The notes: a model not told the origin generated them from the sequence alone. A stretch of DNA of 64,000 nt from Hormiphora californensis (GCA_020137815.1 CM035360.1:7130001-7194000), one strand, 5' to 3'; shown: positions 1-64,000, counted from the first letter of the stretch. Numbers and translations are program-made.

Positions 1-32
1 AATTAATGATCAAATCTGATAACATTAGCAAG

Positions 33-3000
33 ATGGGTGATAGTGGTGATGATTATGATGACCGACATCGCCGGGATAAGTTTAAGAGGGAGAGAGATGA
101 TGAGAGAGAACACAGAGGTCCCCGAGAGGACTTTGATCACCGGTCGAGGTCCCGGGATTATGACAGAAGGCCGAGAGATTATGATAGATATCGAGAGAGA
201 TCTCCCTCCCACAAACGGGCCAAGCGAGAGTAAGTAGTGGCGTTTTAAAATGGCATTTGTAATTTCCATCAATCAATGCATACTGTAATTCGGCTGGTAT
301 ATTCAATTTGTTTTCGTAACACGTTGTTTTTAACCTCCCTGTTTTCTTTCAGTGGTTCTCCTGGACAGGGTGGTATGCCGCCTTTCTACCCTCCACCAGC
401 CTACCCACCTCCCTATGGGATGCCTCCCCCTGCTGCTCACCATTGGCCCATGTCCCACCCCCAACACGACAAGAACGGGTTAGTGGGAGTTAGTTATATA
501 GGAAATGTATCGTTATTACATTCTGGATTTGTTCTAGGACAAAAGACCGGGGATTATCTAGGATGACATCCTAGATGTTTGGACAAGGTTTTTCCCCGTG
601 TCTTCTCCGTTGACGAGGTTTAATCTTTATACTGCAGGTACGGAGGAAGGAGGGGCGATAATAACAACAACAATTCACACTCCGATGAACAGTACATGAA
701 GCGCTTCAAGCATTTCGTTGCTACACTCAAGGTTGGTACCATGTTTCTCTTTTTTTTAATGCTTAATTTCCTTATCACACAGTTTGGCAGTGAAACTGTA
801 ATTCTTGTTGATTAACGAACTCTCTATCGTCTTAGTTCCTACCCCCACCTGTTTTGTGTACAATCTTCATTCTTCAATACATTGAAAACTCTCTCCTTCA
901 TCAGGACGATATAGAGGAAGATGACGCTGTTTCCTCGTACAAAGTATACAAACGGGATTTCAAGAAAACCAGTATCACTAAATTCTTCAAAGCACATCAA
1001 AAGGAGGAATGGTAAGAACTCTTTTTTATTGTTGTCAGAATAATTTCGTGGTGTAACACAGAACACTTATATGATTGAAAAAAATATGTTTACTAAGTTT
1101 AAAGGCCGAAATGTATTTAAAGATTAAGACTGATACCCCTATCACCAGGTTGAGGGAGAGATACCATCCTGACTATGTGGAGCCAAGAAAGAAGGAACTG
1201 AAACAGTGGAAGGCAGCCAGATTGGATATTTTCAAGAAGATCCAAGAGATGGGGTACTTTGATAACACTGGAGTGTGCCACGAGGACCAGGATAAGCTAA
1301 TGAAGGCTCTTGATGCTGCTGTTATCCTTATGGAAGGTAGGTCGCCATTTGAGCAGGTAGTAGGTACTGATTCCTAATTTCACAATATCTCATGTTTACT
1401 GTTGCATTGCTGGATAAGTTGCCCGTAACATGTTTCTCTCTCTCCCCTAAAGGTGGGACTGCTCATGATCTGACTATTCTTGATGGAAGGGACGGTAACT
1501 CAGACAAACCACTAATTGCCATCCCTGTTGCTAAGATGAAGAAAGAAGAGGGGGAGAAGGAGGAAGGAGCCGCTGATTCAGATGATGACGAGGGAGCTGT
1601 AAAAGATGGTACGCTACAAATCCTTTAGAGTTTGAGTTATAGTTCGACACTAATCCTTTAGTGTTAGAGTCTAATATGTCTGTGTATTTCAGATGACTCA
1701 GAGACAGGATCAGAGGGCAAACTACCTCAGCCTCTTCACAAGCCCCAATCACTCTTTGTGCGATCCCTTACTCCTCTTATCACAAAGGAAGACATGCTCC
1801 AGGTACTAACTTTGCTATAATTCAAATTACCAGAAGGTGTGAATTGTGCATTATTGAGTTGGCACTTTCTTGGAAAGAAGACAAAATATAACGTTTCCCC
1901 AGGTGGTCAAACAACAGGAAATCCCTGGTTTTCTACGTCTCTCAATGGCTGAGCCACTCCCCGAGAGAAAGTAAGAATCCCGGGGTTTGAACTACATTAC
2001 TAAATTACTAGTAACAGAATTCAATTCAATTTACTTTATCACTAACATCTGCACACCCAGGACTGTCAATCGGAGAATTTCCGTGCGATCGTGACTTGTT
2101 ACTTGCCTTGTGTTGTCATACTTTTGTTATTATTTGTTGATTTTCCCTCCCAAATACTTCTCACATTCTTCTCCTGACAAAGTAAGTTACATTTCGTTAA
2201 TCTCCTCTTGGCTGAAGTGTACCATTATATATCTCGAACTGTCTTTATCTCTTTATGTTTCAACTTTTCTGGATTTTCCCTCAATATCTCCTGCGATTTT
2301 CTCTTGATCTGTCTCCCTCGATATATCTCTATCCCTTTGTTTGTTGTTATTGATGCTCTCACCGCTCCCAGTGAACCACACCTCCAGAAACATCACCCTA
2401 ACCTAACCTCCACCTCTACCACTCCCTCCCACTTTAGGTACTACCGCCGAGCCTGGGTGACGTTTGCCCACAACACTGATATCAAGGAGGCATGTAGTAA
2501 GCTGATGAACAGCAAGGTTGAGAAGTATGACCATGATCTGAATGTTGTGGTAAATAGGGAGCTGAGTAAACGGGTCAGGATGGTACCTCCCCTAACCAGG
2601 TTAGTCAGTTAATTGGTTACATTCATTTTGGCCGGAAAGGTAACCTAAAAACAGGGCTTCCTGATACATTTGGTGCACAGCTAGTAGCTACCCTATGCAA
2701 AACTTTCCTACATCCGAGTTACATCCCATATGTAGACCTCAGAAAAGTACATTTTTTTACCCTCGGACCGCCCCATCCTCTGACCTTAATTAGTTGCCAG
2801 TTAATTGGTCACACATATATGTAGACGTTATTAAGCTGATTGATGTTATTAGTGTTTAGCTTATTACTCAGCTGAATTTAAAATTATAGAATTTAATATT
2901 GCTAACATTGACACCACCTTCAGGTCTCTGTATGCCCTGAAAAAGGATGTGACATGGATGGAGACACTGATTGAAGAGTTGGATAAGTTGGCTGGATTGT

Positions 3001-4888
3001 GGGTGGGAGACAACACTATGAAGGATGAAGAGGAGGAAGAAGATGGGTGTAAGTTGGTTATTGAGTTGATTGGCATTGTTATCTCTCGCACTAATACTAC
3101 TACTGCAGTAGCACCTCTATCTTCTATCTAATCCCCTAATCATGAAATACTTATTCCCAGCTATATTTCATAGCCCTAGATTCCCTAATCCCCCAGCTAT
3201 ACTTTATTGTCCTATATTCCCCACAGCTCCCCGAGATGACAAGATGGATGGGGGTGTGTACAACAACCCCCTGCTGGCTGAACTGAGAGAGTTTGCTACC
3301 TCCACCCTTACTGTCCCTAAACTGGATCACGAGCTGGACCATGGGGAGACGGACGAGGATGATATCCATATTATCAAGGATGACAAACTAGCGGTAATTT
3401 ACACATATATTGGGGACAAGCGGTAATATATCATTAGATTGGTGGGACATCCTCAAAAGATTGTGTGTTTTAGGCCCCATGTCGGAATGCCACTCACCTC
3501 AAAGTCCCTTCCACAATCTCACCACCTTCCGCCTCTTGCACAATCACCTAATTCCTCTTCATCTGCAGGTGCTGGATAAAGCTATCCTCTACCTCCGTGT
3601 TGTACACATGGTTGATTTCTATAATGGGAGTCAGTTCACCAACGAGGACGAGATGCCAAATAAAATTGGAGTCTTCCATATCAGGGGGCCCTGTGAGAGC
3701 AGTGTCAGCAAGACTACCCTTCAAGATGGTATGTTGGGGATTTATTGTTCTAACTTCTAGTAAACATGAACCAACGATTAATTTCTTATTGTATGAAACA
3801 TTTAGCAAAAACATGATCTTGCAAATTACATTTCTCTCTCCCCTCAGTGAACGATTGGAACAAACAGTTAGGTGAGAAGTTGCAGCTAATTCTGGATGAG
3901 ATTCGAGGTGTTACAATAAGTGAGGAGGAGGCCAATGATATCGGACTGAAAACTGAGGAGGAGGTAGGTTTCGGATTCTCTCTCTGATTCTGTTTGACAT
4001 TTTGACATTGTGGTATTGTGGTAGGATCTTGTCATACAATAATCATGGAGACCTACCCCCCCCCCACTCCTCTCAGACAGTAGAAGAGTTTGTCAAGTTG
4101 AATACAGAGGAACAAGGTCCAGGGAAGTTCCACTGTCCTCTTTCTGGTAAAAAGTTCAAGGGTTCCGAGTTTGTTAGGAAACACATCTTTAACAAACATG
4201 CTGAAAAGGTGGAGGGCGTGAAGAAAGATGTAAGTTGAAAACAATAAAAAAACTCAGAATATTATAGCTTTAAATTTTAATCGATAATTATTAATTTTCT
4301 TTTTTAACTTAAATATTCTGTTCTAGGCTGTATTCTGGAACAAGTACGTCCAAGACCCGAGGAGACCTATGGATCCTCTTGTCCCTCCCGTCCAGAATTC
4401 TAACAACAACAACTCCAATTCCTACAACAACCATGGTCACCACCATAACAATAACAACAATAATAACAACTACAACAACCAGCCCAGAAATATTCCCCAC
4501 CATCCCGGTTTCCCCGCTCCGTACGGATTCCCAACTCCCTTCCCCGCAGCGTGAGTGTACAACGCGCGCACGCGGTCCTTTCTGCGCGGTACAAAGCACA
4601 CAATTCAGCACTGCGTCCACGAGCTGTTTGATTAAAACACCGCGGCATCAACAGTCTTGTTTTCAATCCCGCTGTATTGTGTGTGAAACCTTCTGTCAGA
4701 GCATTGGGCATTGGCCTGAACCTATTCTGTGGTCAGAGCATTGGCCTAACAGGAAACCTTTCCCTGTTGGTTTGCTCAACACCCTTACTAACAGCTATCT
4801 TGTTTTCAGGCCTGTACCCAAGGGACGCAAGATGGTGAATTACAACGACCTCGATGCCCCCGATGAGTACGATGTTCTCGGACTTTAA
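33..4888 (+). CDS. SRRT: ARS2/SERRATE RNA effector homolog, multi-exon
   Basis: N-terminus [21 protein letters not shown]; internal exons ([25 protein letters not shown]); zinc finger [25 protein letters not shown] (about 4125-4200); C-terminus [15 protein letters not shown]; GT-AG introns between the pieces. Confidence 0.93.
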
Positions 4889-5095
4889 GTTCAATGTTCG
4901 GAGAGAGTGAAAGAGAGAAAGTGAAGAGTTGATGTTGGTTTCTCTATCAGAAATATTTTAGGGCAAATCTGACAAAACAGAGTTTACAGAGAAGACATAC
5001 ATATGTTCAAAATCAATATTCAATTTGGTGTTACAAGTTTTAAAACAAGAAAATTTTAATTTGAAAAACCATAAACCGGGAACAAAACAATTATA

Positions 5096-8000
5096 TCACT
5101 TTCCCAAAACATACCTGTAACACATTCTCAGCCCTTTAAATACGTTATAGACTATCACCCCTACCATCCACAACACTCCCATAACCCAATCCCTCACTCC
5201 CATACCTTCTTTCCTTCCTTTCTCCCCCTTGTAAAACTGCACTGTTTCTCTTATTGCCTGACCAAGTGTCTGAGGCTCACTCAAACTCTCCCTAACCCAA
5301 GTCGGCAACAAACCAACATGCCTCGTAAATCTTTGATCCATTAACACCATCATACCTCTATCATTCTTGTGCCGTATAGCCCTTCCTATAGCTTGGTTTA
5401 CAGCCCTAAACGCACACTGTTTGTACCAGTCTTTACCACTCAGGCCACACTTTGTAAGGAATTCCATTTTTAGTTTCACTAACTCATCCCCGATGTAGGA
5501 GAATGGGATTCCTATCACTATTACAGAACTAACATCAGGCAAATCAATCCCTTCACTTAGTTTTCCTCTACAAACTGCGAATAGAGCTGTGTCTGCAGCT
5601 CTGAATTGTTCAATAGTCTCCGGAAGTTGGTCTTTAGCTCGGGGCTCAACCAGCAGCTTTTTGTGCTGAAACGAGAGATAAGAATTACACAAGTATGATT
5701 ATATGGGGTCTGGTAAGGCTGCTAGTGTGCGTGTCAGTATATGTGACCGCTTGGAATATGATAGAATTCACCGCAAGAATCCAGGATGAAGGATCACACT
5801 CCCACGCGAGATGGTTGGTAACGAAGTTACCCCTCCCTTGCCGGCTGCTAGTGTGCGTGTCAGTATATGTGACCGCTTGGAATATGATAGAATTCACCGC
5901 AAGAATCCAGGATGAAGGATCACACTCCCACGCGAGATGGTTGGTAACGAAGTTACCCCTCCCTTGCCGGCGCGCGAAGCGCGCCAAACGAAGGCCGCTT
6001 GGATACCAAGGGGGGGGTGACACGTAACACTTTGTAACACTTTGTAACATGTGCAGAAAACTTTTTGTGCACGTTACATGTTACAAAGTGTTACATAGTG
6101 TTACAAAGTGTTACATAGTGTTACAAAGTGTTACATAGTGTTACAAAGTGTTACATAGTGTTACAAAGTGTTACATAGTGTTACAAAGTGTTACATAGTG
6201 TTACAAAGTGTTACATAGTGTTACAAAGTGTTACATAGTGTTACAAAGTGTTACATAGTGTTACAAAGTGTTACAAATTGTTACATAGTGTTACAAAGTG
6301 TCACAAAGTGTTACATAGTGTCACAAAGTGTTACAAATTGTTACAAAGTGTTACAAATTGTTACAAAAACACAAGGATTTGTAGCGAAGCACATTTTCAA
6401 TCTTTGACCAAAAAATTGATTTTGGAAAAATTTTATTTCTTTTTCCAACAGAAACGTCGTATATCATTTTATTAAGTACAAAGAATCGATTACCTATGAA
6501 AAAAAGTCAATTGGGTCACAACTCACAGGTGACTCAGCACATTGGGGGCCTCTGAGAGGCACAATACTTCTAATATCACTCTAAAAACTTTACCGTTGTC
6601 TAAAGTTCATATTTTTCTTTACCAAATGGACTATTTCAGCCCTGATTTCCACAGTCGATGACATCGGAGGCTCAAAACATCCGCAAATTAGTAAAAAAGT
6701 GTATGTTTTAACCCTAGAAATGATTTAAAACTTTTAGATGTGTTCTAGAAAGACACCAAAGTCGTTCAAATTACTTATTCACCAACCGTTGAAAATTTGC
6801 TTCGCTACAAATCCTTGTGTTTTGTAACAATTTGTAACACTTTGTAACAATTTGTAACAATTTGTAACACTTTGTAACAATTTGTAACACTTTGTGACAC
6901 TTTGTAACACTTTGTAACACTATGTAACAGTTTGTAACACTATGTAACACTTTGTAACACTATGTAACACTATGTAACACTTTGTAACACTTTGTAACAC
7001 TTTGTAACACTATGTAACACTATGTAACACTTTGTTACACTATGTAACACTTTGTAACACTATGTAACACTTTGTAACATGTGCAGAAAACTTTTTGTGC
7101 ACGTTACATGTTACAAAGTGTTACAAAGTGTTACGTGTCACCCCCCCCCCATACCAAGCGAGATGGACAGTATTGAGAGAGATAGCGAATCCCACACACT
7201 TTCTCGCGTGCGCGCCAACATAAGTGTACTTGTGTCACAGCGCGTTACGTTGATGATGGTGTACCATATTTGCTGCGCCAGTATTCTGATATAAAGTCGA
7301 ATTTTTTATTTAAGCGACAGGCCGCCGCGCATCAAAATGCAGCGCTTGAAATCGATTTCCGGTTCCTGATAAGCTAGCGGCTTTTTCTTAAAAGCAAAGC
7401 AAAGCAAAGCAAGGCGACTAGGATAAATCCAATGTCGGGGTGCTGATATCCCTTTCTATGGCGTTTCAGCCACGGTCCTTTCGGTACAGATTTCTCTGCA
7501 GCATAGCCGGGCGCCACCCCACTGCAACAACAATTAGATTGTGTTCTAGTGTATGCACTCGTGTCACTTTCGGGTCTCTCAAGAGAGCCCCTACCAATCA
7601 TAGCTTGGTGGACTAGACGACATGCGCTAGACCAGGATCGAACCCGGGACCTAGTGCGTGAGAGTTGAGTGTACTAGCCACTACACCATCCTGCCGACAG
7701 TGCCATTGGAAAGATAAAATTTTTATCTTTCTAACGCAACCAGAATCAAGTCTTTATCTTATCAGGAACCGGAGATATGGCCAATTAACCAATTGAGTGC
7801 GCGGCGGCCTGTCGCTTAAATAAAAAATTCGACTAAAGTCGGATTTTTTGAAGTTGTCACCCCCAAATGACCGCGCATGTGAAATTTATCAATTTTGACG
7901 CGCACACCACACGTTAACATCTGATGTGACGCGCAAAAACATTCCGCGCACGAGAAGGGGGGTGACAACTTCAAAAAATCCGACTTTATATTGGGCCACG

Positions 8001-11000
8001 ATTCCCAAAATCCCACAAGTCAGATTCCTCCTTCAGAACCACTAACCTTAGCTAGAGACTGCCAGACAGTACCGCTGTGCCAGTGATCCCTTGCTGTAGA
8101 GAGGACGGTGTAAGAGGGAAAGAACACGAGAAGAGAACCGGGGGTAACTCGGAAATAGTTGATTAGGGTGGTTCCTAGAGAGTTTAGGTAGGCTGGAGTG
8201 GAACGGTTCTTATAGCTAGCATCTAGCACCTCCCCATCACTCCCCTCAGACAGAATCTAAAAGGTGTTAAAAGTGAGGGAGAGTTAAATTCAGGCCAAGC
8301 AATTCCTAGTTCCAATATCTTCGTATTATTTCGTTTAGATTGTCCGAGAATTCTGAAATCTCTACAAATTCAGCTACTGATAAGACAACAATGACAGAGC
8401 ACCATTGATAAGACACCTACCTGGACTGCTAACTGATCCCTCCCTATAACATGTCCGTTTTGTAACACAACTTTAAACTCCACGCCTAGCTCCTTCACAA
8501 GACTGGATAGAGGGGATATAGTACCACTGGTCACCAGGATAGACCTCCCACAGATATCACTTAGAGTTCGGAGAGAGACAGCCGGGTCCAGGCAGACACA
8601 TGTTAGGTTATCATCCGCTACCTGAGAGATCTTATTGGTCTTGGGAACTATTATAATACAGAGGTATGGGGTTTTAGAGGGGATTTATAGAGTCGTGAAT
8701 TGTAGTGCTATAGGAATGTCTATAAAAGTCACAATTAGAATTAGCTAACGCTCTTGTTTTGCTACCCCGCGGTGAGAGAGGGTCGAACAACGATCCACAT
8801 TATAATAAAGGGAAGTTGGTTTTCTATCAACTCACCATAACATGGTACCTGTCCTGAACCTTATGTTCCACAACCCACAACACATTCCTTAGAAACTCCC
8901 CTAACTGCCCCTCAGGGGCCTCACTGGGCAGGTTTACATCCCCAATACTCCGAAACAACATCCCCTCACCTCCATCAGCTACCTCGGATAAAAACTCGCA
9001 CAACTCCTCCCCATCTTGATCACTTTGTTGTTTGTAGTTGTCCAGGGCAGTGAGGGGTAGAAGGAAGGAGAAACCGGCCTCACAGAAACTAGCAATGTTG
9101 TGGGCTTCATCAAATATCACTATTGAATTCTGGAGGATATAGTGGTGTTTCGGGGTACAATTAAATAGTAAAGTGTATTATTATACGTCACAGCTCACGG
9201 GAAATCGGGAAACGAATTATTAATTTGAGTTCTACGGACCTTGATAATCCCGTGGTATCTAGACCGGAGGTTCATGTCAGTCAGGTAGTTGTACGGTAGT
9301 AACACAAGATCACTTGTCAGCGCTTGTTTTCTAGCTGTGTAATAAGGACAAACCCCGGCCGACTGGCAACTGTAAAATGGGGGAATTAGTGGAAATAATA
9401 ATCTCGATTTTCTATTATGTTTTTTCTGGAAAGATCTCGACCCTGGAATTATTGAGATAAACTCACCTCTACTCGATTAATTCTCAATTCTTGTATTGTT
9501 CATACAATACGCGGGAGAGGTGCAACAGCACAACTCAATTCTAAAAACATTGAAAACATGCAAAACAAGAACCTGTTCACAAAGTCTTCAATATCACTGC
9601 TAGGATGCTGTTGTTTCGAGTCAGGTCGAGCTGCATTCTTGAAACCCCTGTGGTAGACGCAATTGCTCTCTTTGATTTTTCTAGCACATTCTTGGAACTG
9701 AGAGAAGGGGGGAGAAACTGATTAAAATAATACCCGGGGAAACCTATAATATCATTGAAAAACCCTGAAAAACTCAGTGGGTTTTGCTTTTGTAGAGCTC
9801 ATAATACCGCAGAGCAACTTACAAAAAAGTTCGGGTACTTTTGTGTTTGGGGTATAGGGTAAACCGGGGCAAAATGGTTAACTTTTTACTTAATCGGTTC
9901 TCACCCCCGTTTAAACAAGAATTATTATTGCATTATGTTTCATAATGCTGTGTTTCCCTGCCAACGAATACTCCAACCGATCACTGATAAACGATGAGAT
10001 CTGGTAAGAGCCGCTCACAGTCACACCAGACGATACCGTGCAATGTGATCTGATCGTCGTCCGCCAACGCCTAATTACAATGTTATGTGAGACGAAGCTA
10101 TGCATGGGATACTTCTCACGTTCCCTCAGTCACCATACTAACGAGCTGAGCTTTCAACGCCTTTTAGTTTCAATCAGATTTACCAAGAAGTCAAATCCAT
10201 TCGAGCGCTACGGCTATGCTGTAACGCGCGAGGTGTGTATACATACGCTGCATTGAGAGTGTGCGCGCGCACAAGTTTTGAGCGCGCGCCACCGAAATCC
10301 GTACTGTAATAACTTTGCGGACGACGCTTTCAAAATGGATCGGTTGTCAGGCGTTGTCCGTGACGGACGGACGGATATTTAGTTAACTACACGATCTGCT
10401 GATTTCTAAACCCTGAATGATCTTTTTAGCACGTGTGTGCTAAAAACATCATCCCGGGTGATTGCCTTCGGCAATCACCCGGGCAGGGAAAAAAAGATAA
10501 GATGAAAACAAGAATTATTGCATTATGTGTTCATAATGCTGTGTTTCCCTGCCCTACCGTTTCACGTATCACTGCCAACAGGATCAAGGCTTGGTCATAA
10601 TGTAATGTGAGATGCATACGATCTAGCTGTCAGTATACTTCTCACATAGCTTAGAGTTAGCTAACTCCCAATCACATGACACTTGCTAACCAGCTTTTGA
10701 CATTCCAACTTAACTACTTATCTAAAATCTCACACTCGACTCGCAAGATGAAAATGTGTATGTAACACGCGAAACGCGCGGCAGAGCATTTCATGTTTTG
10801 TTGAGTGGCGCGCGCACACACGTCCATCAAACTGTGTCAAGGATTTTTAAGGATTTAAACAGGATTTAAACAATATACATCTATAATGGTACTTCATTGT
10901 CAGATGAAAAAGAAAGTTAAAGATGCTAAGGTGATTAAGGTTAAATTTAAGTTTAAAATCATTAGGCAAAAACATGACGCTCGGGTACGGTATAAAAGGA

Positions 11001-14000
11001 AAACGTACATGAAGGGAATAAATAAATAAATTAAAAAGACACAATAAAAGGGCTAAAAAGCGTAAAGTGGTCAACAGGGGCAGGGTTAAAGATTACAGGG
11101 GAAAAAAGGGGGGAGCGATATAAAAAATAAAACGTGTAGTAGTAAAAAAAAGAATAAATCTCGTAGAAAAATAAAACTCAGGGGGACGGGAAAAAACTGC
11201 AGCAGGCAAGCAAAACTCACAAATATAAAACACGTATAAGAAATGGGAGAGTTCGTGAAGGTGCCAGCAACCTTGGACTTTCTGGGAACTGGTGGTGGGG
11301 TTGAGTATGCTCAACTAGTGTTTGGTGGGTAACAAAGTTGGATTGGATTGCCGAGATGGAATCCATATCCTAGCGGGCTGTTGAGGGTACTCAACGTTTC
11401 AGGGAGTCATGAAGACTCGGTGGGGCCGAGTAAGCTCACGCTGCTCAGAACTCAACGAAGGTGGATGGTCTTTAATGTGATTGGGATCCATATCCTAACG
11501 GTTGGTTGAGAATGCTCAACGTTTCAAAGGATATATAGAAATTGGATAGGATTGCCGTAATGGAATCCATATCCTAACGGGATGTTGAGAATACTCAGCG
11601 TATCAGTGGGTATCAAAGACTCAGTGGGAGTGAGTAAGCTCACGCTGATCGGCGAGAGTGGATGGTGTTATGTGATTGGGATCCATATCCTAGCGGTTGG
11701 TTGAGAATGCTCAACGATTCAAAGGATAAATAGAAAATGGATAGGATTGCCGTAATGGAATCCATATCCTAACGATGTGTTGAGAGTAATCAACGTTTCA
11801 GTGGGAATTGGTGGATGGACCCGTGTCTCTGATGAAATCCTGTCTTCTAGAGAAAGCTTTTTCGATGTAGATTGCGGTCTGACGGACTGGGTCGATAGTG
11901 TCATCGGCCGACGGTTTGAAAAGGTGTCTGAGTCTGACCACTACCAGCCGAGGGGAGGTACTTTTTGGTATACGGGCTCTTAGGTCCTCATAAAGGGGGC
12001 ATTTCAGGAGGAAGTGGGGTTCGTCTTCGGTGATTCGGTCATAGTGGGGCAGTTCACTTAGGAGCTCAAGAGAGGCGATGTCGGATGTGTTGCAGTACGG
12101 GCACAGTCTCTCTTTTTCCAGTGAGAATCCACCCTTTCGATACTTTTCAAAACGTCCCCGCTCGATGTTGAGGCCATGAGAAGCCGACCTAATCTGAGCC
12201 ACTCTCTTGGCTAGATTTCGCTCCAAAGACAAGTATGGTTCGGGTTCGAACTTGACTTTAACGCTATTGTAGAAGGATAGCTTCCTGTTAGACTCTCTGG
12301 ATTCCTCCCAGCTATTCAAGAAGCTTTCAGTGGTGTGTTTCCGGACAAAGTTGATAATACTGGAATACCAAACCAGTTCTGACTGGGTTTGTTCTCGGAA
12401 CGTGTATACCAAAAGTGGGGTACTGACATCTATGATGTGATCCATGGGGAAGTTTGCTGACATCTCTGCTGCCCGGTTGAAATACCTCAGGACTCCAGGC
12501 TTCAGCGAATAAGCAAGGGGGGTCCGGCCTGTGTCACCCCACATGACAACATTAGGGGATTTTCTGGATACTCCAAGGGCGAGTTTGAGAAATGTTAGGT
12601 GGAGTTTTTCAAGTGGGTCTGAGGCTAAGGCCTTCAGATCGGGGCAGGTTGACTTATTGAGTTTTGACCAGGTGGTTATCGGTAGCCATACCTGGTTACA
12701 GTAGGATGCTATAGGTAGGATCAGATGGTCAAACAACTTGAGAATAAGATCAGGGGGGAGGACTGAGAGGTGTCAATGAGATGTTTGATGAAGGAGTAGC
12801 TCGTCACTGTGCGTGCGGCTCTAGTTGCTACACCGTTGCCCCTCGCAACGAAAGTGTGACCAAAATGGTCCCTCTACCGATTAGTTAGTATACCAAAATG
12901 TCGTTTTCGAATTCTAATACAAAGTAAAAAAATTCTAATACAAAGTAAAAAGGCATCCGGGTGAATGCCTTCGGCATTCACCCGGGCAGGGGAAAAATTA
13001 TGTAGGATTAAAGTTCATTATTTCATCGTTCAAATAAGATAAATTTTAACTCTAGGGACCATTATTTACTTAATTAAATACCTAATTTAAAAATTTTGGT
13101 AGGCAAAATTGGTACTGGGGCAAAATGGTTAACTCGCCCGTAGCGCCAAAACTAAGCATTTTAGAGTATATGTTTGTTCATAAGTCATATATAAACCTGG
13201 CCATTCCGGAGCGGATTCTATAAGGAAAAATCAATTGGGTCACCCAATTAGCCACAATCAGCATACCCATCTTGGCACACACAAAAGACGTCATATTTCA
13301 CTGGGATTTCACTAATTCGCCATTTATGAGTTATAACTCCAAAACTAAGCATTTTATACCATATGTTGCTTCATAAGGCCATGTTTATATATGACTTATG
13401 AAGCAAAATGTGGTCTCAAATGCTTAGTTTTGGAGTTATGGGCGAATTAGTGAAATACGAGTACTTGTGGACTGGTTAACATACCCGAGTTCTTTTTTCG
13501 TAAGTTGGTCCAGGTATTATAACATTTCATGGTGCCCTAATATGAATGCACGCCTATGAATCTTATTGAGTAAGGGGTATGGAGCGCTAGTAGTACTCTG
13601 TAGCCTTATCCTCTACGTGATCAAAGTGCCGCCACCCAAGTATGCGTTGTTATCAGTAGATAAGTAATGTTATTATTAATAATTATTCCGGTCAACTTAA
13701 TTAAAAGACATTTATTGTCCAACGCAGTGCCCGCCTCCATGCCCTTTGCGTTCTAATTTGGGCAATGTTCCTATGTCTTATCTCTAGAAGGAACAGATTT
13801 GGGCTAACATCCCGCTAACATATTTGAACACCTCAAGAGACGAGAAGAAACAATGAAGCTCCCTGGATTAACATCTTATTAAGATCTTAAACTGATTATA
13901 TTTTGGGATAATGTTCTGACAGGTTCTAACCCTCTTCTGTTTTCTGTTCTAGTGTCGGAACAGCAGCACAGGTATTATAACATTTCATGGTGCCCTAATG

Positions 14001-15445
14001 GTGAATGCACGCCTATGAATCTTGTTGAGTAAGGGCATGAAGCGCTAGTAGTACTCTGTAGCCTTATCCGAGGTGATCAAAGTGCCGCCAAGTATGCGGG
14101 GTGTTTTTATCAAAAGATAAGTAATGTTATTATTATTAATTATTCCGGTCAACTTAATTAAAAGACATTTATTGTCCTACGCAGTGCCCCCTCCATGCTC
14201 TTTGAGTTCTAATTTGTTCCGATGTCTTATCTTTAGAAGGGACAGATTTGGGCTAACATATTTGAATACCTCAAGAGACAAGAAGAAACAATGAAGCTCC
14301 CTGGATTAACATCTTATTAAGATCTTAGATCCTAAACTGATTATATTTCGGGATAATGCTCTGACAGGTCCTAACCCTCTTCTGTGTTCTGTTCTAGTGT
14401 CGGAACTAGGTATGTGTTATTACGTGAGATAGGGACAAGCCAACTGCCAAGCAATCATATAAAGTTGTTACCTGAAACTCTGGAGTGTATTTGGAGACAG
14501 TTGGATGAACGCAGTACTGCTCTCTGGAACTGAGAACGGAGACAGTGACATTCAGTCTCGGGGGAATCTCTTTTAGTACCTGTTAGGAGTTTGGAGTTAG
14601 GAAAAACTTTGGTTTAGTTTTGTTGAGGAAATCTAAAAACTCAACAAGTTGTGTCTAGAAGGATCTATAATATAATGGTAGGAACAATTGGAGGGGAGTA
14701 AGGAAGTTTGTGAATGATTGCAGGCTGCATAGTTTGATCGTTCCATACACGACCGACAAACACGTGTAAATCATGTGGTACCTGAGCTAGTTGTGAGTGA
14801 GTCCTGCTGGCGAACAGTACTTGTGGCGGGTTCTCCTGGGTCTCCCTCCAGGCTAGCACAGAACATAACATGGACAGAGTCTTCCCTGTACCTGCAGGTA
14901 GGCGAGGGGGGTTGGTGGGGAAGTGTGCTCTTGTTACGATAATTATTGGGAGGGATTTGGAAGATCTTGTCTAGAACAGCGGGGCCGAGGATGGTTCCAA
15001 AAAGCAGCATACTATTTTGGTACCAATAGTAACGGATGTTACCTGTCGGTGACTCAAGAAGTGCATTGTTATTTCCATTCAGGGCCTCTATCACACTTTC
15101 CATGTACCTCACCTGCAGTAATAGTAGGGATTAGGACATCTGACCAGCAGTATTTACCGCTAGAAGTCAGGCCGGACTCTATGTCTACATGCTTTTGTCA
15201 GTTCAATGCTCTGACACAGTTTGTTTTTAAACCTAGAGTCCGCCTTGAAGTAAGAAGAAGAATCTGTTAGACTCCCCCAACAATTCATATCTCTCGACGA
15301 CAACTCACAGCGAGCAACAACTTACAAGGTACTTCACGAAAATAACACACTACCCCCCCCCCTGCTATTACACTGTCAGCATCATTACCTGACAGGGGTA
15401 GGGTTGGAAGGGAAACCATACCTCAACACCACGAATCAGAACCAT
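5096..15445 (-). CDS. XPD-family Fe-S DEAH helicase (RTEL1/FANCJ-like), multi-exon
   Basis: Spliced motifs: FPFQPYPCQ (Q motif, 15389-15445), LLESPTG|TGKT (Walker A), ASRTHSQLAQV, four Fe-S cysteines (SREQYC, QECARK..NC, CPYY), IFDEAHN, LVTSGT, VFFPSY, CRGKLSEGID, AVNQAIGRAIRH. Confidence 0.9.
5717..5968. repeat. Direct tandem duplication of a 126-bp unit
   Basis: ggctgctagtgtgcgtg...cccttgcc starts at 5717 and again at 5843. Confidence 0.9.
6011..7150. mobile_element. Foldback/MITE with 10-bp minisatellite arms and 8-bp TSD
   Basis: TIR gggggggtgacacgtaacac / gtgttacgtgtcacccccc; arrays (ttacaaagtg/ttacatagtg)n at about 6075-6365 and inverted at about 6820-7080; ataccaag duplicated at 6003-6010 and 7151-7158. 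Confidence 0.8.
7296..7833. mobile_element. MITE with about 35-bp TIRs, containing a SINE
   Basis: gtcgaattttttatttaagcgacaggccgccgcgc mirrored by gcgcggcggcctgtcgcttaaataaaaaattcgac; taaa on both flanks; a second small TIR element follows at 7838-7984. Confidence 0.7.
7391..7695 (-). mobile_element. tRNA-derived SINE (tRNA-Glu-like head)
   Basis: Minus strand GGCAGGATGGTGTAGTGG (A box)...CTCTCAC...GGTTCGATCC (B box), about 240 nt body, (TTTGC)n tail; no proper acceptor stem. Confidence 0.7.
9913..10491 (-). mobile_element. Non-autonomous Helentron-like (HINE/DINE-1-like) element, copy 1
   Basis: Subterminal IR tttccctgcc (9953) / ggcagggaaa (10482); 14-bp stem hairpin at 10453-10483; small hairpin gcattatg..cataatgc near the other end. 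Confidence 0.6.
10506..12995 (-). mobile_element. Helentron-like element, copy 2, interrupted by a LINE
   Basis: Same end structures: aaacaagaattattgcattatg..cataatgc..tttccctgcc at 10506 and ccgggtgaatgccttcggcattcacccgggcaggg at about 12957-12990. Confidence 0.6.
10841..12769 (-). mobile_element. 5'-truncated non-LTR retrotransposon (post-RT region and zinc knuckle; ORF 11798-12736)
   Basis: KLFDHLILPIASYCNQVW, RSASHGLNIERGR, CPYC..DEPHFLLKCPLY; about 200-bp tandem repeats in the 3' UTR; (TAAATCC)-like tail; gtgtcaa TSD at 10834-10840 and 12770-12776. Confidence 0.85.
13511..14407. repeat. Diverged tandem duplication of an about 455-bp unit
   Basis: caggtattataacatttcatggtgccctaa...gttctagtgtcggaac occurs at about 13511 and about 13968. 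Confidence 0.85.
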
Positions 15446-16687
15446 GTGTGGAGCTGTAGGGTTGTTGTTAAAGTACTTGTTGTTGTGGGTTACAGAGTGA
15501 GATGGAACCAAACTATAGGTTAGCAAGGATATTTTATGGAACATGGAAACTGGAAAGTATATGCCAAGGATTGTGTGTGAGGGATTGAGAGAAAATAGTG
15601 CACAAAGCTGCCAGAGGGTATAAAAAATGTATGTTCCTTATATTCAATGAACTATGAACCAAATATAAAACTGGAAAACAGAAAGCAAAGCGTGTATGAC
15701 ACTAGATTATTGATAGCATGTAGCTGCATCATGCGCTCTGATAGAACCACTGCCATGTATGTTGGCCTCACTCAACAAGCCATATGTGCTGTATACGTGG
15801 TGTTCATCACGTGAAAAACACACATTGGTTGATATTCTATAGAGCTATCTGATCAGAGCAGCAGATTATGAAATGACTTGTGAACCGTTGACTAATCTGA
15901 GCTTCCGTTTCATATCAGTTTATACAAGTGTCACGAAGCTGCATATCTCCTGCAACAAGATTACAATATAGCTTTCTGTTTCTCCACAATCTTTTCTGAT
16001 CATTTCCACCTTTCTGAACCAACTTTACAAATTTCAACCATTGTTGTGCGGCTTTAGAACATTTTCAAGGTTCCAAAGTTCGTAATAAAAATGAGGTACT
16101 CTTCTGAGCTGCGTGAGAGTGCCAACTGTGAAAGACGTGGTCAGCGCCACCAGACAGTTCAAGAATTATATACTCCACGCCCTGCGTCTTATCTTTAAAA
16201 TTATATGAACATTACCTAGCACAGAATGCAACCCGCAATTGCAGTGCTGCTACTTAGTACCAATAGGGCTCATAAGAGAGAGAGAGAGAGATAGATAGAG
16301 AGAGAGGGAGAGAGAGAGATAGAGAAAGAAAATGGGATTTCGCGCCTCCACCAAAGATTGCTGCAGATGCAGATCCTTCCAGTAAATGCACACCCCACAA
16401 GTGCAAAGATTCATAATTTGTGACCTGAATTTGTGACCTGAATTAATTTGGGGATGATTGAATCAGCATGATAAAATGATTTTCTGCATTTATCGTATGG
16501 AACATTCTTATGGAACAGATAACAACTTTTCTTCAACTGAAGTGACTCTGAGAGCCTGAAACCAATTAGGGTACGTAGTACAATAACCATTAAATAACAG
16601 TCGCATTTCTTTAACTTTTCAACACAGCCATAACAAGATATGAATATATTCATTATCTCAGCTTCTCCTCCTTCACCACCCTCTTCT

Positions 16688-16935
16688 GACACACAGTCAC
16701 ACACAAGTGTTCACACAGTTCAAACAATCACACACAGCCACGTACAAGTGTTCACACAGTTCACACAGTTCACACAGTCACACACAAGTGTTCACACAGT
16801 CACATACAGTCACATACAAGTGTTCACACAGTCACGTACAAGTGTTCACACAGTTCACACAGTTCACACACAGTTCACACAGTCACATAAAAGTGTTCAC
16901 ACAGTTCACACAGTTCACACACTCACACAACAAGT
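16688..16935. repeat. Degenerate cacacagt(t/c) minisatellite downstream of the transporter
   Basis: Repeated cacacagtt/cacacagtca/caagtgtt units. Confidence 0.85.
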
Positions 16936-17063
16936 GTTTTGATCTCACTCGGCCAGCTCACATTGTTCTCACTACCAACACGCTCACACATAGTCCAGAT
17001 CGGGCGAGCTCACTTCTCAATACTATCACTGCACTAAGCAGTCACAATGTCCCCGATCCACGA

Positions 17064-18599
17064 CTAGACGTTTTCCTCATTATCACACTTCTTGATCTTC
17101 ACAGGAACAGGGGTGTATCCAGACAGGACCTCAACATCCTTCGGCGTCTCGGGGATCCTCCGTCCTGTTGTATCGCTCAGCGCCCACACAGCACCACTAG
17201 CTACCACTGTTATCACTCCGAAGACTGCCAGGGGTATCCTTCTATCTGCAAACTTGTACAGGAGCGTCATGTAGGGTCCCAGGGAGGACCCAACTCGAGC
17301 CGCACTGGAGCACAGAGCCATGATCATGCCCCGGTGCGAGGTTGGAGCCAGTTCACCCGTGTAGAGGTAAATGGTGCCATAGCAGCAGCAGAGTGCCACA
17401 TTACCAACAAGACACGCCACTCTGTTGAGATCCCATCCAGGGGTGAACTCATAATCGATCATAGCAACTCCATCCGATACAACTGCACATACCATGAACA
17501 GTAACAGGGCCTTCTTCCTTCCCAGGATCATGTTTACGGGGGTGAAGATGAAGACTGCGATTACCATAGCATTAGCCGCCATTAGATACCCCAGATACAG
17601 ATCGGGGGTGATCTTGGTCCAGGAAAAGGAGAACCCGTAGAAGAGAGTGGCGACCAGGAACCACATCACAATACACAGGGCAGTTTCCTTTCTCATCTTG
17701 GCGTATTTAGAGAAATCTTTTACCTGCTCAGTAAAGGACTGGACTCGTTTCTCGTATGTCAGTTGGATTGTAGACATGTCCAATGGGCTCTTGATGAACC
17801 TGGCGAACCATTCCAGTACCTCCACTGCTCTGGTCTCCTGGCCCCTGACCAACAGGAATCTGGGGGACTCGGGGAATACCACCAGGACGGCTCCAGTAAC
17901 AAAGTTAACCACCGCGGCCATTAGGAAGATATACCTCCAGTTAAAGATCATGTAACTGGCTCCTACCAGACCCATATATCCAACAGCCCACTGGAGCAGG
18001 ATGGCGCCACTACAGGGGTTCCTCAGGTGACCAGGTGCGAACTCCAACAACCAACAGTAGACCCCCGTCCAGCAGATTAGTTGCCCGAAGCCCTGGATGA
18101 ACCTCAATCCTATCAGCATCTCGTAATTAACTGCGAACATGCCCGATATGGTGGCCACGAAGCTAATCAGGGAGCCCAGGAGGGAGCCGTTCTTCCTCCC
18201 GAACTTGTCATACAGAGCGGTGGAGGTTAGGAGACCAAAGGTAGCACCGACGAAGAACAAGCTGGAGATAATGGTGACCAAGTAGTCCCTGCCACAGTAA
18301 AGATCCCATTCCATCGCGAAACTGGTCCTGTTTGACGTCCAGATAAAGTCCACGCCGTGCTTCAGATCAGCTCCACAGAGAGCGTGTTCGGTGATATTGA
18401 GTCCTCCACATTTCTCCTCATTCACACACTCCCACTCTGTGTAGGGGACAACCCCGGTGAAGATGATGAGGTAGGTCTGGATGGCGCTGTTCCAGCAGTT
18501 AGTGGTGGCCAGGAAGAAGATAAGGAGGAGTCTGGGAGTTACACCTGCGATTAGGTGGTCCACTATCTCATCAATTGACATTACTTTCGACATTGTCAC
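17064..18599 (-). CDS. SLC22-like MFS organic ion transporter, single exon
   Basis: 511-aa ORF; TSFAMEWDLYC, DKFGRK, RFIQG, PESPRFL, ELAPTSHR, about 12 hydrophobic segments. Confidence 0.92.
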   Translation of the reverse strand: MTMSKVMSIDEIVDHLIAGVTPRLLLIFFLATTNCWNSAIQTYLIIFTGVVPYTEWECVNEEKCGGLNITEHALCGADLKHGVDFIWTSNRTSFAMEWDLYCGRDYLVTIISSLFFVGATFGLLTSTALYDKFGRKNGSLLGSLISFVATISGMFAVNYEMLIGLRFIQGFGQLICWTGVYCWLLEFAPGHLRNPCSGAILLQWAVGYMGLVGASYMIFNWRYIFLMAAVVNFVTGAVLVVFPESPRFLLVRGQETRAVEVLEWFARFIKSPLDMSTIQLTYEKRVQSFTEQVKDFSKYAKMRKETALCIVMWFLVATLFYGFSFSWTKITPDLYLGYLMAANAMVIAVFIFTPVNMILGRKKALLLFMVCAVVSDGVAMIDYEFTPGWDLNRVACLVGNVALCCCYGTIYLYTGELAPTSHRGMIMALCSSAARVGSSLGPYMTLLYKFADRRIPLAVFGVITVVASGAVWALSDTTGRRIPETPKDVEVLSGYTPVPVKIKKCDNEENV

Positions 18600-19850
18600 G
18601 GAGATGTATGGAGTAACTAATGGGAGGAGAGGTGTGTTAGGTTGGGAAGGCAGGGACTGGAGAGGTGATACTATATAAACGTAGAAAATAATTATACATT
18701 AGGTGGAAAGCTACGACCAAATCAATATAAAAGTGAATAAATAGTAAGTCTGTGAAATGTAAAGCTATAACTATTATAGGGAGTGCTAAGGAACTATGTA
18801 TAATAATGGAAGGGAGAGGGGAGTGCTGGGAAGGAGCTCCTAGGGGGCGTAGTAAAGACGACAAAGCCGCCAGTTTGCCATTATACAGTGATCATGGCGA
18901 CTACAAGACTGACGAAGGAGTGACAGGTCACTCAAAGAAATATATTGTGCTGATAGGTTCCTTTCAAGCTGCTGTGTATAAAGATCACAGTCATTACTAG
19001 AGGGATGTTGCAGAGGAATCGATATCGTGATCTAGATAATTCGTCAATGCCCCTGTCACTATGATGAAATATTACGAACGAAGAAGTCACATGGCACGTC
19101 TTATAGATGCTTGGGAGGAATCGAGAGAAAGTAATAGTGGCTTTGGCTAGGGAGAATATAGGGAAGAAAAGGACATTGAACACATGCCCAGGAGCGGTGC
19201 AATAGGTTTCTAGTTCAGCAACTGTAGTGAGATACTCAAAAGATTTAATAAAACCTAGTTGGGGAACGTGTTTTTATTTGTTTTGTGCAGCGCATCCCAC
19301 GCGTTAGTTGTTTAATTATTCAATATTCATTATCTACCATAGGAAGAGAGAGAGAGATAGAGAGATTTCACGATTTCCACCAAGAGAAGGGGAGAGTGCC
19401 TCAAGGTACTAGACAAGGAGACACGGGGGCAGCCAAGATGGGCTATGATTATTATTAGCCTCAGAACACACTATAACGTTCCTATCTGGTCGAGACTAGA
19501 AATTAAATTCGAGTGATTATGGTAATAATGAACATATTGAATTAATAATTTAACCTAATATAAAAAAGAGAGGTCCTATATTCTACCAAAAGGGCAAACC
19601 TCCCGGAAATTAAAGAATACTGCAGAATTAAACTGCTGCAGCGTGCCACATTCAATCATACTTCGAAGTGCAAATCCTAAATTTATCAAGCGCCCTAAAA
19701 TTTGAGCATTTTAAAGATAGGACATGGAGATGGAGATAGGTTGCAGCTAGGACAGATTGTTGGGAGGGAGAGCTGATTCAGAGTGCAAAAATAGCGAAAC
19801 AGAGGGTGTCAATCTCTCTTGCTCGGTGTGTGAGCTGGAGCAAAAATAGC

Positions 19851-19989
<139 letters not shown>

Positions 19990-20226
19990 GAGGGAGCTAG
20001 GAGAGAGAGAGAGAGTGGGGGAGGGAGAGAGAGAGTGTGTATAGAACAGGCACGACTGAGTCTCGCCTCGATATAGAGAGAGAGCTTGGCTGGTGCATAG
20101 AACAATACCTTTGAGAACCTATTATACAGGATGAATTTATAAATTAAAGAATGGATCGGAATGGATATTATAGATAAAGACAAGTGGAGACAGGAGAGAA
20201 TATCGAATATATAATAGATGGAACTA

Positions 20227-20787
20227 TCATACTATTATTAAAGCAAATAGGGAAATGATGGGTGATGGTTTTTTTACCAAATATGGCATTTTGCACGTGC
20301 AGGTTTAGAGGTGGAGTTTAGAGGTGGGAGCCGTTACCAAGGATTGTTGCTAATGTACTGCAGTTGCACGTGCATCTGATCTTGCTTTGCTTTGCGTCAC
20401 TGTTCCGGCTACTATGCTCTCTTCAACAACAGTTAATATACGACAGCGACAATTAGAACGAACAAGACGTTGGAGGTTAAACCGAACCGATGATCAGTCT
20501 CAGAGATCAAGCCTCAAGGCAGATGGATGCTGCACACAAACGTAACACGAGGAGTCTGCAAAATAGTAAGTTCTTTTTCCACTTTGATCATCATCATCAT
20601 GAAGTTCTAAAACTCGCAGCGATCCCGCCTGAGCTCCTTTTACGGTACCGTAACGTAAGATAGGATGGTGTCAACAGTTCGAGATTGGTGACATTCGCGA
20701 GACTGTAATTGTCCAAAAGATGTCAGTTTTTCCTAATTCAGCTACCATTTCCCTGAAATTCGCCCGTAGGGCGAACGGGTTTACTAG
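20227..20787 (+). mobile_element. Non-autonomous Helitron, copy 1
   Basis: 5' TC start (tcatactattattaaagc), 3' hairpin ttcgccc-gta-gggcgaa then CTAG, inserted between A and T; second copy at 41351-41981. Confidence 0.8.
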
Positions 20788-20952
20788 TATTGAGAAAGAG
20801 AATCATTGAGGTGGATTCACAGGACATATCACAGAGAGAATATTGCGCTCCAAATGTGTGATTGAGTGAAAGAAAGGAAGCCAGAGAGATCCCCGAGCTG
20901 ACTACTGCATATCTCCGGATTCTCATGTTCATTTTATACCTTCCTGTATGTG

Positions 20953-21007
<55 letters not shown>

Positions 21008-21114
21008 AGAGAGAGATAGAGAAGAGAGAGTGAAGCTAGAAGAAGCGAGAGATAGCAGCGAGAGAGTGAGAGGATAGAGATCGAGAGAGAGATAGAGAGA
21101 TCGATATATATAAG

Positions 21115-21156
<42 letters not shown>

Positions 21157-21271
21157 CTTGGTGATCTTTTTAACTGTGATTACGGTGAGTAGCTGCTGAT
21201 CTAACAGCGCCACCATTCCTGTCTGTCCACCTCTTATATAACCTGTCTGTCCACCACTGTCAGAGACGCTG

Positions 21272-21352
<81 letters not shown>

Positions 21353-22859
21353 TCAAACTTTCATCAACTACAACGTAAAACTATTTATTGAGGATGCTTA
21401 TTGTATTGGGGAAATGAGCCATTCGAATTAAATTCAACTGTGGTGGCAATGCCACAGCCCCAAAAGTCACCGTGTTTTCTTTTATAATATGAGATAATCA
21501 ACCAAAATAACAGTTGTTAGTGATAAGAGTTATTGCTGATAACGAATAGAGTATTTCCGATTGAATAACAATATAAGGTTAAATACAACAATTCAGTCAG
21601 ATCTACAATTCAGTCACATTATAATTCAGCCCTCTAATATTCTGGTGATTAGGCCGACACGTAATGATTAGCTGGCTTCACTCTCCGTTATCCTGAGTAC
21701 AATCTATTATTGTAATAGTGATGAGTGGACATTTGAATTATTTGTTCGGGACTTCGTGACTACGGCCATTACGGCAACTTGCAGTTGAGTTAGCTCATTG
21801 TCTTACTCAAAATTACATTTCCTCTAATCTAAAATGTCTTGCTTCTACCACAGATTCAAAGGTAAAGTCATAAAACTAGGAAAAATTTGAGACAGAAGAG
21901 ACCATACCTTAGTAAAACTGCAATCTGGTTATAGGTAGGTTTTCCATGACGCTCTGTCTCTGCAGATAGGTTAAAAATATTAGAATCTTCTTAGAAGGCT
22001 ACTCACCTGCAAAGTAAAACCTTCTTTTTCATTCTGATTCATTCCGTGATACGCACTGCTTCTGCAGTATAGGTGCGTTCCATTTATCTGCACGGTCTAG
22101 TGATCCTGCAACAGTACCCACTACCCAGTACCCACTCACCCATATACTACCCACTCACAGAAGCTGCACCTGTGGATTAGAGGGAGCACCGGCACAGTAA
22201 ACCATGATTAGTCGAAGTTGGTGTGTGATCCAAAAGTGCTGAGAAGTTGTCTTATTCTGCCAAGACAACTTCTGTAGTAGCCCCTTCAAAAACAGTTCCT
22301 TGGGACGATATAATTGAGCACAAATCAAAACCTCGATTAATAAAAACAGTGCATTCATGTTGCACAAAAAGTTACTTTTTAGTTACAAATTTAAATAAAG
22401 ATATTAAATAACACACAAACTCTGATACACCTCTGTTCAATACAAAACACACGATTAGTTTTTATAGCACAAATAATATATAACTTGCTTAGTTAATAAA
22501 ACATGTAATATACGTCTAGTTTATACATACAATATGACTCTACATTTGTAACTACATAAATAATGTAGTAAGTGCTAATCTGATTTAGAACATTTATAAG
22601 CCCATTACTCTTGGATCATCTATCTGTTGCTCATTTCTCAATATGCAGTACTCTATAGTATGTAGAGATCAAGTCCCCTCTCTATAATAGCTCTCCCCTG
22701 ACCCCAACTAATAATACATCTCTCCCCCCTGACTCTAATAATAATACCTCTCCGGGGCACAGTCCACAACCTCTCTCCACAACCCCCCCCCTCTCCCCCT
22801 GGCTCTAATAGTAATACCTCTCCGGTGTACAGTCCACAACCCTCACATCCTCACACTCC

Positions 22860-23730
22860 TCATCACTACTGTAACACAACTGGGAGAAGTCCTTGTTAGA
22901 GGCGGAGGAGTGGACAGCCCAGTAACTCCTCAACTCCTCTCTCCAGTGGGGGTTGTAGGTCATCGCGAGGAGGAGTGTCAGAAGGGCCAGACAGACGAGG
23001 GTGATTGTAATACTGTATACTGCGGAGGAGGGTTACTTTTACTACTAGTTATCAACAATGTAATAACTATTAATATTAGTGGTTAGCGGGGAGGAGGGGG
23101 TTATTGTTTGAGTTTACTTGGGCAAACTCATTGTATTTGGGGCATCCTTTAATTCTTTATTCCTCTCCTGTATCGAAATTACCTTGCATTACAAAATGGT
23201 AGGGACTCTGTTCACACGCAGAAACGTAGGGTTGACATTCTGTTGGGATTTTAGAAAAATCTTCTTCGCATCTCCGACCTAGGAGGAAAATTTAATTAGT
23301 TCCTGCAGCATCGAAATGCACCAATTGCATTTTATCTAATCAGGAGGTTGTTTATCTCATCCTAAAATCAATTTGAAATTGACCGGTCTAAGGAGGGACG
23401 GCATGAATCGTACCTGTGAAAGATAAGGGACAGGCACACTGCTTCGTCCCACCTGCAATAACGCACTGTCCGCCATTTAAACAGGGATTACCGTCACACA
23501 ATCTTAGAACGGCTGCTGGAAAGTATTAGTTATCTTACAACGCCAGTAAGGCTTCCTAAATATGTGATGCTGCATTTAGAATTCACGTGTAATCACGTTG
23601 ATGCTTTGGAATTTGGATGCAGAGTGCAGCAGTTCCCATTTTACTTACTGTAGGGGTTGGACCTGTTGTTGCCCATAGCTTGAACAGTGATTTCAAGTAG
23701 TGGTAGCAGCATCAGCAGCTGAACAGTCAT
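22860..23730 (-). CDS. Small membrane protein: signal peptide, one EGF-like domain, TM helix (3' end undefined)
   Basis: Spliced MTVQLLMLLPLLEITVQA..., CDGNPCLNGGQCVIAGGTKQCACPLSFTG|RRCEE, then VYSITITLVCLALLTLLLAM; phase-1 GT-AG introns; further possible exons at 21900-22280. Confidence 0.7.
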
Positions 23731-24699
23731 GGTAGTTCTAGTGAAAGGAACGGAAGTTGGAAGTTAAAAAGTAATACAAAAGGGTCGTTACAGCAGGGAC
23801 GGCAGCCCCGGTCAGGGGGCGTGGGGGTCTATGAGCGCAGCCCCGATGGGGGCGTAGGGCGCAGAGCCCCCGCAGGCAGGGTCCAGGGGCTGCAAGCCCC
23901 GGTGGGGGTTGAGGGGGCGAAGCCCCCCGAAAATTTTGGACATTTTGAGGCGTTTTTAAACGATTTTAAGCATTTCTGAATTCTGAACTCCTTTGCTTTT
24001 GTTGGCATACGTTGCAGGCCCCTTATAATATAATATAAGGGGCCTGGAGGGAATACCGCGCTAGGGGGGAATACATAATCAATCATATCTCCGGTTCCAG
24101 ATAAGGTACAGAAATCGTTTTGGTAGCGTTGGAAAGAAGAAGATAACAGCTTTCAAATGCAACCGGTTTCAGGTCTCTATCTTATCAGGAACAAGAGATA
24201 TGAACCAAACTCCGCAAAATCGAGTGCGGTAAAATAAAAAAATTCGAGATTTTAATTCAAATTTGAAACAAAGTGTCCCTGCAGGGATCTGTGACGTCAC
24301 TTTTTGAAAACAACCAATCTTTGAACGGCTATTGCTCAGCCTCCTCAAGTCCAATTAACTTGTCTCAAAAACAGCAAGGTAGATAATTGTCAGATCTAAC
24401 AGCTAGTGAAAGAATCAAGCAAAACGGACTTCAGGTGCCAAAGTTATAAGCACCGCCGTTTTTTCGCTCGCAAAGTTATTTTCGACCCAGCCGGGCTCAG
24501 CTGAGCTCAGGCCAAACGCGCGCGCGGCATTCCCTTCAGTCCCCTAAACTCCATTTTTTTTCAACTGTTCACCCCCCAAAGTCGTGCGCGGAATTGTTTT
24601 GCGCGTCTATCACATGTTAACGTGTAGCGCGCGCAGCGTAAATTAAAATATCGCACGCGCACGAGTTGGAGGGTGAACAGTTGAATAAAAATGGACTTT

Positions 24700-24905
24700 A
24701 CGGTGGCTGATTCACGCCAACTTTTTTCTCGATGAAAAAATATTGAAAGAAAAAATAGGAAGAAAAATTTCAACGAAAAAAAATACACAAACTTTTTTGG
24801 CGTGAATCAGCCACCAGCCATGGCTGATCTCCGCCAACGTTTTACAAAAAAACATTGGCGTGAATCAGCCACTCCATGGCTGATCCACGCCAAGTGCGCG
24901 CGCTC
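24700..24905. repeat. MITE end with repeated ggcgtgaatcagcca motifs
   Basis: Reverse-complement match to about 38125-38330; terminus TA|CGGTGG. Confidence 0.7.
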
Positions 24906-24965
24906 TCAATAATAATGTTTGCGCTGCAGGTGCGCGCGTTTTGCTGCAAAACTCAGTTTTCTTTC

Positions 24966-25187
24966 TAGTGGAAGCTCTTACGGTATTTCCCACGCCCCGT
25001 GGGAAAGTTTTTGACCGTGGGAAAATTTTCGAACCGTGGGAAAAGAGAGATACATACAATAAGGTTTAAAAAATAATTATTTTTTCAACGTTATTGTATG
25101 TATCTCTCTTTTCCCACGGTTTGAAAACTTTCCCACGGTCAAAAACTTTCCCACGGGGCGTGGGAAATACCGTAAGAGCTTCCACTA
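24966..25187. mobile_element. Palindromic MITE
   Basis: tagtggaagctcttacggtatttcccacg... mirrored over about 100 bp; related copy at 39508-39651. Confidence 0.8.
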
Positions 25188-25499
25188 TTCGGCCAGCGTT
25201 AAAATCTGGGTGTTTCGTGAGTGCTGACAAACGGTTTTTTAGGGTTAGGGCAAAAGTAGGGTTAGGGTTAGGGCTGGGGTTTGGGTTCAGGTTAGGCCTT
25301 GACATTTCTTACCAGATAAACTTTGAATTAGCCAAAACGGTTGAGTGGTTCGGCGGTTAGAGCCGTTTTAGTGAATCAACTTTTTTGGCAGCGCGCACCT
25401 GTAAACAGGCCACCAAACACCCAGATCGTAACGGCGCCCTTTTCTTTCTTGATCTTTATATTTTTTTCTTTCGAGTTTGGACGCGAAACCGGTTCGAGT

Positions 25500-26207
25500 T
25501 CTAATGGGCGAGAACACTTTCTCTGAACATGGAAACGGGAGCCTCGTCCTGGCTATCTGCCCGGCCCCTGGAAGTATTCAACAGAGAGCTGTCCAAATCA
25601 GAGTTCACGGACGCTTTGTGCCTCAGGTATGGTTTTGAGATCAACGGCCAGTTCTCTGAATGTGTATGTGGAAAACAGAACGGAGCAGACCATACCTTGA
25701 GTTGTAGCACTGGAGGGTATACCATTCTGCGACACAACGAGATAAGAAATACCCTTGCAGATATTATTACCCATGCAGGATACAAGGGTGTTGAAATCGA
25801 GAAAGTGTTACAGCCGGTTAAATGCTCGCAGTGACGTATATGCTATTAGCTTATGGAGAAGATTACAGGGAGCCCACATAGACGTGGCAGTATTCCACCC
25901 AACAGCTCCGAGCTACAGAGATAAAGAACCCAGAGCTCTGTACAGACTCCACGAAAGCAGAAAGAAACGCGATTACCAACAGCGTATCAGAGACACAGAG
26001 AGAGGAGCATTCACCCCGTTTGTTATGTCCACCTCAGGAGGTGCCGGACCAGAAGCTGAGAGACTCATTAAAAAGCTGGCTACTCGCACCTCTGGTAAAC
26101 ACCATGACAAGTATCCAGAGACAATAAACTTCATCAGGACCAGGATCAGGTTCTGCCTGCTGAGAAGTACCCTGGTTTCTCTGAGGGGTACCAAAAAAAA
26201 CTCATAG
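25500..26207 (+). mobile_element. 5'-truncated CRE-like non-LTR retrotransposon fragment (zinc knuckle plus restriction-like endonuclease), frameshifted
   Basis: ASSWL..ALCLRYG..CVCG..DHTLSC..GG..RHNEIRN in one frame; RSD..IDV..E..KK..Y..FTPFVMSTSGG in the next. Confidence 0.8.
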
Positions 26208-26503
26208 CACTCCTCCCACTCCATGTGCGATTTTGTTGACTGAAACTTTTAATTTTATGAATTGATATTTCTTGGTTTATTTCGGGTGATGGCGTGAATG
26301 CATTCGAGATTATTGAATAGCAATCCGACAATACCGGGTGTTCCGTGATGGTCGAGGGAGTACTCTGACCTTCGGTGGTGATGTCCCTAATGGCAGAGAA
26401 GAGCAGCAGCCAGGTGCCACAACTTGTGCAGAAGAGTTACCTCTGGTGACGCTACATCCCATGAACCCGTATCCATGCCACTCACCCAATGGCGACCCAC
26501 TCC

Positions 26504-26578
<75 letters not shown>

Positions 26579-26658
26579 GTTAGTGTCTCTTACTGGTCAG
26601 GATATTTAAAACCCTTGGTTCAGTACCGCTCTTATAATCTGCCCCTCTTATCTTCCCC

Positions 26659-27327
26659 CAGTGGTGGCCCCAGCCTGGGGTGGTGGGGGGGTGGCCACCC
26701 CCCCCAAAACTTTTCAAACAGGGGTTGTTGGGGGTGGTAAAATAGCTTTAAAATGTGTTCTAAATTGCTTTAAATTGATCAAAATCTAAAATTTTCCGGG
26801 GGCTTCGCCCCCAACCCGCACCAAGGGCTGAAAATCGTTAAAATATTGTTCTGAATTGCTTAGAATTGATCAAAAACTAAAATTTTCCGGGGACTTCGCC
26901 CCTTACCCACACCAGGGGCTGAACATCATTAAAAAGTTTTCTAAAAGGGCTGAAAATTGCTCCCACCAAGGGCTGAAAATCGATAAAATATTGTTCTAAA
27001 TTGCTTTAATTCATTAAAATTTCCGGGGCTTCGCCCCTTGTGACTGAAACTCGTTGAAAAAGTTTTCTAAAAGGGCTGAAAATTGTTTAAAAAAGTTGTT
27101 CTAAATTGCTTATAATTCATCAAAAACTAAAATTTTCCGGGGGCTTCGCCCCCTAGCCCCCACCAAGGGCTCTGCCCCTGGACCCCGTTGGGGGGCTGCG
27201 CCCCCCAAACCCCCTGCCGCAGCTCCCTCGGCGCCGCTTCGCGGCACCTCGGTCGCTAGGTTTGGAGTTGAAGTGTGGCCTTCGGCCACACCACCCCCCC
27301 AAAAAATCCGGGCTGGGGCCACCCCTG
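26659..27327. mobile_element. hAT-type MITE
   Basis: TIR cagtggtggccccagcc / ggctggggccacccctg; 8-bp TSD tcttcccc at 26651-26658 and 27328-27335; internal ggggcttcgcccc repeats, also seen inverted at about 23800-23960. Confidence 0.85.
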
Positions 27328-27777
27328 TCTTCCCCTTATTGCCCCTCTTATCTTCCCCTTATTTTGCCCCTCTTATCTTCCCCTTATTGATTGTTGCATG
27401 TCATAGGGGAGGAGGCACATAGGTCCGATGCTGAGTAATGACAGAACACCTAGGGGTGGTTAACCACGAGTCCTAAAAAGACTGGCTGTATTTTATGTAC
27501 GGTGGCAAACGTGGGCTAAAGTGTGTAGTGAACCACTGAACATGCACCACTCTGCCTTCTATAGGCTTAGTGGAACAAACCAGTTGTAAATTATGCACTC
27601 AGAGTCCTTCAGTTCAACTCCCATTTTATGTTGTCCTGGCTAACTCTAGAGAGATCCAAATCCCTTGCTAGTGATTCATGTTACTACGGTCACAAATTAA
27701 TTATAAAATCTCTTCTACCCAGCGCCAGCTGGAAGTGTAGTAGAGTCGGTTCGCCGCCTTTATTTCTAATGCTATGA

Positions 27778-30700
27778 TTGTCTTGTCTGTGGAGTCACGC
27801 CCGCAGACGTAAATGCAGTGAAAGAAAAATAATGATGGAAAGTTTTTATAAGGATATTAGCCAAACGTTCATTGGAACTCTAAACTGTCGTACCTTACGT
27901 ACAGTCGAACGGCAAGAGGAGCTGGCTTATAAGTTCTGCAATAGCAAACTTGGTGTGCTCGCAATTCAAGAACATCGGATAGTGCATGCACCGGGTGAGG
28001 TTATACGCATTACTCCGGCTGGGTCAGACTGCGTCCTCTTAACATCTACAGCCGAGAGAAACCAGAGAGGGGCTTCAGTGGGGGGCGTGGGGATCGCCAT
28101 GAGGGCAGCAGCGTGGAAGCTGATTACGGAGAAGGAGGTTGTCTCACCTCGCATCCTAAAGGTTACGTTTGCAGGGAACCCTCGTTTCACTGTAGTCTCT
28201 GTGTATTCACCAACTGAGGGCTACAGCAGAGATGAAGTAGAGAAGTTTCACCATGACCTAAGGGATTGTATAAACACTATCCCTGCCCACAATCTAGTGG
28301 TCGTGGCGGGAGATTTCAATGCGAAACTCGGCTGGTCGGATTCCCCCTCAGGATGGTACTACCACAAGAGCACTAGCCCTAATGGACTCTGTCTGAAGGA
28401 GACTCTACGGGAGGCGAATATGGAGGTTGCTAATGTGCGTTTTCAGAAACGGAAATGCCGCCTCTGGACTCACCTTTCGGACGGTACTCTCAGTAAATCC
28501 ACCAAGGACTATATACTAGTGCGTAGGAAATGGCGGAACAGTATCAAGGACGCCGATGTATCTGAGATATTTAGTTCTCTCGGATCGGACCATAGGGCGG
28601 TCACTGTTAAACTGAAGCTAACACTGCGGAAACGTAAAACACCCCCGGGGAGGACCTCTTACTGCTACGAAGAGCTGAAATCTAGCCCAGAACTGCAGGA
28701 GAGGTTCTCTGTGGAGGTGCATAACCGCTTCGCAGTGTTAGATTCAGCCATAGAAAACAGGGAAGATGCGACCGAGCGATATGGATGTCTAGTTGAAGCT
28801 GTTGGGCAGACGAGCAAAGCTCTACTGGGGAAGAAGCGAAAGAGGATCAGAGACGTGGTGGCTGATGATTTCAGGGTTAAACGAGCAAGGGAAAATGTGG
28901 AGACTGCAAGCCAGCAGTACCATTCTGCCCCATCTGAGGAAACCTTGGATAGAATCGGAACCGCGAAGAAGGACCTACAGAATGCGTACGAAAATGTGCA
29001 CTCTGAAATTCTGGAGAACAAGATTGGTAAGGTTGAGGTTGCTACTAAGCACGCCAAGACCAGGGAAAGCTGGAGGTTGATCAACGAAATTTCGGGACGA
29101 CACCAGCGAGAGCAAAGTCAGATTGAGGGTGACTCAGCCGATGATAGAGTTGAGATATGGTACAACCATTTCAAGACCCTACTCGGGACACAGGTTGAAT
29201 CGACTGATGGAGATCTGGAAATTCCGGAGATTCACCCTCCTGGCCCAATCGAAGTTGGCCCCTTTACTCGAGACGAGCTGAAGTCAGCGAAGTCTAGACT
29301 GAAGGAAGCCAAGGCGTTTGGGGATGACTCAATCCCTCCAGAAGTACTAAAGAGATGCGATGTGGATGACATTGTACTGGAGTTCTGTAACGGAGCACTA
29401 AATGGGGAAGGAGTCCCGGATCAGTGGCGAATAAGCAACCTGATCCCAGTCCCAAAAAAGGGCGACCTTTCAAAACCCGGCAACTACCGTGGGATAGCTC
29501 TGACTTCGATTGTAGCTAAAACGCTAAATCGGATGATCCTCCACAGAATTAGGCCCCATGTGGAAACTCTGCTCAGCGATAATCAGAACGGGTTCAGGGA
29601 AGGCCGATCCACTACTAATCATGTTCTCACTTTGAGGCGGATTCTTGAAGGTGCGAGGGCAAAGAATCTTCCTGTTGCGATGGTATTTATAGATTTCTGC
29701 AAAGCCTTCGACAGCATCAACAGGAAATCTTTGATGAAGATTCTCAGAGCGTATGGGATTCCAGCACGGATAGTGGACCTTATATCTTGGCTCTACACAA
29801 ACACAAGGGCAAAGGTCATTACCGCTGATGGAGAATCTGCTCTCTTTGAAATTGTTGCCGGGGTGTTACAGGGCGATACGCTCGCACCCTATTTATTTAT
29901 AATAGCACTGGACTACTGCATCAGTACGGCACTCTCGAGGCACCCGGAGATTGGTTTCACCATCCAACCAGCACGGGGTACCAGATCTCGACCGATTGAG
30001 GCTCAACGGGTATCGGATACGGAGTTTGCTGACGATCTAGCGCTCCTTGCCGACTCTACTGAACAACTTGGAACTCTGCTCAAGGAGGTGGAAACCGTGT
30101 GTGGCCAAATTGGCCTCCGTTGTAACCTTGGTAAGACAGAATTCCTGACAGAGGGCATCGATAACCCAGGGCAGTTAACATCTCTATCGGGAGAGAGCAT
30201 CAAGAGGGTACAGGACTTCAAGTATCTTGGTAGTTGGATCGCCGACTCCACCCGGGACATTAACACCAGAAAGGCTAAAGCATGGGTGGCATGTCATAAA
30301 CTCAAGAAGATCTGGAACTCGAGTCTTAAAGATGAGCTAAAGGTCCGATTGTTTGTGGCATGTGTAGAATCTGTTCTGCTGTACGGCTGTGAGACTTGGA
30401 CGCTTACTAGGGATCAAGAGCGTAGTCTAAACGGCACCTACACTCGAATGCTCAGGATGGCACTGAATAAAAACCAGTATCTCCTGAGGATGACCAACTG
30501 CGAGCTGTATGGTGACCTACCGATTCTCAGCACCAAAATAGCAGAGAGACGCCTGAGACATGCTGGCCACGCGTTTAGACACCCTGAGCTAACACTTCAC
30601 TCAGTATTGTTATGGGAACCCTCCCACGGTAAAACGAAAAGAGGGAGACCAAACCTTACATTCGTGGACACCATACGAAGAGATACTGGAGTGAAGAGCG

Positions 30701-30783
30701 TAGCAGAGATATCTTCAATGATGGCTGGCCGAGATCCTTGGCGAAAACTGACCTACAGCGTTCGAGAATACCACTCGCCTTAA
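27778..30783 (+). CDS. APE endonuclease plus reverse transcriptase of the LINE
   Basis: 1001-aa ORF: IQE, GDFNA, SDH (endonuclease); PKKG..NYRGI, DFCKAFD, QGDTLAP, FADD, KYLG (RT); first ATG at 27832. Confidence 0.95.
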   Translation: MSCLWSHARRRKCSERKIMMESFYKDISQTFIGTLNCRTLRTVERQEELAYKFCNSKLGVLAIQEHRIVHAPGEVIRITPAGSDCVLLTSTAERNQRGASVGGVGIAMRAAAWKLITEKEVVSPRILKVTFAGNPRFTVVSVYSPTEGYSRDEVEKFHHDLRDCINTIPAHNLVVVAGDFNAKLGWSDSPSGWYYHKSTSPNGLCLKETLREANMEVANVRFQKRKCRLWTHLSDGTLSKSTKDYILVRRKWRNSIKDADVSEIFSSLGSDHRAVTVKLKLTLRKRKTPPGRTSYCYEELKSSPELQERFSVEVHNRFAVLDSAIENREDATERYGCLVEAVGQTSKALLGKKRKRIRDVVADDFRVKRARENVETASQQYHSAPSEETLDRIGTAKKDLQNAYENVHSEILENKIGKVEVATKHAKTRESWRLINEISGRHQREQSQIEGDSADDRVEIWYNHFKTLLGTQVESTDGDLEIPEIHPPGPIEVGPFTRDELKSAKSRLKEAKAFGDDSIPPEVLKRCDVDDIVLEFCNGALNGEGVPDQWRISNLIPVPKKGDLSKPGNYRGIALTSIVAKTLNRMILHRIRPHVETLLSDNQNGFREGRSTTNHVLTLRRILEGARAKNLPVAMVFIDFCKAFDSINRKSLMKILRAYGIPARIVDLISWLYTNTRAKVITADGESALFEIVAGVLQGDTLAPYLFIIALDYCISTALSRHPEIGFTIQPARGTRSRPIEAQRVSDTEFADDLALLADSTEQLGTLLKEVETVCGQIGLRCNLGKTEFLTEGIDNPGQLTSLSGESIKRVQDFKYLGSWIADSTRDINTRKAKAWVACHKLKKIWNSSLKDELKVRLFVACVESVLLYGCETWTLTRDQERSLNGTYTRMLRMALNKNQYLLRMTNCELYGDLPILSTKIAERRLRHAGHAFRHPELTLHSVLLWEPSHGKTKRGRPNLTFVDTIRRDTGVKSVAEISSMMAGRDPWRKLTYSVREYHSP

Positions 30784-30832
30784 GTCAAGTAAGTAAGTCA
30801 AGTATAATCTATACAGAGATGGATTCATATCC

Positions 30833-32789
30833 ATGATCCAGCCGTGTCCGGACTGGTCTGAGCAGTATACTAAAAACCCTTTATCAACTACCAGTTACCA
30901 CCCTGTTTCAGATAAGAATGGTGTTATGTACCCCTTCCATAACTACCACGGTGGAACATGGGCAGACAGGATGGACGAGATGGAACAGTTCAAGAGCAGG
31001 GACACTGATCTTTATATTTGCTGCACTATGCGATCAGGTACTGCAGTCGGACCCCCTATTTATCGGACCCCCCTATTTATCGGACCCCCTATTTATCGGA
31101 CCCTCTATTTATCGGGCAACCCAATCATCCCGGTAAATCGGGGCTCGACTGTACAACATATATACACTCCTGCTGCTAATCTGACCGGGTCTGTAACATC
31201 ACGTTTCATCTGGCAGGTTCCAATTGGAGCCAGAACATGATAAAGTTCATCCTTGGCATGGCGCCAGAGATAGCACCTTCTGATCTGGCCAAGTGGCTTG
31301 AGGGACACTCTAACGAACAGCTGGAGGAACTACCCTCCCCCAGGAGATTCAAAACACAGTAAGTAGGAGAGAAAATGACGTCATAATAAGTAGGAGAGAG
31401 TAGGAGAGAGAATGACGTAATAATGTGCAAAATTAAATAATGTTTCATTTCAGTGTCCCGTACTCGAAACTACCCCCTGACTGTAAAAGTATCTACATAG
31501 CCCGGAACCCTTTCGATAATGCTGTGGCGAACTTCGAAATAATCCGTGGTTATGTGACCTTTGGTGCTGAAGGTAAGGTTTTATTAGCATGATGATTAGG
31601 TGATGATTAGGTGATAGAGACTGGTGGGGTAGATAATTTAAGGAGTGGTTGGGAAATTGGGGGTATATTGAGGGGAGGGGAGGAAGGCACTAAACCCGGA
31701 GCGGGTGGGGTATGAAACATAATAACCGGTTTGCTTTATCATATTACCCTCTCTGGTTGGGCCTTCTTGTACAAGGAACTAAGATAAGGGGACATGGAGT
31801 GAACAGTGAACCGTGAGAGAGATAGAGAGCACGTGTCACGCGGGTGTACTTGTTGAGATAGAAGTGGGACTTCCATTCTAGACGTATATAACGTCACGGC
31901 TTGATGTATTATTTAAATGACGTCATACAATGCACCACACCCTTGGTTGACAGACATCTCTAACACATACTGTACGTTCCTTATATGACACATGTTCCTT
32001 TATTACAGATTTGACATGGGACAGATGGGTTGATCTGTATCTGGAGGGTCGGTGTTTGTATGGAAGCTGGTTTGAGCACGTGGCCCAAGGAGAGAGGAGA
32101 GCTGAGGAATACCCTGATACAACACTCCTTCTAAGGTATGTTCTAACCCTCCTTTACATTAGTGCGGTGAAACAGGGTCAAGCAAGGCATGTATTGTTAA
32201 TACTTTCTTTGTGTTGTGAGACATGGCACTGTGAGTGAGACACATGGCACTGTGAGTGAGACATGGCACGTGGTTGTGGGCATTGTTTAACCAGTAGTAC
32301 TAGTGGTGGAAGAAGAGTGAAGTGCAAACATAACAAACACACTTGCTAATTATAAGATCATTGTCACAACTGTATGCGACACAAACTGCACATGTGACAC
32401 ATTAGTTAAGCCCCTCGATGGAAATGTCACAAATCGGTTTATTTACCCTCTCACTCTAACCACCCCCCCCCCCCCCCAGATATGAGGATATGAAGGCTGA
32501 TGAGGCGGGGACTGTTCAGAAGATAGCCAACTTTCTGGGGCACCCTGTATCATCTGAAGATGCAATTAGGATTGCTGAACTGACCACCTTCAAAAAGATG
32601 AAGAAGGACCCTACTGCTAACCACCAGTGGAACGATTGGGGTGCAAACGAAGGATTCAAGTTCATTCGTAAGGGAATCGTGGGCGACTACAAGAACTATT
32701 TTACCAAGGAACAGTTTGAGAAATTTAAAGATAAGTTGAATAAAAGCGGGATCAAATGTTATAGCGCCAGCGAGTTTTCCTTAGAGTGA
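30833..32789 (+). CDS. Cytosolic sulfotransferase (SULT-like), about 5 coding exons
   Basis: RDTDLYICCTMRS|GSNW (PSB-loop position), YIARNPFDNAV, YGSWFEHV, RYEDMK, FIRKGIVGDYKNYFT. Confidence 0.88.
31045..31151. mobile_element. Tiny MITE with tatttatcggaccccc repeats in SULT intron 1
   Basis: cagtcggacccc...ggggctcgactg ends; 16-17 bp internal repeats. Confidence 0.55.
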
Positions 32790-33595
32790 CGACTTAGAGT
32801 TGTTCTAATATCACCCAATTAATATTAATAAGCTGATTTTCGTAGTTGTTGAATCAGGACTATAATCCACCAGTAACCCCAAAATATCCCATCCTACAAC
32901 CATCCTATGAACGCATGGGGTGGGGATGTTAGGCGTTCATATGTGGGTGGGTGGTTGTTAGGCTTGTTCAGATTGCGGGTTCGCCACCCAGGGAATCTCA
33001 AAACACAGTAGTTCACCAAGTTTGCAACACAAAGTTCATCATTTACACATTCACGCATCACATAGATTCATAAACACGATCATATCAAAACTCAGGGACG
33101 GTCGATCACACAGACGAGACTCACACACGATGTTCGGTGGTGGGAGAGAGAAGAATCTCTCCTCAGTCTCTCTTCACCTCTGCTTAAATATCCCGTCAAC
33201 AAAACAGTCACGTGACTTCTGTACCAGAAACAATAGGGGTGCTACCAAAGTTTGCGACACGCTCTCCGGACTAGAACTGTTAACACCTTTCAAGTCAAGA
33301 TGGCGGCCTATTCAGATTCATAGATCTGAATAACTTTCCCTAAAAACTAAACTAAACTCTACTAGTAAAACCTGCCGATCTCACTAGCTCTCTCTGTCTA
33401 TCAATGCATTCCACAGGTCTAACCGGGCTCTCTCAACACGTTCACATGTCAATAAGCACCAGGTCATATCTAGAACTAAGGAAAGGAGATGGGGTGGACG
33501 GGGAACATGGGTATCTCTCATATCCCACACCTATTCTCCCTCCCATGTTACCCAGTCACCCACTCTCCCATCCTATTCTCCCTGGCCCATGTTAC

Positions 33596-33692
33596 CTGTT
33601 CTGCGGGCCTGTTTCCCGTCCACACCATCCAGGTGGTGGGATGCAGCGTGGAGCACAGCAACAACAAACCAAACCCACCGGGGAATACCCGA
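33596..33692 (-). CDS. EPT1-like gene exon 4 (CDP-alcohol phosphotransferase motif)
   Basis: AG|[32 protein letters not shown]|GT; starts in phase 0, matching the end of exon 3 at 42242. Confidence 0.85.
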
Positions 33693-34305
33693 CTGAAAGA
33701 TTGAGAGGGTGTTAGGCTGAAACAGTGAGAGGGTGTTAGTTAATAGGCTGAAACAGTGGGAGTGAGTAGGTCATGGCTCCATGAGCATATTTGTAAAATC
33801 CCAACAAAATCCTGCCCGAATTGGTCCTCTACTACAGCCTCGTACGATAGAAAATGTGCTAACCAAGTGAGAAAGACCATGACGCATGATATTATATGAG
33901 GGAGAGAGGTAAGGAAAAAACAAAAGAGATGTGTGTGTACATTACACACTGATGGCAGACAGGTGACTCAATTCAATGCATCATTATGTTGCAGTTTATA
34001 CACTCTACAACAGTTTGTAGCATAAAAAACTGTCACTCAGACACAATTTTTGGAAAGAATTCAAATATTTTATGGAGGAAATATATTGCATGTGTAACAC
34101 ACGCACACACACACATACACATTCATCCTTTGTAGATTTGGAGACATACTTCTCTCAAAATGAGGAATTACTGCCCTTCGCTGGCACACAGTAAATGTAT
34201 CATGAATATATATTCTACAGGTCAGGTATAGCTTATAATGGTCTGAATGTACAACTCTTGGCGTGGAGAGGGAGCTATGACAGAGAAAGAGAGAGAGATA
34301 GAGAG

Positions 34306-34376
<71 letters not shown>

Positions 34377-35142
34377 AGCGAAGAGAAGGATAGCGGAGGA
34401 GCAAAACGAGACGGAGAGAGCGATAGAGAGAGCGCGCGATAGCTCAGACGAGAGCGCGCAGCTCACTGCGTCGTTCGCTCCTCCCACTCTGGCCGTCCCT
34501 GGCGCGCCGTCAGCTCGCGCGCTCTCTGGCTGTCGCGCTCTCTGAAGTCGCTCCCCTCGCTGCGCAGCGCTCGCTCTCTCGCCCGCTTCGACTCCCCCGC
34601 TCTCTCCTCGCGACTCCTCGGCGGTCCGCCCCGTGGTCTCCGCTACGCCTCGCTATCTCGCGCCCTCTCGGTCTGCGCCTCGCGACTCGGGGGCCGCCGC
34701 GCTGCTCGCTAGCTATCGAGCTAGAGGGGGCTGCGGCGCGGCGGCTCGGGCGCTCCGTGCAGGCGAGCGGCGAGCGGTCGCTAACGCGCTAGGTTCTCGT
34801 CTGGTGGTTTTCGCCTTTTTCCCTCTCTCCTATCTAGACGAGAATTTACAGTGGTGATTTTTGCTTTCATGTTTTTTCGTTCCCATGATCAAAAGAAACA
34901 ATAATTTTAAACCGTAATCAGATAGGGGTGGAAAAGTTTAGGTAAATGTTCATCAGTGCATAAGGGATCGTTTGACAATATGAAAACAACGAAGACCCTC
35001 ATTAAGGATATGAATAGGGGGGAAATCGTTTTTCCGCCTCAAACACAAAACCCCAAATCCCCTTTTCCCCCGTCCCATAAGGGGGTAACCCCCCAAAAAA
35101 TTTTTAAAACCCCCAAAGGGGGAAAAATTTAAATAAACCATT

Positions 35143-35242
35143 NNNNNNNNNNNNNNNNNNNNNNNNNNNNNNNNNNNNNNNNNNNNNNNNNNNNNNNNNN
35201 NNNNNNNNNNNNNNNNNNNNNNNNNNNNNNNNNNNNNNNNNN
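35143..35242. other. Scaffold gap (100 N), preceded by low-quality sequence at about 34380-35142
   Basis: N run; garbled GC-rich and homopolymer-expanded sequence before it. Confidence 0.98.
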
Positions 35243-36129
35243 ACGAGTTTTGTAAGCCGTTTTTTTAGATGCTTAACGATCAGAGTCGATGCTCAAACTT
35301 TGCTCCTACTTCAACCGTTTTTGCTGTAATTGCGGAAAACAAAAACCCATCTTCGCCATCGTGGATTTTTTGTGATTTTGTTTTTGGTGATTATAGGGAC
35401 CCATATGGACCAAATAGTGAAGGAATTAGCTTGTTACACACTTTTCCATAGTTTCGGACCTTTCTTAGCTAAAATTCCCTAATTACAGGATATTGGAGTT
35501 TAGCTTTTGCCCTTTTCATAGAATTTGTTTTTCGCAATTTCAGCAAAAACGGTTGCAGTAGGAGCAAAATGTCTCTCAGAAGACCCCCCCAAAATCGGAC
35601 CTTCTGAATCGTTTAAGCATAGTCTCAGGTCTCTACGATCAGCCGTTTTTGAGATACAGGGAATTTATTTATTTCTGAAATGACGGCTTTCACAAAAAAA
35701 ACTCTGTACGACACACCTCAAATAAGGACGCGCCCAAAATTTATGGCCATATAGAGAATCGTTAGACGCAACTTTTGACCAATTTACAGCTTTCACATAT
35801 TTTCGGAACTTGGCCAAATATGGCGTTAAAGTAAAAAAAAAGAAATCCATCTCAGGACCGGAAATCAGCTCGGATTTCAAAAAATTTTTTTGTGGCTACT
35901 CACCTCTTTGTCCTCTTCAAATCCACAAATTTTTATGATCCTATCTTTACAAATGTATTTTTAAGATGCCAAAAACTTATTTTCAGTTCATTTTTCAAGC
36001 AGCTGTAGCAAAAATATGAATTCGACTTGAGAGCTCAAATTGCATATTTGAGGTCTCCTTGGCATGGCCTACAACCCTACGGTGAGAGATTTCCCTGCAC
36101 TCGAAAAAAATTTTTGGTTAGCGTACCCT

Positions 36130-36695
36130 TAATACTGTATCTGTGTACTTATCATTGTAAGACTGCGGTACACTGTTGAATTAAAAATTAGGTTCACTTA
36201 GCAACTCCTACTGTTAAAGTTTAAGAGTACATAATTTACCAATTCCCTTTTGAATTCACTAAACTCGGTTACCTTTCCAGGCATGAGTCCATTGATTACA
36301 GATTAACACATATTACTAATTGCTGAAGTACAAAGCAACAGATATGAACTGCATACTATCGGACTGTCTCTACTACTATATTTTGAGGTGGGTCTCAAGG
36401 AGTCATAATAGCATATGCTAATATTCCAGTATACTGTAGCAGTACTTGCCTAATGTTCGCTGCAATGTGACATTGTACACTGTACAGTTTACAGTGTACA
36501 CTGTACAGTGTACAGTGTATTAATACTGTATCTGTGTACTTATCATTGTAAGACTGCAGTACACTGTTGAATTGAAAATTAGGTCCATTTAGCAACTCCT
36601 ACTGTTACATAATTTACCAATTCCATTTTGAATTCACTAAACTCGGTTACCTTTCCAGGCATGAGTGAGTCCACATATTACTAATTGCTGAAGTC
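36130..36695. repeat. Local direct duplication of about 170-200 bp
   Basis: taatactgtatctgtgtacttatcattgtaagactgc...aattgctgaagt at about 36130 and about 36521. Confidence 0.8.
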
Positions 36696-38427
36696 ATATC
36701 CTGATATCCTGGCCATCCCTGTCCTGAGCGTGCGTGTGGTGGAGGAACCGACCTTCCTCTTTGTGAGCCATGTTATGTGGAGAGTGTGGATCTGATTTAT
36801 ACCCAGCTGAATGATGTAAGTTGGTTGCAATGGTGAGACGCACCTCCAACCCTTGAGCCACCTTCGAGTGATTCGTGTCAGATGACAGGTCACCGATGTA
36901 ACTTCATGTTTCTTCGTGGGGATTGGGGGGCTGCTCTCCTAGTGCTGCAGCGATATCACTTGAGATTATAGTCCCCTGTTATGTGGGCTTGCCGTTGGCA
37001 AGCCCAGGCACTCGTAGTAGTAGTAGTATGGTGACGACACCGACTAACCCCCCTCCTATTTACAGAACACTGAGCTGATCATAGAGCTGACAGGACCCCA
37101 GAAGAGCTAGTTACAGTTGACCAGACCCCAAAAGTGCTTGGCTCTATGGATTTATATCCTTTACCGTGCTAACATCATCAGTCATGAGTTAGTGGGAATA
37201 TAACAGCCCTATATTAGGGTCAAAGGTCTACTTACCTGCCAATTTTTTGTACAATCCACTCTATTTTTATCTTTCTCTGATCACTATTTCAATCAATCTT
37301 TCCCTCTCCACAGTGGCAAGACAGCCGACTATAGCAACAGAAACAGGATTCCTCTGGATAAACTATGATCATGTGACAGCACCAGCACAGGCCATCCCCT
37401 CAAGGTACGTGGCTCCATCCAGATCTATTCACAACTGGTTTTATACACAAGTATATAAGTAATATTCTATTCCTTTCAGAGGGATGTTATCAAGTTCGCT
37501 TCGCTCTCTCCCATTTATAGCCGGAACATTCTAGTTGTGACTGATTCCAGTGCTGATCATCAGGACTCAGGTAAGAAAATATTAGGTGCCTTAGGTGCTG
37601 ATGATTTTATATCTGATAGATCTTATATTTGATTTTATATCTGATAGATACCACCACACACATCAACTAACCCTCACCCTCTCCTACAGGCAGCGAGATC
37701 CTCCAAATATGTGGCTCCTGTCCAGTGGAACATCATGCACGATATGTTCCTTGGTTCTTTTACCGAAACCGAGGAAAAGGACGGAGAGGCAATTCCCATT
37801 GAACCTGATCGAGAAGTACCTGCCACCATGATGCTCCGATGTTCCGTGCCAGGATTGGACAAATATTTGGACAGTACAGTCTTACTCTTTCAGTGTAATA
37901 GGAAAAATTTTATTTACCTCAACTGCCGAATAATTAACTGTTTTAATGTCTAATGTACAACTGAGATGAGATATCAACACCCGGCCCACCGCCCAGATAT
38001 CTCATATCAGAGTTTGGTATGGTGGAAAAACGTGAGTGTAGAACTTTTGGCGGTATAGCACGTGGGTAACAAGAGCGCGCGGACATTGTAATGATGAAAG
38101 CATGCGTTGTAAGCAGTGCGCACGCGCGCGCACTTGGCGTGGATCAGCCATGGGGTGGCTGATTCACGCCAATGTTTTTTTGTGAAACGTTGGCGGAGAT
38201 CAGCCATGGCTGGTGGCTGATTCACGCCAAAAAAGTTTGTGTGTGTTTTTTTTTCATTGAATTTTTTTTTCGTAATTTTTCTTTGATATTTTTTCATCGA
38301 GAAAAAAGTTGGCGTGAATCAGCCACCGTAGTCCCCTCGTTGCGGGGGTGCGCGCATGAGGGGGCTGCAGCGCATTCCAATTGCTTTTGTGAAAAATGGG
38401 AAAAAAATGAAAGTTTAAAGTCGAATA

Positions 38428-39397
38428 CGGTGGCAGATTCCGGCCAAGAGTTTTTTCAATCAAGTGAAATGTTTTTGTTTGAAATTTTATGAAAATTTTA
38501 TTTCAAAATGAAAATAAATATGTCGTTAAAATTATTGGCCGGAATCTGCCACGCGGGTGGCAGATTTCGGCCAAGATTCTCAAAAAACCTTGGCCAGAAT
38601 CTGCCACACACGTGGCAGATTCTGGCCAACCAACTAAAACTTGTTTATATCAAAGCGAAAACCACTGTACCCGACTAATTTTGATACGCTGAATCACGTA
38701 AGATACTTTTCCAATCCCTCAGAGGCCGGGAAAGTGTCATAATTGACCATAATTGGGTCTAATTGACCCCACTTACAACTTTTCACCTTAAAACGATAGA
38801 CGCTTATGTGAAGGCACTTTTCCGACTAATTTTGATACGCTGAATCACGTAAGCAATTTTTCCAAGTCCTCAGAGATCGTCAAAGTGCCCTAATTGAACA
38901 ATTAAGGCTAATTAGACCCAATTATACCCAATTAAGGCACTTTCCCGACCTCGGAGGACTTGGAAAAAATGCTTACGTGATTCAGCGTATCAAAATTAGT
39001 CGGAAAAGTGCCTTCACATAAGCGTCTATCGTTTTAAGGTAAAAAGTTGTAAGTGGGGTCAATTAGACCCAATTATGGTCAATTATGACACTTTCCCGAC
39101 CTCTGAGGGATTGGAAAAGTATCTTAAGTGATTCATCGTATCAAAATTAGTCGGGTACAGTGGTTTTCGCTTTGATATAAACACGTTTTAGTTGGTTGGC
39201 CAGAATCTGCCACGTGTGTGGCAGATTCTGGCCAAGGTTTTTTGAGAATCTTGGCCGGAATCTGCCACCCGCGTGGCAGATTCCGGCCAATAATTTTAAC
39301 GACATGTTTATTTTCATTTTGAAATAAAATTTTTATTAAACTTCAAACTAAAACATTTCACTTGATTGAAAAAACACTTGGCCGGAATCTGCCACCG
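38428..39397. mobile_element. About 970-bp near-perfect palindromic MITE/foldback with TA TSD
   Basis: TA|cggtggcagattccggccaag...cttggccggaatctgccaccg|TA; arms mirror to a centre near 38915. Confidence 0.88.
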
Positions 39398-39507
39398 TAA
39401 AAAAAAAATCATCCGCGCGCTTGGCAAACGTTGCTGGCTGGGATAAGGCAGCGCTTTTCAATCCGCGCGCGCACAAAATTTTCTGGGTGAACCGGACACC
39501 CTGGTCA

Positions 39508-39651
39508 TAGTGGAAGCTCTTACGGTATTCCCACGACCGTGGGAAAAGAGAGATAGATAGAAATATTAAGAGAGAGTAATTTCTCTCTCTTAGTATTTCT
39601 ATCTATCTCTCTTTTCCCACGGTCGTGGGAATACCGTAAGAGCTTTCACTA
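39508..39651. mobile_element. Palindromic MITE, same family as 24966-25187
   Basis: tagtggaagctcttacggtattcccacg...cgtgggaataccgtaagagctttcacta. Confidence 0.8.
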
Positions 39652-40871
39652 TCAGTGGTCACGTCAAAATGCACTGTGGCGCGCGAAAGAACCCTCTTTA
39701 TGCTCTGCCGTGCGTTACAGGTGCGCGCAAATCCAAAATTTCGCAGTTTTCACCGATTTTTTTCAAAATCTTGTTGTTTTTTTTTCATTTTTTCTTCTTT
39801 TGACTTTTCTCTCTCCGTCTTTTTGGTCTGGATGTCCGCGGACACCTACGAGCGCCGTCCCTGCGTTACAGAATAAAGTCGGTACAAGAGGGGTTTAACA
39901 TTGTTAATAAGAGCCTCCTAAAGTCCATTTTTTCAACTGTTTACCCAAAAACTGAAATTTAGAATTTTTGTGACGCGTGCTACACGTTAACATGTGATAA
40001 ACGCGCAAAACAATTCCGTGCACGACTTTGGGGGGTGAAAAGTTGAAAAAAATGGAGTATAATAGGAGAAAAATTAGAGATTTTCCCAGAAAATCTAATT
40101 TTAGTTCTATTTTACAGCAGGTGCCAAGGTTTTCAATAGCAAATATTTATTTAGGTGGACCCATTCAGGGAAGGTCTGTTTCCAAAGTTTTACTGACTCA
40201 CAAAATTATGCTCTTTCCGATAGGGATCCCTAAAAAAGTTCAGTATTTACACAGCGTTTACACAGTCTTGACACAGTCGTTACACCCAGAGCGGCGTGTG
40301 CTGCACACAGCGCCCAGCGGCTATGAAATGCGAGACGGTCACTGATACGGTGTAGTCTAAAGTTCTGTTTTGCTATTCGCATTCTGAGCTGCTGATTGCA
40401 TGATCGTGCAATACCAATGAACCTAAGACAGGGAGCTCTAGCCTAAAATATATAACTTTACATGACTATTATTCTTGTGCTGATATTTGAGGTTTTATCA
40501 CTTCTCAACTCACGATTCCAGGACGTGAGGCCAGTACAGAATTCAGAGGCTGATAACAATAGCTTTTTATTGCTTTGTAATGAAAATATTTAAAACAATC
40601 ATTTACTCTACTAGCTATTGCTGGCTCCGGCTGAAAATTTTTCAAGTCTCGATCAATCACACAAGTGAAACAATTCTCTGATATGCCAGGTTAATCTAAT
40701 ATGTTGTTCGTGAGATTTGCCCGTGTTTACACTCTATGTACTTCCCGTTTCCAGCACACTCTGTAGCATACTGCACGTTTGTTGGGATATATGTTTGTTG
40801 GGATATATATATATCAGGAAGTGTGTGTTTGTATCTGACCTAATTCCCTGCTGTTAGGAGGCCATGAGGCG

Positions 40872-42242
40872 ATGAATACAGATGTAGAGAGGTTACTAGA
40901 GGAAGAAACAGAGCCTATAGAAACAGAAGAAGAAGACACTATCGGCGAGGAAGAGGGCAGTTGTTGCGACCATATTTATATTTATAAGATGCCTCACCTT
41001 ACACGGACCCAACTGAATGGGCTTGATAAATACAAGGTAGGTTATTAGCTAACAAGCTAATAACAATCACATCTCTAACTCAGTATGTTACCAGCGTCCC
41101 CTACATACCCCGTCCCCCGACATATTTCCACCAACTCCAACTCAGTAGCTAACTGATATATCTCCCCCTTCAGTACTCTGCGATCGACACCTCGCCCCTG
41201 TCCAAGTATATTATGCATCCGTTCTGGAACTGGCTAGTACAGGTACATGAGCTAGGTTTATCTTTCAAGCTAGGTTTATCTTTCAAGAGAATCCATCGGA
41301 ATCCATACCCAGCGTCAATCAGTCAACTCTGCCCACTCTCATTATATGTACTAGTAAACCCGTTCGCCCTACGGGCGAATTTCGCGGAAATGGTAGCTGG
41401 ATTAGGAAATACTGACATCACCAGTCGAACTGTTGACATGCACTATCCCTACGGCAACGTAAAAGGAGCTCAGGCGGGATCGCTGCGAGTTTTAGAACGC
41501 CAGAAGATGATCAGGCGATCAAAGTGATAAAAGAACTATTTTGCAGATTCCTCGCATTTCGTCAGATTGTGGTCATCTGCCTTAATCTCTGAGATTGATC
41601 ATCGGTTCTGTTTTATCTCCAACGTCTTGTTCGTTCTCTCTGCACTTCTCTTGGTGTTGCTGCATTTTAACCCCTCAGTGTATGGAAAAGTAGAGAACGG
41701 CGGTCGGATCTTGCATGAGTAACTCAAATTGTCGCTGTCGTATATCAGCAGTTGTTGAAACTTGAAGAGAGCATATAATTAGGTGGAACAGTGACGCAAT
41801 ACAAAGCAAGATCAGATGCACGTGCAACTGCACTACAATAATAACAATCCTTGGTAACGGCTCCCTACCCCTGGCCCCACTCCAGCTAGTAGACTCCACC
41901 TCTAAACCTGCACGTGCAAAATGCCATATTTGGTAAAAAACGTTACACTGGATTTCCCTATTTGCTTTAATAATAGTATGATACTGTATACTGTATAGTC
42001 TCTCTCTCTCTGTGATGAGAAGAGAATAATTAAGTAAACAAGCACACACGCAGAGAGAACATGTCATGATGACAAATAATTCAGATGTTAACTTCTCTCC
42101 AATAATATATCCCCTCTCTCAGTTTTTCCCGATGTGGCTGGCCCCCAATGTTATCACGTGTATTGGGTACGTGTGCCTTGTCATTGACTACTCCCTCCTA
42201 GCACATTACGACTGGGACTTCACTGCCAACAACACAGAACAG
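40872..42242 (+). CDS. SELENOI: Ethanolamine/choline phosphotransferase (EPT1-like), exons 1-3 (40872-41036, 41174-41242, 42123-42242)
   Basis: LTRTQLNGLDKYK|YSAIDTSPLSKYIMHPFWNWLVQ|FFPMWLAPNVIT; exon 4 lies beyond the Polinton (60710-60806, cleaner copy 33596-33692). Confidence 0.8.
41351..41981 (-). mobile_element. Non-autonomous Helitron, copy 2, in EPT1 intron 2
   Basis: Reverse complement of 20227-20787 with the same TC and hairpin-CTAG termini. Confidence 0.8.
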
Positions 42243-42471
42243 GTAACACACTGTTAATTTGTGGCGAATGCGTCAGTTGAGTAACTGGAGAATTAAGAAA
42301 TAGATTCGGAAAGCAGAAAGGTCTCTGGTCTGTTACCAGTGTAGGAAGGTTGTATGTGTGTGTGTGTGCAATTATAGTATGTACATTGAGTGTTTAGAAT
42401 GGACCTATATACTCAGCTCTTCTCTGTGTGTCTCATAGCTCCCTCTCTGTCCCTCTCTCTCTCTCTCTCTC

Positions 42472-43301
42472 AGTAGTGTAAAATTGGGGAGTTTAGTTCA
42501 TGGGGAGTTTAGTTCACGGAAAAAAAAATTTATTTTTATTTTTTTAATTTTTTCTGTATACAGAGAGGGGTTTTAGAAAAAAAATTTATATGGAAATTTT
42601 CATCATGAAATTTCTGACAAGATGGGAAAAAAATCAAAAAGAAATGAAACCTAATTTACAGGACATAATGATCAGGGGGGATCGTTTCCGCCCTCAACAC
42701 TCCCCCTTCCAGCTCGTGCCATAAGGGATCGCTTCCGACCTCAACACACGCCCTCAATCCAAGATTGATAACTCGTGCCATAGGGGAGAACATGTATACT
42801 GCTTCCGCTCTCAACACACGCCCTCAATCCAAGATTGATAACTCGTGCCATAAGGGAGAACATGTATACTGCTTCCGGTCTCAACACCCCTGTGGCAGAG
42901 AGAAAATATAATTCAAGATCCACTGCCACAAGGATCTCGAAAGTGGAAACCTATTTGAAAGCTCCAGGATACATGTATTGAAGACGGCATCTGCATCTAG
43001 TTCAGGCCATGCACCTGGAGTACACGGAATAATGCAGGGTGTATATCAGGAAGAGTCGAGAGCTTTCTAGTCATAACAACAGGCATCTCGAATACATTTG
43101 AAAGCTCTGGCGTTATGATGGCTCGAGAGGCGGCACCATATATCCCATGTGGATAACCTTCGGACAGAGGGGGATCTAGTAAGCCAGCTTCAAAGAAGAG
43201 AACGACGGGGAGAGAGAGGAGGCAAGTGAAACAAGTAACTTTAAAATGTATAAAAACAATGATTAATAAATTAAGGACATCTTCCACAGTCACACTCTAC
43301 T
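42472..43301 (+). repeat. Polinton left TIR (about 830 bp)
   Basis: Starts agtagtgtaaaattggggag; reverse complement of 59017-59765; internal about 70-bp tandem repeats at 42690-42890. Confidence 0.92.
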
Positions 43302-43307
43302 CATACA

Positions 43308-45171
<1,864 letters not shown>

Positions 45172-45223
45172 GTTACCTTAGACGGGGGTGCTAAACAACA
45201 AAAACGCATTGTTTAATGGCAAT

Positions 45224-45786
45224 CTAATAGCATACTACATCATTGGAATAAATAACCACACAATTGTGTCTGTTTTGATTTTGCCACCCACTAAGTTCAT
45301 ATTTTTGTCCAATTATCAGGCCTGGGGTTAGACGAGTAACAGCACAAAACGTTTCATCACTATCACGAAAGTACAGCTTCATGTAGGTCTCTTCGTTTTT
45401 AACTTTGATAAGCTCCCAAAATCCTAAACAAGGAAAGTTAAACAAATATACTAAGACCAGCACTGTACTAAACCTTTTATTTTTATTTTTGATGCATCAT
45501 GGTCTGTTGGACACTTATCAACAATGAAGCGATGGCATATAGGGCAAGATTGAAAGCTGGCTTTCCTAACTCTTTTCACTTTACGAAACCGACGGTCAGA
45601 ATACCCATCATGGAATTCAATATCTAGGTGATCACCAACAGCAACAGATAAATTCTTCAAGTGTGAAGGAAAGAGACGAACAGAGTAGGCTTCATGCCAA
45701 AATCCTGTTTCAGTTATCAAATCTAGGCGAACTCCTCCGAAAACGTCGGAAGATGGTTCCGAAAACAAAACACTAGCAAATACCAT
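45224..45786 (-). CDS. Polinton 2-exon gene, beta-rich with a CxxC motif (unknown function)
   Basis: Exons 45786-45474 and 45423-45224 joined by a 50-bp phase-1 intron giving KIKG|FWEL. Confidence 0.75.
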
Positions 45787-46257
45787 TTTTACAATTGTGT
45801 GAGGAATGAATAACTTATATAGGTATTCGATTTATAAAAAAGAAAAATATTTTTTTTCCCACAAAAAATCCTGAAACAGTAAAATAAATGGACCGATCAT
45901 AACTTGGAGATCACAGTTGCATGTAAGAAAACTATATATTTTTTACACGTGTATCCCATGTGGATAACCTTCGGACAGAGGGGGATCTAGTAAGACAACT
46001 TCAAAGAAGAGAACGACGGAGAGAGGAGGCATCTTGTTCATGCAAACGATACACCCCAGTACACGGAATAATGCGGGGTGTATATATCAGGAAGTTATAG
46101 GATCGAGGGATGTACGGTTTACAGATGCATGCAAGAAAATTACACATCTTTTTCACGCACTACACTATATATATATATGGCAGCTAATAGAACCTCAATA
46201 CTCGAAATCGCTTGCTATATTTGTTGCTTACCCTCAACTCAATCTTTTAACTCAACC

Positions 46258-49200
46258 ATGATCTCCTCTGCAATCCGATCCGGATCTCTAACCGCTGACG
46301 TCACCGGCAGACTCAATGCCCATAAAATCCCAACACGGTTTGCAGTAAAATGCCAAATCAAAGTGGATGACAAAACAAAGGACTTCCGATCAAGGCCCCG
46401 AGTGGTCTACTCCAAGGAAAGGATCCCTAACTTGGTTTCGGCATTGGGTGCGGAAATGTTTAACGCACAGTTCGATATGTTGGCTGCTCATGCAGTCGTT
46501 AATGGGCAGGGAGCGAGGATTATCAACCCCACCCTTCTACTGGAGGATGCTTCCCCCATTTCATTTAGACATCCGAAACAAGAGGATAAGGAGTCACTAA
46601 ATGGAGCAATGACAAAGACATACATACGTCCAGATGCCAGTTCCGATTATGAGGGTGTATTGCGTCAAAACACCCAACTAATTGTTGAAAATATGAGGAA
46701 CTTCCTCTCTGTCAATCTAGGGTTAAAGTTTTCCCTAACATTAACCTTGAGGATGAGACGAGCGGTTCAGATTGAAGAGGAAGCGACATTCTTCACCCAC
46801 ACCAAGACGAGGATCGTCTATCCCGCTGATGATCTCGAAGCGATCGTCAAAGAACACATAGACGAGTTACTAGAAAACATCGACAATTTGGAACGGGAGG
46901 GGTCCGGTTGGATCGTTAATGATATTGAAAAGATCGAAATCTCAAAAGCACGGTACGTAAAAAAACTCATTAGTTCATTCTTCAACTGTTCACCACAAGT
47001 TTCAATTCATAGAGACACACATCTATATGCTCACAGGTATACGCCGACGCTAAGAGGTTGCCATCAAGAATTGCCCGACTATTTGGCCAACAGAACCAAG
47101 TGTCTGCTCAACATTAAAAGCAAAGATCAAAAGTGTCTGTTATACTGTTTAATAGCTGGAACAATGAAAGATGATGAGCTACCAAATAGGAACATGCGGA
47201 AAAAGGCGAGTTCCTACGAATCACATGTGGCTGACTGGCAGATGGATGGAATAAACTTCCCCATAACCGATTTGAAGCAGGTATACTACTGGTAGAGACC
47301 TTAAGTTAGACAGGATTTTTTTAAATGTTTTTGAGCGATATCAAAACCAGTACCTTTCAGTTGGATAAAATTGAGAGTCAAAATGACATTGCCATCAGTG
47401 TATTTGGTACTGCCGAGGGTGGCATCTATCCGGTTAAACCATCAAAGAGTAAAAGCACAAGGATAGTAGATGTGTTACAGATTGGTGAGGGTGAGAAACA
47501 GCACTTTGTGCTCATCCGGAACCTTCTAACTCTCATAAAGCCCAAACACAAAGGCGGCAACTTTTTATGTCGCAACTGCTTTTATATGTAAGTGTTTCCT
47601 CACCACCTCTCTCTCTCTCTTTTTGCATTACACCCTCAATTCCTGTACTTATGATCCTCATTATTGCAGAACATCCACCAAAAAGGTATATGATGAGCAT
47701 ATAGAGCAGTGTTATAAAAATGCTCCTCAAGTCACTACAATGCCTTATGAGAAGTATTTGGAATTCAAAGGATTTCAAAAGATGGTTGAACACCCGTTTT
47801 ACATAGGTACGTACTGCGAATGGGATGGATTTTTGAGGGGAGGGATTTTATTTGACCCACCGTATTTTCAGCTGCTGATTTCGAATGCCTGTTGGAGCCA
47901 GAATGTGTACTTTGTGAAGGATGTTCCAAATGCACAGGGAACACTACAGACATTGCTTTACACACTCCATTTGCATATAGCCTCAAGGTTCATAGCATGT
48001 TTAATGAGCATGAACCTGAGGTGTATATCGGAGAAGATTGTGTAAAGAGATTTATAGCCCGGTTAAGGGAGCTTTATACTGAGTTTTACCCCACGCTGTC
48101 TACTGTTACGCCTATGGAACCCCTGACTGATGCGATTAGAGCTCGGTTGGATCCCAACATGTGTCATATTTGCACAAAGCCCATCACCGAAGACCGCCAT
48201 CTCGATCACTGTCATTATACTGGAAAAATCATTAATTATGCACATCCTACATGCAATCAAGCTCGCTCACGCCCAATGCACGTTCCTGTAATATTTCATA
48301 ACTTAACAAATTACGATGGTCACTTTTTAATACGACAGCTCGCCGAGGAGTTCGATAGTTGCACCATCATATCTAGAAGCATGGAAAAGTTCAATGGCGT
48401 CACCGTGGGTCCTAGTGGAACAAATCAAGGTCCGAAATTCAAATTCATTGATTCAGCACAGCACCTCAAGGGTAGTTTAGATGAACTGGCGAGGGATCTG
48501 AAGCATGATGACCTGAAATCTTTCCATTCATTCGTGGGGAAAAGATTCGGAAATGAGGCACTTGCACCGCTCCTGTACAGGAAAGGTGTATTTCCGTATT
48601 CGTTTATGTCCTCAATGGAAAAGCTCTATGAACCACTTCCCCCAAAGGAAGAGTTCTTCAATTCTCTGACTGGGGAGGGTGTCAGTGATGAAGACTATGC
48701 TCGAGCTGTGGAAGTGTGGGATAAGTTCAATTGCATTTGCATGAAGGACTATGTCGAGATCTACGCTCTCACAGATGTAGCACTGCTGGAGAAAGTCTTT
48801 GACGTTCATCGAGAAGTATCGCTTAAGGGTTACGGTCTTGATCCTCTGCATTACTTTAGTTCTGCATCATTGACCTGGGATGCGGGACTGAAATTTACCA
48901 AGGTTAAGTTGGAGAACATCCGTGATCGTGACATGTACGACTTTATCGAAAGGGCAAAGAGAGGGGGAGTCTGCACTATTGTTAAAAGATTGAGTACGGC
49001 TGGTGATAGGACTCTCCACTACTTTGATTGTAACAACCTTTATGGGAAAGTAATGATGGAGCCGCTCCCAATATCGAACTTCAAATGGGCACATTGGACG
49101 TTAGATCAAGCACTATGTGAGATCAACGGGTGGAATCGTCTTGGTCCTGATGCTGCGTTTATTGAAGGGGACTTTGAATTTCCTGAGGACCTCCACGATA

Positions 49201-50279
49201 AGCTCAGCGACTTTCCGCCTCTACCAGAGAAAATGTTAGTTCCTGAAGCATCACCGCACACAACAAAACTTAGGGAAGAGTTGAATGTGAAAAAGGGAAA
49301 TATAGAAAAGCTGTTACCCCATCTTGGAAAACATTCTCAGTATGTGGTGCATATTAGCGCTGCTAAAAAGGCACTCGAGTTAGGAGTCAGGTTGGTGAAT
49401 GTTGGAAAGGTTGTGACATTCCGGCAGGAAGCATGGCTTAAACCATACATTGAATTCAATACACAGCAACGCCAGAGCACAACCAGCAAGCCTAAAGTGC
49501 GGTTCTTCAAAAATATGAACAACTCATTCTATGGCAAGACCATGGAAAATGTTAAGATCCGCCGGAACATTGTTATTGCCAAGAACCCAACGGCGGCACA
49601 GTTCCAGGTGAGGAAATTACAGTACAAGGGATTTCAGATTCTTGGGGAAAATCTGGCGTTGATAGAGAATTTCCAGAGCAAAGTATGCCTCGATCGTCCA
49701 ATTTATCTGGGCGTTACTATTTTGGACACCAGTAAAGTGTTAATGCAAACTTTCTGGTATGATTGCTTGAGGGAGAGGTATCCAGATGCACAGCTGTGCT
49801 TTACAGACACTGACAGCTTCCTGTTCGACGTGCCAGCCAACTTTGATGCGGGGATGCTTTCAGGCTGGATGGACTTTTCCAACTATCCACCCACTCACCC
49901 ACTTCATGATCCATCCAAATCAAAAGTCCCAGGTTATTTCAAGGACGAAACAGCTGGGGCTCCGATTAAACAGTTTGTTGGGCTAAGATCGAAGCTTTAT
50001 TCCATCGAGATGGGTGATGGTAGTGTGAAAAAGTCGACAGCTGGGGTGAAACGTGCTGTGGCTGATAGAGAGATTGAGCATGACAACTTCTATCAAATAG
50101 TTACGGGTAGAAAGAGAATAAAGACAGTACATCAACATACTATACAATCACGAGCACACATTGTCCATGAGAGGCGTCAGCTGAAACGAGCTCTGTGTGC
50201 CATTGACGATAAACGGTGGGTGCTTCCCGATGGGATCCTAACGTATCCTCATGGTCACAAGAGAGCTCGGACTCACTGA
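46258..50279 (+). CDS. Protein-primed family B DNA polymerase (pPolB), 5 exons, about 1236 aa
   Basis: Exons 46258-46952, 47037-47280, 47361-47587, 47670-47806, 47872-50279; EGSGW, ADFE, DHCH..G..AH..CN, FHNLTNYDGH, RKGVFPY, DCNNLY, KNMNNSFYGK, TDTDS, DDKR. Confidence 0.95.
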
Positions 50280-50329
50280 AATGTTACTGTGGTAACTCTA
50301 CGTGTGCGGAGCACACGTACAACTGAAAT

Positions 50330-50933
50330 TCAGGCGGGGCCGCCCGCAGTACTTACGTAACGTGCGAGTACTAAGACTTTCCCTGCCTCTCCTGTGATCC
50401 ATCCGTAAAGCACGACTCTGGTCCCGACTTTAAGCTTCATTGATGCGTTTGACTTTTCAATCCTGCAATTACCCCTGGAAAATACCACAACGTTTTCGCC
50501 GATTCGCTTGGTTGTTTTCTCTACTGTCCATTCACCTGAAAGATTAGTTTCAGTGTCGGGAAAAATAATAATTTAGTGGCATTACCTTTAATTTGCATTG
50601 CACTGCTCGGTTTACAGTTGCATTTAACATCTGGTAGATTAAATTTTCCACACTGGCTACACTCATTGAGAGGCATCGGTACAATCCTGGTGGCAACCAG
50701 CTCTTCCTTTGGAAACTCGCCCCGTCTATATGCCTGAAATAGAAAATAAATTAGCCTGTGACAATTTGAGACGATATACGTACCTCAACCATACATGTTG
50801 AACCTCGAGCAACCACAGCACAAGAGAGCATCTCATGGTCAAAGGAGAGTATAGTCATTTTGTAGCCCTCTTCTACCCGTAACTTGATGTTATGTTCACT
50901 ACTGAACAGCTGACCATAAAAAATTTCGATCAT
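50330..50933 (-). CDS. Polinton 3-exon gene with CxxC..CxC, probable paralog of 45224-45786
   Basis: Exons 50933-50784, 50733-50586, 50535-50330 splice in frame: ...CSQCGKFNLPDVKCNC...QIKG|EWTV...VLYGW. Confidence 0.72.
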
Positions 50934-50986
50934 GCTTATAGAGAGAGAGAGATTAGTTGCGGGTTATAAAATATTAAAAGACAATT

Positions 50987-51507
50987 TTAAAGTGTATTTA
51001 AGTTAATTAATTCTTTCACAACAATAGCACTCTTTGACAAACTACAGTATCTTGCTTTGTGTCTATTGTGACATAGTAGGGGGAACTCATTTCCAATATT
51101 CACTATACCCGAAATGTCCCTCACATTCTGACAATATTTTTCAATAAACCGTTTGGCTGACGAGCCGTGTGTCAGCACCTCATCGGCGTGATGTCGCTTA
51201 ACCAGATCAATAGCAACAGATAAGGGGATTGAACCACGGAGAGGCTCCGTAAGACCAATGCCACCAAGAACATGACGAGTGTACCAGTTAGTTTTCCTAT
51301 CGTTTGCTGTTAGTTCTAAATCTAAGGGATGGTTCAGTGGTCAAGAGGGATCACAGGGGGGGGGGGGGGTGAAAGCTTACCTATCGGTGGTGAAATGCAA
51401 AATGCCCGCGTATGGATGTTACCATACTCTCGATAGGTAATAACCATCTCCCGAGGGTAAAACCCGCTAGAGAGGTTGACCCCATCCATGACAATCAAGG
51501 TTTTCAT
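50987..51507 (-). CDS. Polinton 2-exon gene, possibly DEDD-exonuclease-like fold
   Basis: Exons 51507-51381 and 51321-50987 (59-bp intron): IVMDG..FYPRE..F.ISPP..L..TNWY..G..C..H..C; resembles a common Maverick accessory ORF as I recall it. Confidence 0.68.
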
Positions 51508-51582
51508 TACGCTAAACTCTAACATTTGGGTTAGAAAAAAGAATTAACATCTACACAAGACTGCAGCAAATATATCACCTAG

Positions 51583-51978
51583 TCAATTTGCAGTTCTCTT
51601 CTTTTTACGCTTAATACAACAATACGAGTCATTATCTTCAGTTATAAAGCGACCATAGTAAACACTATCGGCTGTAGCTGTTAACAAAAACTGTCGGGCG
51701 ATTGAAATAGAATCTGCCTTATCTTGTTCAGCGTTTTCACTGCTTGGCAAATTATCTTTGAGCTCATCATACATAATAGACAGTTGACGGAGGACAATCG
51801 AGCGAACCTCGTTAAATCGCACAGCTAGTTTATCATGCAATGACAGTTGCTGACACTGATGCAATAGGGCACTGTTGAAAGCTTTCTTATGACCGGGACA
51901 GTCCCGACGGGAAACCTTGACAGCTTCATCAACGACACGATTGGCAACATATGCAATCCAAAGATCAGAGCAGTACAT
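51583..51978 (-). CDS. Polinton hypothetical protein with basic C-terminal NLS-like tail
   Basis: 131-aa ATG ORF, CPGH..LH.C motif, KRKKKR, TATA-like run upstream. Confidence 0.7.
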   Translation of the reverse strand: MYCSDLWIAYVANRVVDEAVKVSRRDCPGHKKAFNSALLHQCQQLSLHDKLAVRFNEVRSIVLRQLSIMYDELKDNLPSSENAEQDKADSISIARQFLLTATADSVYYGRFITEDNDSYCCIKRKKKRTAN

Positions 51979-52038
51979 GATTATGAAAGTCTGTTAGCAG
52001 TCTGGTATATATATACACTAGTTCAAGGCGAAAAAAAA

Positions 52039-52791
52039 TTAATTTTTTTTCTCTTGGACTTGCTGTAAATATTTTATACTGTCACTAATAATTGTCAAGA
52101 TATGAGAAAATGCTGCTTTATTTTTTGAAATTTCTTTTTTGACCAGCGATAAGTTTGTAGCTTTTTCAACATTTTTTATAAGTTTTTTATCTTCTTCTGT
52201 CAGCATGATGCGCTGGGGTACTGCTATAGGAATCACGCCATACAATAACCCGGTAACTAACTTTTGGAATGATTTTAGCAACTTGCGACTTGCAAAAATT
52301 TTGGAAACATTTCCCTTTGATAAGTGGGACTTTAGTATCCAAAAGTCGTGAATTGAGGCGCTGTTAATTATGGAATCAGAGAACTCATTATAATTTCTAT
52401 CGTCCAAGCGTTCTTGGTATTCTTCCACTTGCTTATTCAGCAAGTCAATTTTACTCAGTTCCTCTGTATGCTTATCCTTTTCATTTTTCAACAGTTTTTT
52501 TAGTTTTTGCACCTTTTCTTGCTCCGTAGATAATTCAAGTTTTAACTTAACAATTTCCGTCTCTCGCGGGATTGTTTTCACCTTCTCAGTGAACAGATTA
52601 TCTTTTAACTGCTGAACTTCGTCAGGTTTTTTATTGGATGTCTTGGTTCTCTTGGTTACATCACGTTCGACAGTATCGGGAGCTTTTCTCTTGCCAGATG
52701 ATCGTAGCAGTATGGTTCTGTGTTCTGCTTTTTTGTGTTGAAGCAGCTCCGTGTAATCCGGGAAAGTTTTTTCGCAAATGTAGCACTCCAT
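52039..52791 (-). CDS. Polinton C2H2 zinc finger plus coiled-coil protein
   Basis: CYICEKTF..LLQHKKAEH, GKRK NLS-like motif, heptad-rich middle. Confidence 0.8.
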   Translation of the reverse strand: MECYICEKTFPDYTELLQHKKAEHRTILLRSSGKRKAPDTVERDVTKRTKTSNKKPDEVQQLKDNLFTEKVKTIPRETEIVKLKLELSTEQEKVQKLKKLLKNEKDKHTEELSKIDLLNKQVEEYQERLDDRNYNEFSDSIINSASIHDFWILKSHLSKGNVSKIFASRKLLKSFQKLVTGLLYGVIPIAVPQRIMLTEEDKKLIKNVEKATNLSLVKKEISKNKAAFSHILTIISDSIKYLQQVQEKKN

Positions 52792-52848
52792 TTTTGTCGA
52801 TCCTAGCCGCCCGTGCTATTTATACTCTGAGCATGCAGCCCCATTACC

Positions 52849-53895
52849 ATGGATAAGTTATATGAAGACAGCAAGTTTGCCGGAGCATTTTCTGGCAAAG
52901 ATGCATTCCGTCGAGCTCTCACAACGGTTCAGCCCAAAAAAGAGATTGATAAAAAGTTTACCGCGATAGATTCATATACCCTTCACAAGCCCGTTAGAAA
53001 GCCCAAAAAATGGCGGCGAATTTTTACCAAGGGGATAGGATATTTGTATCAGATGGACTTGGTTGATATGCAAGCCTATTCCCGTCAAAACAAGGGGTGG
53101 AAATGGATTATAACTGTCATTGACACATTTAGCAAAAAGTTATGGTGTTTCAAACTGAAAAATAAGACGGCAGACAGTGTATACAAGGCTTTGAAACCAT
53201 TTTTAGAGAAAAACAGACCCCAAAAAATAGAAACTGACGCCGGAGGTGAATTCATAAACAAAAAATTTAAAAATCTTTTCGAAAAGTTGAAAATTGATAG
53301 ATACACAATTTCTTCCGACCGGAAGTGCGCCATTGTAGAGCGCGTTAACCGAACATTAAAATCGAGGATGTTTCGGTCATTTACCGCTCGAGGGAAGCAT
53401 CAGTGGTATGACATACTTGATGATCTTGTTTCCGGTTATAATGAAACATATCATAGAAGTATCAAGATGAAACCAAATGAAGTAACAAACAAAAATGAAT
53501 CTGTGGTAAGGAGCACCCTATTTCCGCCAGTTAAGCCCGCAAAACCGCCCAAGTTTCGTATTGGAGACACTGTCCGAATATCACGTCTTAAAGGAACATT
53601 TCAAAAGGGATATGAGCAGACCTTCTCTGCTGAAGTTTTTGTGATTGATCGTATTAAACCTACCAACCCAGTAACATATGGTATAAAAGACTATGGGGGT
53701 GATAATATAAAAGGATCATTCTATACCGAAGAACTCCAGTTAGTAGACAAGTCAGGGAACACGTGGTTAGTAGAAAAGGTGATAAGGACTAGAAAACGCG
53801 CGGGTAAAACGGAATATTTTGTAAAGTGGTACGGTTATAATAACGATTGGAATTCCTGGGTTGATAGTGCTCCGCTTTTGCACAATGCCGGTTAA
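52849..53895 (+). CDS. Retroviral-like (rve) integrase with C-terminal chromodomain
   Basis: QMDLVDM, IDTFSK, TDAGGEF, VERVNRTLK (DDE); YFVKWYGY..NSWV. Confidence 0.95.
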   Translation: MDKLYEDSKFAGAFSGKDAFRRALTTVQPKKEIDKKFTAIDSYTLHKPVRKPKKWRRIFTKGIGYLYQMDLVDMQAYSRQNKGWKWIITVIDTFSKKLWCFKLKNKTADSVYKALKPFLEKNRPQKIETDAGGEFINKKFKNLFEKLKIDRYTISSDRKCAIVERVNRTLKSRMFRSFTARGKHQWYDILDDLVSGYNETYHRSIKMKPNEVTNKNESVVRSTLFPPVKPAKPPKFRIGDTVRISRLKGTFQKGYEQTFSAEVFVIDRIKPTNPVTYGIKDYGGDNIKGSFYTEELQLVDKSGNTWLVEKVIRTRKRAGKTEYFVKWYGYNNDWNSWVDSAPLLHNAG

Positions 53896-54484
53896 ATTCC
53901 TGGCTAATCATAACTGTATAATATTCGGGCAAACTGGGGCAGGGAAAACACAGTTTATCCTTCGCGTGATTAGGGAGAGGCTTGTTGAACCGTTTCCGGA
54001 TAATGTTTACTACATGTACTCTGTTTGGCAGGATTTCATGTCACAATGCCCCCAGATTACATTTATCGAGGGTCTTAATTTTTCTAAATTAGACACTACA
54101 GAGCCCAGTCTTTTAGTTATAGATGACTTAGTGCTGGATGTGGATAAACAAGTTGCAGCTTCATTTATCATGGGCTCGCACCATCGTAAAATTAGCTTGT
54201 TTTTTATTACACAAAATCTATTTCCAAACTGTAATATTTTTCGTCTCATGTCTGCAAATTGTCATTATTATGTGTTATTTCAAAATCAGCGAAATTTTCG
54301 ACAAATTTCTACACTAGCTAGGCAGATATATGTTGGTAGAGATGTCCAACGAATTTTAGAAGCATATAAGCGTGCTAGTGAGACAGAGAGAGGCTTTGTG
54401 GTCTTATCATTTTCACCACTTTTACCTAACGAGTTGACTGTGATAACAGATTATTTTTACCCATGGATAAGCGTTTATCTGTAG
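53885..54484 (+). CDS. A32/FtsK-like genome packaging ATPase
   Basis: GQTGAGKT Walker A, LVIDD Walker B, SHH..ITQN; ATG at 53885. Confidence 0.92.
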   Translation: MPVKFLANHNCIIFGQTGAGKTQFILRVIRERLVEPFPDNVYYMYSVWQDFMSQCPQITFIEGLNFSKLDTTEPSLLVIDDLVLDVDKQVAASFIMGSHHRKISLFFITQNLFPNCNIFRLMSANCHYYVLFQNQRNFRQISTLARQIYVGRDVQRILEAYKRASETERGFVVLSFSPLLPNELTVITDYFYPWISVYL

Positions 54485-54714
54485 ATCGACACCGCTACAT
54501 ATTACACAAGTTTTCAACAGTAGGACCTGCTAAGCGGAAAGCAATGTTGCGATCAGCACCACCTGTATTTTTCAAAATCTTGAAACAGGTCGCACAACTG
54601 GCTATTTTAAGGAAAATAGAGATTCCTACGGCTCATAAAATTTTAAGTAGCAAGGCTATAAAAAGGTATGCAGCATCTAAGCAAGTCGTTACTTTGCTCA
54701 AAAAGGTATTATGA
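54463..54714 (+). CDS. Small basic Polinton protein
   Basis: 83-aa K/R-rich ATG ORF overlapping both neighbours. Confidence 0.6.
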   Translation: MDKRLSVDRHRYILHKFSTVGPAKRKAMLRSAPPVFFKILKQVAQLAILRKIEIPTAHKILSSKAIKRYAASKQVVTLLKKVL

Positions 54715-54995
54715 GCAGATTTGTCTTACTTCCGGTGAGTGGTGGTGAGAAAAAAGAGATTAATCTGCCAGAAAACCTGTACACACCCCCGTATATTGAT
54801 GAAGAACTTCTTGGGGCTATTTTTAAAGCCGATATAATCAACTTAAAGGGAAAGTTATGCTGTGATGGACTTCAATTAGACATTGATTTTGATGCATTTG
54901 TTAGAGACTGTCAGAGGGGTAAATTTATGAAGAAATATGAACCTATTTATGAAAAGTTACATTTAGTAGGGTACAACTTTGACAACTTGATTTAG
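54711..54995 (+). CDS. Small Polinton hypothetical protein
   Basis: 94-aa ORF with ATGA stop/start overlap. Confidence 0.6.
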   Translation: MSRFVLLPVSGGEKKEINLPENLYTPPYIDEELLGAIFKADIINLKGKLCCDGLQLDIDFDAFVRDCQRGKFMKKYEPIYEKLHLVGYNFDNLI

Positions 54996-55423
54996 AAAAC
55001 TGAATTAGTAATTTGTAAAACAGAATAGTATTCGTAATCTTTCAAAAAATCAGACACACTCAGTCCCAGACTCATAACAAGCAGAAAATGCATGCAATGC
55101 TGTCCACAAAGGACACTCTCAGGATTTTGAACTGCAACGTTGGCAAATTCATAAGACTTAAATGTTCCTAGAAATGTCCTATAGTCCTCCGGGAGAGTTT
55201 TATCATAAGGTGACCTACCAAAGGAGTCAAAAAATATAACATGGTTGTGTCGAACGAACCAGGCACACCAGTGTTTTCCTGGTTGCGTGTGACAGTCGGT
55301 GTTAGTTACAAAGGAATATATCCGTCTTTTGGATGGTCTCTGACATGCTGGGAATACACCAGTAAAATACTTTCTTGTGAAGGTATTATTAGATAGAGCA
55401 TGGTCTAATTCAATATTGTTCAT
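54992..55423 (-). CDS. Adenain-like cysteine protease
   Basis: NTD..PGKHW, FFDSFG, Q....CGQHC catalytic motifs. Confidence 0.93.
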   Translation of the reverse strand: MNNIELDHALSNNTFTRKYFTGVFPACQRPSKRRIYSFVTNTDCHTQPGKHWCAWFVRHNHVIFFDSFGRSPYDKTLPEDYRTFLGTFKSYEFANVAVQNPESVLCGQHCMHFLLVMSLGLSVSDFLKDYEYYSVLQITNSVF

Positions 55424-56844
55424 TCAACAATTTCAATTGAACGATCTCCGCTTATTTTGATCAAACGATCGTAAATGGCGTAGATTATGAGAACAAGATC
55501 CTCAGTATTAGCATGGAGATCGATTTCTAAGTTAGTTGATGCAAATCGCTGTGGGCTTAAGTACCCATGTACAGTCTCCCCATTTTGCTCTGGTTGCATG
55601 CAGATCCCAACCATAAAATTCTGATTAAAGTTACTCGAGTCTATGAGACATGCTCCGCGATCTTTCTTTCCAATACTCGAATAAAGCTGACTCAGAAAAG
55701 TTCCATCTTTATCATACACTAATTTGCCGTGACTTAGATACGGTACGGTGGATAGGGGAGTGGGGAAATAGGGTTTTCCATCAAGGTGTAATTGAAACCT
55801 AGTAAATGGAACAAATGCAAATGGATTGCCGCTAAAAGTTCCATCAAAATGTTTGCTGTACTGCAAACAGAAGAATGCATGATGAGGGATCCTATTGTTC
55901 AAAAATAAATTGTTCAGACGTATGAACTTCTCCTGTCCTACGGGCTTAACAATCAACTCGGGTTTTGTTACATAGTAAGGAGCAGCCTCCTTAGCTAATC
56001 GTTCTTCGAGCAGGTTCAAAAATACTTGGGATGGTCGGATATACGTAGCCGAGAGATATACTGATTTAACATCAAGGCTATAATCTTCTGCAGTGTTTGC
56101 CATTATGAGAAACTTATCAAGATTCTTTGTGAGGGTAAGCCGTATGTTCATATTGGGAGGGAGAGCTTTATGAGAATTAAAGAGGGGACAGTGAAGCTTT
56201 GTTCTTACTACGCGACCATCTAGCACAGCCCTCCTTCTTCGGATGCCTGCCCTATTCGAAATGTATCGAGCGATCTTTGCTTTCTGTTTTGTTTCTCCCT
56301 CACCGGTTGCTCCTTGATCAACATACGTCTCGATGTCATCATAATTATAATCGTAACTTTCATCTATTCCAGCGAGTGATGTATCATCTGCATCTTCTTT
56401 TGTAATGCCGGTATCCATGATAAACATTTGGTCTTTTCTCAAGATATCTAATCTATTCGGGTCCACGTTGAGCATAGTGTCAAAGTAGCTCGTATATGCG
56501 TAGCTGTTTCGCATGCTCTGCATAATGTCAACTCTATCGGAAATTTTGATATTTACTAATCCCCAGATCGCATTGGCTGTGTTATTAATTAGTGTAACCT
56601 GATCGGTGATGGGTACGGCTGCACCAGCCTTTTTCAAATTCAGCTCAGTTATAATATCAATATTTCTCAACATGCCCTGCTGCTGGGGTGCAAGGACAAA
56701 CGACACTGGAGCATCTTTTGAAACAGACTCTCTAGGGTAGACTTTTAGTTCATAAGTATCGTCTATTGAAACATTAGTTGAGGGTTTTTGCCAAAGAAGT
56801 AGTTCAGTAGAAACAGCCTCGGTAGTACCAGAGTAAACCTTCAT
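55420..56844 (-). CDS. Major capsid protein (double jelly-roll, inferred)
   Basis: 474-aa beta-rich ORF next to the protease; LINN..AIW, YAY.SY, LH.PLF...LPP..IRL.L, NPF.F motifs typical of Polinton MCP. Confidence 0.85.
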   Translation of the reverse strand: MKVYSGTTEAVSTELLLWQKPSTNVSIDDTYELKVYPRESVSKDAPVSFVLAPQQQGMLRNIDIITELNLKKAGAAVPITDQVTLINNTANAIWGLVNIKISDRVDIMQSMRNSYAYTSYFDTMLNVDPNRLDILRKDQMFIMDTGITKEDADDTSLAGIDESYDYNYDDIETYVDQGATGEGETKQKAKIARYISNRAGIRRRRAVLDGRVVRTKLHCPLFNSHKALPPNMNIRLTLTKNLDKFLIMANTAEDYSLDVKSVYLSATYIRPSQVFLNLLEERLAKEAAPYYVTKPELIVKPVGQEKFIRLNNLFLNNRIPHHAFFCLQYSKHFDGTFSGNPFAFVPFTRFQLHLDGKPYFPTPLSTVPYLSHGKLVYDKDGTFLSQLYSSIGKKDRGACLIDSSNFNQNFMVGICMQPEQNGETVHGYLSPQRFASTNLEIDLHANTEDLVLIIYAIYDRLIKISGDRSIEIVE

Positions 56845-57119
56845 ATTCTAGGACGGTACGGCGTAAGTCGCTTCTTCTTGAATCGTTTTTTTGACGCACG
56901 GTTAATGTGAGATACAGCCTTGGAACTCAACCCTTTTATAGCTTCCGCGGCTAGAGGAGCTACGATTGGCAGCGCTCCTCGCAGAAGTGATGCAAAAAAG
57001 GAGCCAACCCCCTCGCCGTTTTGATCATAAATGTAATACCCTTCTTTGTCCAACCCTCCCCCATGCTGCATCATCATTTGACGGTAGCGAGACACTTGAG
57101 AAAACGATAGATCTTCCAT
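56841..57119 (-). CDS. Small core/pVII-like protein with QxGxG motifs and basic tail
   Basis: QHGGG, QNGEG, GSFFASLLR..LP, KKRFKKKR. Confidence 0.7.
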   Translation of the reverse strand: MEDLSFSQVSRYRQMMMQHGGGLDKEGYYIYDQNGEGVGSFFASLLRGALPIVAPLAAEAIKGLSSKAVSHINRASKKRFKKKRLTPYRPRI

Positions 57120-57150
57120 TTTTTGAAATAATGTTGCATTACATCCCTAT

Positions 57151-57834
57151 TTATAGATCTCGGACATGCAAATTAACCATAGAATCAAATTTTGAAGAAA
57201 ACGGTAAGAGCTCTCCCTTGATATTTCTCAAGACTATTTCAACTTTTGAAAACTCGTTAACTTCAATTGGTATATATGATGGAGTGCTAAACTCATAAAA
57301 AACATAACCTTGATCGTGATGGGTTACAGGCACTACAGCTAAAATTCTAGATCTTTTTCCATTAATATAACTGCCAACAACAATGTTACAATATACAAAA
57401 CATAATTCAGTGTTTATCTGATCATATTGTCTTGATTTTGTAATAGTTTCATTTTCTATCAACCATGTTCGCTCATCATCTTGGGAGGTTTTTAAAAATG
57501 ATGGAAGTGAAATAATGCTAAGTGACTTGCTGCAGATAAAACGGATCATACTGTCTATTTCATGCACTAAAACAACATCTTCGTCAACAGTAGAGTTTAT
57601 CTGATTTGCAATAGTTACCGCAACATCATAGCTGGTCCCATACCTCTTTGATTCTATCGGTAAACAATAGTTCTCAGATTTGTACTGAAATCTGGTGTAG
57701 AACGATGACAAATCACCATATGCAATTGATTTTAGTGCGATGACAGGCTGCTTCATTTCCACCGGATCGAGAGTCGTTTTCAAAATGGCCGGGTTCGCAT
57801 TTCTTCCTCCAATTATTAAAATATTTGACGCCAT
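57151..57834 (-). CDS. Minor capsid (penton-like) protein, inferred
   Basis: 227-aa beta-rich ORF; FVYCNIV..S.ING..ILAVVP..Y.P..F..VEI.L....GE C-terminal pattern. Confidence 0.8.
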   Translation of the reverse strand: MASNILIIGGRNANPAILKTTLDPVEMKQPVIALKSIAYGDLSSFYTRFQYKSENYCLPIESKRYGTSYDVAVTIANQINSTVDEDVVLVHEIDSMIRFICSKSLSIISLPSFLKTSQDDERTWLIENETITKSRQYDQINTELCFVYCNIVVGSYINGKRSRILAVVPVTHHDQGYVFYEFSTPSYIPIEVNEFSKVEIVLRNIKGELLPFSSKFDSMVNLHVRDL

Positions 57835-58025
57835 TTTCTAGTTATCAGATTAACGGTTGCCTTTTATAATAGGACGGGGATCGAGGAGGTGTTTTTTACA
57901 TCTGATAATATAGTACACTGACTGCAAAGGAACCGGGGCTTTGTATCACCTCGAGAGAAGTAGTTGAACAAATTAACACAAGACATTTCTAAACGGTAGT
58001 TTCTCTGTTAATTCGGTTATATACA

Positions 58026-58493
58026 TCAAAGATTTTGTAAAAAATCAGATTTGTTCATCTTAAGACCAATAATAAAACTGATTATTACGGCAAATACTGG
58101 GAGAGACATCAGAGCATACAGAGAGCCGTTATTCTTCTTCTTCTTAGTAGTCTGTACTTCTGTAGTCACTCCACCAGCAAATTGTGAAATAGGACATAGA
58201 AAGTTCAGCTTGTTCAAGTTTAGAGAAACAGAACCCTCTCCTTTAACAAAGATCATCTTATCTCCATCGATCAGTAATTCAGGCCACTGGAATGTAGAGA
58301 AGTTTTGGGCATCTATCATGTACACATTCCAATTGGTGCTGTTGTTCATCTGTAGGACATTAACGCTGGAACCGTTTTTAGAAAGGACAACATTTCCCTC
58401 GCCGGTTAGACTAAGCAGATGAGGACAGTTGGTGTGTTCAAATGTGACAAGAAACGAACTAGCAATAGCAAATGAAATGATCTGACCAAACAT
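58026..58493 (-). CDS. Polinton small type-I membrane protein (unknown)
   Basis: Hydrophobic N-terminus, N-x-S/T sequons, TM segment LYALMSLPVFAVIISFIIGL, short tail; ATG at 58493. Confidence 0.6.
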   Translation of the reverse strand: MFGQIISFAIASSFLVTFEHTNCPHLLSLTGEGNVVLSKNGSSVNVLQMNNSTNWNVYMIDAQNFSTFQWPELLIDGDKMIFVKGEGSVSLNLNKLNFLCPISQFAGGVTTEVQTTKKKKNNGSLYALMSLPVFAVIISFIIGLKMNKSDFLQNL

Positions 58494-58645
58494 GTTTCTC
58501 AAGTTCTCTCACACTCCAGCATATATACACTACTTTTAGGAAGAAGAAAAAATTATTTTACGAAAATTATTTATTTTCAGCATTTACCACTATTTATAGG
58601 AATAACTCTCACTCCAACTCCCGCTCTAACTTGCTTTGTTTCGAT

Positions 58646-59047
58646 ATGGTTGATCAGCAGCACTTTCCAAATCTCGATGAATCTGATCCCGATGAGGACA
58701 TCTGGGACTTTCCAATCAAGGATCAACGACATATACCACGGCTATTGAGACGAGTTGCGAACAAATACGTCTATCTGGACAGGCCCCTTACCTTCAAAAT
58801 CGGATACTTCTTCTGGGATCAAGATGGTATTGGTCGGCACACGTACGATAAATGGTTCAGTATTGCTGACCTTGATACTCCCCTACCATCACGAATCGCT
58901 ACAAGCACAGGGCATACAATTGTCCAAATAAGTGACATTAGCATAAAGGTGGACACGAGGCCCGACTACTCTCTGCCCGTATATGGATTGGACTACAGAG
59001 TGGATGATCCGGGATTAGTAGAGTGTGACTGTGGAAGATGTCCTTAA
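58646..59047 (+). CDS. Polinton hypothetical protein ending inside the right TIR
   Basis: ATG ORF of 133 aa with acidic N-terminus and C-terminal CDCGRC. Confidence 0.55.
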   Translation: MVDQQHFPNLDESDPDEDIWDFPIKDQRHIPRLLRRVANKYVYLDRPLTFKIGYFFWDQDGIGRHTYDKWFSIADLDTPLPSRIATSTGHTIVQISDISIKVDTRPDYSLPVYGLDYRVDDPGLVECDCGRCP

Positions 59048-59765
59048 TTAATTCATTATTTTTATACATTTTAAAGTTACTTGTTCACTTGCCTCCTCTC
59101 TCTCCCGTCGTTCTCTTCTTTGAAGCGGCTACTAGATCCCCTCTGTCACGAGGTTATCCACATGGGATATATGGTGCCGCCTCTCGAGCCATCATAACGC
59201 CAGAGCTTTCAAATGTATTCGAGATGCTGTGTTATGACTAGAAAGCTCTCGACTCTTCCTGATATACACCCTGCATTATTCCGTGTACTCAGGTATGGCC
59301 TGAACTAGATGCAGATGCCGTCTTCATACATGTATCTGAGCTTTCAAATAGGTTTCCACTTTCGAGATCCTTGTGGCAGTGGATCTTGAATTATATTTCT
59401 CTCTGCCACAGGGGTGTGAGACCGGAAGCAGTATACATGTTCTCCCTTATGGCACGAGATCAATCGGATTGAGGGCGTGTGTGTTGAGAGCGGAAGCAGT
59501 ATACATGTTCTCCCCTATGGCACGAGTTATCCATCTTGGATTGAGGGCGTGTGTTGAGGTCGGAAGCGATCCCTTATGGCACGAGCTGGAAGGGGGAGTG
59601 TTGAGGGCGGAAACGATCCCCCCTGATCATTGTCCTGTAAATTAGGTTTCATTTTTGACCATCAGATAGAAAAACCAGAAACAAAAACCCCGCTGACAGA
59701 AAAAAAAAAATGAAAAAAGCCGGGAACGAAACGCCCCGAACAAAGACTCCCCAGGAAACACTACT
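59017..59765 (-). repeat. Polinton right TIR (outer about 120 bp degraded)
   Basis: Reverse complement of the left TIR with scattered 1-nt deletions; ends actcccca...acactact. Confidence 0.88.
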
Positions 59766-60129
59766 CCTCGTCGACCTCGCGCTCCCTCGCGCGCGCTCTC
59801 CCCGACCCCCACTCCCCTCGCATCACCCTCTGCGCTACCCCCCGCCGCTCACCACCCCCCCACACAGCGACCCGCATAACTCCTCCCTCATCACTCACCT
59901 CCCCCGACTCCACACGATCACCCCCCTACCCCCACCCCCGCTACCCCCCCCTCCCCGAGCCTCCCACCTCCCCACCCTCCCCCACTGCTCGCCTGCCCCG
60001 CACATCCTCTCCCCACCCCCCACCCGCCCCATCCCGTCCCTCCCCACTCTATCTCTCTCTCTATGTCTCTATCGCTCTCTCTAACATCTATCTCTCTCTC
60101 TACCTATCTCTCTCTCTTTCTCTTCATCG

Positions 60130-63100
60130 ACCCTCTCCACGCCAAGAGTTGTACATTCAGACCATTATAAGCTATACTGACTCGCTGATGTAGAATTTAA
60201 TCATGATACATTACTGGTTGCCAGCGAAGGGCAGAGTGTCTTCTCATTTTGGAGAAGAGTATGTCTCCAAATCTACAAAGGATGAATGTGTATGTGTTGT
60301 GTGTGCGTGTGTTACACATGCAATATATTTCCTCATATAATATTTGAATTCTTTCCAAAAATTGTGTCTGAGTAACAGTTTTTATGCTACAAACTGTTGT
60401 AGAGTGTATATAACTGCAACATATGATGCATTGAATGGAGTCACTGTCTGCCATCAGTGTGTAATGTACACACAATCTCTTTTGTTTTCTCCTACCTCTC
60501 TCCCTCTATATAATATCATGCGTCATGGTCTTTCTCACTTGGTTAGCACATTTTCTATCGGACGAGGCTGTAGTAGAGGACCAATTTCGGGCAGGATTTT
60601 GTTGGGATTTTACAAATATGCTCATGGAGCCATGACCTACTCATCCCACTGTTTCAGCCTATTACTAACACCCTCTCACTGTTTCAGCCTAAACCCCTCA
60701 ATCTTTCAGTGGGTATTCCCCGGTGGGTTGTGGTGTTGTTGTTGTTGCTGTGCTCCACGCTGCATCCCACCACCTGGATGGTGTGGCGGGAAAGGCCGCA
60801 GAACAGGTAACAAGGGCCAGGGAGAATAGGATGGGAGAGTGGGTGACTGGGTAACATGGGAGGAGAATAGGTGTGGATATGAGAGATACCCATGTTCCCC
60901 GTCCACCCCATCTCCTTTCCTAGTTCTAGTATGACCTGGTGCTTATGACATGTGAACGTGTTGAGAGAGCCCGGTTAGACCTGTGGAATGCATGATGACA
61001 GAGAGAGCTGTGAGATCGGCAGGTTTTACTAGTAGAGTTTAGTTTAGTTTTTGAGGAAAGTTATTCAGATCTATGAATCTGAATAGGCCGCCATCTTGAC
61101 TTGAAAGGTGTTAACAGTTCTAGTCCGGAGAGCGTGTCGCAAACTTGGTAGCACCCCTATTGTTTCTGGTACAGAAGTCACGTGACTGTTTTGTTGACGG
61201 GATATTTAGCAGAGGTGAAGAGAGGACTGAGGAGAGATTCTTCTCTCTCCCACACGAACATCGTGTGGAGTTCTCGTCTGTGTGATCGACCGTCCCTGAG
61301 TTTGTATGATCGTGTTTATGAATCTATGTGATGCGTGAATGGTAAATGATGAACTTGTGTGCGAGATCTCCCGAAACAGTTGCAAACTTGGTGAACTACT
61401 GTGTTTTGAGATTCCTGGGTGGCGAACCCGCCATCTGAACAAGCCTAACAACACCCACCCACATATGAACGCCTAACATCCCCCCCATGCGTTCATAGGA
61501 TGTTGTTGTAGGATGGGATATTTTGGGGTTACTGGTGGATTATAGTCCTGATTCACAACTACGCGAAATCAGCTCATTAATAGGGATGATATTAGAACAA
61601 CTCTAAGTCGTCACTCTAAGGAAAACTCGCTGGCGCTATAACATTTGATCCCGCTTTTATTAAACTTATCTTTAAATTTCTCAAAAATGTTCCTTGTATA
61701 AATAGTTCTTGTAGTCGCCCACAATTCCTTACGAATGAACTTATCCTTCGTTTGCCCCCAATCGTTCCACTGGTGTTAGCAGTAGGGTCCTCTTCATCTT
61801 TTCTGAAGGTGGTCAGTTCAGCAATCCTAATTGCATTCTCAGATGATACAGGGTGTCCCAGAAAGTGGATATTTTCTGAACAGTCCCGCCTCATCAGCCT
61901 TCATATCCTCATATCTGGGGGGGGGGGGGGGGTTGCGGTCGAGGGAGGGAAATAAAACGATTGTTACATGTTCATCGAAGGACATGTCACAAATCAGCTT
62001 AACTAATGTGTCACATGTTCAGTTTGTGTCGCATACAGTTGTGACAATGATCTTATTAGCAAGTGTGTTTGTTATGTTTGCACTTCACTCTTCTTCCACC
62101 ACTAGTACTACTGGTTAAACAATGCCCACAACCACGTGCCATGTCTCACTCACAGTGCCATGTCTCACAACACTGTGCCATGTGTCTCACTCACAGTGCC
62201 ATGTCTCACAATACAAAGAAAGTATTAACAATACATGCCTTGCTTGACCCTGTTTCACCGCACTTGTAAAGGAGGGTTAGAACATACCTTAGAAAGAGTG
62301 TGTATCAGGGTATGCCTCAGCCTCCTCTCTCCTGGGCCACGTGCTCAAACCAGCTTCCATACAAACACCGACCCTCCAGATACAGATCAACCCATCTGTC
62401 CCATGTCAAATCTGTAATAAAGGAACATGTGTCATATAAGGAACGTACAGTATGTGTTAGAGAGGTCTGTCAAGCAAGGGTATGACGTCATTTATGACGT
62501 CAGTTGTGACGTCATATAAATAATACATCAAGCCGTGACGTTATACACGTCTAGGATGGAAGTCCCACTTCTATCTCAACAAGTACACCCGCGTGACACG
62601 TGCTCTCTATCTCTCTCACGGTTCACTGTTACTCCATGTCCCTTATCTTGGTTCCTTGTACAAGAAGGCCCAACCAGAGAGGGTAATATGATAAAGCAAA
62701 CCGGTTATTCTGTTCATACCCCACCGCTCCGGTTTAAGTGCGCTCCCTCCCCTCAATATACCCCAATTTCCCAACCACTCCTTAAATTATATACCCCACA
62801 CCGTCTCTATCACCTAATCATCACCTAATCATCATGCTAATAAAACCTTACTTCAGCACCAAAGGTCACATAACCACGGATTATTTCGAAGTTCGCCACA
62901 GCATTTCGAAGAGGGTTCCGGGCTATGTAGATACTTTTACAGTCAGGGGGTAGTTTCGAGTACGGGACACTGAAATGAAACATTATTAATTTTGCACATT
63001 ATTACGTCATTCTCTCTCCTACTCTCTCTACTTATTATGACGTCATTTTCTCTCCTACTTACTGTGTTTGAATCTCTGGGGAGGGTAGTTCCTCCAGTGT

Positions 63101-64000
63101 TCGTTAGAGTGGCCCTCAAGCCACTTGGCCAGATCAGAAGGTGCTATCTCTGGCGCCATGCCAAGGATGAACTTTATCATGTTCTGGCTCCAATTGGAAC
63201 CTGCCAGATGATGAAACGTGATGTTACAGACCCGGTCAGATTAGCAGCAGGAGTGTATATATGTTGTACAGTCGAGCCCCGATTTACCGGGATGATTGGG
63301 TTGCCGATAAATAGAGGGTCCGATAAATAGGGGGTCCGATAAATAGGGGGGTTCCGATAAATAGGGGTCCGACTGCATACCTGATCGCAAGTGCAGCAAA
63401 TATAAAGATCAGTGTCCCTGCTCTTGAACTGTTCCATCTCGTCCATCCTGTCTGCCCATGTTCCACCGTGGTAGTTATGGAAGGGGTGGACATAACACCA
63501 TTCTTATCGAAAACAGGGTGGAAGGTGGTACTGTAGTTGAAAGGGTTTTTAGTATAATGCTCAGACCAGTCCGGACACGGCTGGATCATGATATGAATCC
63601 ATCTCTGTATAGATTATACTTGACTTACTTACTTGACTTAAGGGAGTGGTATTCTCGAACGCTGTAGGTCAGTTTTCGCCAAGGTCTCGGCCAGCCATCA
63701 TTGAAGATATCTCTGCTAAGCTCTTCACTCCAGTATCTCTTCGTATGGTGTCCACGAATGTAAGGTTTGGTCTCCCTCTTTTCGTTTTACCGTGGGAGGG
63801 TTCCCATAACAATACTGAGTGAAGTGTAGCTCAGGGTGTCTAAACGCGTGGCCAGCATGTCTAGGCGTCTCTCTGCTATTTGGTGCTGAGAATCGGTAGG
63901 TCACCATACAGCTCGCAGTTGGTCATCCTCAGGAGATACTGGTTTTTATTCAGTGCCATCCTGAGCATTCGAGTGTAGGTGCCGTTTTAGACTACGCTCT
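60130..64000 (-). repeat. Indel-rich inverted copy of 30417-34270 (LINE 3' end, SULT gene, EPT1 exon 4)
   Basis: 64000 maps to 30417 and about 60133 to 34270; differences are mostly 1-nt indels. Confidence 0.93.
61616..63589 (-). pseudogene. Frameshifted copy of the sulfotransferase (probably sequencing error in a redundant contig)
   Basis: Same exons as 30833-32789 with many frameshifts. Confidence 0.6.

Follow-up and report, generated by a model that had tools for sequence, protein, structure and literature searches.

A Maverick/Polinton DNA polymerase gene very likely split by four spliceosomal introns within a full-length element

Is a Maverick/Polinton DNA polymerase gene (pPolB) whose reading frame is broken several times a decaying copy, or a gene that is made whole by host splicing? 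Intact vertebrate Mavericks are described as intronless (PMC8097293), endogenous viruses have been assumed to be intron-free, on which ground a prokaryotic gene caller was used (PMC10120064), and EMALEs are reported without introns (PMC8547959), each according to the accessible portion of the source. The accessible portions of two further papers report introners in dinoflagellate proviruses (10.1101/2025.03.18.643946) and intron-rich mirusviruses, with introns also in pandoraviruses and some chloroviruses (PMC12768974). We addressed the question for a plus-strand gene in the window (the whole stretch of DNA analysed, 64 kb in length), in which a preliminary description had placed four short GT-AG introns whose removal would leave a frame of about 1236 aa. 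The positions and lengths of these introns were borne out by the sequence, and the gene is laid out as follows.

46258..46952, plus strand: pPolB exon 1, 231 aa; N-terminal region plus the domain of the terminal protein (TP, LF/PAD fold), with the fold taken from a homologue's region
46953..47036, plus strand: intron 1, 84 nt, phase 2, GTACGT..CACAG, at the end of the TP domain
47037..47280, plus strand: exon 2, linker plus first vOTU half carrying the predicted catalytic Cys (33/33 homologues)
47281..47360, plus strand: intron 2, 80 nt, phase 0, GTATAC..TTCAG, within vOTU
47361..47587, plus strand: exon 3, second vOTU half carrying the predicted catalytic His; C2HC zinc finger CxxC
47588..47669, plus strand: intron 3, 82 nt, phase 2, GTAAGT..TGCAG, within the zinc finger
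47670..47806, plus strand: exon 4, zinc finger HxxxC and lead-in to Exo I
47807..47871, plus strand: intron 4, 65 nt, phase 1, GTACGT..TTCAG, immediately before the Exo I DFE motif
47872..50279, plus strand: exon 5, 801 whole codons and stop; exonuclease with HNH-like insertion, polymerase core

Read from the sequence, all four introns start with GTA and end with CAG. Exon-by-exon translation gave a sum of 3711 nt for the five exons, which corresponds to 1236 aa and a stop codon with no internal stop, as had been proposed. Introns 2-4 shift the frame; intron 1, a point that the preliminary description did not mention, amounts to 28 codons in frame and without a stop, so that the raw ORF at 46072-47295 reads through it. 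The pyrimidine content upstream of the acceptors is 60-70% across the four introns, and a branch-point scan found TTGAC at -20 in intron 4 only, with no clear motif in introns 1-3. The last intron falls at approximately residue 435 of 1236, and all four lie in the N-terminal 35% of the protein; the exonuclease and polymerase are encoded by the unbroken exon 5, in keeping with the earlier statement that the introns are confined to the N-terminal third and leave the polymerase core intact. Exon 5 contains the motifs DFE, YFDCNNLY, KNMNNSFYGK and TDTDS and matches PF03175 (E 6e-20) and, under that family's own cut-off, PF02945 (E 5e-4). Exons 1-4 had no useful match in Pfam and PHROGs, and exon 1 had no match in the ESM Atlas. 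The expectation that ORF-based pipelines would call the gene decayed was overstated, as the last ORF (807 codons) is found as DNA_pol_B_2 at E 6e-20; such a pipeline would show a pPolB without its terminal-protein and vOTU domains, not miss the pPolB.

Protein search with exon 5 returned 538 proteins among 7995 candidates, of which the best 120 were examined (top identity 40%). A profile was built from 33 homologues by taking those of the best 120 of 538 that had at least 1150 aa (96 proteins) and dereplicating them at 70% identity. The joined exons, written with X at the junctions, matched this profile as a single domain of 1088 bits, spanning positions 81-1220 of 1222; with intron 1 left in, the match fell into two pieces. 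Alignment of the spliced protein to homologous pPolBs, which the preliminary description had put forward as a check, agrees at junctions 1, 3 and 4, where a 17-residue window is also 17 residues long in 31/33, 31/33 and 33/33 homologues, respectively, and is off by one at junction 2, where the element's pPolB is one residue longer than all 33. The same description had named homologues aligning through the proposed introns as evidence to the contrary; with intron 1 retained, 46 residues stand where the homologues have 19-20, and the ~27 extra residues occur in none of the 33. Within 45 nt of each site, the GT-AG pair assigned to introns 1-4 had the top profile score among 8, 6, 2 and 3 frame-compatible, stop-free alternatives, respectively. 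With 5-20 slides allowed at each of four homology-defined insertions, the rough chance of finding GTA and CAG at all of them is 1e-12 to 3e-10, or 7e-8 to 2e-5 when only GT and AG are counted. Once the four segments are taken out, the predicted exons align without gaps to single-ORF homologues, and we conclude that the segments are very likely true spliceosomal introns.

Because some of the named homologues are gene models that may themselves be spliced, DNA loci were checked as well. At least 111 related pPolB loci (some of them redundant) were collected, and 73 of these span all four junction positions. One unbroken match runs across the junctions in 65 of the 73, which, together with the accessible text of PMC8097293, upholds the earlier statement that a single-exon pPolB is the norm. 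The eight interrupted spanning loci comprise one (L097) whose zinc finger is interrupted by a GT-AG intron of 84 nt, lying four codons upstream of intron 3, and seven with stops, frameshifts or protein insertions; when ten candidate gaps were read and 13 further insertions translated in related loci, GT-AG ends were found in L097 only. Decayed copies with stops and frameshifts are frequent among the relatives (e.g. L022, L038 and L108).

The TP and vOTU folds were modelled on the corresponding stretch of L002, a relative with a single ORF (pLDDT 90.5), not on the element's own protein. Residues 5-126 of the model resemble the little-finger/PAD domain found in Y-family polymerases (Z 8.5, rmsd 3.2, 106 aligned; Foldseek E about 1e-3), and residues 137-255 resemble OTU proteases (Z 7.5-7.8; listed alignment Z 7.6, rmsd 3.8, 105 aligned). 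The Z values of both domains are middling, and both folds match those reported for the Polinton TP and vOTU in the available part of 10.1101/2024.03.18.585575. Residue 125 of the model marks the start of exon 2, which places intron 1 at the end of the TP domain. Residues that are invariant in all 33 homologues are spread over all five exons, namely S216; C265 and H362 of the vOTU, on exons 2 and 3, respectively; C384/C387 and H400/C404 of the zinc finger, on exons 3 and 4, respectively; and D438/E440 of Exo I, encoded by exon 5. Since the Cys/His pair and the zinc-finger ligands are divided among exons in this way, an intact TP-vOTU-polymerase would need at least introns 2-4 to be removed. From motifs and the relative's model, the product is predicted to be a protein-primed family B polymerase whose domains have the order TP-vOTU-Exo-palm, also seen in the Polinton pPolBs of 10.1101/2024.03.18.585575 (accessible text); the alpha PolB is likewise described as carrying an OTU (PMC8502044, in part).

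The gene lies within an element of 17.3 kb, which extends from AGTAGT at 42472 to ACTACT at 59765 and has AGTAGTGT at both ends. Maverick/Polinton elements have long terminal inverted repeats (TIRs) with AGTAGT-type ends. The features of the element beside pPolB are as follows.

42472..43300, no strand: left terminal inverted repeat, begins AGTAGT
43300..45171, minus strand: accessory gene B, six predicted phase-0 introns of 70-198 nt; three exons begin MWDD
45224..45786, minus strand: accessory gene A, a single predicted intron of 50 nt (45473-45424), frame open across the GT-AG pair
50521..50933, minus strand: accessory gene D, one predicted 50-nt intron (50783-50734)
50987..51525, minus strand: accessory gene C, one predicted 59-nt intron (51380-51322)
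52849..53895, plus strand: rve integrase with chromodomain, one ORF; PF00665 E 3e-14, PF00385 E 4e-7; 50 related loci matched
53885..54484, plus strand: packaging ATPase, one ORF; weak PF02456/PF04665; 10 related loci, best E 1e-34
54992..55423, minus strand: adenain/Ulp1-like maturation protease, one ORF; weak PF02902/PF00770, E about 0.01; 16 related loci, best E 5e-15
55420..56844, minus strand: double-jelly-roll major capsid protein, 474 aa, one ORF; model pLDDT 89.5
57151..57834, minus strand: candidate minor capsid protein, one ORF; identity from position, weak; 2 related loci, best E 5e-5
59018..59765, no strand: right terminal inverted repeat, ends ACTACT

The TIRs are 95% identical over 661 nt, and their outer ~170 nt are only loosely similar. 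The target-site check gave TCTCTC on the left, where the flank is a microsatellite, and CCTCGT on the right; without a clean 6-bp duplication, current mobility is a candidate property only. Reads show many indels against the right TIR, which suggests an assembly error there. Locus counts for the ATPase and the protease were obtained by tblastn against 111 pPolB loci, and the capsid model was matched by Foldseek to the capsids of iridovirus, PBCV-1, Sputnik and mavirus (best E 1e-15). A late exon of accessory gene B has a weak HeH/LEM match (E 0.02), the exon structure of the 3' part of this gene being partial, and no homologue of accessory genes A, C and D was found among the related pPolB loci or in Pfam and PHROGs. 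Taken together, the accessory genes hold nine further predicted GT-AG introns (50-198 nt), with frames open across each; having no homologue support, these predicted introns are weaker than those of pPolB. Introns are distributed over the replication and accessory genes, and the integrase and capsid-module genes are unbroken ORFs. The density of donor motifs (3.3 per kb in the left arm, 1.0 in the right arm and 2.2 outside) carries no evidential weight, as the motifs were picked after the introns were known. The gene is the pPolB of a full-length Maverick/Polinton, integrated in a genome that is likely that of a ctenophore. The element is like animal Maverick/Polintons (alpha-type adintovirus PolB, PF03175 with an N-terminal OTU) in its AGTAGT TIRs, its length, and its set of pPolB, rve integrase with chromodomain, ATPase, protease and double-jelly-roll capsid protein. 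Elsewhere in the window, at 17067-18698, lies an SLC22-like host gene, whose top named matches are to Bolinopsis microptera at 39-47%, other named animals reaching 29% or less; the likely ctenophore host is read from this gene.

Close relatives of the N-terminal region bear on the age of intron 1. With the N-terminal ORF as query, 1770 candidates yielded 3 proteins of 64-70% identity; the start MISxAIRS is common to exon 1, P0241 and P0243. P0242 stops at EISKAR, the end of exon 1, and P0241 reads EISKARYV, like the GTACGT donor here, then diverges and stops 9 residues on. P0243 is shorter, and P0251 (from the P0242 cluster) departs a few residues earlier. The contigs from which P0241 and P0242 derive are ~1 kb long, and the protein ends might be contig edges. 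This pattern points to the same intron-1 site in P0241 and P0242, with a read-through that is not conserved, and at least intron 1 was likely gained before these two diverged. Scans of viral contigs with exon 5 alone and with the close N-terminal relatives gave no locus.

A FastTree phylogeny of 107 polymerase cores grouped L097 with insect elements and the element's protein with P0001 and P0003, so that exon 5 stands among single-ORF homologues and away from L097, and well-supported branches of the tree force two intron changes. The element's protein has a long end branch (1.03), which makes its position in the tree approximate. Because the L097 intron is at a different site and L097 has a separate place in the tree, separate gains are the simplest reading. 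The nearest single-ORF relative, P0001 (38-40% identity), is on contigs of 4.5-4.8 kb, which may be transcripts; this makes the case for gain weaker. It is likely that the ancestor was intron-free and that this lineage acquired the introns.

Two DNA runs, which may include the element's own source, were compared over 44700-59400, and 40 of 160 variant rows were examined. Exons 1-2 account for 29 of the 40, and 25 of these 29 are synonymous, with 23 lying at third positions. One DNA contig matches both flanks of intron 4 and skips its interior (47815-47862; edges 47814/47863), the pattern that a sister copy would give if its intron had diverged. In an independent-looking DNA run, possibly again the element's own source, contigs carry introns 2-4 with one difference each. 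Among 9 runs, one RNA run contained a small share of the region, consisting of two 151-nt pieces at depth 3 that cover 46879-47154 and run through intron 1 unspliced, and a second, putative RNA run contained just one unlike piece of 48 nt. No spliced pPolB junction was found in these two RNA runs, in which coverage is negligible. The intron-1-retaining pieces may be DNA carry-over or pre-mRNA and neither show nor refute splicing.

The explanation that we hold with considerable confidence is that host RNA polymerase II transcribes pPolB, that the major spliceosome removes the four introns, and that the product is an ordinary Polinton pPolB. Transcription would take place in the nucleus, and splicing would yield the predicted 1236-aa TP-vOTU-zinc finger-exonuclease-polymerase, from which the vOTU may then release the terminal protein, a step that the accessible text of 10.1101/2024.03.18.585575 proposes for Polinton pPolBs. 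Most likely the introns are tolerated and constitutively spliced and do not act as a switch. Polintons replicate DNA to DNA, without an RNA intermediate, and the introns would persist because there is no reverse transcription to purge them. The earlier claim that the element depends on host splicing stands in so far as the introns are very likely spliceosomal; on the RNA side it found no spliced molecule, and the pieces recovered keep intron 1.

A fairly unlikely alternative, which overlaps with host splicing of pPolB as to the splicing itself, is that a silent or domesticated copy, of a family that no longer replicates, acquired true introns once it had integrated. The target-site sequences, the poor match of the outer TIRs and the lack of detected expression would fit such a history, as would the dinoflagellate Polinton-like proviruses, whose introners were mostly acquired after integration (10.1101/2025.03.18.643946, in its accessible part). 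Against it, the intron-1 position is common to relatives that are about 30-35% diverged, the differences among copies have a synonymous bias, the capsid module is intact, and the read indels make assembly error a candidate cause of the irregular right end.

Regulated splicing, in which retention of intron 1 gives free terminal protein or non-productive RNA and so sets the TP:polymerase ratio, appears distinctly unlikely. It draws on the coincidence of exon 2 (from L002 residue 125) with the boundary between the LF/PAD-like and OTU regions, on the read-through stops of P0242 and P0241 (0 and 9 residues past EISKAR), on the RNA pieces, which all keep intron 1, and on the separate TP genes of adenoviruses and a coral polinton (10.1101/2024.03.18.585575, available text). 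However, intron 1 is stop-free here, so its retention would not end the protein at the TP; the two depth-3 metatranscriptome pieces may be DNA or pre-mRNA; and the other three introns cut within domains, one boundary case in four being weak.

It is very improbable that the introns are recent insertions of introners (intron-generating transposons), of the kind that colonised dinoflagellate Polinton-like elements in the accessible account of 10.1101/2025.03.18.643946. Short repeats do border introns 1, 2 and 4 (G then GTA at each end of intron 1; introns 2 and 4 are preceded by AG), but the four introns are unlike one another and have no copies elsewhere in the 64-kb window save a CT microsatellite and chance words. 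That random insertions in a decaying copy merely look like introns has a next to negligible probability, even with decay so common among the relatives (L022, L038, L108), since 4/4 insertions start with GTA and end with CAG exactly at homology-defined points, the exons have no stop, contigs of the independent-looking DNA run carry introns 2-4, two relatives end right at the intron-1 position or just past it, and 25/29 of the exonic variants are synonymous.

Host splicing of pPolB sets this element apart from the known systems to different degrees, as far as the accessible parts of the cited sources go. The vertebrate Mavericks of PMC8097293 are reported intronless, in contrast to the four pPolB introns and about nine predicted accessory ones here. 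The introner-bearing proviruses of dinoflagellates (10.1101/2025.03.18.643946) are likewise full-length, Polinton-type and furnished with spliceosomal-type introns; unlike this animal element with four unrelated short introns and one intron position common to diverged relatives, they are protist elements with repeated introner families acquired mostly after integration. In Punuivirus, a Chlamydomonas endogenous giant virus (10.64898/2026.10.09.758095), introns similarly cluster in latency genes and the virion-production genes form a separate module, but that virus is a giant nucleocytovirus with RNA support, whereas the intron split here is known from sequence. Adenovirus is also a nuclear DNA virus that needs the host spliceosome, and its E2 region (E2B) encodes preterminal protein and polymerase (PMC7851563); there, however, the two are separate and splicing is contrasted with that of cellular genes whose introns interrupt coding sequence, whereas in this element a single fused polymerase has conserved domains cut by short, host-like introns. 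Mirusviruses (PMC12768974) are again DNA viruses of the nucleus with genes that require the host spliceosome. By term search, spliceosomal introns and ctenophores are unmentioned in the accessible text of PMC8502044, as are spliceosomal introns in that of 10.1101/2023.08.22.554363, and the accessible parts of PMC11296320, PMC12220804, 10.64898/2026.07.28.741278, PMC3151243 and PMC5803895 contain nothing relevant. Spliceosomal introns in an animal Maverick pPolB are unreported in the titles and abstract openings covered, so an earlier annotation of multi-exon Polinton polymerases is possible. This complete element, with an intron site common to diverged relatives, is a real and well-supported exception to the description of Mavericks as intron-free.

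An unlikely, more far-reaching reading is that of an active, capsid-encoding ctenophore Maverick lineage with a two-part genome, in which a host-like, intron-rich replication/accessory arm is set against an intron-free integrase/virion arm, the oldest intron lies at the TP/vOTU boundary, and regulated retention of it gives free TP; if true, it might be an intermediate on the way to the adenoviruses' separate pTP and polymerase. Host splicing of an ordinary pPolB has wider consequences for the family. An intact element with at least four, and likely about thirteen, introns shows that a lineage with introns can come to be scored as degraded or truncated. Intron positions that are unrelated between separate lineages (the element and L097) make such elements a usable system for the study of intron gain. 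The nuclear, spliceosome-dependent expression implied for this element bears on the choice between two views of animal Mavericks: autonomous viruses of the nucleus, or parasites of giant viruses in the cytoplasm.

The pPolB gene of a related locus, L097, which lies on a viral contig and clusters with insect elements, also carries an intron: an 84-nt GT-AG intron containing stops (L097 3076-3159), located in the zinc finger four codons upstream of the position of intron 3 in the window's pPolB. Introns were likewise predicted in four accessory genes of the element, which are listed here together with further genes and features of the window.

43300-45171 (-): gene B, intron-rich accessory gene, six predicted phase-0 introns; 3' part of the model provisional
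45224-45786 (-): gene A, small accessory gene, one predicted GT-AG intron
50521-50933 (-): gene D, small accessory gene, one predicted GT-AG intron
50987-51525 (-): gene C, small accessory gene, one predicted GT-AG intron
52039-52791 (-): coiled-coil gene of the C2H2 zinc-finger type, in head-to-head orientation to the integrase
58026-58508 (-): ORF for a putative membrane protein, ends hydrophobic
17064-18698 (-): SLC22-like transporter, single ORF
27778-30783 (+): non-LTR retroelement ORF, 1001 codons, endonuclease and reverse transcriptase
6076-7082; 38426-39399; 31915-32087 paired with 62333-62505: long inverted repeats
35143-35242: assembly gap, run of 100 N

The predicted introns of genes A, C and D are 50-59 nt long, and a search for homologues of these three genes found none. 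In gene B, three exons start with MWDD, which looks like exon duplication; one intron contains a long CA repeat, and a weak HeH/LEM match lies toward the gene's end. The product of 58026-58508 looks like a membrane protein judging by its hydrophobic ends, and a small indel near the end of this ORF separates the DNA contigs from the window. Outside the element, the transporter served as the marker for host placement among ctenophores, and the inverted repeats are likely MITE or fold-back elements.

In one DNA contig (X4 record 10), the start of exon 2 is joined back to the pPolB gene start (segments 46219-46366 and 46944-47121); this contig represents a rearranged, more diverged copy. Directly upstream of the pPolB start, a 74-nt TIR piece (43141-43214) recurs at 45952-46025 (96% alike), separating the divergent pPolB and gene A, and this second copy is possibly a promoter or origin element.
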